Virus genome (UHGV): UHGV-2160239 | Reading direction: 5' to 3' (one strand) | From: a virus | DNA length: 34,355 nt | In this document: positions 1 through 34,355 of the stretch, piece after piece | How the letters are laid out: every line of letters starts with the position of its first letter | How positions within the stretch are numbered: position 1 is the first letter of the stretch | Made by a program: the position numbers and the translations under genes | Notes under the pieces: model-generated | The model's input: the letters and a program-made list of their open reading frames with translations, nothing else | Database searches by the model: none | What the model was told of the DNA's origin: nothing

Positions 1-1023
1 TTATGTGGATGAAATGTGGATGCCTCCTTTTAACGGATTAAGTGAAATTGCATCCTGGAGGAAATCAGGAGCGAGGTGCGCATAGGTCATAGTTTGCTGG
101 ATCGTGGCGTGCCCCATAATTCGCTGGAGCGTAAGTATATTTCCTCCATTAATCATAAAGTGAGCAGCAAAGGTATGGCGTAGAACATGTACAGCCTGTC
201 CTTTTGGTAGGTCTGGTTTAACACTGCGAAGCACCTTGCGATATTCCTCATAATTGACGTCAAACAAAAGGCCGGATTTCTTTGTTTTGATCTCACTAAC
301 AACTTCATCAGAGACAGGAATAATTCGAACTTTTCCGTTTTTAGTTTTGTTAAACGTCACGCGATTATTGATGATATGTTCCGCGCGCAGATTTTTCGCT
401 TCTCCCCATCTCGCCCCAGTACTGAGACAAAGTAGCGTAATTCGCCGAGCATCACCGCTTACTGCATCCAGCAATTTGGCGATTTCTTCCGTAGTGAGGT
501 ACGTCATTTCGGGTGATTTTCGTTTCAAAGAGGGGAGGGCGCGGAGTGGATTTTCTCCGTGAAATTCTCCGGCATTTGCCAGGAGTGTAAACATTCCTCC
601 GAGATCCGACTCATCACGCCGAACAGTAGACTCTTTTACTCCCAAGGATAAACGGGAGCTTCGATAAGCTGCCATGAAACGAGCATTAATCTGGCTAACC
701 CTTGGATCATTCATTTCTTTGATGATTTTTTTCAATCTGGTTAGAACGCCGTTAGCATATGGCTTATTGCGTCCACCCAATTCCCACCATAACGGAAGCA
801 GATCTGAGAGATGACGTTGCTCTGTTGGCTTTTCAAGCCATTCCTTATCGTGCATGTGGCTGAGAACATAGCGCTCAAAGGCCACTGCATCTGCCTTTTT
901 CTTAAAAATCCGCTGAATCCGACGTCCACTTCGGCCACGCGGTCTAACATCCACTTTATACCGTCCACCATCGAGTGCTTTAATTGCCATTGGCAAGCCC
1001 TCCGGTGAAACGAGGAAAGACAT
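1..1023 (-). CDS. int: Tyrosine recombinase / phage integrase (P2 Int-like)
   Basis: 340 aa ORF; C-terminal catalytic region with HVLRHTFA and TMTYAHL (R-H-R-Y tyrosine recombinase signature); position next to the C repressor as in P2. Stop codon is at window positions 1-3. Confidence 0.9.
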   Translation of the reverse strand: MSFLVSPEGLPMAIKALDGGRYKVDVRPRGRSGRRIQRIFKKKADAVAFERYVLSHMHDKEWLEKPTEQRHLSDLLPLWWELGGRNKPYANGVLTRLKKIIKEMNDPRVSQINARFMAAYRSSRLSLGVKESTVRRDESDLGGMFTLLANAGEFHGENPLRALPSLKRKSPEMTYLTTEEIAKLLDAVSGDARRITLLCLSTGARWGEAKNLRAEHIINNRVTFNKTKNGKVRIIPVSDEVVSEIKTKKSGLLFDVNYEEYRKVLRSVKPDLPKGQAVHVLRHTFAAHFMINGGNILTLQRIMGHATIQQTMTYAHLAPDFLQDAISLNPLKGGIHISST

Positions 1024-1056
1024 TTCCAGTTTGTAAAACGTAAGAATAATAAAGGG

Positions 1057-1386
1057 TTAACCAATTTTCCTTTCGGATGGGGGTAAATCCGTTGGCTCTT
1101 GCCCATAGTGTGCGAGAGCCGGAGCTATCTGCCCGGATTCAGGCGCAATTTTTCCAGTCATAAACCACAAGGCATATTTTTCGAACCGCGGGCAATTTAA
1201 GATTTTCATCATTACATCCCCTTTGGGTATGGATTCGCCAGTCTCATAACGCCATAGCGCGTTATGCGGAATACCTATTAACTCCGCAGCCTCATTGCGA
1301 CTTGTAATGCGCTCACTTTCACGCATTAGTTTTAGTTTTTCACCAATCTCCAAAATCATATTGCATTCTCCAAATATGTAGTGCAT
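1057..1386 (-). CDS. C: Immunity repressor, P2 C-like
   Basis: 109 aa ORF diverging from cox; C-terminal segment WFMTGKIAPESGQIAPALAHYGQ matches my recollection of the P2 C repressor family; N-terminal HTH-like region. Confidence 0.8.
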   Translation of the reverse strand: MHYIFGECNMILEIGEKLKLMRESERITSRNEAAELIGIPHNALWRYETGESIPKGDVMMKILNCPRFEKYALWFMTGKIAPESGQIAPALAHYGQEPTDLPPSERKIG

Positions 1387-1453
1387 TATGCAAACAATGA
1401 GTTGAACTATGGGGTAAATATCTCACCTATACCCCAAACAGGGAGATTATCAC
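1387..1453. promoter_or_regulatory. Divergent C / cox promoter-operator region (putative)
   Basis: 67 bp between divergent repressor and cox starts; inverted repeat TGGGGTA (1410-1416) / TACCCCA (1430-1436) and direct CTATGGGG/CTATACCCC-like half sites. Inferred from position and symmetry only. Confidence 0.35.
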
Positions 1454-1780
1454 ATGAATGAAGAACTATTGAGGGCATTGTTTAAGATCCCAGACCCCAT
1501 CACCGTCGATGAATTTGCTCGCCGCACGGGCAAGACCGAATCAGCCGTAAGAAAGTTGGTGGAACGTCGACTTATCCCTCTGGCCACTGAGCGTGAAGTT
1601 TTAGGCGAGGAAGGAAGTTCACGCCGCCTTCTCATCCTATGGAACGAGTGGCTCGAAATGGTCTATGACGCAACGAAACAGCTTCCTCCTGAGCGTAAAG
1701 ATTGGCGCAACCACTGGCTTAATAAAGCCAAGAAGCTGGCGGAAGATTTGGGATTAGGCTTCCTTAATTTTGCTGCATGA
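1454..1780 (+). CDS. cox: Cox-like excisionase / early transcriptional regulator
   Basis: 108 aa first gene of the rightward early operon; GGGAG RBS 10 nt upstream; pattern EFARRTGKTESAVRKLVERRLIP resembles the Cox winged-helix family. Confidence 0.65.
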   Translation: MNEELLRALFKIPDPITVDEFARRTGKTESAVRKLVERRLIPLATEREVLGEEGSSRRLLILWNEWLEMVYDATKQLPPERKDWRNHWLNKAKKLAEDLGLGFLNFAA

Positions 1781-1798
1781 GATGCAGGGAGTTTTGAT

Positions 1799-2140
1799 AT
1801 GAAACAGCAACGTAATTCACGCTTTCGTAATGGTGCTGAACGCCACGCTAACCGTTTCGCTACCAGTGCATCACGCAGCAACATCCGCTACAGCCTGAGT
1901 GATACACACGCAACGCCGGATGGCTACCCAGTAAAACAAATCGGCGAGCATGCCTGGCTGATTGAGAAAGCTGGAATCGTGGTCCACAAATGCCCACGCA
2001 ATCCGTTTACCGGAAACCGCATTTTTGCACTAAGCAGCGGCGACAATCAGTTCGGGCAGGATTTCACATTATACGAAGCATTACGCACGGTTGATCGTCT
2101 GCTTCGTGGGCAAAGTTTTATTAAACAGACTGATTTATAA
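1799..2140 (+). CDS. Hypothetical early protein
   Basis: 113 aa ORF with GGGAG RBS; co-directional with the early operon; no recognisable motif. Confidence 0.5.
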   Translation: MKQQRNSRFRNGAERHANRFATSASRSNIRYSLSDTHATPDGYPVKQIGEHAWLIEKAGIVVHKCPRNPFTGNRIFALSSGDNQFGQDFTLYEALRTVDRLLRGQSFIKQTDL

Positions 2141-2150
2141 CAGGTGCGTT

Positions 2151-2429
2151 ATGACCAAAGAGCATGCACAAGGTGTATTTATCCGTTTTATTGATTTTCG
2201 CGGTGAGTTGTTGTTACGCGCATCAGCTATTGATGCTGTAGTCCCGGCAGAAAAAGACGTGGCCACTTACCTTTATCTGAACGGCACGCGATTGTTTGTG
2301 GAGCTTCCGTACCACACCGTACGCGAAATCATTAGCGAAGCTGAAAAGGCACGCCAGGTTAATGGCGATGAACCCTATATCGAAATTATTTGCATGGATT
2401 CAGAAGCTGAAATACAGAAAGCAGATTAA
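2151..2429 (+). CDS. Hypothetical early protein
   Basis: 92 aa ORF (internal ATG of track ORF 2091..2429), tightly packed in the early operon. Confidence 0.45.
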   Translation: MTKEHAQGVFIRFIDFRGELLLRASAIDAVVPAEKDVATYLYLNGTRLFVELPYHTVREIISEAEKARQVNGDEPYIEIICMDSEAEIQKAD

Positions 2430-2440
2430 AGGGCGTTGTG

Positions 2441-2683
2441 ATGGGCAAAGAATATAAAACTCTCATTAACAAAGCACTTGAGCGTTTTTATTTTCGCTTA
2501 AGTGCATCAGGCGCTCATGCTGAACGTGCGGCCCGTGACTCATTGACCAGAGCAATCCGAAGTCTGTATGACGTGGCTTTTTACGCTGATGATCTGGATG
2601 CACTTAACGAACTTTCCGAGCTGATCTGTGCCGCAGAATGCGGGGAACACATTGAACCGTATAAGCTGGGGAATATCGCATGA
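2441..2683 (+). CDS. Hypothetical early protein
   Basis: 80 aa ORF starting at ATG 2441 (GTG 2438 also possible); stop overlaps the start of the next small ORF. Confidence 0.45.
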   Translation: MGKEYKTLINKALERFYFRLSASGAHAERAARDSLTRAIRSLYDVAFYADDLDALNELSELICAAECGEHIEPYKLGNIA

Positions 2684-2793
2684 GTATATTTATCTCATGG
2701 CTTGTTCTGATTATTTCGGTGGCCTGTGCCATTGGAATTATGCGAATTATTCATTCAGTGAAAAAGATCGAGCGTTTTTTCTCTGATGAATAA
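2680..2793 (+). CDS. Small hydrophobic single-pass membrane peptide (37 aa)
   Basis: ATGA start/stop overlap with the upstream gene; translation MSIFISWLVLIISVACAIGIMRIIHSVKKIERFFSDE is one TM helix plus a charged tail; below the ORF-track length cutoff. Confidence 0.35.
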   Translation: MSIFISWLVLIISVACAIGIMRIIHSVKKIERFFSDE

Positions 2794-2885
2794 CGATACA
2801 AATAAAACATCAAATTAAATAAGAAAACGTGAAAACCATCCGTATTAACGGAGGTATTCGCACACGTAAATAACGGAGATATAAA

Positions 2886-3302
2886 ATGAACGCAAAAGAA
2901 AAAAATATTATCAATACATTAAAAATAGTGTCAGCAGAGCAAGACAAGCTGTCCAGGGCAGCCCAGAAAGATAATCAACATATGGTAGCGCTTTACGCAC
3001 TGACCATCGCAATAGCCACCTCTGAAGCAGCCAAAGTTATTGAGGAACAGAGCAAAGAAATCGACACTCTTAAAACACCGTCAACAGTTGCAACCATGAA
3101 TCCGTCCAGCATTGGACGCTGCATTTATATTCTTGGTTCAGCAATGATGCTGCAATACACCATTATTGCCGAACTGCACGGCAAATACCTGATAACGCCT
3201 TACCACACAAAAGAGTCAGAGCTTCTGACAAATCTCCGCCTGATAGAACGCTCTCAAGCTGTATTCATTGATGACGCGCAACGTGCCGTATTTAACGCAT
3301 AG
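2886..3302 (+). CDS. Hypothetical protein in AT-rich insert
   Basis: 138 aa ORF; GGAG RBS; local base composition visibly more AT-rich than flanking phage genes. Confidence 0.5.
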   Translation: MNAKEKNIINTLKIVSAEQDKLSRAAQKDNQHMVALYALTIAIATSEAAKVIEEQSKEIDTLKTPSTVATMNPSSIGRCIYILGSAMMLQYTIIAELHGKYLITPYHTKESELLTNLRLIERSQAVFIDDAQRAVFNA

Positions 3303-3330
3303 GGTTATTGGACAAAAAAAAGGGGGGGCA

Positions 3331-3534
3331 ATGGCAATTAAGCATTTTCCCGTCGTTCGCTTTACCTCCAGAGGGCGCGAATACGAGGTCGACGAACGCC
3401 TGATTACCACTATCGACAAACATCGTTCGGAAAAGGATGCACACCACATCTACCTCACTGACGGCACTTATTTCTGCGCCACTAATGTGGCGCGGGTAAA
3501 CCTTATCCGACAGGTACAGGAGCAGCGTAAATGA
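3331..3534 (+). CDS. Hypothetical small protein, first gene of coupled four-gene operon
   Basis: 67 aa from ATG 3331, preceded by an A8 G7 homopolymer that serves as the RBS; stop overlaps the next start (ATGA). Confidence 0.45.
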   Translation: MAIKHFPVVRFTSRGREYEVDERLITTIDKHRSEKDAHHIYLTDGTYFCATNVARVNLIRQVQEQRK

Positions 3535-3749
3535 ACAGAAGGCGAATCACACGCAGGCATCGCCGCACACACATGAATTCCTTACCGACGCTGAAAGAAC
3601 TCATTCAACACGAGATCGCTGATTTCTGCGCAACGCTGGGGTCGCCTGGCGAACCGGAAACACCAGAAGCGATGCAGCGCGAACTCATGATGCGCATCGA
3701 TAACGTTTTTGACTTTTTCCTGAATAACAAAAGAGAGCAATCAACATGA
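3531..3749 (+). CDS. Hypothetical small Arg-rich protein
   Basis: 72 aa; ATGA overlaps on both sides; alternative in-frame start at 3573. Confidence 0.45.
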   Translation: MNRRRITRRHRRTHMNSLPTLKELIQHEIADFCATLGSPGEPETPEAMQRELMMRIDNVFDFFLNNKREQST

Positions 3750-3949
3750 ACAAAAAGACCTGGTTTCGCGCATACATGTGGGCGCTGGTATGCGTCCTCG
3801 TCTCTCTCATTCTGTATGCAGGACTACTCCCCCGAATGATTTCATCAGACAGCTCCTTCCTGGTATTGCTGGGCATTTTCATTGCCATGCTGTACCCGGC
3901 AGGCGTTGTTCGCCTTTTCAGTAAGTACATCAAGGAAATCAAACAATGA
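3746..3949 (+). CDS. Small two-helix membrane protein (possible NfeD/YqiJ-like partner of the SPFH protein)
   Basis: 67 aa with two hydrophobic stretches (WALVCVLVSLILYAGLL and FLVLLGIFIAMLYPAGVV); ATGA overlap with the downstream SPFH gene. Confidence 0.55.
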   Translation: MNKKTWFRAYMWALVCVLVSLILYAGLLPRMISSDSSFLVLLGIFIAMLYPAGVVRLFSKYIKEIKQ

Positions 3950-4776
3950 AGAAACTCAAACTCTTTCAGATTATCCCGCTTTTTGCGGCCATCCTGTTGG
4001 TTGGTTGCGATCGCGTTGAGCCAGGTAATGTGGGCATCAAAGTCAACAAGCTGGGCGACGACAAAGGCGTCGGCGAAGTGGTTGGCGTTGGCCGCTACTG
4101 GACTGGCTGGAATACCGAGGTTTACATCTTCCCGACCTTCAAACAAATGAAGACCTACGATGAGCCGTTCAGTTTCCAGATGAGCGATGGCACAACCATC
4201 GGCTATCACATCGGCGTGGCCTACAAGGTTGATCCATCCAAAGTGACCACAGTGTTTCAGACCTACCGCAAAGGCGTGGATGACATTACCGACACTGACC
4301 TGCGCCAGAAGATCGCCGATGCACTCAACCGACTGGCCAGCAAAATGACCACCGATAAGTTTATCGACGGTGGCAAGTCTGAACTGCTGGATTCAGCACT
4401 TAAAGACATTCAGGCAGAAATGACACCTATCGGCATTCAGGTAATGAGCCTCTCTTATGTCGGTAAACCGGAATACCCACCAACCGTTATCGACAGCATT
4501 AATGCCAAAGTCACGGCAAACCAGAAAACTCTGCAACGCGAACAGGAAGTCAAGCAGCGCGAAGCAGAAGCCAACATGCTACGCGCAGAAGCAGCCGGAC
4601 AGGCTGATGCCATTCGCACAAAAGCCCAGGCTGAAGCCGACGCCATTCGTTTGCGCGGTGAAGCTCTGCGCCAGAACCCCGGCGTTATGGAGCTGGAAGC
4701 TATCAACAAATGGAACGGCACGCTGCCGCAATACATGACCAGTAATACCGCTGTTCCGTTTGTTCCGGTGAAGTAA
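3946..4776 (+). CDS. SPFH / band-7 (stomatin-prohibitin-flotillin-like) lipoprotein
   Basis: 276 aa; signal peptide with lipobox LLVGC; central SPFH-like region followed by an Ala/Glu/Arg-rich coiled coil (QREQEVKQREAEANMLRAEAAGQADAIRTKAQAEADAIRLRGEALRQ) typical of band-7 proteins. Confidence 0.8.
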   Translation: MKKLKLFQIIPLFAAILLVGCDRVEPGNVGIKVNKLGDDKGVGEVVGVGRYWTGWNTEVYIFPTFKQMKTYDEPFSFQMSDGTTIGYHIGVAYKVDPSKVTTVFQTYRKGVDDITDTDLRQKIADALNRLASKMTTDKFIDGGKSELLDSALKDIQAEMTPIGIQVMSLSYVGKPEYPPTVIDSINAKVTANQKTLQREQEVKQREAEANMLRAEAAGQADAIRTKAQAEADAIRLRGEALRQNPGVMELEAINKWNGTLPQYMTSNTAVPFVPVK

Positions 4777-4782
4777 TTAAAC

Positions 4783-4807
4783 CCGGCCAGTGGAAACCGC
4801 TGGCCGG
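4783..4807 (+). terminator. Stem-loop downstream of the SPFH gene (possible terminator)
   Basis: CCGGCCAG ... CTGGCCGG inverted repeat right after the stop codon; T-run is displaced about 14 nt, so termination efficiency is uncertain. Confidence 0.35.
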
Positions 4808-5143
4808 AGCAGCATCAGGATTTTTTAGTATGCCGTTCTCACAAAAAAACCGCTTGCCATGCCGCAATCAGTCAGGTTACATTTCCGCTGCACCTCATAA
4901 AACGGGTGCCGGGTTTCGCAGCCTGCTGACTAGCAAAGCGCACAACCGCGCCAGCGGTTTTTTTGTGCGTACTGTATTGCCACGTCTTTTTCGCACACGA
5001 ATTATGGCGGGGCGTACGGGGCCGACTTCGGTCGGGCCGGGTTCTTTGCTAGCCGGTACTGCGAACCTCGTACGTCTCGCCACCCACAGTTTCGCAGCTC
5101 TGGATGGTGAGTTTTCAAAACTTACTAGCAAAGAGGCCACACC

Positions 5144-5374
5144 ATGGCAAACCGCAAACAGCACCGCGCTATCGCGGAGCGTCGTCACATCCAGACTGAA
5201 ATCAACCGCAGACTTTCCCGCGCATCACGCGTCGCGCAAATCATGCACATCAATATGCTGCATGAGCGCAGCCACGCACTATCAAACATTTATTCCGCCT
5301 CTGTTTTCAGCTATCTGGCGGATGATCTGCGCGAGCTTCAGCAGCTCATCCAGCAGCAAAACCAACTCCATTAA
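5144..5374 (+). CDS. Hypothetical small protein upstream of A
   Basis: 76 aa; AGAGG RBS; basic, helical-looking sequence, possibly a regulator. Confidence 0.5.
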   Translation: MANRKQHRAIAERRHIQTEINRRLSRASRVAQIMHINMLHERSHALSNIYSASVFSYLADDLRELQQLIQQQNQLH

Positions 5375-5446
5375 TTCCTGTTCCGGGCCTTTCCTGCACC
5401 TTGCGGCGGGAGGCCTTCGCACATCTGTACTTTGACGGAGTTTGTG

Positions 5447-7753
5447 ATGAGTACCTCTCACTCATACCCGTGGAACGCGCCGGACTGGGACGTGGCAACA
5501 GCAAACGGCATCACGCCCGACGCTGCCGTCTCTGCCGTGCATGAAACCACCGAAACCACAAGCAACACAGCATTCGCCTACCTGACACCGGACGGCGAAC
5601 GCCGCGTGCTGGATATGAGCGACCTCCGCGCAGTCTGCCGCGAGTATCAGAAGGGGCTTCTGGAGCGCGAACGACAGGAAATCATCCGCCGCCGGAAACA
5701 TGAGGAGTGGCTGCGTCGCCGTCTGGCCACGCTGCCTTCATTCATCCGCACCACCTTCTCCAGAAAACTGGAAAAGATGGACAGAGAAACGCCGGAACGC
5801 GCTTACCACTGGCTTTGCGGAACGTTCGAGAAGCACGTTCTGCGCCGCGTGGATGTGGTAAATGAACAGTACGAACCGCAGACACCGTGGCCCGACATGC
5901 TGCTCCCTTTGCGCGACGCGTTTCACCGCCTGCCGTGGGCGGACAGGAAGAAAATGCGCCACCTCGCCTGGTTGCTGGCCTCCGTCATGACATCGGAATT
6001 CACACGCCGGTTTGATGACCAGTACGCGCTCACGGGCGATCTGGAATCATCCGTGGTGGACGCATACGGCTATATTGCAAGCCGCGCGACTTTTCTGAAC
6101 ATCTTCATCCCCGGTTGGCGGCATTATCAGGGTGAAAGTCTGACACCGGATGATGCACTCCGCTGTGTTTCCCGCCTCCAGTCGCAGAAGTGGTGGCTGG
6201 GAAAAATCCGGCGAATCCACGAATGCTGGCGCGAACATCTGTTGATTGCCACGGGGCACGTGAGCAAATACGCAGGCGCAAAATGCTCTGACGAGTGTCT
6301 CGCATCGTGGCGTGCGCAACGCAAGGCAAACCTTGAATGGATGTCGGCAATGGACCTGGAAAACGAGGATACGGGCGAGCGTATGCCGCTGCTCGACAAG
6401 GTGCTGGGCAGCGTTGCTAACCCGAAAATAGCCCGTCATGAACTCACCGTTCGTGCGGCTGGCTTTCAGGCGACCGCTGACGAGATGGGTTACGTCGCCA
6501 TGTTTTACACACTGACCGCCCCTTCCTCGTATCACTCAATGCGCGTCAAAGACGGAAAACGGAACGACAAATACAACGGGGCCAGTCCGCGTGCCACGCA
6601 GAAATATCTCTGTAAGGTCTGGAGCCGCGTTCGCGCCGCGTGGCGGCGTAAAGGCATCCGCACCTTTGGCATTCGCACCGCTGAGCCTCACCACGACGGA
6701 ACGCCGCACTGGCATCTCGTTCTCTGGTTCCACCCGGACGACACCGAAGAGGCCACACGCATATTCCGGGAGTATGCGCTGGCGGAAGACGGTGGTGAGT
6801 CGGGTGCTGACAAGTACCGCTTTGAAGCGGTCGAAGAGGACAAAACGCGCGGCCGCGCAATTGGCTACATCGTCAAATACATCTCCAAAAACATCGATGG
6901 CTACGGGCTGGATGGCGAAGCCGACCGCGAAACAGGAAAATCCCTGAAAGACGAAGCGCGACGCGTCAGGGCATGGGCTTCGCGCTGGCGTATTCGTCAG
7001 TTCCAGCAGATTGGGGGCGCACCTGTTTCGGTCTGGCGTGAACTGCGCCGACTGGGGGGGTGTGAACTGGTACTGCATCCACAGATTGAAGGCATTCGCG
7101 CCGCAGCAGATGAGGGGGACTGGCAGGCGTACACCATGCTTCAGGGTGGGCCTTTTGTGGAGCGTTGCGAACTGGTGGTTCGTCTCGCCTATGACAGACA
7201 GGAGGATGCCAACGCCTACGGCGACACAGTTTGCAAAATTGCAGGAGTCCGCGACATGACAATGCCGCCGGAAGACATGATTTTCACTCGCCTTAACACT
7301 TACAAAATTGTGCCAAAAGTCAGCAAAAACAATGACAAAGAACAAACAGAAGGCCGCGACGCGGCCCCTTGGAGTTCTGTCAATAACTGTACGCACAGAC
7401 GAAGCAGTGGTGAGCATGAAGGCGAGCATTCCGACAAAACACCACCGGAATCACCGCCGGAAACGGTGAAAAAAGCGCCGGAATCACCATCACAGACAGA
7501 AGAAGATAGCGCCAGTCTTAACCAAATCATCGGGCCGCTGGAGCGACTCGGCTTTACCGTGTCCCGCCACCTCGCAAAATCCGTTCTTGCGGGTGGCGTA
7601 GTGCGCTCAACCGACGGTGTTGTCGCCCGCTGGGACACATCATGTAACAGACTGGTGGTCACGCGCGCGAACGCGTCGCCGTCGCTGGTTGTTTCGAAGG
7701 TTTCCGAATACACCAGACGACTGAAATGGGCGCTGGCACGGAGGTCGCTGTGA
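5447..7753 (+). CDS. A: Replication initiation endonuclease (P2 gpA-like, HUH rolling-circle)
   Basis: About 768 aa from ATG 5447 (GGAG 6 nt upstream); HUH-type metal motif in TPHWHLVLWF and catalytic tyrosine motif GYIVKYISKNIDGY; size and position match P2 gene A. Confidence 0.9.
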   Translation: MSTSHSYPWNAPDWDVATANGITPDAAVSAVHETTETTSNTAFAYLTPDGERRVLDMSDLRAVCREYQKGLLERERQEIIRRRKHEEWLRRRLATLPSFIRTTFSRKLEKMDRETPERAYHWLCGTFEKHVLRRVDVVNEQYEPQTPWPDMLLPLRDAFHRLPWADRKKMRHLAWLLASVMTSEFTRRFDDQYALTGDLESSVVDAYGYIASRATFLNIFIPGWRHYQGESLTPDDALRCVSRLQSQKWWLGKIRRIHECWREHLLIATGHVSKYAGAKCSDECLASWRAQRKANLEWMSAMDLENEDTGERMPLLDKVLGSVANPKIARHELTVRAAGFQATADEMGYVAMFYTLTAPSSYHSMRVKDGKRNDKYNGASPRATQKYLCKVWSRVRAAWRRKGIRTFGIRTAEPHHDGTPHWHLVLWFHPDDTEEATRIFREYALAEDGGESGADKYRFEAVEEDKTRGRAIGYIVKYISKNIDGYGLDGEADRETGKSLKDEARRVRAWASRWRIRQFQQIGGAPVSVWRELRRLGGCELVLHPQIEGIRAAADEGDWQAYTMLQGGPFVERCELVVRLAYDRQEDANAYGDTVCKIAGVRDMTMPPEDMIFTRLNTYKIVPKVSKNNDKEQTEGRDAAPWSSVNNCTHRRSSGEHEGEHSDKTPPESPPETVKKAPESPSQTEEDSASLNQIIGPLERLGFTVSRHLAKSVLAGGVVRSTDGVVARWDTSCNRLVVTRANASPSLVVSKVSEYTRRLKWALARRSL

Positions 7754-8205
7754 GTACCAGCGCCACGCCGTCGTTTTTGCTCTCGCTCGACAATCCCGAC
7801 TGTTGCCGGGTTTTCGGGGGCGCTGTCACGCAACTGGAGCTTACGGGCTGCCGCCGCGCACCTGAGGTCGGCGACATTATCAAAGTCGAGTGGCTTTTTC
7901 TGGGGACTGTCGCGCAGTCGTTTCTGGTTGAGGTTGCCGGGGTTGAGCTCGTTTCCCCCGCCGTTCGCGGCGCTTATGTGGTGGTTCTTCGCTGGCCTGA
8001 ATCCAGTCACGACGGGGTACCCGCCCGTCCGCAGCTTGCTACCCCGCCCGCGCCCCCGCAATTACCCGCCAGCGCAAGTGCTGTCATTGATTGCTACAGA
8101 CAGGAATTGCAGGAAAAGAAGGCGGTGAAATTCCGCAGCAGCATCGCTGCCGCATGGCGAAAGGCCGAACTACTGCAACGAACGCATCAGACAGCTGGCA
8201 GTTGA
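7750..8205 (+). CDS. Hypothetical Pro-rich protein downstream of A
   Basis: Open frame in GC-rich DNA starting at GTG 7750 overlapping the A stop; long ORFs arise by chance in DNA this GC-rich. Confidence 0.3.
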   Translation: MSTSATPSFLLSLDNPDCCRVFGGAVTQLELTGCRRAPEVGDIIKVEWLFLGTVAQSFLVEVAGVELVSPAVRGAYVVVLRWPESSHDGVPARPQLATPPAPPQLPASASAVIDCYRQELQEKKAVKFRSSIAAAWRKAELLQRTHQTAGS

Positions 8206-8261
8206 GGGGGCAACGAATGAAAAGAATTAACGCCAACACGAAGGCGAAAAAACAGACAGAA

Positions 8262-8354
8262 ACGGGATTCACAAATCCCGTAAATGAGCAAAAAACGCGC
8301 CGCGATATATGAAGCGCGCATAAAACAGGCAAAAACGGGATTTCAGAATCCCGT
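8262..8354. promoter_or_regulatory. parC-like centromere / promoter with paired palindromic repeats
   Basis: Two near-identical 20-bp palindromes, ACGGGATTCACAAATCCCGT (8262-8281) and ACGGGATTTCAGAATCCCGT (8335-8354), each ACGGGATT/AATCCCGT around a 4-bp core, directly upstream of parM. Confidence 0.5.
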
Positions 8355-8388
8355 AAACGATTAATTAATCAACATAAGGAAAAACGAC

Positions 8389-9348
8389 ATGAAAATTTGT
8401 ATCGACGACGGCTCCACCAACATCAAGCTGGCATGGACTGAGAACGGCGAACGCCGCAACGCCATCAGCCCGAACAGCTTCAAGTCGGAATGGTCTGCGC
8501 CGTTCGGTGGCACGCAGCCCGCGAACTACATGCTTGATGGCGTGCGCTATGGTTTTGATCCGGTTAGCGATCGCTTTGTCCAGACGACCGACACGCAATA
8601 CCAGTACAGCGATGTGAATGTCATTGCCATTCATCACGCGCTGGTCAAATCAGGCATCACACCACAGGAGGTGGATGTGGTTGTCACCCTTCCACTGAGC
8701 GAGTATTTCGACACAAACGCACAACCGGACATGGCCAACATCAACCGCAAAAAAGCGAACGTTATGCGCCCGGTGGAATACCAGAACGGCGAAGCATTCA
8801 CTATCCGCAACGTACGGGTTATGCCTGAATCCATTCCGGCTGGCTTTAAGGCACTGGCTGACATGAGTCCGTTTGAATCCCTGCTGATTGTGGATTTAGG
8901 CGGAACCACGCTGGATGTGGCAAAGGTTCAGGGACAACTGGCAGGTATCAGCCAGGTGTTTTGCGATCCACACGTAGGCGTTTCCCTGATAGCCGATGCC
9001 GTACTGTCGGTGATGGCCACTAACGGTATGCGTACCAGTCACCATATCGCCAATACCATCATCGAACATCGCCACGATGAAGTCTGGCTGCGCCAGCACA
9101 TCCACAATGACGCGCATTACGACAGCCTGATGGCGGTAATTCGTGAAAAGGAAGAAACACTGAAACAACGCGTGATCCGCGCGCTGGCGGGTTTTTCGGG
9201 TTACGGGCAGGTGATGGTTGTCGGTGGAGGGGCGGAGATTGTGGCACCCGCTATCCGCGAAGCCTGCGGAGTTAATGCGACTTTCATCGCGGACGGGGTG
9301 CCACAGTTTGCTCTGGTTAATGGGCTGTACGCAATGGACAAGGAGTAA
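8389..9348 (+). CDS. parM: Actin-like plasmid segregation ATPase ParM/StbA
   Basis: 319 aa; N-terminal IDDGSTNIKLAW phosphate-1 motif, YSDVNVIAIHHAL, VMPESIPAGF, LIVDLGGTTLDVA phosphate-2 and VMVVGGGAE adenosine motif, collinear with plasmid R1 ParM as I recall it. Confidence 0.9.
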   Translation: MKICIDDGSTNIKLAWTENGERRNAISPNSFKSEWSAPFGGTQPANYMLDGVRYGFDPVSDRFVQTTDTQYQYSDVNVIAIHHALVKSGITPQEVDVVVTLPLSEYFDTNAQPDMANINRKKANVMRPVEYQNGEAFTIRNVRVMPESIPAGFKALADMSPFESLLIVDLGGTTLDVAKVQGQLAGISQVFCDPHVGVSLIADAVLSVMATNGMRTSHHIANTIIEHRHDEVWLRQHIHNDAHYDSLMAVIREKEETLKQRVIRALAGFSGYGQVMVVGGGAEIVAPAIREACGVNATFIADGVPQFALVNGLYAMDKE

Positions 9349-9352
9349 ACCA

Positions 9353-9664
9353 ATGACGACTCCAACCAGACGGATAAGTTTCTATCTGAAGCCCGCCGTC
9401 GTCAAGAACGAAGGCGAAGCATGCGCCTGGCTGGACAGCCTTACACCAGAAGCCCGCAAAAGCGGCCAACGCGTGGCTTTTCTGGCCGGGCTGGCACTAC
9501 TGAAAATGAATCCGGCAGAGGCTTACCGACTGGCTGCATGGGCTGATGATGAGGCGTTATCAGTGACACAAATCAGGACAGAACGCCCCGCGTCACAGCC
9601 AGTATCAACCGCACAGATAACCAGTCAGATGGCCGGAAATATCCGGGCGTTATTTCCCGAATAA
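9353..9664 (+). CDS. parR: ParR-like centromere-binding adaptor
   Basis: 103 aa immediately after parM (AAGGAG RBS); RRISFYLKP ... LDSL ... AFLAGLALL parallels the R1 ParR N-terminal ribbon-helix-helix region RTIAFKLNP ... LDSI ... ALTAGLAL. Confidence 0.7.
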
Positions 9665-9726
9665 CACAACATCAGGGCGTATCCGCCCTGATGACTTTAA
9701 CCCGGGAGCATAAACAAGGGGACACA

Positions 9727-10062
9727 ATGCAACACATTGACAGAGAAAAAGCGCAGCGACTGATTGAGCGGATGGAAGCGCTGGCGAAAGAAGAAAATGT
9801 CAACATCCAAAAAATAGCTGAATGTGGACAGATAGTTCTTCGTCGTGAAAAAGACCTCAAACAACTGATGTTTGGCGAAACCAGTAAAACATGGACTTCA
9901 GGCGAGAAGACGGTTTATTGCAGTTTCTGCAATAAATCCCAGTACGAAGTCACAAAGGTGATTGCCGGACCGTCTGTTTACATCTGCAATGAGTGCGTGG
10001 ATTTGTTCAATGAAATTATCAGGAGAGAAGTGACAGGCCATGAAGAAAAAACGCATGAATGA
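9727..10062 (+). CDS. Standalone ClpX-type C4 zinc-finger domain protein
   Basis: 111 aa from ATG 9727 (AGGGG RBS); C-terminal [38 protein letters not shown] is collinear with the ClpX N-terminal zinc-binding domain (CxxC ... CxxC); N-terminal about 60 aa is a charged helical region. Confidence 0.7.
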
Positions 10063-10123
10063 CGAATTTGACGGTTTTTAATTTTATCGGGGCGCACTGT
10101 CCACCCCGCACGAGGAAAACACG

Positions 10124-10648
10124 ATGAAAAAATACGAATACATGCTGATGAAAGAAGCACTGCGGGTTGGTTTGGCTCCCTGTCCTGTATCCGTAGAAGC
10201 TGTTGTTGGGAACACGATTTTCCGAACGCTGCGAAATCGCGTATCCGTGAAAATGATTCACCAACCACCCAATTCTATCAGCATGATTTATCTGCCGCTG
10301 CCCGAGGCTATCAAACTTATGCGTTCGTTGAAATTTGCGATTTGGATGCAGACACAACTCAACAAAGCGGTGCAAAACACCTTCGTTAAGAAACTGATGC
10401 CGGAGCTTGCTGCCAGATGTGCAAAATGTACCAGACCCGCACTTCAATTTGATCTGTCATTGATTCAACAAGCTACGGAGGCAGAACTGTACCGCCTGTC
10501 ACCTCTCCGTGATGCTCACACGGAAGCCTCAGAAATGTTCCGGCTCATGTTTCAATTTAATTTTGCCGTTCGACGCACACGCGTTCAGGTCAATCGCATG
10601 ATGCAGGCGCAGGAAGAGCTGGCGCAACACAAAGGAGACAACCAGTGA
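10124..10648 (+). CDS. Hypothetical protein (174 aa), first gene of a coupled pair
   Basis: GAGGAAAA RBS; stop overlaps the GTG start of the next gene; no recognisable catalytic motif. Confidence 0.5.
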   Translation: MKKYEYMLMKEALRVGLAPCPVSVEAVVGNTIFRTLRNRVSVKMIHQPPNSISMIYLPLPEAIKLMRSLKFAIWMQTQLNKAVQNTFVKKLMPELAARCAKCTRPALQFDLSLIQQATEAELYRLSPLRDAHTEASEMFRLMFQFNFAVRRTRVQVNRMMQAQEELAQHKGDNQ

Positions 10649-11184
10649 GCAAGATTGACTATCAGGCACTACAAATGGCAGCAGAACGTGCAATTCCGGC
10701 AATGGAACGCCTGTTAATATTGCCAGTTGATGATGATTTGTTAAGCGAACAGGAACTTAAAGATTGCGGTGTGGATATTGACGCGATCAACACCTTCAGA
10801 CTTCTGGCTGGACCGGAAACCATGCTGGCACTGCTGGAACAACAGAAAGTCAAGGACAACCGAATCGCTGAACTGGAAAAAATCGTTACTGACTATGCAC
10901 TTAAATTCCAGAAAGCACAGGACGCATTAAAGTATGCCGCTTTGCTGCATAGCCGGACGGCGCAACAAACAAATAATTTTGCAGTATTGCTTCCGGACAT
11001 AAGCGAATATTTCATTAATGACGTATTTCAGCCCTTGCGATATGAGCGGGATGTTGAAAGAGCCATCATAAAGGCTGGCGGAAAAGCATTGTGGCAGGAG
11101 AAACAGGAGGACAGAACGCATCAGTCCTGCGATGTAAATCGCGGATGGTTTAGCCCACTGACGACAGATAAAAATAACACCTGA
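10645..11184 (+). CDS. Ead/Ea22-like family protein (tentative)
   Basis: 179 aa, GTG start with AAAGGAGA RBS; N-terminus MSKIDYQALQMAAERA and coiled-coil LALLEQQKVKDNRIAELEK resemble the lambdoid Ea22/Ead family as I recall it. Confidence 0.5.
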   Translation: MSKIDYQALQMAAERAIPAMERLLILPVDDDLLSEQELKDCGVDIDAINTFRLLAGPETMLALLEQQKVKDNRIAELEKIVTDYALKFQKAQDALKYAALLHSRTAQQTNNFAVLLPDISEYFINDVFQPLRYERDVERAIIKAGGKALWQEKQEDRTHQSCDVNRGWFSPLTTDKNNT

Positions 11185-11623
11185 TCCCCCTCAAACTAGG
11201 GCGATAATCGCGCATCGCCCTGCTGCACAATAGTGCACAAACTTGCACAATTTTTTTGAACGACTTTTTGCCCTTCCAGCCCCCGTGGCGGCTGGATCCG
11301 TCAAGGATCCGTGCGTGCACAAAAAAACGCGTTTTTTCTGCGCGCAGGTGACGGGGGAACAGCCCGCGTTTCAGGGGGTAAATAGCATTCCCTGAACGAT
11401 GTCGCAGCGACACAACAGAATGGCTGTATTTCTCACACTGAGCGTGAAAAAGGCGTGAGGGCTTTTGATTTGATGGGGTGACAGATAAGGCCGTCAAAAT
11501 CGCACTGAGGCGGCAGGAACATGCAGTCAACGCGGTGGGATTGCGTAAGAGCCTGACCGTCGATGATGGCGATAAGCTGGAAGACGTCGTGAAATTATCT
11601 GATTGATACAGGAGCTGGAGAGT

Positions 11624-11646
11624 CGGGGCATAAATTTTTTATGCCC
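11624..11646. terminator. Hairpin terminator downstream of portal gene Q
   Basis: GGGGCATAAA TTTTTTATGCCCC perfect inverted repeat with a central T/A run, just 3-prime of the Q stop on the minus strand; could act in both directions. Confidence 0.5.
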
Positions 11647-11674
11647 CGGCGAAGCAGCAGACAAGCGAAGCGCG

Positions 11675-12721
11675 TCAGGATGTGGGCTGGGTGTCCAGCA
11701 GTGCGTAAGGGTTAAAGCGGATCACCTCTTCGCCAAGCCAGTCATTGATATGCTTCATGGCCTCCATGACGGGCATCAGCTCGTTAATTGCGTAAACCCG
11801 CGCTGCCTTCTCCACATCACCAAACGCACTTTTTTCGCCCGGCATCGCCCCCATCAGTTGCGGCGGAACGCGGTGCGCAGCCAGCACATCATCACGGGAT
11901 GCCGCCTTAACATTCATGAACTCATCCTTTGCGGTGATCTGCTGGAACGGCAAAATTTGCACACCTTCTTTGCCCCCGTTGGGCGCGTGAATGAGCACGT
12001 TTTTAAATGCACCACCACCACGCGCACCCTGTAGCGTTTCCTTCAGGGAGTCCATGCTTTCGCGGTTTACCTGCGCTGCACCGATGTAGATGATGCACCC
12101 GGCGTGGGATCCATTGTCGTAGTACAGTTTTCTGAACATGTCCGCCGAATGAGACAGGCTGGCCGAGAGTAATGCGCCAAGATATTCCGGCATGCCGTAA
12201 ATTTCCTGGTTAATGTCCGGATTCATCAGGTGGCACACTTTGCCAGGGCGAAACTGAAACGCGTCGTTGCCATCCTGCACATACCACCATGATTCAAGAT
12301 CGCTTCCGCGCCGCATGTATTTCGCCAGTGCGTGCCGTAATTTAAGTGGTTCGCCGAGCATATTGCTCCGAAGCTCAAGGAATGCGTTACCGAACACAAA
12401 CCAGTCCAGCGCCAGCGCCGAGAAATCCTGCCGGGAAAGCAGCGGGTGCGGGATGTAGCAACCGAGTAATACATTGCGCTTAAAGTAAAGCGCAGACTGA
12501 TGCCAGGACGTTTGCCGGGCGGCTCTTGCCAGACCGTACCAGTCCACCGGGGTTTCATACCACCGCCCGTTATCAGCACAGTACATATTGTCCAGCAGGT
12601 CATGCCCGGTCAGGCGGTAAGGACCATCAAATGTGAATGCACTGAGCGACGATTCTTTCCTGAGCGCATCAGCGAGATCAATGCGTGAACTCATGCGCAC
12701 TTTTTTATTTTTTCTGCTCAT
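11675..12721 (-). CDS. Q: Portal protein (P2 gpQ-like)
   Basis: 348 aa; start overlaps the terminase stop; divergent from the capsid operon exactly as P2 Q-P; size matches gpQ. Confidence 0.85.
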   Translation of the reverse strand: MSRKNKKVRMSSRIDLADALRKESSLSAFTFDGPYRLTGHDLLDNMYCADNGRWYETPVDWYGLARAARQTSWHQSALYFKRNVLLGCYIPHPLLSRQDFSALALDWFVFGNAFLELRSNMLGEPLKLRHALAKYMRRGSDLESWWYVQDGNDAFQFRPGKVCHLMNPDINQEIYGMPEYLGALLSASLSHSADMFRKLYYDNGSHAGCIIYIGAAQVNRESMDSLKETLQGARGGGAFKNVLIHAPNGGKEGVQILPFQQITAKDEFMNVKAASRDDVLAAHRVPPQLMGAMPGEKSAFGDVEKAARVYAINELMPVMEAMKHINDWLGEEVIRFNPYALLDTQPTS

Positions 12722-14472
12722 CAGAACTCCATAACCGTGAAACGCTCGTTTTCTCCTTCGCCGCCAATTGGTTCGTTAATGACAGCAAGCATGGTTGCCC
12801 ACGCAAGGTCGCCGTGGCTGATCCCCCTCGCGCGGTCCGTTTCGTAAGTGATAAAGCCGCCCGGTGTTTTCACCTTACGCACGGCGTTAAAGGCCGCGAC
12901 CAGCTCGCGTTCGGCGCGATCGTATTCCCACCGCCCGGCACGCATTATTTGCAGCATTTTCAGTACCAGCGACCGTTTTGATGACAGCGTGAAGGTGTAC
13001 GGAATAGCAGCAGGGAAAAAACGTTTCACTATCTGATAAACAGCCTCCCCGTTCCCGCCCGTCACATCAATGCCGATGTGTTCCACGTTGTAGCGACACG
13101 TGAACTCCTCAATGACTCTGGCCTGTTCTTCAAACTCCAGCCCCTGAACGCGTCGCGTCTCCACCGTTCGAAAACGGCCACCAGGAACAGCCGGAGGAAC
13201 CACCACGGACACCGCGCCACTGTCGCCGTTTCCACTGCTGCCGTTTGCGTCATACCCAATCCATACCGGACGATTCCCCATCGGGCGGGGAGCAAAAGGT
13301 TTCCAGTCTTTCCAGTCGTCGTATCCGTCAACGCCGCAGCCAATCAGGATATTCAGGTTAAATGCCGATTCCCCTTCGCGGACAAACTCACACATATAGA
13401 GATTGCGGAACTCGTCTTCGGTGTTTTCATCACGAATTTCATCAATATCGGTGTGTTTCCAGCCGTGATTAACCACATCTTCCAGCGTGACAATTTGCCG
13501 CCACGTCCGGTCGGGGCAGATAAGCCCGTTATGCAGCGTTTTCCAGTCCACAGAAAAACGCTGGCGTTTATGCGCGGCCTTTTTCTCGTTCCAGCGGTCG
13601 CCGTTCCAGTAGACGTATGCCTCGTGCGTTTCGGTTGATGGCGTGGAGAAGTAGGTGCGTCGCAGCCCGCTGAGGGTTGCCATAGCGCCAGCCACCTTGC
13701 GCAGTTCAGCAAAGCGACTGACCCAGAAAAATTCATCAAAATAAAAATTGCCTGTGTAGGACTGTGCCGTCGCAGCAGAAGTGCCGAGAAAATGCAGCTC
13801 TGCGCCGTTGGAGAGGATGATTTTATCGCCCCCTTTCAGCTCCACATCAACTTCAGATGCAGCCTTCTGAATAATGCTTTTAAACTGGAACGCCTGACGA
13901 CGCGACGCAGACAAAAAAATCTGGTTACGCTGGTAAGGTTGCGCCACATCGTCACGCAGCGCCATCAGCAGTGCTTCCTGTGCAAAATACCAGGTCGCCC
14001 CAATCTGTCGGGATTTCAGGATCATCCTGTTACGTATCCCGGCTTCCCTGCAAAGGGTCAGGGAGTCAAACCAGCCCCGCTGATGCCACTCCAGCCTGCT
14101 GATGATTTTTTCCCGCAGTGCGGCAATCTGTTCCGGCGTGAAATGATTTTTAAGCTTTTTCGCCCGGCCTTTCTTTCCTGTGGCCGTCGCATCCGGCTGG
14201 TCATCATGCAGTTTTTTAAGCTGCCGGGTCAGCAGGTCTATTTCCTTAAAGTCACCGCCTGTTTTATTCTGTTTTTCAGTAAGCTGGATGAGGCGCGCAT
14301 CGATGGACTGCGTGACACGCTGCACGGGTGGCGTTTCATCCCACTGGTCGCGTTTTTTCCACGCATAAATCGTGTTCGGGTTTATTCCCATCAGACGTGA
14401 TATTTCAGCGGGCGGATAACCCTGCCAGTAAAGTTGTCGCGCACGCTGGCGCACAAAAGCGTCCTGAATCAT
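12721..14472 (-). CDS. P: Terminase large (ATPase) subunit (P2 gpP-like)
   Basis: 583 aa; N-terminal HTH-like segment YWQGYPPAEISRLMGINPNTIYAWKKR, then ATPase and nuclease regions; size and position as P2 P. Confidence 0.9.
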   Translation of the reverse strand: MIQDAFVRQRARQLYWQGYPPAEISRLMGINPNTIYAWKKRDQWDETPPVQRVTQSIDARLIQLTEKQNKTGGDFKEIDLLTRQLKKLHDDQPDATATGKKGRAKKLKNHFTPEQIAALREKIISRLEWHQRGWFDSLTLCREAGIRNRMILKSRQIGATWYFAQEALLMALRDDVAQPYQRNQIFLSASRRQAFQFKSIIQKAASEVDVELKGGDKIILSNGAELHFLGTSAATAQSYTGNFYFDEFFWVSRFAELRKVAGAMATLSGLRRTYFSTPSTETHEAYVYWNGDRWNEKKAAHKRQRFSVDWKTLHNGLICPDRTWRQIVTLEDVVNHGWKHTDIDEIRDENTEDEFRNLYMCEFVREGESAFNLNILIGCGVDGYDDWKDWKPFAPRPMGNRPVWIGYDANGSSGNGDSGAVSVVVPPAVPGGRFRTVETRRVQGLEFEEQARVIEEFTCRYNVEHIGIDVTGGNGEAVYQIVKRFFPAAIPYTFTLSSKRSLVLKMLQIMRAGRWEYDRAERELVAAFNAVRKVKTPGGFITYETDRARGISHGDLAWATMLAVINEPIGGEGENERFTVMEF

Positions 14473-14626
14473 TGCTCCCCCTGAGTAATTACAGGAAGAT
14501 TACCCGCGCGCGAAACCGTTCTCCTTAACCCCCTGTTCTGGCCATTTTCTTACAACAAAAGCCCTTTGTATCAGCCTGTTACGCTTTGCCATCATGACTG
14601 AAGAACCAGTCAGAGGGGCAAAAACT

Positions 14627-15463
14627 ATGGCTAATGAAAAAAAGACATCACGCAAAAAGTTTCGCGTGGCTGTCTCCGGATCAACTGTTGATGGCCGCGA
14701 AATCAGTCCGGTGCATCTGCGTGAAGCTGCTGAGAACTTCGACCCGGATGTTTACGCTGCCCGCGTGAACGTTGAGCACTATCTCTCGCCATGCCCGTCA
14801 AGCGAATTTTCCGCAATGGGCGATGTCACTGCACTGAGTACGGAAGACATTACGGAAGGTCCGCTGGCCGGGCGTACTGCGCTGTATGCAGAAATCGAAC
14901 CGACCGAGCGCATGAAGAAGCTTGTCGCTGACGGCAAGAAAATTTATTCCAGTATCGAACTGCACCCGCAGTTCTCCGTTAACGGGCGCGCCTATCTGGT
15001 CGGGCTGGCGATGACCGACACCCCGGCAAGCCTGGGCACTGAACGTCTGAAATTCACGGCACAGCAACGTCAGGCAGTGATGAAATTCAACAGTGTCCAG
15101 GGTGAGGCTCCGCTTATCTCCGAAGCCATCGAGTCTGAAATCATCGAAATGGCAGAACAACGCCAGGAAGAAGGCACCCAGTGGTTTAACCGCGTAATGG
15201 GAATTATTGGCCGTGGCCGCAAAGCGGATGACGCCAGTTTTTCCCGCATTCAGGAAGCGGTGGAAGGCGTCGCAACGTCACAGGCCGACATTATCGACCG
15301 TTTTAATGCACTGGAAGCCCGCCATAAGCAGGACCGTCAGAAAATCACATCACTGACCACAGAGCTGGCAGCACTGAAGGAAAAACTGCGCACGCAGGAC
15401 GGCGATCCGCAGAACCGGTTCACCGCAACGGGCGCAGCCTCCGACCAGCTGGCTGACTTCTGA
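14627..15463 (+). CDS. O: Capsid scaffolding protein (P2 gpO-like)
   Basis: About 278 aa from ATG 14627 (AGAGGGG RBS); N-terminus KKFRVAVSGSTVDGREI ... FDPDVYAARVNVEHY matches the gpO family; first gene of the rightward late operon. Confidence 0.85.
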   Translation: MANEKKTSRKKFRVAVSGSTVDGREISPVHLREAAENFDPDVYAARVNVEHYLSPCPSSEFSAMGDVTALSTEDITEGPLAGRTALYAEIEPTERMKKLVADGKKIYSSIELHPQFSVNGRAYLVGLAMTDTPASLGTERLKFTAQQRQAVMKFNSVQGEAPLISEAIESEIIEMAEQRQEEGTQWFNRVMGIIGRGRKADDASFSRIQEAVEGVATSQADIIDRFNALEARHKQDRQKITSLTTELAALKEKLRTQDGDPQNRFTATGAASDQLADF

Positions 15464-15486
15464 CAAGACAAAGGAGCAAATTTTTT

Positions 15487-16539
15487 ATGAATCTGGTGAT
15501 GTCAGATATTACCCGCAACAAACTGGGTTGCTATATGGCGCAGCAGGCGTCGCTTAACAATATCCCGGTTTCTGCACTGGTATCGCGATTTACCGTAGAA
15601 CCCTCGGTGCAGCAGCGTTTTGAAAACGCAGTAAAGGAGAGCACTGAATTTACAAAAAAAATTAACGTATTCGGTGTGACCGACCAGAAAGGCGAAAAAA
15701 TCCTCCTGGATACCACCGGGCCGATTGCGCGCACGAATACCAGTTATGACGGCACAAAACGCCGTAACCCGAATAACGTGGTTGATCTGAAAAACCGCAA
15801 ATACCAGTGCGAACAGGTGAACTACGACACGTTTATTTCGTATCCGCAGCTTGATGCCTGGGCGGCACACCCTGATTTTCAGTCCCGCGTCAGCACACAG
15901 ATTGCCCGGCAGGTGGCGCTTGACCGCATCATGATTGGTTTCAACGGCACGTCTCACGCAGATGAGTCCAACTTCAGCACTAACAAGCTGCTTCAGGACG
16001 TTAACGTGGGCTGGCTGGAGCACATCAGAACCGATGCCAGTGAACGCGTTATGAATGATGTAACGCTGACCTCCCGCAACATGGACAACACCGTGGCGCA
16101 CGCGGGTAAGTATGCGAACGCTGATGCACTGGTACAGGACGCGCGCTCATCCCTGCTGGATGAATGGCACAAGGAAGCTGACGACCTCGTGGTGATTATG
16201 GGGCGCAACCTGTTTAACTCGCTGCGTCTGCCCGTGCTGAACAGCATCAGCGGCCAGAATCCCAATGCGGAATTACTTGCCGGACAGCTCATCCTGTCAT
16301 CGCGCGCCATTGGCGGGCTGGATGTATTCCTTGCGCCGTTCTTCCCGGATTCAACGATGCTGATCACCTCGTTCAACAACCTGTCGATTTACTGGCAGAA
16401 AGGAACAATGCGTCGCCTGATGAAAGACGAGCCGGAATACAACCGCATCGCCACTTACCAGTCCATCAATGACGCTTATGTCGTTGAAGACTATGGCAAG
16501 TGCGCGATGGTCACTGGCCTGAAGTTCGCCGACAGCTAA
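15487..16539 (+). CDS. N: Major capsid protein (P2 gpN-like)
   Basis: 350 aa; FTVEPSV motif near the N-terminus as in gpN; an alternative start at 15499 is possible. Confidence 0.9.
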   Translation: MNLVMSDITRNKLGCYMAQQASLNNIPVSALVSRFTVEPSVQQRFENAVKESTEFTKKINVFGVTDQKGEKILLDTTGPIARTNTSYDGTKRRNPNNVVDLKNRKYQCEQVNYDTFISYPQLDAWAAHPDFQSRVSTQIARQVALDRIMIGFNGTSHADESNFSTNKLLQDVNVGWLEHIRTDASERVMNDVTLTSRNMDNTVAHAGKYANADALVQDARSSLLDEWHKEADDLVVIMGRNLFNSLRLPVLNSISGQNPNAELLAGQLILSSRAIGGLDVFLAPFFPDSTMLITSFNNLSIYWQKGTMRRLMKDEPEYNRIATYQSINDAYVVEDYGKCAMVTGLKFADS

Positions 16540-16584
16540 TCAACTCACGGCGGGCATCATGCCCGCCTGTAACGGAGAGAAAGA

Positions 16585-17385
16585 ATGATTACCCCTGCAC
16601 AGCAACACTGGCAGAACGTGATGGCGCAGCGCGCAGGCCGGGCGAATGAAGGCGTGGATCACGCCGCACGTACCGCGCATGAAGAGGTGCTGTATCGTCT
16701 GCGTCTGGCACAGGTCCGACTTAAGGGCGTACAGGCCAGAAGCGCCAAAGCCGCCATCAAAAAAGAGTTGTTACCGGACTTTTCTGGCTGGATTGAAGGA
16801 ACGCTGGAGGCTGACGGCGGGCAGCAGGATGAGGTGATTGCCACGCTGATGGTGTGGGCGATTGACTGTGGCGATCTTCCGCTGGCATTGCGTATTGGTG
16901 CGTATGTGGTCCGTCACAACCTCATCATGCCGGATAACTTTGGCCGTACTGCTGCCACAGTGCTGACCGAAGAAATCTGCAACCCGGTACTGACGCAGGC
17001 CGGGACGGATGCCGACGCGGATTTGTCCGCCTTTATCGAACCACTGGACACCCTCCGGGAGATTGTCACCGACCAGGATATGCCGGACGAAGTACGCGCC
17101 AAATTATGCAAGGCGTGCGCCTTTGCCCGCCGTGGCCTGAGCGATGCGGACAGCATGGCCCTGTCACTGAAGCTGCTGCGCGAAGCGATGCACCTGAACC
17201 CGAACGCAGGTGTGAAACGCGAGATTGCAACCCTTTCCCGCGCCCTGAAAAAAGCCGATTCCGCAGCCGCCCCAGATGACGCCAGCGCACAGCAGGCGCA
17301 GGACGAAAGCAGCAAAAGTAAAAAGACAACGCGGAAGCCTGCAACACGAAAAACCACCGCGACGCAGAAGACGAAGCGCGGTTAA
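16585..17385 (+). CDS. M: Terminase small (endonuclease) subunit (P2 gpM-like)
   Basis: 266 aa following N; basic Lys/Arg-rich C-terminal tail; position as P2 M. Confidence 0.8.
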   Translation: MITPAQQHWQNVMAQRAGRANEGVDHAARTAHEEVLYRLRLAQVRLKGVQARSAKAAIKKELLPDFSGWIEGTLEADGGQQDEVIATLMVWAIDCGDLPLALRIGAYVVRHNLIMPDNFGRTAATVLTEEICNPVLTQAGTDADADLSAFIEPLDTLREIVTDQDMPDEVRAKLCKACAFARRGLSDADSMALSLKLLREAMHLNPNAGVKREIATLSRALKKADSAAAPDDASAQQAQDESSKSKKTTRKPATRKTTATQKTKRG

Positions 17386-17402
17386 CGACTGACCCCGTCA
17401 GC

Positions 17403-17470
17403 GGGCGGCGTGCGCGGTGTTCCGGTTTGACTCCGTGACCGTTTACACCGCGCACCCACCGCCCGATTTT
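17403..17470 (+). terminator. Long imperfect hairpin plus T-run between M and L (possible attenuator)
   Basis: GGCGGCGTGCGCGGTG ... CACCGCGCACCCACCGCC inverted repeat followed by GATTTTTTC, just upstream of the L start. Confidence 0.35.
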
Positions 17471-17477
17471 TTCAGGA

Positions 17478-17981
17478 GTGAACCCCATGAGTATGGTTGC
17501 CAGAACCAACCCCGGACCCGCAGAGGATGACATCACCGATACCGATGATGGTGATACCCGTATTTCAGCGGGTGCATTCTGGCCGGATATTGTGCTGCGT
17601 GAGCTGCGTCTGGCGGTACGACTGCCGGGGCGCGTGACCACCTCCCGCCTGCTGCATACCGCCACCGGGGCGGTGGCTCACGTTACCCGCGAGCTGGAAG
17701 CATGGCAGCAGGAACAGCAGGCGGCTGGCCATCAGACGCTGGCCGATGTTCCGGCACCCGTAATTAACGGAGAAAGCGTCAATCTCTGGCACTGGCGCAA
17801 TGCGGTTTATACCGCCACGCGCGCCCTGATTCTGGAGCGTTACCGCGATGCGGACACAACGGATAAGGGCGACCGCCGGGCGGACGCACTGGATATACAG
17901 ACATCGGATTTGTGGCGCGATGTGAGCTGGGCCATCTCTGACATTCTGCGCCGCCCGCGAATTTTTGCGGAGCTGTGCTGA
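17478..17981 (+). CDS. L: Head completion / stabilisation protein (P2 gpL-like)
   Basis: 167 aa; position and size as P2 L; stop overlaps the X start. Confidence 0.8.
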   Translation: MNPMSMVARTNPGPAEDDITDTDDGDTRISAGAFWPDIVLRELRLAVRLPGRVTTSRLLHTATGAVAHVTRELEAWQQEQQAAGHQTLADVPAPVINGESVNLWHWRNAVYTATRALILERYRDADTTDKGDRRADALDIQTSDLWRDVSWAISDILRRPRIFAELC

Positions 17982-18181
17982 TGAAAGTGAAGGCACTGGA
18001 AGGCGACACCGTGGATTCGCTCTGTTTCCGGTACTACGGCACGACGCAGGGCGTCACCGAAAAGGTGCTGGATGCCAACCCCGGACTCTGTCAGCAGGTA
18101 TTTCTGGACGCCGGGCAGGACGTGGAGATGCCGGAGCCGGAGAAGAAGAAACGAGAAATGATTCAGTTGTGGGGGGAGTAG
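17981..18181 (+). CDS. X: Tail protein X (LysM-like, P2 gpX)
   Basis: 66 aa from ATG 17981; MKVKALEGDTVDSLCFRYYGTTQGV ... ANPGL matches the gpX pattern. Confidence 0.8.
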   Translation: MKVKALEGDTVDSLCFRYYGTTQGVTEKVLDANPGLCQQVFLDAGQDVEMPEPEKKKREMIQLWGE

Positions 18182-18183
18182 CA

Positions 18184-18507
18184 GTGAGCACCATTCAAAC
18201 AGGGATCACAGAGCAGGTTATTGCGTGGCTCTTTGACCACCTGCCAACGGTGTATGCAGTAGGCGCGGCGGTCAGCATTTCCGCGCTGATGAGTCTTTAT
18301 GACGGACGAACACTGGTTCAGACCGTAACGGGATCGCTGGCGTGCGGCGTTCTTGCCATGGCCGTGGCCGGGTCGTTGCGCTTCTTCGGTTTTCCTGAAG
18401 ATGCCGTGACGTTTATCGGCGCATCAATCGGTTTTATGGGGGCAGAGAAAGCACGCGACAAGGTTATTGCGGCCTTTAATCGCAGGGTGAAGGAGAAAGA
18501 CGAATGA
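18184..18507 (+). CDS. Holin (putative)
   Basis: 107 aa from GTG 18184 (GGGGAG RBS); hydrophobic helices and charged C-terminus; directly upstream of the endolysin, stop overlaps its start. Confidence 0.55.
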   Translation: MSTIQTGITEQVIAWLFDHLPTVYAVGAAVSISALMSLYDGRTLVQTVTGSLACGVLAMAVAGSLRFFGFPEDAVTFIGASIGFMGAEKARDKVIAAFNRRVKEKDE

Positions 18508-18896
18508 GCAACACATTTAAATTCAGCAGCCGGAGCGAAAAGAATTTGCAGGGCGTAAATCCTGATCTGGTGAAAGTGACCCGACGGGCACTGGAAATCT
18601 CGGAAGTGGATTTTGGTATCACCGAAGGGTTGCGCAGCCGTTACCGCCAGAAGCAACTTGTGGCCACAGGTAAGAGCCAGACCATGAACAGCCGCCACCT
18701 TACGGGGCATGCCGTGGATGTTGTGGCTTATATCGGCAGCCAGGTGTCATGGGAATGGCCGCTGTACGAAAAAATCGCAGCAGCATTCAGACAGGCCAGC
18801 CGGGAACTGAATATTCCGGTGGAATGGGGCGGCGACTGGAAGACCCTGAAAGACGGACCGCATTTTCAGTTACCACACGGAGCCTATCCGGCATGA
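18504..18896 (+). CDS. Endolysin, peptidase M15 family (zinc L-Ala-D-Glu / D-Ala-D-Ala peptidase type)
   Basis: 130 aa; SRHLTGHAVDVVAY (His-x6-Asp zinc ligands) and C-terminal GGDW ... DGPHFQ histidine, the M15/VanY-like signature; sits in the lysis cassette. Confidence 0.8.
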   Translation: MSNTFKFSSRSEKNLQGVNPDLVKVTRRALEISEVDFGITEGLRSRYRQKQLVATGKSQTMNSRHLTGHAVDVVAYIGSQVSWEWPLYEKIAAAFRQASRELNIPVEWGGDWKTLKDGPHFQLPHGAYPA

Positions 18897-19300
18897 AGCT
18901 CTGGCCCACGCTGGGTGTCGCTTTCCTTCTGATTGCCGCATGGGGAACATCCATGCGTCTGTCGTGGTCGCTGGGTCGGGAGAACACCAGAAACGAAGCG
19001 CAGGCCAGCACCCTGAAAAGTACCGTCGACACACTGAATATCATCAGCGCCGGGGTACAGGATATGCAGCAGGTGCTGGCGCAACTCCGCGTGGAAAATC
19101 AACAGCGAAATCAGGACGGAGAGGCCAGACGTGAACAGCTACGCAACGATATTGCAAAAGATGAATGCGCCCACGCTTTGCCTGACGCTCGTTTTACTGA
19201 CAGGTTGCGCAGGCACGCAGAACGCGCCACGGCCAGCGCCGTCAGTCCGGCTTATACCGCAGACGCTGACCATACCGGTAATGCCTCCCCCCTTCCCTGA
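18893..19300 (+). CDS. Inner-membrane spanin (i-spanin, LysB/Rz-like)
   Basis: 135 aa from ATG 18893 (start overlaps the endolysin stop); N-terminal TM helix LWPTLGVAFLLIAAW then a charged coiled coil. Confidence 0.6.
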   Translation: MKLWPTLGVAFLLIAAWGTSMRLSWSLGRENTRNEAQASTLKSTVDTLNIISAGVQDMQQVLAQLRVENQQRNQDGEARREQLRNDIAKDECAHALPDARFTDRLRRHAERATASAVSPAYTADADHTGNASPLP

Positions 19301-19451
19301 TACTCCCACATGGGGAAATCTCGGTATATGGGGCGACCGCCTTCTGGATGCACTTGAAACCTGTAACGCGGATAAACGGGCCATTGAATTACTGGAACAG
19401 CGCAGGCTGCAACGACTGAACAACGAGGACAACAACCATGCTGAAAACTGA
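19161..19451 (+). CDS. Outer-membrane lipoprotein spanin (o-spanin, LysC/Rz1-like)
   Basis: 96 aa from ATG 19161; signal plus lipobox LLTGC; Pro-rich; starts inside the 3-prime end of the i-spanin gene in another frame. Confidence 0.55.
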   Translation: MNAPTLCLTLVLLTGCAGTQNAPRPAPSVRLIPQTLTIPVMPPPFPDTPTWGNLGIWGDRLLDALETCNADKRAIELLEQRRLQRLNNEDNNHAEN

Positions 19452-19905
19452 TTCCCTGCGTGAAGCCATGACCCGTTCATGCCGATGGTGTCAGGCCAAC
19501 CCGGAAAAATTCACCATTTTCGTGGAGAGCGGCAACATTGAAACGACCGGAGAAACGCCCTCGTTTGTTTACCGCTATCAGATGGTGATGTTTGTCATGG
19601 ATTACGCCGGGGAGCTGGACGACCTCACGCTGCCGTTACTGGCGTGGTTATCCGAAAATCAGCCACAGTTGTTGCTCAATCCGGAGCGTAATCAGGACAT
19701 CAAATTCTCTGCCGTTATTAATGACGATGACAGCGCCGATCTCCTGTTTACGCTTCCCCTGCGGGAACGTGTTCGCATCACGCGCAGCAGTCAGGGCACA
19801 CCGCAGGCAGAACACCTTCCGGAGCCAAAAACCCGCCTGCCATCTTCCGAAGGCGACTGGTCGCATGTATTCCAGGATGTGACGTGGGGGGAAAGCGATG
19901 GATAA
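19438..19905 (+). CDS. R: Tail completion protein (P2 gpR-like)
   Basis: 155 aa; position after the lysis genes and before S; family-typical size. Confidence 0.75.
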   Translation: MLKTDSLREAMTRSCRWCQANPEKFTIFVESGNIETTGETPSFVYRYQMVMFVMDYAGELDDLTLPLLAWLSENQPQLLLNPERNQDIKFSAVINDDDSADLLFTLPLRERVRITRSSQGTPQAEHLPEPKTRLPSSEGDWSHVFQDVTWGESDG

Positions 19906-20533
19906 GGCATTCATTCGCGTGGATGAAACTTTTGAGGCCATCCGCGACAGCCTGAATCAGCAGGCCATCAATAACATCGCCAGAAAGCTGGCACAGGATT
20001 TACGCCGCGCCCAGCAGGCGCGTATCCGGTCACAGAAAGCGCCGGACGGGACCGCGTGGACACCACGCAGACGCCGCGTAACCCGGATACAGGAGCGCAT
20101 TCGCTTTATCTGGAATAACGAAACACGCACGCTGAAAAACTGGCATCACGACACGGGGAAATACGGGCGAACCATTACCGGGTGGGATGAGGATAAAAAC
20201 AATATCCGCACGTTTTACCGGGATGACATCGACCGTTTTCTGGAAATACGCACCCGGCGTATCAACCAGGACAGCACAAAGCACGTCCCCATGTTCGTGA
20301 AACTGCGCACCACCCGTTACCTGAAAGCCCGCGCGGATGCCTCCGGTGTGACGGTGGGTTACAGCGGCGTGGCCGCACGTATTGCACGCGTTCATCAGTT
20401 CGGCGAGCGCGATCAGGTTGCGCCGGGCATTTTCACCGATTACCCGGTACGTGAGCTGCTGGGTATCAGTCAGGCAGATGAACGCCTGATTTATAACACG
20501 GTGCTGGGCCGGATTGCGGAGGCTGTACGGTGA
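19898..20533 (+). CDS. S: Tail completion protein (P2 gpS-like)
   Basis: 211 aa; overlapping start/stop with R and V as in P2. Confidence 0.75.
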   Translation: MDKAFIRVDETFEAIRDSLNQQAINNIARKLAQDLRRAQQARIRSQKAPDGTAWTPRRRRVTRIQERIRFIWNNETRTLKNWHHDTGKYGRTITGWDEDKNNIRTFYRDDIDRFLEIRTRRINQDSTKHVPMFVKLRTTRYLKARADASGVTVGYSGVAARIARVHQFGERDQVAPGIFTDYPVRELLGISQADERLIYNTVLGRIAEAVR

Positions 20534-21111
20534 GCGCAGAACTCATGCGACTGCTGAGCAACATCATCCGCACCGGGATCATCTCTGAAGTTGATGAGAA
20601 GTCCTGGCGCGTGCGCGTTCGCAGCGGCGAACTGGAAACAGGCTGGCTGCGCTGGAACACCACGCGCGCGGGAGCCTTCAATGTGTGGCTGCCGCCATCA
20701 CCAGGCGAACAGGTGGTAATTGCCTGCATTGGCGGCAACCCGGAAACCGCCATGATAATTGGCAGCCTGTGGAGTGATACCAATCCGGCACCCGGCAAAA
20801 GCCTGAAAGAAATCGTGATCAGCGCGCCGGACGGCGCGGTGTTCCGCTACGACGCGGACGCAGGCGCACTGAGCGCCAGCGGCATGAAAACGGCCACTTT
20901 ACAGGCATCCGTCAGCGTGAAACTGGATACGCCCGTCGTGGAATGCACAGACCTTCTGAGAACGGCGACGCTTGACGTCACAAAAGGAGGAAAGATGAGC
21001 GGCAATATCACGCACAGCGGCGGCAACTTCACCTCAAACGGCATTACCGTGCATACGCATAAACACGGTGGCGTGAAAGGCGGCAGCGATTCGACAGGAG
21101 GCCCGCAGTGA
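20530..21111 (+). CDS. V: Baseplate central spike (P2 gpV-like)
   Basis: 193 aa from GTG 20530; C-terminal HTHKHGG iron-binding apex motif typical of gpV/gp5-like spikes. Confidence 0.85.
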   Translation: MSAELMRLLSNIIRTGIISEVDEKSWRVRVRSGELETGWLRWNTTRAGAFNVWLPPSPGEQVVIACIGGNPETAMIIGSLWSDTNPAPGKSLKEIVISAPDGAVFRYDADAGALSASGMKTATLQASVSVKLDTPVVECTDLLRTATLDVTKGGKMSGNITHSGGNFTSNGITVHTHKHGGVKGGSDSTGGPQ

Positions 21112-21458
21112 CAACCCGCTACACAGGAATGAATCCGGACGGGACGGGAAACCTGAACGATATGGAGCACCTGAAACAGTCAGTCAGGGACATCCTGATC
21201 ACCCCGCTGGCAAGCCGGGTTATGCGACGGGAATATGGCAGCCTTGTGCCTGATTTGATTGACGAACCCATGAATAACACCACGCGTCTGCAATGCATGA
21301 GTGCTGCCGTGATTGCACTGACACGATGGGAACCCCGCATTGCCCTGGATGCCATCGACGTTGTCTGGAAGGCAGGAGGCCGCGCCGGGGTGACGCTGTC
21401 GGGCACTGTCATGCAGACCATGCAGAATGTTGAATTAACCATCACGCTGAGAGAGTAA
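21108..21458 (+). CDS. W: Baseplate wedge protein (P2 gpW / gp25-like)
   Basis: 116 aa, GTG start overlapping the V stop; N-terminus MTTRYTGMN ... SVRDIL ... RVMRREYGS matches the gpW pattern. Confidence 0.85.
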   Translation: MTTRYTGMNPDGTGNLNDMEHLKQSVRDILITPLASRVMRREYGSLVPDLIDEPMNNTTRLQCMSAAVIALTRWEPRIALDAIDVVWKAGGRAGVTLSGTVMQTMQNVELTITLRE

Positions 21459-21461
21459 ATC

Positions 21462-22358
21462 ATGCCTGCCGTTGACCTTTCACAGTTACCGGACCCGGCC
21501 ATCATCGCGGAGCCTGATTTTGAGGCAATTCTGGCTGACACAAAGGCCATGATGATTGCGGCTTATCCCGCCGAACAGCGTGAAGCCGTCTCCGCTGCGC
21601 TGGAGCTGGAATCGGAACCTCTGAACGTTATCGCCCAGACAACAGCGTTTCGTGAAATGCTGTTACGCCAGCGGGTCAATGAGGGTGCACGCGCCTGCAT
21701 GTTAAGCCACAGCGCCGGGACAGACCTGGACAACCTCGCGGGTAATATGAACACAAAGCGCCTGGTTATCACTCCGGCAACGGACACCACCGACGCGGTG
21801 ATGGAGAGCGACACCTCACTGAGACTGCGGGCGCAGCGGGCGTACGACGGCCTGAGTGTCGCTGGCCCGTCAGGTGCATACGAGTATTTTGCCCGCAGCG
21901 CCAGCGGTCTGGTGCGCGATGCGCGGGCTATCAGTCCGTCTCCGGCCTGTGTGACGGTTTCCATCCTGTCCACTGAAGGCGACGGCACAGCAACGGAGGC
22001 GTTGCTTAATACCGTTCGCGCCGTTCTGAATGCAGAGGATACCCGCCCGGTGGCCGACCGCCTGACCGTACAGAGCGCCAGAATCGTGACATGGCGGCTG
22101 AATGCAAAACTGTACTTTTACCCCGGCCCGGAATCCGAACCTATTCTGGCCGCGGCGGAATCGTCGTTCAGGAAGTGGCTGGCTGAGCAGGGGCTTATCG
22201 GTCAGGACGTGGCGTTGTCCGCCATTGCTGCCGCACTGCATGTGCACGGTGTGCAACGCGTGGAGATAATCGAACCCACACAGAATATGGCCATCAGCGA
22301 CATACAGGCGGCGCGCTGTGAGTCATTCACCATCAGCGAAGGTGGGCGTAATGAGTAA
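21462..22358 (+). CDS. J: Baseplate protein J
   Basis: 298 aa; conserved position in the V-W-J-I-H-G operon. Confidence 0.85.
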   Translation: MPAVDLSQLPDPAIIAEPDFEAILADTKAMMIAAYPAEQREAVSAALELESEPLNVIAQTTAFREMLLRQRVNEGARACMLSHSAGTDLDNLAGNMNTKRLVITPATDTTDAVMESDTSLRLRAQRAYDGLSVAGPSGAYEYFARSASGLVRDARAISPSPACVTVSILSTEGDGTATEALLNTVRAVLNAEDTRPVADRLTVQSARIVTWRLNAKLYFYPGPESEPILAAAESSFRKWLAEQGLIGQDVALSAIAAALHVHGVQRVEIIEPTQNMAISDIQAARCESFTISEGGRNE

Positions 22359-22959
22359 TTCACTGTTACCGCCATCAGCCAGCAATTTCATGCGTTGTGC
22401 CGAAGCTGTCGGAACGCGCATTACAGACATCCCGGTAGACCTCAACACGCTGTGGTCGCCGGACACCTGCCCGGTGCATCTGCTGCCTTATCTCGCCTGG
22501 GCGTTTTCCGTTGACCGCTGGGATCGCAACTGGCCGGAAGAGACAAAGCGACAGGTGATTCGTGATGCATGGCTGATACACCGACACAAAGGGACCATCA
22601 GCGCACTGCGAAGAGCCGTGGAACCTCTCGGCTACCTGATTGAAGTAAAGGAGTGGTGGCAACTCAACGAGGAGCCGGGAACATTTCGCATTGTTGTCGG
22701 AGTACTTGATCAGGGCATCACCGATGAAATGTATCAGGAACTTGAGCGCCTTATTGCGGATGCAAAACCAGTAAGTCGCCATCTGACGGGGCTGGCGATC
22801 AGCCTGAGTGTGAACGGAAAGATTTTCGTTGGTACGGGATGCTATCACGGCGATGCCCTGACGGTTTATCCCTACACCCCGGAGTCCATTATTGTCGAAG
22901 GGGATTATTTCCCTGCCCCGGCCATTCATTTAATTGATAATCTGAGAGTAAACGCATGA
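22351..22959 (+). CDS. I: Baseplate protein I
   Basis: 202 aa from ATG 22351; stop overlaps the H start. Confidence 0.8.
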   Translation: MSNSLLPPSASNFMRCAEAVGTRITDIPVDLNTLWSPDTCPVHLLPYLAWAFSVDRWDRNWPEETKRQVIRDAWLIHRHKGTISALRRAVEPLGYLIEVKEWWQLNEEPGTFRIVVGVLDQGITDEMYQELERLIADAKPVSRHLTGLAISLSVNGKIFVGTGCYHGDALTVYPYTPESIIVEGDYFPAPAIHLIDNLRVNA

Positions 22960-24728
22960 CAGTGAAATACTACGCCATTCTGACTAATCAGGGCGCGGCA
23001 CGACTGGCTAACGCGACGATGCTCGGCAGTAAGCTGAATCTGACGCAAATGGCCGTTGGTGATGCAAATGGTGTGTTACCAACACCAGACCCTGCACAAA
23101 CAAAACTGATTAACCAGAAACGCATTGCACCGCTGAATCTTCTGAGTATTGACCCGAACAACCAGAACCAGATTATCGCGGAGCAAATCATCCCTGAGAA
23201 CGAGGGCGGATTCTGGATCCGTGAGATTGGTCTTTATGATGATGAAGGCGTACTCATTGCGGTGGCAAACTGCCCGGAAACGTACAAACCGCAGTTGCAG
23301 GAAGGCAGTGGACGCACCCAGACTATCCGCATGATTCTGGTTGTCACGAACACCGAAGCCATCACGCTGAAAATCGACCCGTCTGTGGTTCTGGCAACCC
23401 GCAAATATGTAGATGACAAAATCTCAGAGCACGAACAATCACGACGTCACCCGGACGCCTCGCTGACCGCAAAAGGTTTTACTCAGTTAAGCAGTGCAAT
23501 TAACAGTGAATCAGAAACACTGGCCGCAACACCGAAAGCGGTTAAGACTGCATATGACCTGGCTGACGGGAAATATACTGCCCAGAACGCCACCACGACA
23601 CAAAAAGGCATTGTTCAGCTCAGTAGCGCCACGAACAGCACATCTGAAACGCTGGCTGCAACGACAAAAGCTGTTAAGGCAGCATACGACCTTGCTAACG
23701 GGAAATATACCGCTCAGGACGCGACTACGGCACGAAAAGGCATTGTTCAGCTCAGTAGCGCCACAAACAGCACATCTGAAACGCTGGCTGCAACGACAAA
23801 AGCTGTTAAGACGGTAATGGATGAAGCGAACAAAAAAGCGCCATTAAACAGCCCGGCACTGACCGGAACGCCAACAACGCCAACAGCGCCAAAGGGTACT
23901 AATAATACTCAGATCGCAAGCACGGCTTATGTTATGGACGCGATTACCGCGCTTGTAGACTCATCACCTGACGCACTGAACACGCTGAACGAGCTGGCGG
24001 AGGCGCTGGGTAACGACCCGAATTTTGCGACCACCATGACTAACGCGCTTGCGGGTAAGCAACCGAAGGATGCCACCCTGACGGCGCTGGCAGGACTTGC
24101 TACAGCAGCAGATAAACTCCCTTATTTTACAGGGGCAGATCGTGCCGCGTTAACTGCACTGACAAGTGTTGGACGCGCCATTATTGGCAAGACCAGCACA
24201 CAGGGGGTTCTTGATTACCTTGGTTTGGGGGGAGGTTCGGCGCTTCCTGTTGGTGTACCAGTTCCGTGGCCCTCTGCAACCCCGCCAACGGGCTGGCTGA
24301 AATGCAACGGCGCTGCCTTTGATAAGGTGAAATATCCAACTCTTGCCAAAGCATACCCATCAGGAAAACTGCCTGATTTACGCGGTGAGTTTATTCGTGG
24401 CTGGGATGATGGACGCGGTGTAGACAGTGGACGATCACTACTCAGTAGTCAGGATGCAACTTTTATTCGTACAGCGTTACAGGATTATTACGGGGTTGAT
24501 ACAACAACCTCTGTCAAGGTGGGGATAGCATTTGCTTCCGCCGATAAAGTACAAACAAGCGGGATACCTGCTAATTCTAAAGCTGGCGACAGCAGTAACT
24601 ATGTTCCGGCTTCGTCTGATAACTCCATTACGGGAACACAGAGAACAGCAGAAGACGGTTTTAATGGTGCATGGATATCAGTGCGACCACGTAATACATC
24701 ATTTAATTATATTGTGAGAGCTGCATAA
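22956..24728 (+). CDS. H: Tail fibre protein (P2 gpH-like) with exchangeable C-terminal receptor-binding domain
   Basis: 590 aa; conserved N-terminus MTVKYYAILTNQGAARLANA; internal 44-aa tandem repeats; C-terminal GWLKCNGAAFDKVKYPTLAKAYPSGKLPDLRGEFIRGWDDGRGVD typical of shared side-fibre tips. Confidence 0.9.
   Translation: MTVKYYAILTNQGAARLANATMLGSKLNLTQMAVGDANGVLPTPDPAQTKLINQKRIAPLNLLSIDPNNQNQIIAEQIIPENEGGFWIREIGLYDDEGVLIAVANCPETYKPQLQEGSGRTQTIRMILVVTNTEAITLKIDPSVVLATRKYVDDKISEHEQSRRHPDASLTAKGFTQLSSAINSESETLAATPKAVKTAYDLADGKYTAQNATTTQKGIVQLSSATNSTSETLAATTKAVKAAYDLANGKYTAQDATTARKGIVQLSSATNSTSETLAATTKAVKTVMDEANKKAPLNSPALTGTPTTPTAPKGTNNTQIASTAYVMDAITALVDSSPDALNTLNELAEALGNDPNFATTMTNALAGKQPKDATLTALAGLATAADKLPYFTGADRAALTALTSVGRAIIGKTSTQGVLDYLGLGGGSALPVGVPVPWPSATPPTGWLKCNGAAFDKVKYPTLAKAYPSGKLPDLRGEFIRGWDDGRGVDSGRSLLSSQDATFIRTALQDYYGVDTTTSVKVGIAFASADKVQTSGIPANSKAGDSSNYVPASSDNSITGTQRTAEDGFNGAWISVRPRNTSFNYIVRAA
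23468..23820 (+). repeat. Tandem 132-bp (44-codon) repeats inside H, about 2.7 copies
   Basis: Units starting near 23468, 23600 and 23732; copies 2 and 3 nearly identical at DNA level (KGIVQLSSATNSTSETLAATTKAVK...). Confidence 0.7.
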
Positions 24729-25330
24729 TGGATAACGCGATATTGAATAATGAACTTATTGCCGTACAGGCAGGAAGCCTCATCGTTTACAACTATGACA
24801 GTGAGACGCGGGAATATATTTCCTCATCAACTGAATATCTTGCTGTGGGAGTCGGTATTCCGGCATATTCTTGTTTAGACGCACCTGGTATACATAAGGC
24901 TGGTTATGCAATCTGCCGTTCTGTGGATTTAAATTCATGGGAATATGTGCCAGACCATCGCGGTGAAATCGTCTATAACACCGAAACGGGTGACGCCAAA
25001 GAAATCACAGCACCGGGCGAATATCCTGAAAACACAACTACTATCGCCCCGTTAACGCCATACGATAAATGGGATGGTGAGAAATGGGTGACAGACACTG
25101 AGGCACAACACAGTGCCGCAGTAGAAGCGGCAGAAGCACAGCGCCAGTCACTGATTGATGCTGCTATGGCTTCCATTAGTCTGATTCAGTTGAAATTGCA
25201 GGCCGGGCGCAAACTGACGCAAACAGAAACAACCCGACTAAACATCGTGTTGGATTACATTGACGCGGTGACGGCAACAGACACCAGCACCGCGCCAGAT
25301 GTCATCTGGCCTGAACTGCCGGAGGCGTAG
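24728..25330 (+). CDS. G: Tail fibre assembly chaperone (P2 gpG / Tfa-like)
   Basis: 200 aa; C-terminal LDYIDAV ... TSTAPDVIWPELP motif characteristic of Tfa proteins; start overlaps the H stop. Confidence 0.85.
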   Translation: MDNAILNNELIAVQAGSLIVYNYDSETREYISSSTEYLAVGVGIPAYSCLDAPGIHKAGYAICRSVDLNSWEYVPDHRGEIVYNTETGDAKEITAPGEYPENTTTIAPLTPYDKWDGEKWVTDTEAQHSAAVEAAEAQRQSLIDAAMASISLIQLKLQAGRKLTQTETTRLNIVLDYIDAVTATDTSTAPDVIWPELPEA

Positions 25331-25553
25331 GCCATTCAATATCTGGAGCACTGGAAATATCGCCCAGTTCCAGTGCATCCAGATAATCCAGCCACAAATT
25401 ATATTGCGTCAGTTCCTCACCTTTCAGACGACCAACAGCTGCTTTACCTGGCCATTGCCTTCTGTTCATGTATTCGTTGGTCTGATTAATCAGTTGCTGT
25501 TTTTTGATGGGGCCGACTAAAGACAGTCGCGACAGGAAACAACTGGCAATAAT
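25302..25553 (-). pseudogene. Remnant of a second, inverted tail fibre assembly gene (C-terminal part only)
   Basis: Minus-strand frame reads ...RLKGEELTQYNLWLDYLDALELGDISSAPDIEWPTPPAVQAR, a Tfa C-terminal motif; ends tail-to-tail with and overlapping the G 3-prime end; N-terminal portion absent. Confidence 0.5.
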
Positions 25554-25641
25554 TTACGGCACTGGTACATCGACGATTTATCGTTACCACCCCGCAGGAG
25601 AATCAAGCGGAACAATTGAGAAGAGTCAGGAAACAAAATAA

Positions 25642-25668
25642 CCGCTAATCTGGCCATTAACGGTTTTT
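25642..25668. terminator. Putative bidirectional terminator between the fibre genes and the U 3-prime end
   Basis: Quasi-palindrome CCGCTAATCTGGCCATTAACGG flanked by an A-run upstream and TTTTT downstream, so it could terminate both convergent transcripts. Confidence 0.4.
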
Positions 25669-25676
25669 GTGTTAAA

Positions 25677-26171
25677 TCAGAACAGCCCTTTAACGGAACT
25701 GGCCGCGCTGTTAAGGGATGATGTCACCTTATCTTTGAAGCCGGACAGCATATCACTGAACGATGAGGATTGCAGGCGCTCCCGCAAATCCTCATCACAA
25801 CGTTCAAGAGTCAGTGAAAATTCTATCTTTTTCGCCTTACCATAGCGATCAAACTCGGAGCGGGTCGTATTCGTTTCAGTCAGCACATACATGCCGTAAA
25901 TCTGCCCGACACCATCAATCAGAGGCCAGGGGCGTCCTGTATATGCCTGCGTGGTCAGCAACGAAAGCGACACTTCGCCACCTGTAATTTCAGGATAAAG
26001 CACGCCGGAAAGCACAATGCGATCATCACCTGCACCTATATACTGCCAGCTTGCTGAACGGTTAACGCGTTCATTTTTCACATGCCGCCAGCTTTTGTTT
26101 TGCTGTAACTGCTGATGCGGCAGTGTGCGCAGCTCAAAAACAAACATGCCGTAGATCATCATCATGACCAT
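25677..26171 (-). CDS. U: Tail protein U (P2 gpU-like)
   Basis: 164 aa; SWRH..N.RVNR ... LSGVL.PE(I/L)TGG pattern matches gpU as I recall it; last gene of the minus-strand tail operon. Confidence 0.8.
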   Translation of the reverse strand: MVMMMIYGMFVFELRTLPHQQLQQNKSWRHVKNERVNRSASWQYIGAGDDRIVLSGVLYPEITGGEVSLSLLTTQAYTGRPWPLIDGVGQIYGMYVLTETNTTRSEFDRYGKAKKIEFSLTLERCDEDLRERLQSSSFSDMLSGFKDKVTSSLNSAASSVKGLF

Positions 26172-26177
26172 GACTCC

Positions 26178-29021
26178 TCAATCTTTATCGTAAAAACTGC
26201 CACGTCCGGCACGGGCGCGCCGTTCCATCTCTGCCCTGACCATTTCACCGACCAGTTTCGCCAGTTCGCGGGGATTCTGCGTAACAACGTTATGCAGATG
26301 AACATGAATTTCACCGCCAAATCTGGAGACAGCAGGCTCCCGATTACGGGAAGCTGCAGGAACTGATGCCACTGGCGATCGTATGGCCTCCGCCACTGGG
26401 CGGGAGCTGGCCGTAACAACAGGGACCAGCGCCGGAGGCAGCGGAGCCGGGACCACGGGTGTGATCTTAATTGCGGGGGCAGGCTTACTGACCTGCGCAA
26501 TCTTCCGCTCCTGCCACTCCCCACGAACAGCAAGTGCGCGGGGCAGGTTCTTAAAGACAATATCGCCAGGGCCAATGCGTTTTTTCGTCTCATCAACCAG
26601 CTTACCTGTGTTATCAGCAATCTTGCTGAGTCTGCGTAGCGTACCGGTATTGCTGTCTGTGAGCGGTTTGTTGTCTTTGGGTTTATCGCCTCCGGTGCCA
26701 TTGCCATTTTCCGTAGACTTCGGCGGATTGATTTTCGCAATGTCTCCCTGAAACAGAGCAACCTTGTCCTGAAGAATGGCTGCACGCTGCGCGTCTTCGA
26801 TTTTCTTTCTCGCCATTTCCGCTTCATCCGGAAGCACACCGAGTTTTTCAAGTATCCACGCCAGCGTATCCAGCAACATTTTTGCAGGCGTCAAAACAAG
26901 CTGTAACGCGCCACCAAGAACGTTACCGAATACCTCGCCAGCACTGGCACATTTATCCAGCGTTTCCTTGCTGGACTCCATCGGTGACAGCAGCGATTTA
27001 AACCAGTTAAACACCTGGCTGATCCCGCTTCCGATTACGTCAAAAACAGGGCCAAACCGTTCAAAGGTTTCGCGCAACGGGGTCAGCCTTTCCATAATCC
27101 CGCTGAACACCCCGGCAAAAAATGCCCTGATGGGATCCCAGTATTTCCAGATAAGAATGGCAGCTCCGGCAAGCGCAGCCACGATAAGACCAACCGGACT
27201 GAACAGCGCTCCGATAGCACCTCCCAGCAAAGAAACGGAACCCGTCACCATTCCCCATAGTGCTGGCAGGAGCCTGACAGCATTCATTGATCCGGTCAGG
27301 AGGGAAAAACCAAGACGCAGTTTTGCCAGTGGGCCAGCAAGCACACCAAGAGCAAGCGACAACGAGCCTACGGTTGCAGTCACTGCCAGCAGCGCACCGC
27401 CTGCAATCAGTAGCTGGCGCGTCAGTACAGGATGGGCCTGCGCCAGTGCCGTCACCTTTGAGACCACCCGCGTTAGCCACTGCGTGACAGAACGCAGCGA
27501 ACCGTCAACCAGATCACTGATGCGAATACGAAGACCTTCCCATGCGCTGTCGAGATTTTTCAGGTCGCCATCAAGGTTGTCGGCCATAACCTTTGCTGTG
27601 CGTTCAGCCTCACCGCGTGCGCCCTCAAGTTCTTTTCTCAGTTTGGGTAAGGAACCGTCACCCGCCGCATCAACGAGCGCCATAAACGATGTGAAAGCCT
27701 CTTCCCCGGCGATGTCCTTAAAGAAGGATACCCGGTCAACTTCCCCGTATTTGCGGGTAGCTTTATAAAGGTCAGCCAGCAGATCTTCCATCGGGCGCAT
27801 TTTGCCCCCGGCATCCGAGACGGACACGCCCAGCTCTTTCAGAGCTTCTGCCGCCGCCTTTGGCGGTGATGCCAGACGAGCCAGGCTGGCACGCATTGCC
27901 GTCCCGGCATCACTCCCTCTGATGCCCATATTCGCCAGCACGCCAGCCATCGCTGCGGCCTGCTCCAGCGATATTCCCAGTTTACCCGCCACCGGACCTG
28001 CATATTTCATGGTTTCGCCCAGTGCGCGAAGGTCAGTGTTGGTACGGGTAAACGCTGCGGTGAGTGTGTCACCGACCCGGTCCATCTGGTCAGCAGAAAG
28101 GCCGAACTGCGTCAGGATATTTGAGCCAATATCTGCCGTCTCGCCGAGATCCATACCGCCAGCCGTTGCCATGCTCAGCACGCCGGGAAGCGCAGCCTGA
28201 ATGGCCTGCGGAGTGAAGCCAGCCATTGCAAGAAATGCCTGTCCACTGGCGGCATCGCCTGCGGTGAACTGCGTTTCAGAGCCAAGTTTTAACGCCTGCT
28301 CACGCAGCGCCTTAAACTGCGGGCTGTTTTTGTCGATTCGCGTCAGCGCCTGAACGCGGGACATCTCTTTCCCGAACCCGATCGCAGGCTGCAAAAAACG
28401 CCCGGCGGCATAACCGCCAGCCGCTGCCGCACCAATTGCCAGCGCACCACCTGTTTTCAGTTTTCCCGCAGTTTCCTGCGCGCGCGAATACCGCTCACGC
28501 GCCCGCGTTACACGCGCAAGCGCCTGCCGTTCGCGTTCAAGCTGGTTGTTGTACTGTTCGGTGCGTCTGATGGCCTGCTGGATGGTGTTATCGCTGCCTG
28601 TCAGGGAAATGCCGTGGCGTTTCAGCTCTCCGCCAAGCTCCCGCATTTTCTGAATTTCCCGTGTGCGCGATTCATTCAGGCGTTCAAGCCGGGTGCTTAA
28701 CTGCTGCATCAGCTTTTGCTGTTTTTCGCTGAGCACTGTACCCGTGCGTTGTAACTGATTAAGGGCGTTAAGCTGGCGTCGTGCTTTTACGATGCCCGCA
28801 TCCGCTTTACTGACAGCGTCACGGGCGCGCTCAAATGAACGCGCCTGACGCTCGAGATTTTTGATCGCCCCCTGCGTTCGCTGGATAGAGTCACCAAACT
28901 GCCCCATCAGGCGGCGGGCGTTTTCGGCAGGCCGGGTCAGCCTGTCAACGGCGCTGAAAGCGACCCGGATATCAAGAGTCTTCATTGTCTGCATTCCCGC
29001 TGCGAAGTGCCGCCCGCTCAC
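26178..29021 (-). CDS. T: Tail tape measure protein (P2 gpT-like)
   Basis: 947 aa; coiled-coil N-terminal region, central Gly/Ala-rich hydrophobic repeats; between E and U. Confidence 0.9.
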   Translation of the reverse strand: MSGRHFAAGMQTMKTLDIRVAFSAVDRLTRPAENARRLMGQFGDSIQRTQGAIKNLERQARSFERARDAVSKADAGIVKARRQLNALNQLQRTGTVLSEKQQKLMQQLSTRLERLNESRTREIQKMRELGGELKRHGISLTGSDNTIQQAIRRTEQYNNQLERERQALARVTRARERYSRAQETAGKLKTGGALAIGAAAAGGYAAGRFLQPAIGFGKEMSRVQALTRIDKNSPQFKALREQALKLGSETQFTAGDAASGQAFLAMAGFTPQAIQAALPGVLSMATAGGMDLGETADIGSNILTQFGLSADQMDRVGDTLTAAFTRTNTDLRALGETMKYAGPVAGKLGISLEQAAAMAGVLANMGIRGSDAGTAMRASLARLASPPKAAAEALKELGVSVSDAGGKMRPMEDLLADLYKATRKYGEVDRVSFFKDIAGEEAFTSFMALVDAAGDGSLPKLRKELEGARGEAERTAKVMADNLDGDLKNLDSAWEGLRIRISDLVDGSLRSVTQWLTRVVSKVTALAQAHPVLTRQLLIAGGALLAVTATVGSLSLALGVLAGPLAKLRLGFSLLTGSMNAVRLLPALWGMVTGSVSLLGGAIGALFSPVGLIVAALAGAAILIWKYWDPIRAFFAGVFSGIMERLTPLRETFERFGPVFDVIGSGISQVFNWFKSLLSPMESSKETLDKCASAGEVFGNVLGGALQLVLTPAKMLLDTLAWILEKLGVLPDEAEMARKKIEDAQRAAILQDKVALFQGDIAKINPPKSTENGNGTGGDKPKDNKPLTDSNTGTLRRLSKIADNTGKLVDETKKRIGPGDIVFKNLPRALAVRGEWQERKIAQVSKPAPAIKITPVVPAPLPPALVPVVTASSRPVAEAIRSPVASVPAASRNREPAVSRFGGEIHVHLHNVVTQNPRELAKLVGEMVRAEMERRARAGRGSFYDKD

Positions 29022-29243
29022 GCCAGCTAACCACTTCGCCGGGCGTCATCATGAAGATTTCGGCGGGCGACCAGTTAAAAATGGCGGCAATATCCGCCAC
29101 CAGATCTTCGATGTGCTCAAAGCACACCAGGGTGATTACGCTGCCGTCTCCTGCACGCTCTTCGCGCCAGAGTCTGGCTCGCTCATAAAATTTACAGCCA
29201 CAGCGCACAACTGAATAAAATCGCGTGACGACATTTTTTTAAT
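28972..29243 (-). CDS. E-prime extension frame (translated only after a -1 frameshift from E)
   Basis: Open -1 frame beginning at the A7 slippery run (plus-strand T7 at 29234-29240) inside E and ending just inside the T start; arrangement analogous to P2 E/E+E' and lambda G/GT. Confidence 0.45.
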
Positions 29244-29504
29244 CATCACTTCATCCAGTCGTGGCGAAGTCACGCGAGGCAACAGCGTGAACATGGTATC
29301 CGCTTTCAGATTCAGCACATCAGACAGCGACAAACCTCGCAGGGATCCAGCCTGCTCAATAGCCCCGGTGATCTCCACATACGTGATTTTTTCGCCGCCA
29401 CGCTCAATTGGCCGGGAAAGTTTTACGCCGCGCTCGCTGGTTTCTTTCGCAGTATCAGCAACCACCACAGCGTTTTCAGTATCGGTATTTTTCGTCTCTT
29501 TCAT
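29136..29504 (-). CDS. E: Tail assembly chaperone (P2 gpE-like)
   Basis: 122 aa between the tube and tape measure genes; contains the in-frame AAA AAA A slippery run near its 3-prime end. Confidence 0.8.
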   Translation of the reverse strand: MKETKNTDTENAVVVADTAKETSERGVKLSRPIERGGEKITYVEITGAIEQAGSLRGLSLSDVLNLKADTMFTLLPRVTSPRLDEVMIKKMSSRDFIQLCAVAVNFMSEPDSGAKSVQETAA

Positions 29505-29558
29505 CAGAAAACTCCTTTCAGTCAGAGGCGACGCACTGCGCCGCCTGCATATTACTTA

Positions 29559-30071
29559 TCAGCCAAGCCCAAGCGCGGAACGGATGCGATCGGGCACAAT
29601 GTCCTTGCCGTCCTTCCGGTAAATGAAGTTCAGCAGGTCAATCTCCCACAACGGGCGATCGTTAACACTCAGCTTGTAGTAGGTGTTTTTAATGGCGTAA
29701 GTGTGTGATGTGGCTTCGCCCTGTTTGGCTTCTCCCATATCAATTTCCGTCACACGTCCGCGCATTTCGACTTCATACAGGTCGCTTTCTGCATCGGTGT
29801 AGTATTCACCCGCAAAACGCAGCAGCGTGCCGTCAATCGTGCCGCCATACTTAAGGAACAGCTCACGAACTGCGCCCCCCATGACAAAGCTTGCATCAAG
29901 CGCGGAGTCGTCCAGACCGAGATCAATACTTACCGCCCCCATCATGCCACCACCCCGGTAGCTGTCGGTTTTGCGCGTCAGCTTAGGCAGAGTGACGGAC
30001 GTCACCTTACCCACTTCGTTTTCACCATCCACAAACAGCGTAAAAAAGCGAAGATGTTTTGGCACAGCCAT
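29559..30071 (-). CDS. FII: Tail tube protein (P2 gpFII-like)
   Basis: 170 aa; LPKLTRK..YRGGGM.GA ... DLGLDD pattern matches gpFII as I recall it. Confidence 0.9.
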   Translation of the reverse strand: MAVPKHLRFFTLFVDGENEVGKVTSVTLPKLTRKTDSYRGGGMMGAVSIDLGLDDSALDASFVMGGAVRELFLKYGGTIDGTLLRFAGEYYTDAESDLYEVEMRGRVTEIDMGEAKQGEATSHTYAIKNTYYKLSVNDRPLWEIDLLNFIYRKDGKDIVPDRIRSALGLG

Positions 30072-31255
30072 CAGGCACCTCCCAACACCGCAAATGCGGG
30101 TTCAAAGTATTCATCAGTAAACGTCTGGTAAAGCTCCATGTCTTCCAGTGGCGGAACGGGCGTATATTTGTAGCGAATACGCACACGCCCCTGACGTAAA
30201 TCCGTGGTGCTGTTATCCACCACGTCATACCAGCACTCCGCGCCAATCAGTTTCCCGGCAGTAACCAGCGAATCCAGTTTTGCCCTGATGGCACTGATAA
30301 CATCCTTCACGTTCGCAGGCGTCAGTGGACTGTCGATGGTTTCAAACTGCGCTTCCGCAATTGAATCAGCCAGCACCTGTGCGGTTCGGGTATACACCTC
30401 AAAGATGTAGGCGTTCGTTTCCGGTGTGCGATTGCCCCAGAAGCGGAACCCGTTGCGACGAATAATGGTCGTGATTTCTTTGTTGTTGAGGCTGTTGGCA
30501 TCACTGTCTTCGGCCTGCAACGACCAGAACACATGCCTGGACATTCCCAGCACATTTTTAACCGGAACGTTGGACAGCGATTTGTGCCAGCCCTGCTCAT
30601 GGTCAATGTACGCACGAAGGCCGCACGCATAGGCAGGCGCGGGTAACGTTTCGTTTTCGCCACTTTTCGGGTTGTAGGCGATGAAGTCCGGCCATAAGAG
30701 CATCACTTCACGTTCGTTGAATTTCTGGCGGTAGGTAATCGCTTCAGCCATCGTGTTACAGCCGTGACATGAGGCATACACAAACGCGCGCAGTTTACCC
30801 GCAATCACGCACAGGGATTTTGTCACCGCCTCCGTGTCCAGCTCCGGCGCGGCCAGAATACGCGGACGGTATCCGATGCTTTCATCCTGCTCTGCAACAA
30901 GCAGCGCATACATCCCCGTATAGCTGCCGTCATCCTCAGAACCACCGATAACCAGTTGATCCTGCGTCTTACCGTCTTCTTCTTTGTGTTCAGCCACGCG
31001 AACGACGATCACCTTTGTGCTCACCTGGTCTGCGATGGCCTTAAGCGCACGATAAAGCGTCCCCGTTGTTCCGCATTTTCCCAGCACGTCATTGACGCGG
31101 GTCAGCAGTGTGGGCTTGTTCAGCGGGAACAGCTTCGCGTCCGCATCATCCGCCGTTGCCACGATACCGATAACGCTGGAATCAACATCGTTAATCGCTG
31201 TTACCAGGTCGGTATTTTCCGTAACACGGGCACCATGAAAACGAGTTTCACTCAT
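30071..31255 (-). CDS. FI: Contractile tail sheath protein (P2 gpFI-like)
   Basis: 394 aa; blocks FPLNKP, LRAF.YASC.GC, QGWHKSLSNV, RRNGFRFWGNRT, YTRTAQV, YKYTPVPPLE collinear with the sheath family. Confidence 0.9.
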   Translation of the reverse strand: MSETRFHGARVTENTDLVTAINDVDSSVIGIVATADDADAKLFPLNKPTLLTRVNDVLGKCGTTGTLYRALKAIADQVSTKVIVVRVAEHKEEDGKTQDQLVIGGSEDDGSYTGMYALLVAEQDESIGYRPRILAAPELDTEAVTKSLCVIAGKLRAFVYASCHGCNTMAEAITYRQKFNEREVMLLWPDFIAYNPKSGENETLPAPAYACGLRAYIDHEQGWHKSLSNVPVKNVLGMSRHVFWSLQAEDSDANSLNNKEITTIIRRNGFRFWGNRTPETNAYIFEVYTRTAQVLADSIAEAQFETIDSPLTPANVKDVISAIRAKLDSLVTAGKLIGAECWYDVVDNSTTDLRQGRVRIRYKYTPVPPLEDMELYQTFTDEYFEPAFAVLGGA

Positions 31256-31412
31256 AGCTTCAGCCCCTTGTATCCGTTAAATGATTCGGCAACAATCATC
31301 ACCCACCACGCGCGTAATCTCACCCCTGCGCCGTTCTCCCGACCCAGCGACAACAAAAAGCAGTAACCCCCTCCGCACGCACATGCGACCATGCCGCACA
31401 GGGAGGGAACAG

Positions 31413-32522
31413 ATGACCGACACCACCATGCAATTGCTCAGTCAGGGCACAGACCCCGTGAAAATGCCGGATTTTGATATTCTTGCGGAGGGTAAAACGC
31501 TGTCAGGCGTGGCAGAGCGCCTGATGAGCCTGTCACTGACCGACAACCGGGGATTTGAGGCGGACCAGCTCACCATCACGCTGGATGATGCGGATGGTCA
31601 GTTGCAGCTACCGCCACGGGGCGCGCGCCTGACGGTTCTCATTGGCTGGAAAGGAGAACCGCTGACAGAAAAAGGCACTTACATTGTTGATGAAATCGCT
31701 CACGAAGGACCGCCGGACAGGCTGACAGTTTCAGCCAGAAGCGCAGATTTTCGGGATGAATTTAACGTTAAACGTGAGGTGTCCTGGCATGATGTGACCG
31801 TTGAGCGTGTGGTATCCGCCATCGCTCATCGGTATGGTCTGAAACCGCAAATCAGCGAAATGCTGATGGATATTGAAATCGACCACGCCGACCAGACCGA
31901 AGAAAGCGACATGTCCTTCCTTACGCGCATGGCGGAAATGCTGGGCGCAATCACTACGGTAAAAAGCGGTAATCTGTTATTCATCATGCCAGGCGGTGGC
32001 GTGAACGCGCAGGGCCAGCCGTTGCCCTCGTTCGCCATCACACGCAGCAGCGGCGATCGCCATCAGTTCCGCATTGCTGACCGAGAGGCGTATACGGGGG
32101 TACGCGCTTACTGGCTTGATCTTAATTACGGGAAAAAGAAAAAAGTCAGCGTGAAACGCCGCAAACCGACAAAACCCAAAAAGGAGAAAAGCAGCAGCCG
32201 TGAAGGTGATTATATGGAAGGCGCGGAAGGCAATGTGTTTGTGTTACGCAAGACTTATCAGAACGAGCAGGCAGCAAGACGCGCAGCGGCGGCAAAGTGG
32301 CAGCAGCTACAACGCGGAGCCGCATCATTCTCCATCACGCTGGCGCGTGGACGCGCAGAACTCTATCCCGAAATGCATGGCACGGTAGCAGGCTTTAAAA
32401 GCGATATTGATAATCAGGACTGGATTATTGCAAAAGCCGAGCACACCATTGATAACAGCGGCTTTACCACGCAGCTTGAGCTTGAAGCAAAAATCCCGGA
32501 ATGGATAGCAGAAACAGAGTGA
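31413..32522 (+). CDS. D: Tail / late control protein D (P2 gpD-like)
   Basis: 369 aa from ATG 31413 (GGGAGGG RBS); size and position next to ogr as P2 D; on the strand opposite to FI-U here. Confidence 0.8.
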   Translation: MTDTTMQLLSQGTDPVKMPDFDILAEGKTLSGVAERLMSLSLTDNRGFEADQLTITLDDADGQLQLPPRGARLTVLIGWKGEPLTEKGTYIVDEIAHEGPPDRLTVSARSADFRDEFNVKREVSWHDVTVERVVSAIAHRYGLKPQISEMLMDIEIDHADQTEESDMSFLTRMAEMLGAITTVKSGNLLFIMPGGGVNAQGQPLPSFAITRSSGDRHQFRIADREAYTGVRAYWLDLNYGKKKKVSVKRRKPTKPKKEKSSSREGDYMEGAEGNVFVLRKTYQNEQAARRAAAAKWQQLQRGAASFSITLARGRAELYPEMHGTVAGFKSDIDNQDWIIAKAEHTIDNSGFTTQLELEAKIPEWIAETE

Positions 32523-32564
32523 GCAACTTAGAATAGCGGCAACACCACGTTAAGGGAGGTCGCT

Positions 32565-32825
32565 ATGTTCCGTTGTCCGCTTTGTGGCGCATCTGCCCGT
32601 ATCCGCACCAGTCGTTCGGAAAATGATTCAAACACCGTACGGAAAAAATATTACCAGTGTAACAACCTGGAATGCGGCATAAGTTTCTCAACACTGGAAG
32701 CTTTCCATAAATTCACATCGAAACACGCCCCCGGCGTTCACTCTTCAGAAGGTATCCCGTGGAATGAGCTGCCAGCTTCGCACAGGGGAAACAATCAGAT
32801 GAGCTTGCCTTTACCTCAGAATTAA
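32565..32825 (+). CDS. ogr: Late gene transcriptional activator, Ogr/Delta zinc-finger family
   Basis: 86 aa; MFRCPLCGASARIRTSR ... YYQCNNLECGISF gives the Cys4 zinc finger of Ogr; strong GGGAGG RBS. Confidence 0.85.
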   Translation: MFRCPLCGASARIRTSRSENDSNTVRKKYYQCNNLECGISFSTLEAFHKFTSKHAPGVHSSEGIPWNELPASHRGNNQMSLPLPQN

Positions 32826-32913
32826 CAGGCAGAATTGCCGGAGTAACAAAAAAGCGATAGATTACGCGCGGGTGCCTTTCGGCTGATGGTCGGAGGGAGT
32901 ACCCGAAGGCCAG

Positions 32914-33099
32914 ATGTGGAAAGGCCCCGAGTCAACTTTAATGTTAACCCGAGGCCCTAACCATCTACCCTTAGCAAGTGATAGGTTAGCGCCTCCCCGA
33001 AAAAGGAGCAAGCGCTATGTCGCAAAAATCGCTTACGGTCATCACGTTCTGCGTGACGGCAATCCTCATCATCTGGATGCTGCACGGTTCGCTGTGTGA
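32914..33099 (+). CDS. mok: mok-like overlapping reading frame of the hok locus
   Basis: 61-aa ORF in a different frame overlapping most of the hok coding sequence, as in hok/mok/sok loci; may only be a translational-coupling frame. Confidence 0.35.
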   Translation: MWKGPESTLMLTRGPNHLPLASDRLAPPRKRSKRYVAKIAYGHHVLRDGNPHHLDAARFAV

Positions 33100-33157
33100 A
33101 ATACGGATGAGCTTCTGGGGAGCGGAGTTTGCGGCGTTCTTACAGTGTAAGCAGTAA
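33017..33157 (+). CDS. hok: Hok/Gef-family type I toxin (46 aa)
   Basis: MSQKSLTVITFCVTAILIIWMLHGSLCEIRMSFWGAEFAAFLQCKQ: N-terminal TM helix plus the SLCEIR and E.AAF Hok/Gef signature; AGGAG RBS; 5-prime GGTGCCTTTCG and 3-prime CGAAACGGCACC are complementary, like hok mRNA tac/fbi elements. Confidence 0.7.
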   Translation: MSQKSLTVITFCVTAILIIWMLHGSLCEIRMSFWGAEFAAFLQCKQ

Positions 33158-33243
33158 GGAAACCGCGACGGGGGAGTAATCCCCCGTCAATCGGTTGCTA
33201 AGGTCGGTCGAAACGGCACCCTATCTCACAGACATGAACAACA

Positions 33244-33276
33244 AACCCGCAGCGTAAAAACTGCGGGTTTTCTTTT
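33244..33276 (+). terminator. Rho-independent terminator downstream of hok
   Basis: ACCCGCAG-CGTAAAAA-CTGCGGGT stem-loop followed by TTTTCTTTTT. Confidence 0.6.
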
Positions 33277-33406
33277 TGCTACCCTCACAAATGAGGGCAC
33301 CATACATAAGCAATAGACATAACAGATCGATGCAATAAATCCGATCGATAAAAACGATCGATTTGTTATCATATCGGCAGCAGTAACCACACAAGAGGTG
33401 CCGCAA

Positions 33407-33604
33407 ATGACGCAAAATGTACGATGCAAAAATTGCAACAAACTACTTGCCCGCGCCTCATTTCACTACATTGAAATAAAATGTCCGCGCTGCAAAACAC
33501 TTAACCAGATAACGAGAGCCATTGAGCACCCCACACGCATGAGGAGTTATGACCGTGGGGATCGCAACCCAGCATCAACCAGTACATACACCGGAACACA
33601 CTAA
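33407..33604 (+). CDS. com: Com-like zinc-finger translational regulator (Mu Com family)
   Basis: 65 aa; RCKNCNKLLARASFHYIEIKCPRCKTLNQ is closely similar to Mu Com (CKNCNKLL ... IEIRCPRCK); 3-prime end overlaps the start of the methyltransferase gene as com overlaps mom in Mu. Confidence 0.75.
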   Translation: MTQNVRCKNCNKLLARASFHYIEIKCPRCKTLNQITRAIEHPTRMRSYDRGDRNPASTSTYTGTH

Positions 33605-34355
33605 GATTTACCAGATTGACAATGCCACGCTCTGTTGTGGAAATGCACTGGAAATATTGCCGCTGATTGAGCCAGAAAGCATTGATGCCTTAATCACTGA
33701 CCCGCCTTACAGTTCGGGGGCGACACACAAGGCCGGACGCACCAACCAGGGCAGTCATGCAAAATATCTGAACGGCGAGAACCTTCACCGCTTTGATGGG
33801 TTCGCGGGTGAGAACATGGACGCCCGTTCGTGGGCTTACTGGACACAATTATGGATGGCACAGGCACTACGTGCAGTCAGGTCGGGCGGTTATGCCCTGG
33901 TATTTACTGACTGGCGACAACTGCCTGCTTTAACCGATGCGTTTCAGGCCAGCGGTTTTACATGGCGTGGAATCATTGCGTGGAACAAAGGAAAGGGGTC
34001 ACGAACACCCCATACGGGGTATTTCCGGCATCAGTGCGAATACATTGTCTGGGGCAGCAAAGGCCATTTAGGTAAATCGCCTTCGGGGCCGTTCGACGGC
34101 TGCATGACGTTCCCGGTTATCCCGTCAAAGAAAATGCACCCGACCGGAAAACCAGAAGAACTAATGGCGGAGCTGGTCAGGACTGCGAATAGTGGCGGAA
34201 CAGTCCTTGATCCTTTTATGGGGTCGGGAACAACGGGTGTGGCTGCACTGAAAGCAGGGCGAAAATTTATTGGTATAGAAACCAGTGATCATTATTTTGA
34301 GGTAGCAGCGCAGCGGCTTCGGGGGAGTATTACCACAACCATTTCGACGACATAA
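33549..34355 (+). CDS. DNA methyltransferase, beta-class N6-adenine (or N4-cytosine) type, no restriction partner in window
   Basis: 268 aa; motif IV DPPY near the N-terminus and AdoMet motif I FMGSGTTGVAA near the C-terminus (beta-class order, CcrM/M.RsrI-like); stop is at the window end. Start at 33549 or GTG 33555. Confidence 0.85.
   Translation: MTVGIATQHQPVHTPEHTKIYQIDNATLCCGNALEILPLIEPESIDALITDPPYSSGATHKAGRTNQGSHAKYLNGENLHRFDGFAGENMDARSWAYWTQLWMAQALRAVRSGGYALVFTDWRQLPALTDAFQASGFTWRGIIAWNKGKGSRTPHTGYFRHQCEYIVWGSKGHLGKSPSGPFDGCMTFPVIPSKKMHPTGKPEELMAELVRTANSGGTVLDPFMGSGTTGVAALKAGRKFIGIETSDHYFEVAAQRLRGSITTTISTT

Follow-up and report, generated by a model that had tools for sequence, protein, structure and literature searches.

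Context of the hairpin in the late operon

Why should the late operon of a P2-like prophage, in which the other gene junctions are short or overlapping, keep a sizeable gap between M and L, and what might the long, stable hairpin inside that gap be doing? Both P2 and 186 feature in textbooks, prophages of the P2 type rank among the commonest in Enterobacteria, and the late operons of P2 and 186 are described as simple units under four activator-dependent promoters. The window analysed here, meaning the whole 34,355 nt stretch of UHGV-2160239, belongs by its sequence to the P88 / Xuanwuvirus type of P2-family prophage. The 451 nt spanning the hairpin display 96–99 % identity with Escherichia phages 500465-2 and P88, and with related records. 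The genes surrounding the gap were assigned as follows.

12721–14472, minus strand: P, terminase large subunit (Pfam and P88 annotation)
14594–15463: O, scaffold (Pfam and P88 annotation)
15487–16539: N, capsid (Pfam and P88 annotation)
16585–17385, plus strand: ORF of M, small terminase (terS; PF05944), with its stop codon TAA at 17383–17385
17487–17981: L, head completion (GPL; PF05926 match of the translation, start as in the P88 annotation)
17981–18181: X (Pfam and P88 annotation)
Downstream of X: lysis cassette and R gene (Pfam and P88 annotation)

Within the O–N–M–L–X–lysis operon, the M–L gap is the sole sizeable non-coding gap; elsewhere, the last base of L is also the first base of X (17981), and N and M are spaced by 45 nt. 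The hairpin is situated ~2.8 kb past the start of O (14594), and 3′ of O, N and M. Its placement between M and L of a capsid operon, as given by the first-pass annotation, is borne out by the PF05944 (terS) and PF05926 (GPL) matches on either side. The gap length of 92 bp quoted there is correct as the distance to an in-frame GTG at 17478, but not for the start used in P88: to the ATG at 17487, which is the start of the phage P88 L homologue, the gap measures 101 nt. Readthrough or frameshifting from M into L was considered and rejected, as the two frames differ (104 nt from the stop to ATG 17487), and gaps of 83–233 nt show no 3-nt periodicity.

Anatomy of the M–L hairpin

The gap contains two predicted hairpins, one small and one large, followed by a T-run and the ribosome-binding site of L. 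The component parts, all on the plus strand, are listed below.

17383–17388, plus strand: M stop TAA and the start of the conserved 5′ flank (AACGA in the window, 17384–17388; A-C-C-G-A in the family consensus)
17389–17401, plus strand: hairpin 1, CTGAC / CCC loop / GTCAG (predicted fold)
17402–17408, plus strand: large hairpin, outer stem, 5′ strand CGGGCGG, paired in the fold with 17459–17465 (7 bp)
17409, plus strand: bulged C, 1 nt (column 34 of alignment A5)
17410–17420, plus strand: inner stem, 5′ strand GTGCGCGGTGT, forming 11 perfect pairs with 17445–17455
17421–17444, plus strand: variable apical region, 24 nt, with a 5-bp sub-helix in the fold (CGGTT 17423–17427 / GACCG 17437–17441)
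17445–17455, plus strand: inner stem, 3′ strand ACACCGCGCAC, paired in the fold with 17410–17420
17456–17458, plus strand: 3′ bulge CCA, 3 nt (columns 119–121 of alignment A5)
17459–17465, plus strand: outer stem, 3′ strand CCGCCCG, paired in the fold with 17402–17408
17466–17473, plus strand: U-tract, composed of A17466, T6 at 17467–17472 and C17473 (from the sequence)
17474–17489, plus strand: L ribosome-binding site, with the SD AGGAG at 17474–17478 and ATG at 17487–17489 (P88 annotation; PF05926)

The predicted minimum free energy (MFE) is −48 kcal/mol, against −30.1 ± 3.4 in 200 dinucleotide shuffles (z −5.2; 0/200), and the hairpin fold is the most stable among 4283 sliding 92-nt windows across the whole 34 kb (mean −23.2, sd 6.5). 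The hairpin and T-run first seen between M and L are therefore real, with 17402–17465 folding and A + T6 following. The sequence that had been reported after the repeat, GATTTTTTC, is found exactly so, at 17465–17473. An inverted repeat of ~16 bp had been proposed; this is indeed imperfect, but its size was misjudged, there being 7 + 11 pairs plus 5 in the apical region. An ‘antiterminator’ pairing of hairpin 1 with the outer stem is not credible, as just 3–4 bp could form.

Distribution among P2-like phages

Comparison with related phages identifies the window hairpin as the P88-lineage copy of a two-hairpin ‘M–L element’ that is kept by most of the P2-like phages covered here. Gaps of ~83–113 nt separate M from L in P2 (99 nt), 186 (92 nt), Burkholderia AP3 (104 nt) and Acidovorax Acica (113 nt), and likewise in Salmonella RE2010 and SEN5, Klebsiella ST437, a phiCTX-like Pseudomonas phage, Mannheimia PHL101 and an Arsenophonus phage-plasmid. 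Folding of these gaps (P2, 186, RE2010, SEN5, AP3, Acica and ST437) returned an identical anatomy each time, and Mannheimia PHL101 carries an A+T-rich version of the element. The shared architecture consists of a small hairpin with a C-loop, an outer stem (usually GGCGG/CCGCC), a 1-nt C bulge, an inner stem that varies freely, and a 3′ CCA. A single copy per phage, in the same gap, is present in P2, 186 and phiCTX-like phages, as well as in those of Burkholderia, Ralstonia, Salinicola, Methylotenera, Acidovorax and Mannheimia.

With regard to the wider family, relatives were gathered by scanning one genome per species with a 4-sequence M-protein alignment, as broad protein alignments contained no conserved stretch of 7–10 columns. 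This yielded 80 loci from different species, whose M proteins are 33–98 % identical and whose hosts include Enterobacterales, Burkholderia, Ralstonia, Cupriavidus, Salinicola, Halomonas, Methylotenera, Rhodocyclaceae and Xanthomonas. With a simple parser, the exact architecture was recovered 16–34 nt past the M stop in most of these loci, and 69 of the 80 passed the filter for alignment building; the remaining loci have one stem mismatch in the element, or belong to degraded prophages. Across the family the whole hairpin spans 33–116 nt (median 59), with both the sequence and the length of the apical region varying by clade, and the helix above the CCA is not constant either, at 5–14 bp. A covariance model (R1) scores the window copy at 54.3 bits (E-value 3 × 10−9), with every invariant position present. 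The same model gives one match per locus in 94 of 97 sources, always on the plus strand and in the M–L gap, with scores of 31–73 bits. As to the three misses, L125 and PHL101 reach 33–37.5 bits with filters off, and the L087 record ends inside the hairpin. A link between the element and the basic C-terminal tail of M was also considered, but that tail is missing in many element carriers, and the idea was dropped.

Covariation and invariant positions

When RNAalifold was applied to a plain MAFFT alignment of 38 diverse copies, it returned exactly the 12 basal pairs that had been drawn by hand. In this alignment 99.3 % of the cells at these 12 pairs are paired, compared to 74.3 % in shuffles, and compensatory double changes occur in 10 of the 12. 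For covariation the alignment scores 0.651 and the shuffles 0.142 (0/500 reach the observed value), and the score drops to 0.05–0.10 when the partners are slid by 1–3 columns. For the 85 distinct aligned sequences of alignment A5, the corresponding values are 98.6 % paired and a score of 0.608.

Compensatory changes are seen in four of the six outer-stem pairs (columns 28–33 with 122–127), where variants include GGATGG/CCATCC, GGGAGG/CCTCCC, GCGTGG/CCACGC, AGCCGG/CCGGCT and GGGGG/CCCCC, with AAGGGG/CCCCTT in Mannheimia. The inner stem, the sequence of which is almost unconstrained, has such changes in all six aligned pairs; its first pair co-varies between AU (53), GC (22), UA (6) and CG (2). 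Set against this, a small number of positions do not move at all. The two G–C pairs that close the outer stem at the bulge are present in 85/85 distinct sequences (columns 122 and 123 = C), as is the bulged C of column 34. Within the CCA bulge, 78 sequences have C and 6 have T at column 119, whilst column 120 is C and column 121 is A in all 85. The A-C-C-G-A flank on the 5′ side is also well retained (column 5 A in 79/85, column 8 G in 75/85 and column 9 A in 83/85), and the M stop lies within 0–4 nt of it in all clades. Hairpin 1, of 3–5 bp with a C-rich loop, is found in 52 of 53 distinct 5′ segments. Its stem changes by clade (GCGC/GCGC, GCGT/GCGC, TCGG/CCGA, GTCG/CGAC and GCTC/GAGC), and its C-rich loop is strongly conserved. 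Overall, the invariance of the element’s nucleotides exceeds that of the flanking genes, the proteins of which are 32–49 % identical. The presence of co-varying pairs together with unchanging unpaired bases marks the element as more than a simple terminator.

A putative boundary within the late mRNA

The interpretation to which we lean, and which we hold tentatively, is that the element acts as sense RNA, forming a boundary in the late mRNA between the head-gene segment (O, N, M) and the L, X, lysis and tail-completion genes, and that it is read by a partner. A very stable hairpin located right after O–N–M would define or protect the 3′ end of the head-gene segment, whether this end arises from pausing, from termination, or from cleavage followed by a block to 3′-exonucleases. 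Such a boundary would result in less message, or less translation, for the distal genes (L, X, the holin and endolysin cassette, R and S) than for the capsid genes; control of L translation is an alternative route by which it could arise. In the P88 lineage, where a U5–8 tract has been added at the base of the stem, part of the effect would be exerted through intrinsic termination, and the independent gains of U-runs described below fit a role that added termination can reinforce. From the invariant C bulge, the CCA and the closing G–C pairs, we infer recognition of the GG-C / CCA-CC core, at the base of the hairpin, by a putative conserved partner. A host machine is the probable partner, in preference to a phage protein that evolves rapidly, and as the active form we favour sense-strand RNA over DNA. 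It is plausible that the element lowers distal expression and, in line with the first-pass suggestion of an adjusted transcript ratio, it is similarly plausible that it sets the ratio of head genes to downstream genes.

A system with a host machine as partner is that of the HK022 put RNAs, phage transcripts in which two hairpins likewise lie side by side and certain unpaired nucleotides are conserved. Their partner is the host RNA polymerase, and a partner of this kind would account for the invariance of the M–L element across hosts. The put sites, however, are located just downstream of early promoters, and the M–L element lies ~2.8 kb into a late operon; the two-hairpin arrangement of a put-type antitermination RNA is therefore present but its promoter-proximal position is not. 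To our knowledge there is no sequence similarity between HK022 put and the M–L element, and no terminators needing suppression were identified downstream of the latter.

Held with a little less confidence than the boundary itself is a wider proposal, namely that the element represents a kind of structured RNA not previously catalogued (or, with lower likelihood, a site of folded ssDNA), and not a generic terminator or stabiliser. A host machine that is itself conserved (RNase P, the 30S platform or RNA polymerase, for instance) would read its core sequence-specifically, and head-gene expression would in this way be separated from that of the L, lysis and tail-completion genes in nearly all P2-like phages.

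A number of considerations count against the boundary reading. The invariant C, CCA and G–C pairs are more than a generic stabiliser or terminator would require, and the core of the mechanism is in that respect poorly accounted for. A drop in expression is expected after N, which encodes the capsid protein, and not after M, as terS is needed in small amounts. Finally, phage HP1 manages without the element.

Position relative to L and possible translational control

In 158 copies, a median of 18 nt lies between the stem and the first start codon to open an ORF of at least 120 aa, such that the hairpin adjoins the ribosome-binding site of L, with the SD and start codon outside the structure. In Yersinia phage 42.18, where the gap is enlarged to 233 nt, the element is still beside L. 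Downstream, the order L–X–holin–endolysin is found in 12/12 annotated phages that carry the element. In HP1, from which the element is missing, M and L fall into the same Pfam families but their genes overlap, and the lysis genes are further downstream. R1 also has no match in K139-clade phages. The K139-like Vibrio phages have a gap of ~106 nt with a different conserved hairpin, and their lysis genes are again further away. The stem of this K139-type hairpin co-varies too (GCGCTC/GAGCGC, GCGCCTC/GAGGCGC and GCACCTC/GAGGTGC), and its 3′ flank, ACCUAUUYAGAG, is that of enteric P2-type copies. The correlation between the element and the L–X–lysis gene order is, however, confounded by phylogeny.

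The close attachment to L raises the possibility of a translational operator or enhancer, in which a phage or host protein, or the 30S platform, would bind the base of the hairpin 15–21 nt upstream of the L start, govern the frequency of L translation, and uncouple that translation from M. We regard this as doubtful, albeit with several observations in its favour. The stem-to-start distance is tightly constrained, and the behaviour of the element in Yersinia phage 42.18 is to track L and not M. The element-less HP1 has an L that overlaps M and is presumably translationally coupled to it. The 3′ strand, YCACC-N-CC, resembles the 3′ end of 16S rRNA, with GGGAGG / CCACCUCCC in Salinicola variants. 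Protein-binding operators, among them those of thrS, T4 gene 43 and RNA-phage coat, typically have unpaired bases that do not vary where the helix starts. In those of thrS and T4 gene 43, as in the M–L element, a structured hairpin bearing specific unpaired bases immediately precedes the SD of the regulated gene, but the M–L element differs from them in leaving the SD and start codon outside the structure, and in having no known binding protein. The exclusion of the SD and start codon argues against an operator, and no candidate binding protein co-varies with the element; in addition, its nucleotides are invariant across phages whose proteins are 30–40 % identical, which speaks against a phage-encoded partner.

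The T-run and possible intrinsic termination

A second alternative is that of a plain partial intrinsic terminator, in which the hairpin and U6 would free a fraction of RNA polymerases after M and do nothing more. The window copy has some of the expected features, with a stable G+C-rich stem (the 7-bp base and the 11-bp inner stem) and, directly after the 7-bp base, a U-tract within 0–2 nt of the stem (A + T6, 17466–17472). What it does not have is the compact short loop (~3–8 nt) of a terminator, being a 64-nt hairpin with 1 × 3 bulges and a 24-nt top that is unlike the canonical form. A simple consensus terminator scan did not report the hairpin, solely since the scan permits loops of 3–8 nt. 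A discriminant of the d’Aubenton-Carafa type, calculated by hand, is below 0 for the 64-nt hairpin, and termination is thus likely to be weak.

Amongst 81 close relatives of the window, the T-run is held at 5–8 T and is never interrupted. Across the family it is much scarcer: of 184 distinct copies, just 29, mostly from P88 relatives, show five or more consecutive T no further than 10 nt from the stem. P2 carries T4, whereas a U-tract is wholly lacking in phage 186, AP3 and Acica. Separate gains are evident in Salinicola L142 and L148 (but not in their sisters L141 and L143), in L173 and in three IMG/VR contigs. Given that the T-run is lineage-specific, intrinsic termination cannot be the conserved role of the element, and it looks like an add-on acquired by several lineages; the P88 lineage may use its copy as a partial terminator. 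The first-pass proposal of a partial terminator or attenuator therefore holds locally, for the window and its 81 relatives, but not as a full account, since 155 of the 184 distinct copies lack the U-run, and the invariant bulges and closing pairs are superfluous to termination. As an explanation of the element as a whole, a plain terminator is accordingly rather unlikely.

A comparison on this point is offered by intrinsic terminators that follow capsid genes, such as T-phi after gene 10 of T7. Both are G+C-rich hairpins that follow strongly expressed head genes within a late operon; the P88-lineage copies also have a U5–8 tract immediately after the hairpin, and readthrough would give lower distal expression. 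The M–L element departs from T-phi in mostly having no U-tract, in being long (median 59 nt) and interrupted, in possessing invariant bulges and closing pairs that have no role in termination, and in its site after terS and not after the capsid gene.

Resemblance to RNA processing sites

Endonucleolytic processing has also to be weighed, with the late mRNA being split between M and L either by RNase P, acting on a minihelix resembling a tRNA acceptor with its CCA, or by RNase III. Substrates of RNase P include long hairpins whose 3′ tails are CCA-like, as in the 4.5S RNA precursor, the C4 RNA of P1/P7 and the CI RNA of P4, and some intercistronic mRNA regions are cut as well. The M–L element resembles these substrates in its helix with an invariant, unpaired CCA directly on the 3′ side and a single unpaired nucleotide on the 5′ side, and the phage context, the world of P2 and P4, is also shared. 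It is dissimilar in that its CCA is internal, enclosed in a leader–trailer helix of 5–7 bp, an arrangement that normally inhibits RNase P; there is no unpaired discriminator base, with the first inner pair instead co-varying; and the length of the helix above the CCA differs from phage to phage.

With respect to RNase III, the T7 sites for this enzyme (R1.1 and others) are intercistronic bulged hairpins just 5′ of the ribosome-binding site of the next gene. The M–L element has this layout, and may be compared also with the hairpins that act as stabilisers between cistrons in malE–malF (REP) and in the puf operon; the expected effect would be a differential stability of upstream and downstream mRNA segments. 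Its overall helix length and asymmetric loop would be compatible with a T7-type site, which has ~2 turns of dsRNA, and either enzyme, as a host partner, would account for invariance across hosts. Against this, the pairs that flank the loop are all G–C, and such pairs are poor RNase III determinants. The element also has far stricter nucleotide conservation than RNase III sites and REP and, unlike REP, is single copy per genome. Processing by either enzyme is argued from resemblance, and we consider it improbable.

Strand preference and a possible role as DNA

Among the exceptions to pairing across the 12 basal pairs there are 16 cells of the G·U type and 9 of the A·C type, or ~14 and 5 independent events when judged by eye, with five of the A·C cells coming from one Symbiopectobacterium clade. 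This excess weakly favours the sense strand. The 1 × 1 mismatches of the upper stem are divided differently, with 14 of the G·T type and 16 of the A·C type, and the MFE of the whole hairpin is on average slightly better on the reverse strand.

Taken together, the wobble statistics have no clear RNA preference, and this leaves room for an element that works as DNA, namely an ssDNA hairpin or cruciform used in rolling-circle replication (for lagging-strand priming or helicase loading) or in recombination, and read via its extrahelical bases. P2-like phages replicate by rolling circle, and integron attC sites and the ends of IS200/IS605 are recognised through the extrahelical bases of folded ssDNA. 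A conserved basal box, extrahelical bases and a variable top are features that the M–L element has in common with folded ssDNA sites of this type. It is nonetheless hard to reconcile with a DNA role that the orientation in the operon is constant, as is the tight abutment to the L ribosome-binding site, and that G·U-type exceptions outnumber A·C-type ones on the sense strand of the basal pairs. Furthermore, HP1 has the same type of replication protein and yet no element, and no recombinase or HUH gene is specific to carriers. A DNA-level function thus seems to us a poor prospect, on a par with processing.

Specificity, catalogues and significance

That a G+C-rich imperfect palindrome in an intergenic gap might be a dispersed repeat (REP- or MITE-like) or a functionless chance palindrome can be dismissed as next to impossible, being refuted by the strong covariation, by a copy number of median one and maximum three amongst the 1055 of 5426 complete E. 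coli genomes with a P88-type gap, and by the single real match per phage, all real matches being in the M–L context. This copy number is consistent with that of prophages. In a pattern scan of IMG/VR, which gave at least 120 matches, 81 among those listed are in the M–L context, 79 of them lying between M and L homologues and 2 being cut by contig ends; the other 39 among those listed score no more than 18 bits with R1, and are chance.

Existing catalogues do not contain the element. PGAP annotation of the E. coli copies has no feature in the gap, and neither do the GenBank records of P2 and 186. A search of window positions 16500–18500 with Rfam 15 gave spurious matches to miRNA models alone, far below threshold, and for eight diverse loci there was no Rfam 15 match within the gap at E-values up to 1. 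The tables of a detailed comparative paper on Burkholderia P2-like phages give a gap of ~100 nt without comment. The literature that could be searched in full text gives no description of the element, and an older passing mention of a stem–loop may exist. Likenesses to a sigma-54 promoter, RfaH ops, Chi, the CRISPR I-E repeat and a cos end were rejected, as only a GGCGG-type core is shared and mismatches occur at family-variable positions. The kind of feature, an intercistronic cis-acting hairpin in a phage late operon, is a known one, but this particular element, deeply conserved, confined to one position and with an internal loop that is both asymmetric and invariant, appears to be uncatalogued.

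Should the boundary reading be true, a co-varying RNA in the middle of the capsid and lysis operon would constitute a post-initiation layer of control that is missing from current annotations, with invariant unpaired bases retained from Mannheimia to Burkholderia phages. It would also provide a concrete, mutable target for how the doses of head, lysis and tail genes are balanced. As a very specific nucleotide marker, the element could serve to recognise P2-type head modules in the annotation of prophages and metagenomes. If it is merely a stabiliser or a weak terminator, the addition to knowledge is a modest one.

The window contains one further R1 match, at 12492–12573 (12.7 bits), which was evaluated as a possible second copy. 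It has GGGCGGC...CCACCGCCC at its ends but no inner stem, and with a z of −0.43 it is attributed to chance. This match is antisense, and is found just downstream of the end of the P ORF (12721), where P88 has Q.

Variation around the M–L element in related phages

The two-hairpin element lies between the small terminase gene M (terS) and the head-completion gene L, and the distance separating these genes differs amongst the phages that carry it. In Yersinia phage vB_YenM_42.18 (L176:968-1200), the gap is widened to 233 nt and an annotated 30-aa ORF sits between M and the element; despite this, the start of L is still 17 nt from the structure. Public annotation touching the gap was found in only one of the records examined, that of Mannheimia phage PHL101 (L175:1030-1072, DQ426904), in which the depositors placed a 'promoter' and a 'terminator' within the A+T-rich inner stem. 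The linear GenBank record of Burkholderia phage phi52237 (NC_007145; L087:1-45, L178:1-36) both begins and ends within the top of the hairpin, such that the 3′ half (...GGTCCACCGCC) is located at one terminus and M at the opposite one. The probable cause is a break in the assembly or in the coordinates at this strong hairpin, and not a biological end.

Phages of the K139 clade (Vibrio phage K139, L180:18285-18390, and loci L301-L326) harbour a distinct conserved hairpin in the M–L gap, with a bulge on its 3′ side and an outer stem that covaries between GCGCTC/GAGCGC, GCGCCTC/GAGGCGC and GCACCTC/GAGGTGC. Searching this hairpin with R1, the covariance model of the element, returned no match. The 3′ flank, ACCUAUUYAGAG, is identical to that of enteric P2-type copies of the element, and this shared sequence suggests that the K139-clade hairpin is a diverged homologue. 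Haemophilus phage HP1 (L179:15750-17040) has M and L homologues from the same Pfam families as those of the window, which overlap by 8 nt, leaving neither a gap nor the element at the junction; the element is therefore dispensable in the HP1 lineage.

Neighbouring coding sequence also varies. The C-terminal tail of M (window 17300-17382; L088 and L089 amongst the compared loci) is strongly basic and very variable in length, carries an AT-hook-like KRGRP motif in P2 and 186, and is absent from RE2010, ST437 and Acica. The tail shows no correlation with the element.

With regard to its likeness to known RNAs, the family-consensus 3′ strand of the element, YCACC-N-CC, is similar to the 16S rRNA 3′ terminus (UCACCUCC), and the Salinicola outer stem GGGAGG/CCACCUCCC (L141-L143, L148 and L161) mimics an SD/anti-SD duplex. 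Both resemblances could be coincidental.

Other folds and sequence features of the window

A sequence resembling the ends of the element, GGGCGGC-N-CCACCGCCC, occurs at 12492-12573 (+), in antisense orientation and just downstream of the end (12721) of the ORF of P, the terminase large subunit gene, a place occupied by the portal gene Q in P88. Although scored at 12.7 bits by R1, this sequence lacks an inner stem and its fold has a z of -0.43; it was rejected as a second copy, being a chance match. The second most stable fold of the window is:

5005-5082, + strand, fold of -49 kcal/mol, z -3.5

This structure comprises a stem of at least 13 bp with a branched top, and is placed within ORF 4830-5435, just upstream of a 773-aa ORF (5432-7753) taken to be a putative replication gene.

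The T-run that follows the element (17467-17472) is polymorphic in length across the window and loci L002-L081, with 5, 6, 7 or 8 T amongst relatives otherwise 97-99 % identical, as expected for a slippage-prone homopolymer, and is interrupted in none of them. Mechanical ORF calling begins L at GTG 17478, a codon that shares sequence with the SD AGGAG, whilst the P88 homologue places the start at ATG 17487, 8 nt past the SD; the latter is the credible start of L.

Follow-up and report, generated by a model that had tools for sequence, protein, structure and literature searches.

Adjoining stubs of a tail-fibre assembly gene and a DNA invertase point to a lost fibre inversion switch in a P88-like Escherichia coli prophage

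Just beyond the tail-fibre assembly gene G, the prophage genome analysed here (UHGV virus genome UHGV-2160239; 34,355 nucleotides, all of which we call the window) carries two gene stubs that adjoin each other back to back. On the minus strand lies the 3' end of an alternative tail-fibre assembly gene, tfa', and on the plus strand the 3' end of a serine DNA invertase gene. We consider it very probable (roughly 0.93) that one deletion of ~1.15 kb in a P88-like prophage destroyed an ancestral invertible fibre switch and left these two stubs behind. Both invertible tail-fibre cassettes (Mu G, P1 C, e14 P) and the ways in which they decay in prophages belong to textbook knowledge. The locus is a fossil of a known inversion switch, and prior knowledge and annotation already cover the system, its decay and the present remnant. 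It is of little consequence for general biology, and its practical value lies in annotation and phage typing, where it is useful to recognise an otherwise intact P88-like prophage whose host range would be fixed instead of switchable. Coordinates of the features are collected in Table 1.

Table 1. Features at and around the two stubs, in window coordinates.
Feature	Position	Strand	Basis
H tail fibre gene, 590 aa	22956..24728	+	Pfam Phage_tail_fib, Phage_fiber_2 x3, Collar
Left 26-bp crossover site, Din/Pin-type, inside H	24208..24233	+	likeness to O157 site
G tail-fibre assembly gene, 200 aa, e14 TfaE-type, intact	24728..25330	+	Pfam Caudo_TAP E=4e-32
tfa' 3' remnant (TfaP-type alternative tail-fibre assembly gene)	25302..25508	-	Pfam, blastp, blastn
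Deletion junction: tfa' codon ~80 (antisense) joined to invertase codon ~153 (sense)	25508..25511	.	blastn breakpoints
Serine DNA invertase (Pin/Gin/Cin family) 3' remnant	25511..25641	+	Pfam HTH_7, blastp
Hairpin + T-runs on both strands, between invertase stop and gpU stop	25640..25665	.	terminator scan, fold
gpU tail protein, last gene of convergent tail operon FI-FII-E-T-U	25677..26171	-	Phage_P2_GpU E=5.5e-39
Tape-measure gene	26178-29021	-	gene map

The preliminary description had assigned the minus-strand frame at 25302-25553 to a Tfa C-terminal motif overlapping the 3' end of G, and both the motif and the overlap were borne out. The translation of this frame after G ends in IKKQQLINQTNEYMNRRQWPGKAAVGRLKGEELTQYNLWLDYLDALELGDISSAPDIEWPTPPAVQAR and the stop codon, and it matched the Pfam Caudo_TAP profile (PF02413) at E=3.5e-15 (56.7 bits; gathering cut-off 22.1) across profile positions 71-130 of 131, which is the C-terminal half only. 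By blastp, the remnant was 85% identical over 67 aa to residues 81-147 of the intact O157:H7 tfa' product (147 aa; E=2e-42) and 73% identical over 67 aa to residues 71-137 of e14 TfaP (E=8e-36). It thus comprises the last 68 codons and the stop, the N-terminal ~79 codons being deleted. Tfa homology runs up to 25508 and stops there; the remainder of the frame as first delimited (25509-25553) is the antisense of the invertase stub. The overlap with G amounts to 29 nt (25302-25330) in the G stop region, and the same 29-nt overlap is found between e14 tfaP and tfaE and within the O157 tfa pair. The geometry of invertible segments of the Mu and P1 type had been suggested, and here the comparison pointed to the e14/Pin type instead: no blastp match to the U or U' proteins of Mu and P1 was obtained at E<=10, and the Mu and P1 tfa pairs are separated by a 28-nt gap, unlike the overlapping pair of the window. 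G itself hardly differs from e14 TfaE in length or sequence and is the chaperone of the expressed fibre tip. A chance ORF, a possibility that the preliminary description itself had raised, or an assembly artefact would account for the short length of the minus-strand frame and for nothing further. We regard this reading as vanishingly improbable: the Tfa-family similarity is significant far beyond chance, E-values against Tfa profiles and proteins ranging from 1e-15 to 1e-42, and independent read sets share the junction with closed E. coli chromosomes.

Searching the whole window by tblastn, we found the equivalent of O157 Tfa' residues 81-147 only, and not a complete two-domain Tfa; likewise, no homologue of a cognate fibre-tip gene (Sv', gp53-like) was detected in the whole window. 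These results agree with the earlier statement that the Tfa' N-terminus and the alternative fibre tip are absent. On the minus strand, the sequence 5' of the remnant is antisense invertase instead of a co-oriented fibre-tip gene. In PMC9608196, which summarises North et al. 2019, Tfa proteins are described as modular, with a variable N-domain that binds a specific fibre and conserved C-terminal helices that trimerise. Because the N-domain is described there as fibre-specific and the C-terminal helices as the trimerisation part, the tfa' remnant keeps the generic part alone.

The invertase had been listed as absent, which is correct for the catalytic domain, whereas a C-terminal stub of the gene survives directly beside the tfa' stub. 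This stub, about 40-43 codons and the stop, is the C-terminal helix-turn-helix alone. Its plus-strand translation ends in KDSRDRKQLAIIYGTGTSTIYRYHPAGESSGTIEKSQETK and the stop codon, matches the Pfam profile HTH_7 (resolvase/invertase helix-turn-helix) at E=2.6e-5, and is 87.5% identical to residues 156-195 of gp43 of phage P88, a 195-aa DNA invertase (E=5e-23). Matches to residues 161-181/183 of PinE, Gin and Cin were weaker, with 57% identity for residues 161-181 of Mu Gin and P1 Cin. When two full invertases were used as tblastn queries, the helix-turn-helix stub was the sole match and a catalytic (resolvase) domain was found nowhere in the whole window; of the serine invertase with catalytic domain that marks Din-family modules, residues ~156-195 only are represented. 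About 80% of the invertase is gone, the gene having lost its entire 5' ~457 nt. The record of P1 annotates an inversion enhancer within the first ~90 nt of cin (nt ~19-90), and by analogy the Fis-dependent recombinational enhancer would have been lost with the 5' part of the invertase gene. A spurious ORF with a TTG start (25504-25641) overlies the invertase stub.

The fibre gene H aligns collinearly with its counterparts in the O157 and 96_1414B prophages and has its Collar domain at residues 433-480. It consists of a constant part to about codon 423 and, beyond the crossover site, of a formerly invertible variable tip (Sv, Collar). The site lies in the H codons LDYLGLGGG and reads TTCTTGATTACC TT GGTTTGGGGGGA (in full, TTCTTGATTACCTTGGTTTGGGGGGA). 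It is two substitutions away from the left site of the prophage of O157:H7 FRIK2455 (locus L001), TTCTTGATTACCTTGGTTTGGGAGAA, which is located inside H at L001 3207-3232 and has its inverted partner at L001 5117-5134 or, more broadly, about 5117-5143, in the 5' end of the alternative tip gene. The e14 and P1 cix sites are similar to the window site as well, and so are those of EC958 Phi2 (PMC4134206 Table 3). The O157 pair is like the Din-family 26-bp sites that this paper tabulates for the EC958 prophages, and like its consensus for Mu, P1, e14 and p15B. The earlier statement that recombination sites are absent therefore applies to the right site and not to the left one. No second site was present in the window at up to three mismatches to the O157 left or right site or to the core AAACCNNGGTTT. 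The preliminary description had recommended looking for crossover-site remnants within H and near 25550, and the search returned one within H and none near 25550. Instead of the two inverted 26-bp sites of Din-family modules, the window has one orphan site in H, which could in principle recombine with the sites of other prophages if an invertase were supplied in trans. One related contig reads GGGGGAA at the position of the H site, and on account of it we describe the outer half-site as drifting. Relative to its O157 and 96_1414B homologues, H has one extra 44-aa Phage_fiber_2 repeat (132 nt) at 23471-23810, adjacent copies of the repeat being ~84% identical. Public short-read contigs tend to end inside H, about 315 codons from its end.

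The preliminary description had also advised a search of related prophages for an intact version with an invertase, and such versions were found in phage P88 and in O157:H7 FRIK2455. In both, the order is H, tfa (+), tfa' (-), tip' (-), invertase (+), gpU (-) and tape measure (-), and a 'recombinase family protein' occupies the invertase position in 26 of the best 30 E. coli matches. Two collinear blocks were recovered by blastn against the FRIK2455 locus, window 24684-25508 matching L001 3677-4501 and window 25511-26400 matching L001 5656-6548. The breakpoints thus fall at 25508 (L001 4501) and 25511 (L001 5656), ~1154 bp (L001 4502-5655) being missing from a window that is otherwise collinear with its intact relatives, and the right breakpoint was identical in the comparison with P88. 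The gap takes out the first ~79 tfa' codons, the whole gp53-like alternative tip, the intergenic region, the right crossover site, the invertase promoter and the first ~152 invertase codons, which include the catalytic domain. As judged from these alignments, one gap of 1154 bp would explain the entire anatomy of the locus. The gene order of the intact relatives and the collinearity save for the ~1154-bp gap support the earlier view of a decayed second host-range module. Its truncation point had been placed near the edge of the tail operon; the breakpoint at 25508/25511 instead falls within the invertase gene, with 166 nt separating it from the stop codon of gpU.

The closest intact match among complete E. 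coli genomes on the tfa' side had ~90.5% nucleotide identity, and on the invertase side the best intact match reached ~92% in E. coli and about 94% over 190 nt for P88. With ~90% identity at best on the tfa' side, these relatives are too distant to reveal the exact ancestral sequence or any microhomology at the junction. In comparison with the invertase gene of P88, six substitutions fall at 25514-25536, within the 26 nt to the right of the junction, and six in the next 164 nt (clustering to the right of the junction, Fisher p=0.002). Five of the six in the cluster differ from the O157 allele too, and all six are shared with the 96_1414B copy. Error-prone repair and a divergent parent allele are both possibilities here; a clean deletion leaves the cluster unexplained.

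We propose that the ancestor had a constant H part fused at the 26-bp site to one of two mirror-image cassettes, each of a tip and a Tfa gene, and that its serine invertase gene lay just outside the second crossover site. A single illegitimate, not site-specific, deletion from tfa' codon ~80 to invertase codon ~153 would then have stripped Tfa' of its N-domain and the invertase gene of its promoter, enhancer and catalytic domain, and would have removed the right site and the whole alternative tip. What remained would be two non-functional leftovers lying back to back, the C-terminal helical region of Tfa' (-) and the helix-turn-helix of the invertase (+). The fibre would be permanently locked as H(Sc+Sv) with G (TfaE-type), and a bet-hedging switch of host range would have been lost. 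Inversion of the segment within the prophage is impossible when a single site and a single cassette remain and the recombinase is gone.

The illegitimate route is inferred from the endpoints, which lie inside two coding sequences and are unlike the crossover site. An alternative is that the invertase itself made the deletion, acting on directly oriented crossover sites or pseudo-sites. The ancestor would have had both the enzyme and its sites, and Din-family invertases can use secondary sites. Both endpoints are away from the crossover sites, however, the left site in H was untouched, and the junction bears no likeness to the 26-bp site, searches of the window at up to three mismatches returning the H site only. 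To our knowledge, an enzyme that deletes its own catalytic domain from a site in its own gene is not the known reaction, and we find this alternative hard to credit. In the complete genomes of 96_1414B/P, the 3' end of gpU carries an IS600 (locus L002 4759-5915 of 96_1414B, corresponding to window 25720-25722) with a 3-bp overlap, taken as its target duplication, and gpU is shortened; this IS600 is absent from the window. An IS-mediated deletion was considered on account of this element and rejected, since it lies ~210 nt from the junction, has its own 3-bp duplication and is not found in the window.

Among known systems, the e14 P segment (stfP-tfaP / tfaE-stfE, with pinE) has the same chaperone pair, G of the window being of the TfaE type and the remnant of the TfaP type. 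Its fibre gene also contains a crossover site of the same type (ending in ACCTTGGTTTGGGAGAA), and its invertase is encoded just outside the segment on the + strand. e14 still has its two cassettes and two sites, its PinE is active, and it inverts in culture (PMC4272514); missing from the window are the right site, the TfaP N-terminus, a tip of the StfP type and some 80% of the invertase. The window is a P2-like element, whose fibre would be frozen with TfaE on, and e14 a lambdoid one. The Mu G segment (S-U / U'-S', gin) and the P1 C segment (cin) are of the same module type, with mirror-image cassettes of tip and chaperone, 26-bp sites and an invertase of the same family; in place of two such cassettes the window has one in full (Sv + G) and a 68-codon Tfa stub. 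P88 (gp39-gp43) and the FRIK2455 prophage share with the window their backbone and the convergent gpU-tape-measure operon, but have the complete module. The window and the O157 prophage carry e14-type TfaE/TfaP, whereas P88 (L003 3861-4950, corresponding to window 24728-25508) carries Mu-type U/U' nearly identical to those of Mu, and from these different chaperones on the same backbone we conclude that the host-range module is mosaic within the genus. In FRIK2455, the tfa gene in the expressed orientation (L001 3721-4322) is annotated as a frameshifted pseudogene, and the silent tfa' is intact. A likewise decayed fibre inversion module is that of EC958 prophage Phi4, which has a truncated invertase, keeps both sites and both cassettes and still inverts, presumably by a trans-acting invertase (PMC4134206). 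Unlike Phi4, the window has one site and one cassette.

Neither stub is interrupted by a stop codon so far, and gene-calling programs place an ORF of 55 or 83 aa in the tfa' frame. This raises the alternative of a functional mini-gene, in which a peptide of the Tfa trimerisation region, of 55 aa (from the ATG at 25469) or 83 aa, aids or modulates fibre assembly. In its favour, the frame is uninterrupted, many contigs conserve the identical ORF, which is called as a gene, and the C-terminal region would be the conserved, generic part of the chaperone, to go by the summary in PMC9608196. Against it, the fibre-binding N-domain is missing, and the ATG at 25469 corresponds to a Met in the interior of intact, full-length Tfa proteins (NEYMNSKQW). 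Upstream of this ATG on the minus strand there was no promoter-like site, the sole sigma-70-like match lying downstream of it, and no Shine-Dalgarno sequence was seen on reading the sequence. The 83-aa form (25302-25553, -) has a non-ATG start, and its first 15 residues (MIASCFLSRLSLVGP) are antisense invertase. A functional mini-gene therefore seems to us highly unlikely. Since the ATG is an internal Tfa Met and no promoter-like site precedes it, we read the tfa' remnant as a pseudogene fragment that has no function as a gene and is presumably unexpressed, as would be the invertase stub. Positions 25302-25330 are constrained only in being the 3' end of G as well, and the remainder of the remnant is scar. 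Two E. coli assemblies at NCBI list the 83-aa version as a 'tail fiber assembly protein'; being a chimeric ORF, it should carry a pseudogene label. PGAP annotates the two stubs of 96_1414B as partial pseudogenes ('tail fiber assembly protein, incomplete, missing N-terminus' and 'helix-turn-helix domain-containing protein, incomplete').

The junction has been inherited in several lineages. E. coli 96_1414B/P, whose genomes are closed, have the identical junction, and so do Logan, ENA and NCBI contigs. Of the complete E. coli genomes that matched a junction query, 2/112 truly spanned the junction, both being 96_1414B/P. The exact 55-aa ORF was present on 11 contigs from public read sets, with the same orientation at all seven loci returned for it, as a locked locus would lead one to expect, and assembly GCA_014753225.1 was 100% identical to window 22956-26171. 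Scans with a junction 31-mer and a 21-mer gave no hit in GTDB species-representative genomes or in IMG/VR viral contigs; it was exact-protein look-ups that recovered the junction. At least three haplotypes share the identical junction (the window type, L015 and 96_1414B), and their host-range cassettes differ. Between the window and 96_1414B, identity was 96-100% up to ~23600 and 84-93% from 23600 to 25460, with an unalignable fibre tip at 24420-24683, and it rose to 99% from ~25462 on. G alleles are ~89% identical among the loci that share the identical junction.

The step from ~90% to ~99% identity falls at about 25461/25462, inside the remnant (11/115 versus 2/219 mismatches, p=2e-4). This suggests, as far as the alignment goes, that after loss of the switch cassettes were exchanged or replaced by homologous recombination in the 3' end of tfa', or that gene conversion took place. 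Six of the 11 nucleotide differences between the window and 96_1414B remnants are amino-acid replacements. At four of these (A to T, V to G, and the positions of I to V and T to I), the window departs from residues common to 96_1414B and the intact proteins P0002 and P0016, and a contig with an intermediate variant of the remnant exists. A large protein search for a full-length Tfa with the window-specific residues listed short or partial proteins only (<=119 aa). The replacements would fit relaxed constraint, another point against the mini-gene, although relaxed constraint is inseparable here from an effect of cassette exchange. The identical junction beside different tips and diverged G alleles, together with the identity step inside the remnant, led us to the idea that the 3' end of tfa' serves as a right-hand homology arm for the homologous swapping of host-range cassettes, a role that we put forward as doubtful. 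Expression of the stub as a generic mini-Tfa could also be envisaged and is less likely than the homology-arm role.

To the right of the stubs, the hairpin has 10 pairs in its minus-strand site (25665-25640), folds at -13.7 kcal/mol on the minus strand (z=-2.2) and is conserved in P88. It is probably a bidirectional terminator that was kept from the intact arrangement and serves the convergent operons. At one position of the stem in the window, the plus strand gives C·A and the minus strand G·U; from this difference, the gpU operon should be terminated better than read-through from H-G. The tail operon had earlier been called inverted, as though by a rearrangement, whereas its direction is the native layout in P88-like (Xuanwuvirus) phages. 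gpU is the native right neighbour of the invertase gene in the genus, the order being the same in P88 and in the O157 prophage.

Taken as a whole, the window is an E. coli prophage, complete in appearance, of the P88-like, P2-related genus Xuanwuvirus. Its positions 10000-34355 are ~95% identical to P88, Chuche, 500465-2 and P884B11 over 80-85% of the length, and nucleotide similarity and gene order both place it in Xuanwuvirus (P88-like Peduoviridae). On the Pfam map, an integrase occupies the left end and a DNA methylase the right end, with gpA replication and the head and baseplate genes following the usual order in between; the structural genes of the remaining prophage are of full length. 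The window begins exactly at the stop codon of the integrase (1-1023, minus strand), and its last base is the last base of the DNA methylase ORF (33549-34355), so that it looks like a prophage excised at gene boundaries, without host flank. Cargo of the early region comprises SPFH/Band 7 (3946-4776), ParM-like actin (StbA_N + ParM; 8389-9348), ClpX-type zinc-finger (9691-10062) and Ead/Ea22-like (10645-11184) genes.

Follow-up and report, generated by a model that had tools for sequence, protein, structure and literature searches.

The stretch of DNA analysed here (the window) is the 34,355-nucleotide virus genome UHGV-2160239. Homologues of FI, FII, E/E', T, U, D and Ogr were identified in it by Pfam matches and by tblastn against P2 and 186 (32-48% identity), which make up the contractile-tail late gene set of the P2 family (Peduoviridae). 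The genes of the tail region are as follows.

22956-24728, plus strand: H, upstream of G
24728-25330, plus strand: G, tail-fibre assembly (Pfam Caudo_TAP, 4e-32), the final gene of a long rightward late operon
25677-26171, minus strand: U, tail protein (Phage_P2_GpU, 5.5e-39; 46% identity to P2 U), last in the inverted block
26178-28985, minus strand: T, tape measure protein (PhageMin_Tail, 7e-58)
28972-29208, minus strand: E' frame (Phage_P2_GpE, 2e-12), in the -1 frame relative to E
29136-29504, minus strand: E chaperone (Phage_TAC_7, a weak match of 1.8e-4)
29559-30071, minus strand: FII, tail tube (Phage_tube, 7.5e-47)
30071-31255, minus strand: FI, tail sheath (Phage_sheath domains; 46% identity to P2 FI), first in the inverted block
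31413-32522, plus strand: D, baseplate hub or 'late control D' (Phage_GPD, 6.8e-17; 48% identity to P2 D)
32565-32825, plus strand: ogr, zinc-finger late activator (Ogr_Delta, 1e-15)

Several of the gene starts required attention. The T reading frame called mechanically begins at a GTG at 29021 (26178-29021, minus strand). The T start is probably the ATG at 28985, which gives a length of 2808 nt, the same as in the P88 homologue. A candidate slippery heptamer for the E/E' frameshift, A AAT TTT, is located at 29193-29187. The ATG of D at 31413 directly follows the sequence GGGAGGG, and both the Shine-Dalgarno sequence and the ATG are conserved among relatives. A longer D reading frame starting from the ATG at 31281 runs over the control region upstream of D and is not conserved; we regard it as an ORF-calling artefact. 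The small 'hypothetical protein' that some pipelines place in the spacer was rejected on the same grounds of overlap with the control region and lack of conservation.

In the annotated genomes of P2 and 186, FI-FII-E-E'-T-U-D-ogr are all on one strand, and the F (J) operon, which runs from FI to D under the promoter pF, reads through ogr. All seven genes of this operon have homologues in the window at 32-48% identity, and the window shares with P2 and 186 the E/E' frameshift layout and the location of ogr after D. The difference lies in orientation. In the window U, T, E/E', FII and FI occupy the minus strand (25677-31255) and D and ogr the plus strand, with 157 bp separating the ATG of FI (31255) from that of D (31413). 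An earlier reading made from the sequence alone had described these strands, this 157-bp distance and the co-directional order of FI to D in P2, and our ORF map, Pfam matches and the P2 and 186 annotations confirm all three. By tblastn, gene order outside FI-U agrees with that of P2 and 186, at amino-acid identities of 32-62%, and the FI-U proteins, at 32-47% identity to those of P2, are no more divergent than the neighbouring late proteins. FI-U is therefore inverted in place relative to P2. The P2-type organization, a co-directional FI-to-D operon under pF, does not apply here, since the inversion leaves D outside the FI operon. As a result, D needs a promoter of its own.

The left boundary of the block does not resemble an inversion endpoint. 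U had been thought to adjoin G, but the two genes are separated by 346 bp that hold remnants of a second tail-fibre assembly gene and of a DNA invertase gene, followed by a hairpin.

25302-25504, minus strand: C-terminal remnant of a second tail-fibre assembly gene (Caudo_TAP, 2e-15), inverted, from an invertible fibre cassette
25519-25641, plus strand: last 40 codons of a Gin/Hin-type DNA invertase, containing the helix-turn-helix (HTH_7, 2e-5), with the catalytic domain deleted
25640-25665, either strand: hairpin with T-runs on both strands, from a terminator scan, located between the stop codons of the invertase gene and U

Positions 25049-25504 of the window align with positions 3001-3456 of 500465-2 (L002), after which the alignment jumps to position 4580 and resumes in the last 131 nt of the invertase gene. 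About 1.1 kb, corresponding to 3457-4579 of 500465-2, is absent from the window. The invertase gene is intact in P88 and 500465-2. The jump in the alignment and the two remnants indicate that the window prophage has lost the invertible alternative-fibre cassette found between G and U in P88 and 500465-2. The hairpin is also present in P88 and 500465-2, and it is probably a bidirectional terminator at the meeting point of the convergent rightward and FI-U operons. The interval 25500-25676, which the sequence-only reading had marked as one of two inversion breakpoints, is instead composed of the invertase-gene remnant and the terminator and bears no inversion scar.

Judged by its sequence, the window is a P88-like (Xuanwuvirus/Gemsvirus-type) P2-family prophage and an ordinary member of that group. 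A megablast search with 24.7-32.9 kb found the same region at 93-96% nucleotide identity in P88, P884B11, 500465-2, 520873, 503458, PhiR44_2, Chuche and Citrobacter phiSM. P88 (Xuanwuvirus), P884B11, 500465-2 (Gemsvirus), phiSM, PhiR44_2 and Chuche, which are 93-96% identical to the window over 25.5-32.9 kb, share with it the order U-T-E'-E-FII-FI on the minus strand and D-ogr on the plus strand, as well as the spacer and its dyad described below. The interval between G and U is where they differ from it: there they have an invertible alternative fibre cassette and a DNA invertase that is intact. Some also have cargo genes between D and ogr. The P88 and 500465-2 annotations place U to FI on the strand opposite D. 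The same order is found in SEN4/5, phiT5282H (Novemvirus), 3LV2017 (Reginaelenavirus) and, in a partial sequence, Serratia KSP20; in SEN5 (Senquatrovirus) it is present at 63% D identity. Throughout the P88-like clade as we tested it (Xuanwuvirus, Gemsvirus, Senquatrovirus, Novemvirus, Reginaelenavirus and KSP20), FI-U is antiparallel to D-ogr, with a spacer of 127-195 bp between them.

Larger samples gave the same picture. IMG/VR loci were retrieved with a D-protein profile and scored on the U-to-FI genes detected and their strand relative to D and ogr; all 80 loci whose D is 64-99% identical are inverted. In the nearest co-directional group (Elveevirus type, D 51-53% identical), in which U was scored against D in all loci and FI/FII where present, none of 80 loci is inverted. 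FI to D are also co-directional in Cartapus, ST512-KPC3phi13.2, phiCTX and RSA1. A 901-bp probe for the FI/D junction matched 1380 of 5426 complete E. coli genomes, about a quarter, and was contiguous in 1358 of them; in the complete chromosome of E. coli ETEC1738, from a pig, the junction is 100% identical to that in the window. P88 and phiSM can be induced and form plaques (PMC5285337; PMC6456863), so the inverted arrangement is functional. The inverted order is thus ordinary, inherited and fixed in a large P88-like branch, and being the norm of its lineage it is not noteworthy in this genome.

These observations bear on three explanations that would make the inversion something other than an inherited trait. 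If the block had inverted in place recently, in this genome or strain alone, an order unlike that of P2 and 186 would be accounted for. Such an event is extremely improbable: many isolated phages and the 1380 E. coli genomes have this order as well, the order persists down to 64% D identity, and the clade is monophyletic. The sequence-only reading had implied such a genome-specific event and had itself named a shared order in reference genomes as the observation that would speak against it; the reference phages and the IMG/VR loci supply that observation. Its in-place inversion stands relative to the P2 and 186 order and falls as an unusual or recent event.

The second explanation is that FI-U is a programmed segment flipped by a Gin/Hin-type invertase or another recombinase. 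The invertase gene, truncated here, does abut the U end of the block. However, the window invertase lacks its catalytic domain, SEN5, phiT5282H and 3LV2017 keep the same order with no invertase, and the co-directional Cartapus has an invertase at the same place. The invertase therefore cannot be tied to the FI-U inversion. A search for inverted repeats, suggested earlier as a check of the breakpoints at 25500-25676 and 31256-31412, was run across 25000-32000, and none links the two boundaries of the block; the sole repeat pair that spans it (19 nt, 84%) falls within the coding sequences of U and D. A search for invertase crossover sites, based on the annotated 186 site and on repeats in the P88 and 500465-2 cassettes, gave nothing usable. 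A synthetic probe of the P2-style junction, in which the U 3' end is joined to the D start, was contiguous in none of the 1412 genomes that contain its halves, against 1358 genomes with the standard junction. Neither crossover sites nor a functional invertase with both orientations was found, and the locus thus failed every tested property of a site-specific invertible segment of the Gin/Cin/Hin/Pin type. We consider a programmed switch a very remote prospect.

The third explanation, an assembly artefact at the two junctions, had been raised as a possible refutation. We found nothing in its favour, and its probability is close to nil, given the identity of the junction with the ETEC1738 chromosome, its contiguity in 1358 independent complete genomes and its presence in several isolated functional phages. 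For practical purposes, recent inversion, programmed inversion and misassembly are all excluded.

The distribution of the inverted order also gives its polarity. Quick neighbour-joining trees, built without support values, were made for three proteins encoded in the block (FI, FII and U) and one encoded outside it (D). In all four, the genomes with the inverted order make up one clade from which every co-directional genome is absent, and the window groups with the named P88-like members. Together with the lineage-wide order, this monophyly is most simply read as one old inversion, a shared derived character of the clade. Formally, an inversion cannot be told apart from two rearrangement steps with an equivalent outcome at the root of the clade. 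The opposite polarity, with the divergent order ancestral and the co-directional order of P2 derived, is quite improbable. Nothing specific favours it beyond the dependence of any polarity on the choice of outgroup, while phiCTX and RSA1, distant members of the P2 family, are co-directional and the rooted trees put the inverted genomes in a single clade apart from the co-directional Escherichia and Klebsiella phages.

The other end of the block, the spacer between FI and D, contains a putative control region. Its elements, and a comparator elsewhere in the window, are as follows.

14535-14556, either strand: comparator dyad, an exact match to GTTCT-N12-ACAAC, in the divergent P/O (terminase/scaffold) spacer
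31256-31412, either strand: divergent FI/D control region, 157 bp, alignable across the clade (spacer 127-195 bp)
31295-31300, minus strand: predicted FI-ward -10, GATGAT, at bases 44-49 from the dyad centre (clade consensus GATgAT)
31333-31354, either strand: Ogr-type dyad GTTCT-N12-ACAAC, centred at 31343.5, of the TGT-N12-ACA class with one mismatch
31387-31392, plus strand: predicted D-ward -10, GACCAT, at bases 44-49 from the dyad centre (clade consensus aAcCAT)

TGT-N12-ACA is the class of site found in the Ogr-dependent late promoters of P2 (PMC3931495, citing Christie & Calendar 1985, Julien & Calendar 1995). A search for exact TGT-N12-ACA found no site in the late spacers of the window because one half-site often reads TCT in this lineage, and the motif was recovered only through the alignment of relatives. 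When 22 diverse FI/D spacers were aligned, little was conserved beyond a central dyad, GTTGT-N12-ACAAC in the clade, and short blocks on either side of it. The window dyad has TCT instead of TGT in one half-site. Its exact sequence, GTTCT-N12-ACAAC, occurs twice in the window against 0.19 expected, and the two occurrences are in the FI/D and P/O spacers. P88 and SEN5 likewise have the dyad in just these two divergent spacers. In the P/O spacer, the hexamers TAATCT (minus strand) and CATCAT are located about 44-50 nt either side of the dyad. A dyad-like site in the i-spanin gene (18964-18985) was considered as an equivalent of the pV promoter and rejected, since it lies in coding sequence without a convincing -10 at the right distance.

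The dyad is present in all 75 distinct FI/D spacers, where it lies 77-88 nt from the FI ATG and agrees at 8 or more of the 10 half-site positions. Upstream of FI in P2, 186, Cartapus and ST512-KPC3phi13.2, the distance to the dyad is 78.5-85.5 nt. This match in distance indicates that the old pF promoter travelled with FI. The -10-like hexamers of the window are weak, and a promoter scan found no sigma-70 consensus promoter in the FI/D spacer, as expected for activator-dependent promoters. The spacer conforms to the sequence definition of an Ogr/Delta/B-dependent late promoter (a dyad ~55 nt before the start site, a weak -10 and no -35), with one core mismatch and with start sites that are predicted. 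The conservation of the spacer could partly be due to something other than promoters.

The position of the dyad also bears on the possibility that the FI-U module was taken from another contractile-tail lineage and inserted backwards. Phage genomes are mosaic, and T and E are rather divergent from P2 (32-35% identity), as such a replacement would have it. On the other hand, FI, FII and U resemble their P2 counterparts (44-46% identity) about as closely as the flanking late proteins do, their trees separate the same clade as the D tree, and a pF-type dyad is found at the ancestral distance from FI. We therefore consider module replacement improbable. We favour a single ancient inversion, fixed across a Peduoviridae clade of at least five named genera, in which the block moved with its late promoter and the FI/D spacer works like P2 pP/pO, and would give this reading a probability of about 85%.

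The geometry of the spacer suggests how D may have acquired a promoter. In P2, pP and pO share a single annotated activator site and start 55.5 nt to each side of it, and 186 is annotated alike. The FI/D spacer has the same geometry as P2 pP/pO (186 p12/pV), in which one Ogr/B site lies midway between divergent late genes, flanked on each side by a -10 at about 44-50 nt and a start site at about 55 nt, and a similar arrangement with the same dyad type is found in the P/O spacer of the window itself. Both FI/D promoters in the window are predicted, unlike P2 pP and pO. The P2 equivalent of the FI/D site is pF, which is unidirectional; its -10 starts at base 45 and its mapped start site is ~56 nt from the dyad centre. 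By analogy, the start sites in the window would be at ~31288 on the minus strand and ~31399 on the plus strand. Ogr may bind the FI/D dyad and D may be transcribed from the spacer; the dyad probably drives FI-U leftward and D(-ogr) rightward. The earlier notion that D was split from its operon holds, and 31256-31412 does look like the divergent late control region proposed for it.

In the reading that we favour, the sequence of events would be as follows. One endpoint of the inversion would have been upstream of the activator site of pF and the other at the junction of the U and D genes. The inversion would have set the symmetrical Ogr-binding dyad of pF beside D, leaving one activator site centred ~55 nt from two divergent start sites, as in P2 pP/pO. 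D, with ogr downstream of it in the window, would now be driven by a second promoter across the same dyad, and FI-U transcription would stop at the bidirectional terminator facing the H-G operon. With moderate confidence, we propose that the FI/D spacer is a second bidirectional Ogr-dependent control region made by the inversion, in which a single dyad activates both FI-U and D(-ogr). Late operon membership has also been reshuffled in the Stenotrophomonas phage Smp131, in which TGT-N12-ACA-type sites are kept upstream of the new units (PMC3931495). That is a different rearrangement in a different lineage.

The inverted arrangement has been in public records for years and is in that sense already known. 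In the openly searchable literature, we found no comment on the FI-U inversion or on a shared FI/D promoter in work on P88, phiSM, SEN4/5 and KSP20, in surveys of P2-like diversity or in work on hotspots. The shared-promoter model is a small new proposal drawn from sequence comparison, and not a new kind of system.

The value of our findings lies mainly in annotation. P2 is the wrong template for very common prophages of E. coli, Klebsiella, Salmonella, Citrobacter, Enterobacter and Serratia. Annotators of P88-like genomes should not mark an FI-U block running antiparallel to D as a rearrangement or misassembly, and D should be annotated from the conserved ATG (31413 here), neither from the in-frame ATG upstream nor with a spurious 'hypothetical protein' split off into the spacer. 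The conserved single dyad with its mirror-image -10s also provides a small testable prediction on how late control adjusts to the inversion of an operon. If the model is true, this clade would have swapped the P, O, V and F units of P2 for two divergent pairs, P/O and FI/D. It would also be a natural demonstration that Ogr-type activators act from either face of one site, and the inversion of an essential operon would have been tolerable because the activator site is symmetrical.

A further dyad-like site and several accessory modules were found in the window, listed here in window coordinates:

4890-4964, isrK (Rfam, at gathering score)
5000-5087, C4 antisense RNA (Rfam, at gathering score)
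5144-5374, 'Derepression protein family' ORF
8389-9348, ParM actin-like segregation gene
9649-9670, palindromic GTTATTTCCCGAATAAC element
18964-18985, dyad-like 22-mer
28972-29208, E' frame
29193-29187, A AAT TTT, candidate heptamer for -1 slippage
33017-33157, hok/gef-family toxin ORF (Pfam, 5e-7)
33398-33604, Mu Com-like zinc-ribbon ORF
33549 to the window end (34355), N6/N4 DNA methyltransferase gene

The 22-mer, located within the i-spanin (DUF2570) gene, is identical at 21 of 22 positions, 12-nt spacer included, to the Ogr-type activator dyad between FI and D, in inverted orientation. No such match is expected by chance. The related phage P88 has a comparable site, matching its own FI/D dyad at 18 of 22 positions. 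The R-S-V tail genes could be transcribed from a late promoter at this internal site (S and V are not separated by an intergenic gap in the window), but no good -10 element was found at the right distance from it.

In the tail chaperone genes, the E' frame overlaps E, and the candidate slippery heptamer in the overlap differs from that of P2 (T TTT TTG). The tape-measure protein more likely starts at ATG 28985 than at the mechanically called GTG 29021.

The 'Derepression protein family' ORF follows isrK and the C4 antisense RNA. Together they constitute a P1 immI-like antisense-controlled antirepressor module (4890-5374) in a P2-family prophage. The ParM gene lies in the early region, and the palindrome shortly downstream of it is present in P88 as well.

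Many close relatives carry 1-4 kb of additional DNA between D and ogr, compared with 42 bp in the window (11589-12922 in phage 500465-2, L002; also relatives L009, L013, L016, L019, L021, L022, L025 and L028), and this interval looks like a cargo hotspot. Immediately downstream of ogr is the hok/gef-family ORF, annotated as MokW-like in relatives; no Sok-type RNA was detected at the Rfam gathering score. The Com-like ORF overlaps the start of the methyltransferase gene, a layout reminiscent of Mu com-mom translational control. One relative's methylase homologue is labelled 'TagO'.

The segment beside U (25302-25641) is a degenerate invertible tail-fibre cassette. Its Gin/Hin-type invertase gene is reduced to the final 40 codons, and the second, inverted Tfa (tail-fibre assembly) gene to its C-terminal part. 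Relative to phage 500465-2, ~1.1 kb has been deleted, and the fibre is therefore locked in one form.

Follow-up and report, generated by a model that had tools for sequence, protein, structure and literature searches.

The 34,355-nucleotide DNA of the virus UHGV-2160239 (the window) carries, next to the late regulator gene ogr, a locus that we assign with a probability of roughly 0.85 to the hok/Sok-type type I toxin–antitoxin cassettes, present here as an accessory gene at the end of a P88-like prophage. A preliminary description of the same DNA had called it a hok/mok/sok-like type I locus adjacent to ogr. Its hok/sok core, its tac and fbi elements and its terminator are all recovered in the present analysis, and the identity of the neighbouring gene is borne out by the match of its product to Pfam Ogr_Delta. 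The mok component and the place given to Sok, in contrast, are not retained. The coordinates of the locus and its neighbours are collected in Table 1.

Table 1. Features of the hok locus and its surroundings, in window coordinates; pairings and RNA elements are predictions.
Feature	Position	Strand	Details
gpD baseplate/tail gene	ORF end 32522		upstream of ogr
ogr	32565-32825		Pfam Ogr_Delta, 57.8 bits
Predicted hok promoter	32835-32863	+	-35 TTGCCG (32835-32840), 17-nt spacer, -10 TAGATT (32858-32863)
hok mRNA unit, ~405 nt	32870-33277	+	conserved GGGTGCC 5' end to U-run after terminator
tac-like 5' element	32870-32886	+	partner fbi in full-length RNA, 32916-32928 after loss of the 3' end (MFE folds)
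Upstream ORF overlapping the hok start, 61 codons ('mok')	32914-33099	+	open in the window
Predicted Sok-like antisense RNA, ~56-62 nt	32915-32976	-	ends uncertain by a few nt; from conserved features and sokW projection
ucb-like element, alternative tac partner in the 3'-truncated RNA	32916-32928	+	fold of 32870-33192
Second long-range helix, 5' arm	32969-32982	+	partner 33190-33203; spans the complement of the Sok 5' tail
Predicted sok promoter	32983-33011	-	-35 TTGCTC (33011-33006), 17-nt spacer, -10 TAACCT (32988-32983)
Local hairpin hiding the hok Shine-Dalgarno sequence	32987-33017	+	AAGGAG 33003-33008, anti-SD CUCC 32993-32996, base GCGC/GCGC beside AUG
hok coding sequence, 46 aa + stop	33017-33157	+	29.6 bits with Pfam PF01848 (gathering cut-off 22)
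Post-stop hairpin GACGGGGGA-GUAA-UCCCCCGUC	33167-33188	+	9 pairs, 5 two-sided changes, 99.1% paired
3' fold-back region	33190-33221	+	33190-33203 pairs with 32969-32982; fbi-like 33204-33221 pairs with tac
Intrinsic terminator of hok mRNA	33243-33277	+	hairpin 33243-33270, 10 bp, 6 G-C, then TCTTTTT
Com-type zinc ribbon	33398-33604		downstream of hok
N6/N4 DNA methyltransferase	33549-34355		downstream of hok

The window is a P88-like prophage (Xuanwuvirus, Peduoviridae), the final 22 kb of which are ~95% identical to the Escherichia phages Chuche, 500465-2 and P88. At the right end of this P2-family element, the hok cassette is flanked by ogr on one side and by a com/DNA-methyltransferase pair on the other. 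In an E. coli chromosome of like arrangement the methyltransferase is followed by the host gene flk, which places the cassette at the prophage end. The order gpD–ogr–hok recurs in phage P88, in E. coli and in P2-like prophages of Salmonella, and once, in a Salmonella P2-like prophage, three tandem hok cassettes follow gpD–ogr. Matches to a 475-nt region with at least 80% coverage are present in 1637 of 5426 complete E. coli genomes, where the PGAP label is 'Hok/Gef family protein', and 198 phage records are also matched. The cassette occurs outside P2-like prophages as well, in Stx phages, where it adjoins lom, and in Klebsiella oxytoca, where host genes lie nearby, and therefore its function cannot depend on ogr.

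The peptide encoded by the window gene is MSQKSLTVITFCVTAILIIWMLHGSLCEIRMSFWGAEFAAFLQCKQ. Residues 8–44 align to positions 6–42 of the 42-position Pfam HOK_GEF profile (PF01848), with a score above the gathering cut-off, in keeping with the 46-codon gene of Hok/Gef signature described previously. The peptide contains LTVITFCVTAILIIWML, SLCEIR and C44, and it fits the Hok/Gef family in length, in its hydrophobic N-terminal helix, in its L-C-E motif and in the second, C-terminal Cys/Tyr position. Conservation of the SLCEIR-like region with Hok/Gef had been put forward as a check on the assignment; the motif is identical in Hok of plasmid R1, and SLCEIR together with AAF is common to R1 Hok and HokA. 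Both of the cysteines on which Hok toxicity depends are encoded by TGT (C27 at 33095–33097 and C44 at 33146–33148) and are invariant in 29 relatives. The peptide is 98% identical to proteins annotated 'Hok/Gef family protein', and a median dN/dS of 0.17 across the clade, including those members that lack the upstream ATG discussed below, shows that Hok is under purifying selection. The best NCBIfam model is the HokA equivalog NF007290, with 35.2 bits against a cut-off of 89. Because this score is so far below the equivalog cut-off, the peptide is placed in a separate cluster from HokA, and it is HokA-like rather than HokA itself. A recent survey of Hok diversity (Escalera-Maurer et al., bioRxiv 10.1101/2025.08.07.668861, a 2026 preprint) contains a cluster-72 sequence, 72_1621, that is one residue (V8A) apart from the window peptide. 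This sequence was among the constructs assayed there for toxicity; 42 of the 45 are reported as toxic, and the three named as non-toxic do not include 72_1621.

The hok gene is contained in a predicted transcription unit that begins 45 nt past the ogr stop. At its predicted promoter a -10 element of the form TANNNT (TAGATT, TAGAAT or TAAATT) is kept across related loci. A consensus promoter scan flagged neither this promoter nor the predicted sok promoter, both of which are weak consensus matches, and the promoter calls therefore rely on conservation and homology only. The leader (32870–33030, plus strand) matches the full length of the Rfam model RF01794 (sok/hok leader), whose consensus runs in the hok-leader sense, with 42.1 bits and E = 1e-7; the gathering threshold of 59 is not reached, and the leader is a divergent member of the family. 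For plus-strand terminators, the scan of 32500–33242 had no hit, so that the one at the other end of the hok unit is the first to follow gpD and ogr. The minimum free energy (MFE) fold of 32870–33277 has −176.7 kcal/mol (z = −7.5), and none of 100 shuffled sequences folds as well. In this fold tac and fbi form a helix of 17 bp, in the area of which the strings GGTGCCTTTCG (32871–32881) and CGAAACGGCACC (33209–33220) are complementary. The preliminary description had drawn attention to complementary leader and 3' sequences and to a clean terminator, and had proposed folding of the full transcript to look for long-range pairing; the pairing is found in the fold, it is accompanied by compensatory changes among relatives, and the terminator stands as described.

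The evidence for the fold comes from a comparison of 37 aligned transcripts, mutually at least 1.5% different, which were drawn from genomes (7 loci from a contig scan), exact-protein look-ups and IMG/VR. Similarity among these loci starts at the -10 box and GGGTGCC 5' end and stops just past a nearly invariant GGCACCC, after which the terminators differ; these limits of similarity appear to be the limits of a self-contained cassette. When the window fold is imposed on the 37 loci, 91.6% of the cells are paired, a value that is inflated by deriving the structure from the window sequence, and 35 of the 135 pairs show two-sided (compensatory) changes, a count that is not so inflated. The covariation score of the fold is 0.151, compared with at most 0.046 for slid partners, and none of 500 shuffles reaches the observed value. 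Two-sided changes are present at five pairs of the tac–fbi helix, at six of the 13 pairs of the second long-range helix and at six pairs of the terminator helix, in addition to those of the post-stop hairpin. The helices of the hairpin that hides the hok Shine-Dalgarno (SD) sequence are paired in 94–99% of cells, with one-sided changes only. A nascent 5' hairpin is also predicted (32870–32884 with 32888–32904); it is 92.6% paired, has almost no two-sided changes and does not exceed its shuffles.

The tac element has a second partner. In the 3'-truncated RNA it pairs with the ucb-like element (32870–32883 with 32916–32928), and across the 37 loci this helix has 95.9% of its cells paired, compared with at most 63% for slid partners, and four two-sided pairs, with a covariation score of 0.139 (slid partners, at most 0.046). 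Alignment columns 35, 36 and 38, which lie in tac, covary with fbi and ucb alike and provide three of the four two-sided tac–ucb pairs. Coupled covariation of this kind is cited elsewhere, with reference to Gultyaev et al. (1997), as a signature of the hok mRNA family. Upon 3' truncation the predicted unpaired probability of 32960–32976 increases from 0.23 to 0.50, with an increase in 35 of the 37 loci, and exposure of this Sok-target region fits the rule established for R1 that Sok binds the processed mRNA only. By analogy with the R1 model, in which such a hairpin acts as a barrier to 3' trimming, the post-stop hairpin is likely to form the 3' end of the processed, active mRNA. The fold of the locus follows the logic of the R1 hok mRNA family. 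We also considered 3' truncation that opens the hok SD as a simple, mok-free route to activation. This was rejected, as the SD has a predicted unpaired probability of 0.02 before and 0.07 after truncation and stays closed in both forms. Since the SD is closed even in truncated RNA, the predicted structures do not account for the start of hok translation without a mok-type leader ORF.

On the opposite strand, a promoter, a stable hairpin and a projection from a known antitoxin together place a short, predicted Sok-like RNA at approximately 32975 to 32915. The predicted RNA would consist of a variable 5' tail (32976–32959), a hairpin (32958–32921) and a tail beginning UUUCC. Its predicted promoter overlaps the hok SD sequence and matches 6 of 12 consensus positions. 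The antisense -10 TAACCT is present in 36 of the 37 loci and the other locus has TATCCT, which is the -10 of R1 Sok; the -35 is TTTACT instead of TTGCTC in some Salmonella copies. The promoter aligns with the AGGTTAGC block of hokW, the site of the primers for the sokW promoter-less mutant, although the invariance of AGGTTAGCGCC could be due to constraints on the hok mRNA and not to a promoter. The ~18 nt between antisense promoter and hairpin vary among loci. In the window the hairpin has −25.6 kcal/mol as minus strand and −12.9 kcal/mol as plus strand, and in each of 17 distinct variants the minus-strand form has the greater stability (mean −21.3 versus −13.6 kcal/mol), because G–U pairs on the minus strand become A–C mismatches on the plus strand; an 81-nt segment of the minus strand folds with z = −7.5. 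Finally, sokW, which is annotated in the GenBank record of phage 933W, projects through the leader alignment onto window positions 32920–32975, and experiments have demonstrated that sokW acts as an antitoxin and that this activity is lost in the promoter mutant (PMC8621323). A sok-like RNA had previously been expected on the minus strand around 32850–32930, a position that shares with the RNA predicted here only the tail and has to be moved accordingly.

These elements can be combined into a mechanism in which the structural steps come from the covariation described above, while the kinetics, the role of RNase III and the toxicity come from the known family (R1) and from the preprint. The weak promoter would give rise to a stable mRNA, the 5' end of which would fold on itself while the RNA is nascent. 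In the finished mRNA, tac would be clamped to fbi, the second long-range helix would mask the Sok-recognition region and the local hairpin would mask the hok ribosome-binding site; we propose that full-length mRNA locked in this manner is therefore neither translated nor bound by Sok. Slow trimming of the 3' end back to the post-stop hairpin would strip off fbi, whereupon the 5' end would re-pair with ucb and the Sok target would become exposed. While the prophage is retained and transcribed, the short and unstable Sok would pair with activated mRNA and the duplex would be destroyed, by RNase III in the known systems. Once the supply of Sok ends, whether by loss of the element, by shut-off of host transcription by an infecting phage or by changes during induction, the 46-residue Hok would be made, enter the inner membrane and kill or lyse the cell. 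The most likely role that we infer is selfish retention of the prophage end, and lysis or superinfecting phages may be affected as a by-product. Stabilization of the prophage and abortive infection, both raised in the preliminary description, are plausible by analogy. Chromosomal hok loci of E. coli are, according to a summary in later work, reported not to mediate post-segregational killing.

The closed SD brings into focus the overlapping upstream frame, which had been described as mimicking mok. In the canonical three-gene arrangement this frame would be a working mok that is translated through the SD hairpin so that Hok can be synthesized, and Sok would act by blocking it. The frame is indeed present and open in the window, from an ATG preceded by GAAGG, through the SD hairpin and into hok. 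The SD being predicted as closed with and without the 3' end, its natural opener would be a ribosome arriving from upstream; in R1 what matters, and is required, is translation of mok up to the hok SD (PMC9841398). Of 52 distinct related leaders (representing 106 copies), 43 retain the ATG, and the 3' tail of the predicted Sok would cover it. Nevertheless, the frame is open across the hok start in just 8 of the 52 leaders, and as a random frame of 34 codons is open with a probability of ~0.2, 8 of 43 is at the level of chance. In 35 of the leaders a stop is encountered 27–78 nt before the hok ATG, among them the closest relatives, namely phage P88 and a Salmonella copy with 94% identity, in which it is 42 nt upstream; in the remaining 9 the ATG is missing, and these members, from Salmonella, Klebsiella and Citrobacter, belong to a clade whose Hok is nonetheless under purifying selection. 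Moreover, the ATG lies upstream of the Sok hairpin and not where the mok start of R1 and hokW falls in the alignment, a site that in the window reads ATC-TAC-CCT-TAG and provides no start codon, and truncation is predicted to open the initiation region only to a modest extent (0.29 to 0.42). With few open relatives and a non-canonical start, the upstream frame does not qualify as a conserved mok. The part of the earlier claim that survives is the presence of the frame, and a conserved overlapping mok is no part of the mechanism in the Hok clade of the window. We regard a functional canonical mok in the window as unlikely, if still worth serious attention.

The lack of a conserved leader ORF and an SD that is permanently closed in the predictions would also be expected of an inactive or decaying relic, the RNA features of which persist by descent while the toxin is never made in meaningful amounts, as has been proposed for the chromosomal hok loci of E. 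coli K-12. Damaged relatives do exist: a Salmonella copy (in L012–L014) is without the tac 5' end and hokA of K-12 is split by IS150, and the summarized failure of chromosomal loci in post-segregational killing points in the same direction. In the window, by contrast, promoter, tac, ucb, SD, ORF, both cysteines, fbi and terminator are all intact. Compensatory changes in five helices and the dN/dS value denote ongoing selection on both RNA and peptide, the region is widespread among complete E. coli genomes, and a near-identical peptide was assayed for toxicity and is absent from the constructs named as non-toxic. A relic is hence very improbable. A different question is posed by the possibility that the machinery is as we describe it and its main role is to assist phage lysis and release, the switch being thrown at induction, for example by late gpD–ogr read-through that outnumbers Sok. 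Here the precedent is hokW-sokW, which accelerates lysis and doubles the release of Sp5 after mitomycin C, with sokW vanishing on induction (PMC8621323). The proximity of hok to the ogr stop and the terminator scan results make late read-through into hok possible, and the position after ogr is kept in the P2-like prophages of Escherichia and Salmonella. Yet HokW is a different, Gef-like Hok that is 29% identical to the window peptide, read-through is deduced solely from the absence of a predicted terminator, and the cassette is also found beside lom in Stx phages and near host genes in K. oxytoca. A primary function in lysis therefore seems doubtful to us. More speculative, and distinctly unlikely, is that the 46-residue Hok clade of cluster 72 constitutes a mok-independent branch of hok/sok in which, with the SD closed in both RNA forms, the trigger is unlike that of R1, a candidate being ribosomes or transcripts arriving from gpD–ogr in lytic growth. 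If this were so, Hok would be a built-in lysis helper of P2-like phages and Sok would act only by duplex-dependent decay.

The retention cassette that we favour resembles R1 hok/sok (parB) in many respects. The peptides are 37% identical over 35 residues with SLCEIR in both, and R1 likewise has a ~400 nt mRNA in which a 5' tac pairs with a 3' fbi upstream of the terminator and tac has an alternative pairing with ucb. The antisense -10 is at the aligned place (TATCCT in R1, TAACCT in the window) and the antisense hairpins are similar in sequence (GCCUCG...CGGGGC). The two differ in that the window lacks both a start codon at the mok site and a conserved leader ORF that overlaps hok, in the length of Hok (52 residues in R1 and 46 in the window), in residing on a plasmid and a prophage, respectively, and in the window fbi, which is ~22 nt before the terminator. 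The closest named Hok is HokA of the E. coli chromosome, with 43% identity. HokA and the window peptide have both cysteines hard-coded, unlike HokB–E, with tyrosine codons that need editing by TadA, and no RNA editing would thus be needed. In K-12 hokA/sokA is disrupted by IS150, and this split precluded an RNA comparison, so that K-12 hokA was used as a protein only.

Among phage-borne systems, hokW-sokW of the Stx phages 933W and Sp5 has a leader that can be aligned to that of the window, and its toxin, antitoxin and sok promoter have been tested experimentally (PMC8621323). It differs in having a Gef-like HokW of 51 residues and an annotated mokW. Stx phages hold a relative of the window hok as a second, separate locus, the one beside lom, and this carries the RefSeq label 'MokW-like host killing'. 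The label suggested that the window locus might itself be hokW, an identification that was rejected because the primers in PMC8621323 and the 933W record put the 51-residue, Gef-like hokW elsewhere in the phage. We consider the 'MokW-like' label on cluster-72 genes to be misleading.

The locus is an already known kind of element. The gene is annotated as 'Hok/Gef family protein' in thousands of genomes, RefSeq genomes among them, and is annotated in phage P88, where the locus of gp52 (YP_009113095) is 94% identical in DNA with the same gene order, and the peptide cluster has been assayed; being already catalogued, the element is therefore ordinary and matters little for discovery. A literature search for hok together with P2-like phages or ogr found no relevant report. 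The P88 gp52 record and the cluster-72 preprint, which lists 72_1621 and 72_1589, describe the coding sequence only, without Sok RNA, mRNA fold or mok status, and the preprint by its own statement leaves the mapping of Mok and Sok across Hok diversity open. The small additions made here are coordinates for those RNA parts of Hok cluster 72 that lack annotation (Sok, tac, ucb and fbi) and comparative evidence against a conserved overlapping mok in that cluster. For prophage annotation, the locus can be entered as an accessory cassette, of addiction or defence type, on the ogr side. The same preprint reports that hok is enriched in prophages and that it occurs in islets of 2–6 copies (bioRxiv 10.1101/2025.08.07.668861).

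A P2-like prophage of Salmonella enterica carries three hok cassettes in tandem after ogr (L015, L016 and L017), which repeat with a period of 498 nt. Every cassette comes with a leader of its own. The stretch complementary to the 5′ tail of Sok, the predicted antisense RNA, varies from copy to copy, as if each tandem hok possessed a private antitoxin. Another S. enterica copy (L012-L014) lies downstream of lambdoid tail-fibre genes and still contains the hok reading frame, along with the Sok region and fbi, the 3′ partner of the mRNA 5′ element tac. Unrelated sequence occupies the place of its 5′ tac end and promoter, and the cassette is probably disabled.

Stx phages contain two unrelated hok loci, namely the previously studied hokW/mokW/sokW and a 46-residue relative of the hok in the window, which adjoins lom. 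The lom-adjacent gene is a Hok rather than a Mok, despite its RefSeq name of ‘MokW-like host killing’.

Near-identical enterobacterial hok loci were found in a scan of genome contigs from assemblies labelled as Planococcaceae bacterium UBA3378, Vagococcus sp. WN89Y and Xanthomonas pisi DSM 18956 (L004, L006 and L008), and these assemblies are likely contaminated with enterobacterial or prophage DNA. Many IMG/VR prophage contigs (L025, L027, L031 and about 40 other loci) stop exactly 3 nt past the hok stop codon. Prophage boundary prediction evidently cut them at the last called gene, and for this reason fbi and the terminator, which form the hok 3′ UTR, are missing from those records.

The longest ORF of the gpD-like gene upstream of ogr encodes 413 residues and has an N-terminal extension rich in Pro, Ser, Thr and Arg, whereas relatives as called comprise 365-380 residues, which makes a true start internal to the 413-residue ORF probable. 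Beyond the hok terminator, the region preceding com and the methyltransferase gene looks like a Dam-site-rich operator for a Com-regulated DNA methyltransferase, with three GATCGAT motifs and a promoter-like site bracketed by an inverted repeat, a layout that recalls the control region of Mu mom.

Coordinates of features in the window and in related hok loci
Feature	Record	Position
hok copy	L012-L014, S. enterica	2349-2500
Tandem hok, ATG	L015, S. enterica	1505
Tandem hok, ATG	L016, S. enterica	2003
Tandem hok, ATG	L017, S. enterica	2501
Stx-phage locus	L003, Shigella phage 75/02 Stx	1670-1810
Stx-phage locus	L101, phage 933W	753-1027
gpD-like gene	window	31281-32522
GATCGAT motifs; putative operator	window	33313-33372
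Inverted repeat ATAACAGATCGAT / ATCGATTTGTTAT	window	33319-33331 and 33357-33369
Promoter-like site	window	33345-33372
com	window	33398-33604
Methyltransferase gene	window	33549-34355

What the first reader, a model, noticed from the sequence alone, without database searches (positions are those of the whole stretch)
33320..34355. Mu com/mom-like arrangement driving a DNA methyltransferase, with three clustered GATC sites upstream
A Com-like zinc-finger gene overlaps the start of a beta-class methyltransferase (DPPY ... FMGSGTT) by about 56 nt, the architecture Mu uses for Com-dependent translation of mom. About 50-80 bp upstream, three GATCGAT elements are spaced 13-18 bp apart (33325, 33343, 33356), reminiscent of the Dam-sensitive sites at the Mu mom promoter, suggesting methylation-state control. 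The enzyme has no restriction partner in the window and may protect phage DNA.
Basis: partly seen in the sequence, partly recalled or inferred. Interest (0 to 1): 0.55.

Follow-up and report, generated by a model that had tools for sequence, protein, structure and literature searches.

The report
Mu-type com control cassette driving methyltransferase
The last two genes of this P2-like prophage are a copy of phage Mu's com/mom control cassette, with the Dam-sensitive OxyR-type operator, the Com zinc-finger activator and the start-codon-hiding RNA hairpin all present. Here the cassette drives an orphan beta-class DNA methyltransferase instead of Mom, and the operator sits directly on the promoter.

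Summary
GATCGAT occurs at 33325, 33343 and 33356 (spacing 18 and 13). com is 33407-33604. A beta-class methyltransferase (DPPY, then FMGSGTT) runs 33549-34355 and overlaps com by 56 nt, or 50 nt from the GTG at 33555.

- The 51-bp operator aligns without gaps to Mu's mom upstream region (36/51 identical, same 18/13 spacing, same ATAG-N8-GATC) and resembles the E. coli agn43 OxyR/Dam operator.
- Com is 60% identical to Mu Com.
- The published Com RNA motif CC-N3-GAG and a CCCCAC/GUGGGG hairpin that buries the SD, ATG and GTG lie where Mu has them.

The methyltransferase is the last prophage gene. Host raiA follows, and there is no restriction partner.

Differences from Mu: the cargo; a P2/P88-like phage; and no C-activator site or Pmom. 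A conserved extended -10 (TGnTATCAT) instead lies 11 nt after the last GATC, so the operator covers -35 and the spacer.

Related com cassettes carry Mom, C5, D12 or beta methyltransferases, so the cassette is portable.

Nothing here is tested experimentally, and the target sequence is unknown. Verdict: a new variant of a known system, possibly phase-variable.

The parts
33243..33275 (+). Intrinsic terminator ending the upstream hok-family transcript. It marks the 5' boundary of the com unit.
   Evidence: 10-bp stem, 8-nt loop and a T run. It implies that com and the methyltransferase need their own promoter.
33313..33363 (.). OxyR-type, Dam-sensitive operator: ATAG (33313-16), N8, GATC I (33325-28), N14, GATC II (33343-46), N9, GATC III (33356-59). 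GATC II and III lie in the palindrome CGATCG-N7-CGATCG.
   Evidence: Gap-free 36/51 identity to Mu L002 648-698 with the same 18/13 spacing. ATAG-N8-GATC and the 13-nt pair are shared with E. coli agn43, which has spacing 19/13. The triad is intact in 30 of 34 related beta-methyltransferase loci, including diverged L105 and L116 where the flanks have changed but the GATCs have not. Binding by OxyR itself is not tested.
33345..33372 (+). Putative sigma-70 promoter: -35 TCGATA (33345-50), 16-nt spacer, extended -10 TG (33364-65) plus TATCAT (33367-72). The predicted start is near 33379.
   Evidence: It is the only consensus match in 32800-33700, where 1.1 are expected by chance. TATCAT is invariant, while the n of TGn varies T/C/G among relatives. 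Group C cassettes have TATACT at the same 11-nt offset from the last GATC. This is inferred and not mapped.
33407..33604 (+). com: a 65-aa CxxC...CxxC zinc-ribbon translational activator.
   Evidence: Pfam PF10122 1e-11 and PHROG 'gpCom control of modification' 3e-17. It is 60% identical to Mu Com over 42 aa.
33519..33526 (+). Candidate Com binding motif CCAUUGAG (CC-N3-GAG), directly 5' of the hairpin.
   Evidence: It matches the SELEX and footprint motif 5'-CC(N)2-3GAG-3' of PMC6483171. GCC-N3-GAGC is invariant in 12 distinct cassettes. It is also present in distant Com plus beta-methyltransferase loci L028, L012 and L008.
33529..33560 (+). Hairpin equivalent to Mu's translation-inhibition structure (TIS). 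Outer stem CCCCAC/GUGGGG, inner stem CAUGA/UUAUG. The SD GGAG (33543-46) forms the loop. ATG 33549 and GTG 33555 are both paired.
   Evidence: Present in both the MFE and the centroid fold; the 81-nt segment folds at -17.3 kcal/mol with z = -2.0. The outer stem is 100% paired in 12 distinct cassettes, with one compensatory pair (C-G in most, U-A in Mu). The loop varies from 11 to 20 nt.
33549..34355 (+). Orphan beta-class (DPPY) DNA methyltransferase, 268 aa (266 aa if it starts at GTG 33555). It is the last gene of the prophage.
   Evidence: PF01555 4e-32. All catalytic and AdoMet motifs are invariant across 22 homologues. Host raiA follows on the source contig. L116 has no ATG in the loop, and the most abundant homologue cluster is 266 aa; both favour the GTG start.

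Best explanation
This is a portable two-layer expression-control cassette of the Mu com/mom type. It sits at the right end of a P2/P88-like prophage and controls an orphan beta-class, probably N6-adenine, DNA methyltransferase.

Layer 1, transcription (inferred). Reduced OxyR binds the operator at 33313-33363 when its three GATCs are unmethylated or hemimethylated. Because the operator covers the -35 and spacer of an extended -10 promoter, bound OxyR blocks RNA polymerase. Full Dam methylation of the GATCs excludes OxyR and allows transcription of com and the methyltransferase.

Layer 2, translation (inferred from homology and folding). On the bicistronic mRNA, the methyltransferase SD, ATG and GTG are locked in the hairpin at 33529-33560. 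Com is translated first. It binds the adjacent CC-N3-GAG element and opens the hairpin, so the methyltransferase is made only after Com has accumulated.

Purpose (inferred). The enzyme would methylate phage DNA, and incidentally host DNA, so that progeny escape restriction in new hosts. This is the role Mom and the FluMu-type methyltransferases play. The tight control limits a potentially harmful or promiscuous enzyme.

Unlike Mu, no phage late activator (C or Ogr) site is present. Timing would therefore rest on the Dam/OxyR balance alone.
For: Operator:
- Gap-free homology to the Mu mom upstream region that holds its only three GATCs, with identical spacing.
- Similarity to the agn43 operator.
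- The 13-nt GATC pair also characterises the OxyR half-sites of P22 gtr (PMC2909390).
- The GATCs persist in diverged relatives whose flanks have changed.

Com and the RNA elements:
- Com family membership.
- The published Com motif sits next to a conserved hairpin.
- The GTG in the hairpin stem opens the cargo ORF in every related cassette, and all products begin VG.

Portability: cassettes with 52-71% Com identity carry Mom (PF25680), a C5 methylase (PF00145), a D12 methylase (PF02086) or this beta class.

Orphan status.

Precedent: com followed by non-Mom methyltransferases in FluMu, Pnm1 and Hia5, shown to block many restriction enzymes (PMC3299994).
Against: - No experiment bears on this locus.
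- The promoter is a 9/12 consensus match, and one such match is expected by chance in the region scanned.
- The short Com-binding hairpin is weaker than in Mu: it has an A.A mismatch, or a CGA/UUG alternative.
- Hairpin covariation rests on a single pair, probably one evolutionary event. The 5' arm also encodes the conserved Com residues HPT, so protein constraint could explain part of the conservation.
- Natural variants lack one GATC (L089) or the whole triad (L113-115), so the operator is dispensable for carrying the module.
- The target sequence, and whether the enzyme is toxic, are unknown.
- The enzyme is not close to the non-specific M.EcoGII.
Confidence: 0.7

Rival explanations
1. Phase-variable lysogenic conversion. 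The agn43-like operator lies on an activator-independent promoter. In that case the prophage would switch heritably between OFF (OxyR bound, GATCs unmethylated) and ON (GATCs methylated) within a lysogen population. This would give mixed methylomes, rather than acting only as a lytic-cycle anti-restriction function.
For: The operator geometry matches agn43 (ATAG-N8-GATC, spacing 19/13 against 18/13). There is no Mu C site or Pmom and no TGT-N12-ACA Ogr-type element upstream of com. The extended -10 is conserved. P22 gtr is a phage-borne precedent, and the same paper states that whether mom phase-varies is not known (PMC2909390).
Against: No expression or methylation data exist for this locus. 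Com-dependent translation adds a second barrier that may keep the enzyme off in lysogens. Related prophage methyltransferases are usually silent in lysogens (PMC5778455; PMC3299994).
Confidence: 0.25
2. The GATC cluster acts without OxyR. Either SeqA binds the hemimethylated sites after replication, or methylation within the -35 and spacer changes RNA polymerase binding directly, coupling expression to replication.
For: GATC II overlaps the proposed -35 and GATC III lies in the spacer. GATC I and III are 31 bp apart, about three helical turns, which by general knowledge suits SeqA.
Against: Conservation extends beyond the GATCs to ATAG-N8 and the ATCG-N7-CGAT arms, which resemble OxyR half-sites. 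The homologous Mu region is reported to be the OxyR target (Bolker and Kahmann 1989, as cited in PMC3378877).
Confidence: 0.1
3. Com is a DNA-binding transcription factor, as the RefSeq product name suggests ('Com family DNA-binding transcriptional regulator'). The overlap would then be ordinary translational coupling.
For: The RefSeq product name on E. coli homologues.
Against: Mu-family Com is shown to bind RNA at CC(N)2-3GAG next to the TIS and to activate translation (PMC6483171). That motif and the hairpin are conserved here.
Confidence: 0.05
4. The module is a decaying relic. The GATC cluster and hairpin would be inherited remnants with no current role, and the methyltransferase would be inactive.
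For: Operator-deleted and single-site variants exist.
Against: The ORFs are intact and all catalytic motifs are invariant. The module is carried by 171 of 5,426 complete E. coli genomes and by a free phage, Chuche. The GATCs are retained across diverged flanks.
Confidence: 0.03

Closest known systems
Phage Mu com-mom operon (Pmom region with three GATCs, OxyR/Dam control, Com, TIS)
   Same: Homologous operator (36/51 identical, 18/13 spacing). Homologous Com (60%). CC-N3-GAG motif next to a hairpin holding the GUG start. 50-nt com/cargo overlap counted from the GTG. Position at the end of the phage genome.
   Different: The cargo is a beta-class methyltransferase, not Mom. About 27 bp holding the C-activator site and Pmom (ACCACA, 19 nt, TAAGAT) are absent, so the operator abuts a putative extended -10 promoter. 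The hairpin loop is 20 nt rather than 11 nt and also contains an ATG. The phage is P2/P88-like, not transposable.
com plus non-specific adenine methyltransferases of Mu-like prophages (Hin1523 of FluMu, Nme1821 of Pnm1, Hia5; B3 ORF47/48) - PMC3299994
   Same: A Com homologue is followed by a DNA methyltransferase in the mom position. The proposed role is anti-restriction under Com control.
   Different: In that paper those enzymes are aligned with the Dam and DpnM structures (D12/alpha type), whereas this one is N6_N4/beta class. Those are in Mu-like prophages of Haemophilus and Neisseria. That paper describes no OxyR/GATC operator (it has zero occurrences of 'OxyR').
E. coli agn43 (flu) Dam/OxyR phase-variation operator
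   Same: ATAG-N8-GATC, then two CGATCG sites 13 nt apart with an A/T spacer and a GATCGATAAG-like end. Three GATCs in about 36 bp.
   Different: The first spacing is 19 rather than 18. In K-12 the annotated isrC RNA, upstream of flu, begins at the first GATC, whereas here the operator lies over the -35 and spacer.
P22 gtr OxyR/Dam switch (PMC2909390)
   Same: Phage-borne. GATC pairs 13 nt apart inside OxyR half-sites. One OxyR site overlaps the promoter.
   Different: gtr has four GATCs in two pairs and three half-sites, with alternative activating and repressing occupancy. Its cargo is O-antigen glucosylation.
M.EcoGII / M.EcoGI (non-specific beta-class prophage methyltransferases, PMC5778455)
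   Same: Beta-class, prophage-borne and orphan. Silent in lysogens.
   Different: Only the generic N- and C-terminal motifs align (29% over 94 aa). The central region is unrelated, and the sizes are 352 against 268 aa. The paper's text does not mention com.
Escherichia phage Chuche PP925824 (annotated 'gpCom control of modification' plus 'DNA methyltransferase')
   Same: 94% identical DNA with the same order: ogr, hok, com, methyltransferase, then attP and int.
   Different: It carries automatic annotation only. No paper describing the operator, hairpin or function was found.

Membership tests
Com zinc-ribbon family (Pfam PF10122) | Profile match above the curated threshold, with four Cys as CxxC...CxxC | tested here: met
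   44.5 bits against a cutoff of 22.9. The Cys residues lie at C7, C10, C27 and C30 (RCKNC...KCPRC). 60% identical to Mu Com.
Com zinc-ribbon family (Pfam PF10122) | Binds its cognate mRNA and activates translation | not testable with these tools
   Only the target motif can be seen in the sequence.
Mu-type com/cargo translational control cassette | The cargo ORF starts inside the 3' end of com, out of frame | tested here: met
   56-nt overlap from the ATG or 50 nt from the GTG. Mu has 50 nt.
Mu-type com/cargo translational control cassette | Com recognition motif CC(N)2-3GAG in a short hairpin immediately 5' of the TIS | tested here: met
   CCAUUGAG lies at 33519-33526, 2 nt before the stem. 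GCC-N3-GAGC is invariant in 12 cassettes. The small hairpin around it is weak here.
Mu-type com/cargo translational control cassette | A stem-loop (TIS) sequesters the cargo start codon | tested here: met
   Predicted in both the MFE and centroid folds. The stem is 100% paired across cassettes with one compensatory pair. This is a prediction only.
Mu-type com/cargo translational control cassette | The cargo is Mom (PF25680) | tested here: not met
   The cargo is PF01555 N6_N4_Mtase. Mom is found behind related com genes in other loci.
Dam-sensitive OxyR operator (mom / agn43 type) | Three GATCs within about 36 bp with 18-19 and 13 nt spacing, in ATAG/CGAT-type half-site context | tested here: met
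Dam-sensitive OxyR operator (mom / agn43 type) | OxyR binds unmethylated but not methylated DNA | not testable with these tools
   This needs EMSA or footprinting.
Mu Pmom (C-dependent late promoter) | A C-protein binding site plus a weak -35 ACCACA, 19-nt T-rich spacer and -10 TAAGAT between the operator and com | tested here: not met
   The alignment shows this segment is missing. The window has 51 nt from the last GATC to the com ATG, against 78 nt in Mu. The hexamer assignment in Mu is from memory of the Hattman and Nagaraja literature. PMC3378877 supports the description of a suboptimal spacer and T stretch.
P2 late (Ogr-dependent) promoter | TGT-N12-ACA dyad about 55 nt upstream of the start | tested here: not met
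   None lies between 33200 and 33400. The only nearby match (33482-33499) is inside com, and matches are no more frequent than chance. The consensus is recalled from established P2 literature.
Beta-class amino DNA methyltransferase (PF01555) | Motif IV (DPPY) lies N-terminal to motif I (FxGxG), with a profile match | tested here: met
Beta-class amino DNA methyltransferase (PF01555) | Defined target sequence and modified base | not testable with these tools
   No characterised close homologue was found. The best named hits say only 'site-specific DNA-methyltransferase'.
Type II restriction-modification system | An adjacent restriction endonuclease gene | tested here: not met
   Host raiA follows on the opposite strand. 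In phage Chuche, attP and int follow. This is the only DPPY-type methyltransferase motif in the window.
M.EcoGII-type non-specific adenine methyltransferases | Full-length similarity, including the central target-recognition region | tested here: not met
   Only the terminal motifs align, at 29% over 94 aa.

The most novel reading that the evidence does not exclude
The cassette is an agn43-style Dam/OxyR epigenetic switch controlling a second DNA methyltransferase. Lysogens, about 3% of complete E. coli genomes, would split into heritable ON and OFF subpopulations with different methylomes. This would be a repeat-independent 'phasevarion' in which one methylation system (Dam) sets the state of another. 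The enzyme could lock its own operator ON if it also methylates the GATC adenines.
Probability: 0.2. Interest if true: 0.75.

Novelty: new variant of a known kind. Interest (0 to 1): 0.45.

Why it matters
The Mu com/mom operon is the textbook case of layered control of a dangerous DNA-modification gene. It has been studied almost only in Mu, where the need for the C activator masks what Dam and OxyR do on their own.

This prophage shows the same operator, Com and RNA switch on a promoter that appears to need no phage activator. It is in front of a different enzyme class and in a different phage family. Relatives plug Mom, C5, D12 or beta-class methyltransferases into the same GTG. The cassette therefore looks like a general, exchangeable control unit for phage DNA-modification genes.

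It also offers a simple natural system, with naturally operator-deleted variants as controls. That system could test whether mom-type Dam/OxyR control gives phase variation, a question stated as open in PMC2909390. It could also reveal the target of a methyltransferase found in about 3% of complete E. coli genomes.

Tried and rejected
- Restriction partner or a longer R-M operon cut by the window end: rejected. The source contig and an E. coli lysogen show host genes directly after the stop.
- A second, Dam-like phage methyltransferase in the early region that might methylate the operator: rejected. ORF 3946-4776 is an SPFH protein, and there is no other DPPY-type motif in the window.
- M.EcoGII-type identity: rejected.
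- Ogr- or C-dependent promoter: no supporting element found.
- The shared AACCACAC in Mu and the window as a homologous -35: rejected. In the window it lies in the com leader next to the SD, and the alignment does not pair the two copies.
- GATC clustering statistics alone: weak, about 0.23 by random placement, so the case rests on homology.
- Rfam: no family matches the 33200-34355 region.
It was useful only for showing three distant Com plus beta-methyltransferase pairs.
- Literature searches for a description of a P2-like com-methyltransferase or a Dam/OxyR-controlled methyltransferase found none.
- The primary OxyR/mom and agn43 papers (PMC401183, PMC147061, PMC135096) are not held.
- Target specificity could not be inferred from PDB or family matches.

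Full report
CONTEXT

The window is a complete P2/P88-like prophage.
- Integrase 1-1023 (-), a CI-like HTH protein, Cox, and replication protein gpA at 5432-7753.
- Late genes follow, ending with sheath and tube, gpD at 31281-32522, and Ogr at 32565-32825.
- After Ogr come a Hok-family toxin gene (33017-33157, PF01848) with a strong intrinsic terminator (33243-33275), then com and the methyltransferase.
- The exact methyltransferase protein is encoded on CP056159.1. There, host raiA, bamD and rluD follow the stop codon.
- An E. coli lysogen (NZ_AP042695) has the same junction.
- In the free phage Chuche (94% identical) the next features are attP and int.
- The methyltransferase is therefore the last prophage gene, and it is an orphan.

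THE OBSERVATION

It is correct in every particular. GATCGAT occurs at 33325, 33343 and 33356. com is 33407-33604. The beta-class methyltransferase is 33549-34355, with DPPY at residues 51-54 and FMGSGTT at 223-229. The overlap is 56 nt.

A cluster of three GATCs is not statistically striking by itself, at about 0.23 by random placement of the window's 83 sites. However, the 7-mer GATCGAT occurs nowhere else in the window.

THE OPERATOR

I fetched the Mu com-mom region. The only three GATCs upstream of Mu com are spaced 18 and 13 nt apart, exactly as in the window.

The 51 bp from ATAG to GATCGATT align without gaps at 36/51 identity. The best unrelated 51-mer on either strand of the window scores 27.

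The E. coli K-12 agn43 regulatory region has the same ATAG-N8-GATC. It is followed by two CGATCG sites 13 nt apart with an A/T spacer (spacing 19/13). In P22 gtr the GATC pairs inside the OxyR half-sites are also 13 nt apart (PMC2909390).

By established knowledge, Mu mom transcription is governed by OxyR binding to the unmethylated or hemimethylated three-GATC region (Bolker and Kahmann 1989; Hattman and Sun 1997), as cited in PMC3378877 and PMC10742451. I could not read the primary papers.

The operator assignment is therefore an inference from homology. OxyR binding was not tested.

CONSERVATION OF THE OPERATOR

A scan of viral contigs with Com returned 80 loci.
- Of 34 loci carrying the beta-methyltransferase, 30 keep all three GATCs at -82/-64/-51, or one base further upstream in L116 (-83/-65/-52). 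These include L105 and L116, whose flanks have diverged.
- One locus has lost the middle site.
- Three loci (L113-115) have a clean deletion of the whole triad.
- Mu-like loci with Mom or C5-methylase cargo keep the 13-nt CGATCG pair, or the 18-nt pair, in front of com.

THE PROMOTER

Mu has about 27 bp more between the operator and com. That segment holds the C site and the weak Pmom. PMC3378877 describes Pmom as C-dependent, with poor hexamers, suboptimal spacing and a T stretch. The window lacks this segment.

The only sigma-70-like match in 32800-33700 is TCGATA, a 16-nt spacer, then TG-n-TATCAT at 33345-33372.

Among relatives TATCAT is invariant, while the n of TGn is T, C or G. Group C cassettes have TATACT at the same 11-nt offset from the last GATC. 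This pattern fits an extended -10 promoter, and it places the operator over -35 and the spacer.

No TGT-N12-ACA element precedes com. The promoter is not mapped.

COM AND THE RNA SWITCH

Com matches PF10122 and the PHROG 'gpCom control of modification', and it is 60% identical to Mu Com.

PMC6483171 shows that Com recognises 5'-CC(N)2-3GAG-3' in a short hairpin next to the translation-inhibition structure. The stem of that structure contains the mom GUG start.
- Mu reads GCCUGCGAGCAUCCCAC...GUGGGA.
- The window reads GCCAUUGAGCACCCCAC...GUGGGG.

Folding places the methyltransferase SD (GGAG) in a tetraloop. The ATG at 33549 lies in an inner stem and the GTG at 33555 in the outer stem. The fold is -17.3 kcal/mol with z = -2.0, and the hairpin is present in the centroid.

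In 12 distinct cassettes the six outer pairs are always paired. One pair covaries (C-G against U-A). The loop varies from 11 to 20 nt.

Caveats: the covariation is probably a single event, and the 5' arm also encodes conserved Com residues.

L116 has no ATG in the loop. The most abundant homologue cluster is 266 aa. Every cargo ORF opens at this GTG with V-G. Counted from the GTG, the com/cargo overlap is 50 nt in both Mu and the window.

Three distant Com plus beta-methyltransferase pairs (Solidesulfovibrio, a spirochaete and a proteobacterial MAG) also carry GCC(G/A)CGAGCCCC inside com.

A PORTABLE CASSETTE

Behind related com genes lie four different cargo types:
- Mom (PF25680);
- a C5 cytosine methylase (PF00145);
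- a D12 adenine methylase (PF02086);
- this beta-class enzyme (PF01555).

Some hok-com-methyltransferase loci lack gpD and Ogr upstream, so the module also moves between phage backbones.

THE ENZYME

It belongs to a very large family, with 7,332 hits at E <= 1e-10, and none carries a characterised name. All catalytic and AdoMet motifs are invariant.

The closest solved relatives are CcrM and HpyAVI-type enzymes, at E of about 1e-19 to 1e-20.

It shares only the generic motifs with the M.EcoGII-like enzyme of phage 1720a-02.

Its target and any toxicity are unknown. DPPY suggests N6-adenine by general knowledge.

WHAT IS KNOWN

Com followed by a methyltransferase instead of mom is published for FluMu, Pnm1, Hia5 and B3 (PMC3299994).

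RefSeq and phage annotation pipelines already label these two genes. The RefSeq name 'DNA-binding transcriptional regulator' is at odds with the RNA-binding evidence.

I found no paper describing this P2-like module, its OxyR-type operator, or a Dam/OxyR-controlled methyltransferase.

The module is present at 80% coverage or more in 171 of 5,426 complete E. coli genomes.

VERDICT

It is a new variant of a known system, not a new kind.

The most interesting open point is that the operator sits on what appears to be an activator-independent promoter. That is the architecture expected to give agn43-like phase variation.

Noticed in passing
L200 about 1535-1665 (- strand); also L203 and L265: Lambdoid contigs (nin region) carry a full ATAG-N8-GATC-N14-GATC-N9-GATC triad with 18/13 spacing. 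CATAAT follows 11 nt after the last GATC, and an intrinsic terminator follows about 55 nt later. The operator and -10 geometry is the same as here, but it apparently drives a short RNA rather than com.
   Followed up: partly
L113, L114, L115 (about 2440-2480): Natural variants of the same hok-com-methyltransferase module have the whole GATC triad cleanly deleted (ATAACAAATCAATTTGTTATCAT) but keep the extended -10. L089 has lost only the middle GATC. They are useful natural controls.
   Followed up: partly
window 33017-33157 and 32830-33275: A Hok-family (MokW-like) type I toxin gene with a strong terminator lies immediately upstream of com. The surrounding roughly 370 bp is about 84% identical to a segment of many Stx-converting lambdoid phages. 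Rfam reports no match there.
   Followed up: partly
window 4890-4964 and 5000-5087 (+): Rfam matches to isrK (65.5 bits) and C4 antisense RNA (82.8 bits) lie at the start of, and inside, the Ash-like ORF 4830-5435, just before gpA. This looks like a P1/P7-type antisense immunity element in a P2-like early region.
   Followed up: no
L012 515-1468: In a proteobacterial MAG, the Com zinc ribbon and the beta-methyltransferase lie in one continuous open frame. This is either a fusion or an assembly frameshift.
   Followed up: no
L083, L089, L091, L105, L116: These hok-com-methyltransferase modules (Com up to 100%, methyltransferase up to 99% identical to the window) have no gpD or Ogr within 2.5 kb upstream. 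The three-gene module is therefore found on other backbones.
   Followed up: no
L165 5300-7011: On the source chromosome, about 1.7 kb without called genes separates raiA from bamD. In E. coli OkiPb01715 that gap is about 270 bp.
   Followed up: no
window 33482-33499: A TGT-N12-ACA dyad, the form recalled for Ogr-dependent P2 late promoters, lies inside com. It is created by the CPRCKT codons, and its frequency in the window is no higher than chance.
   Followed up: yes
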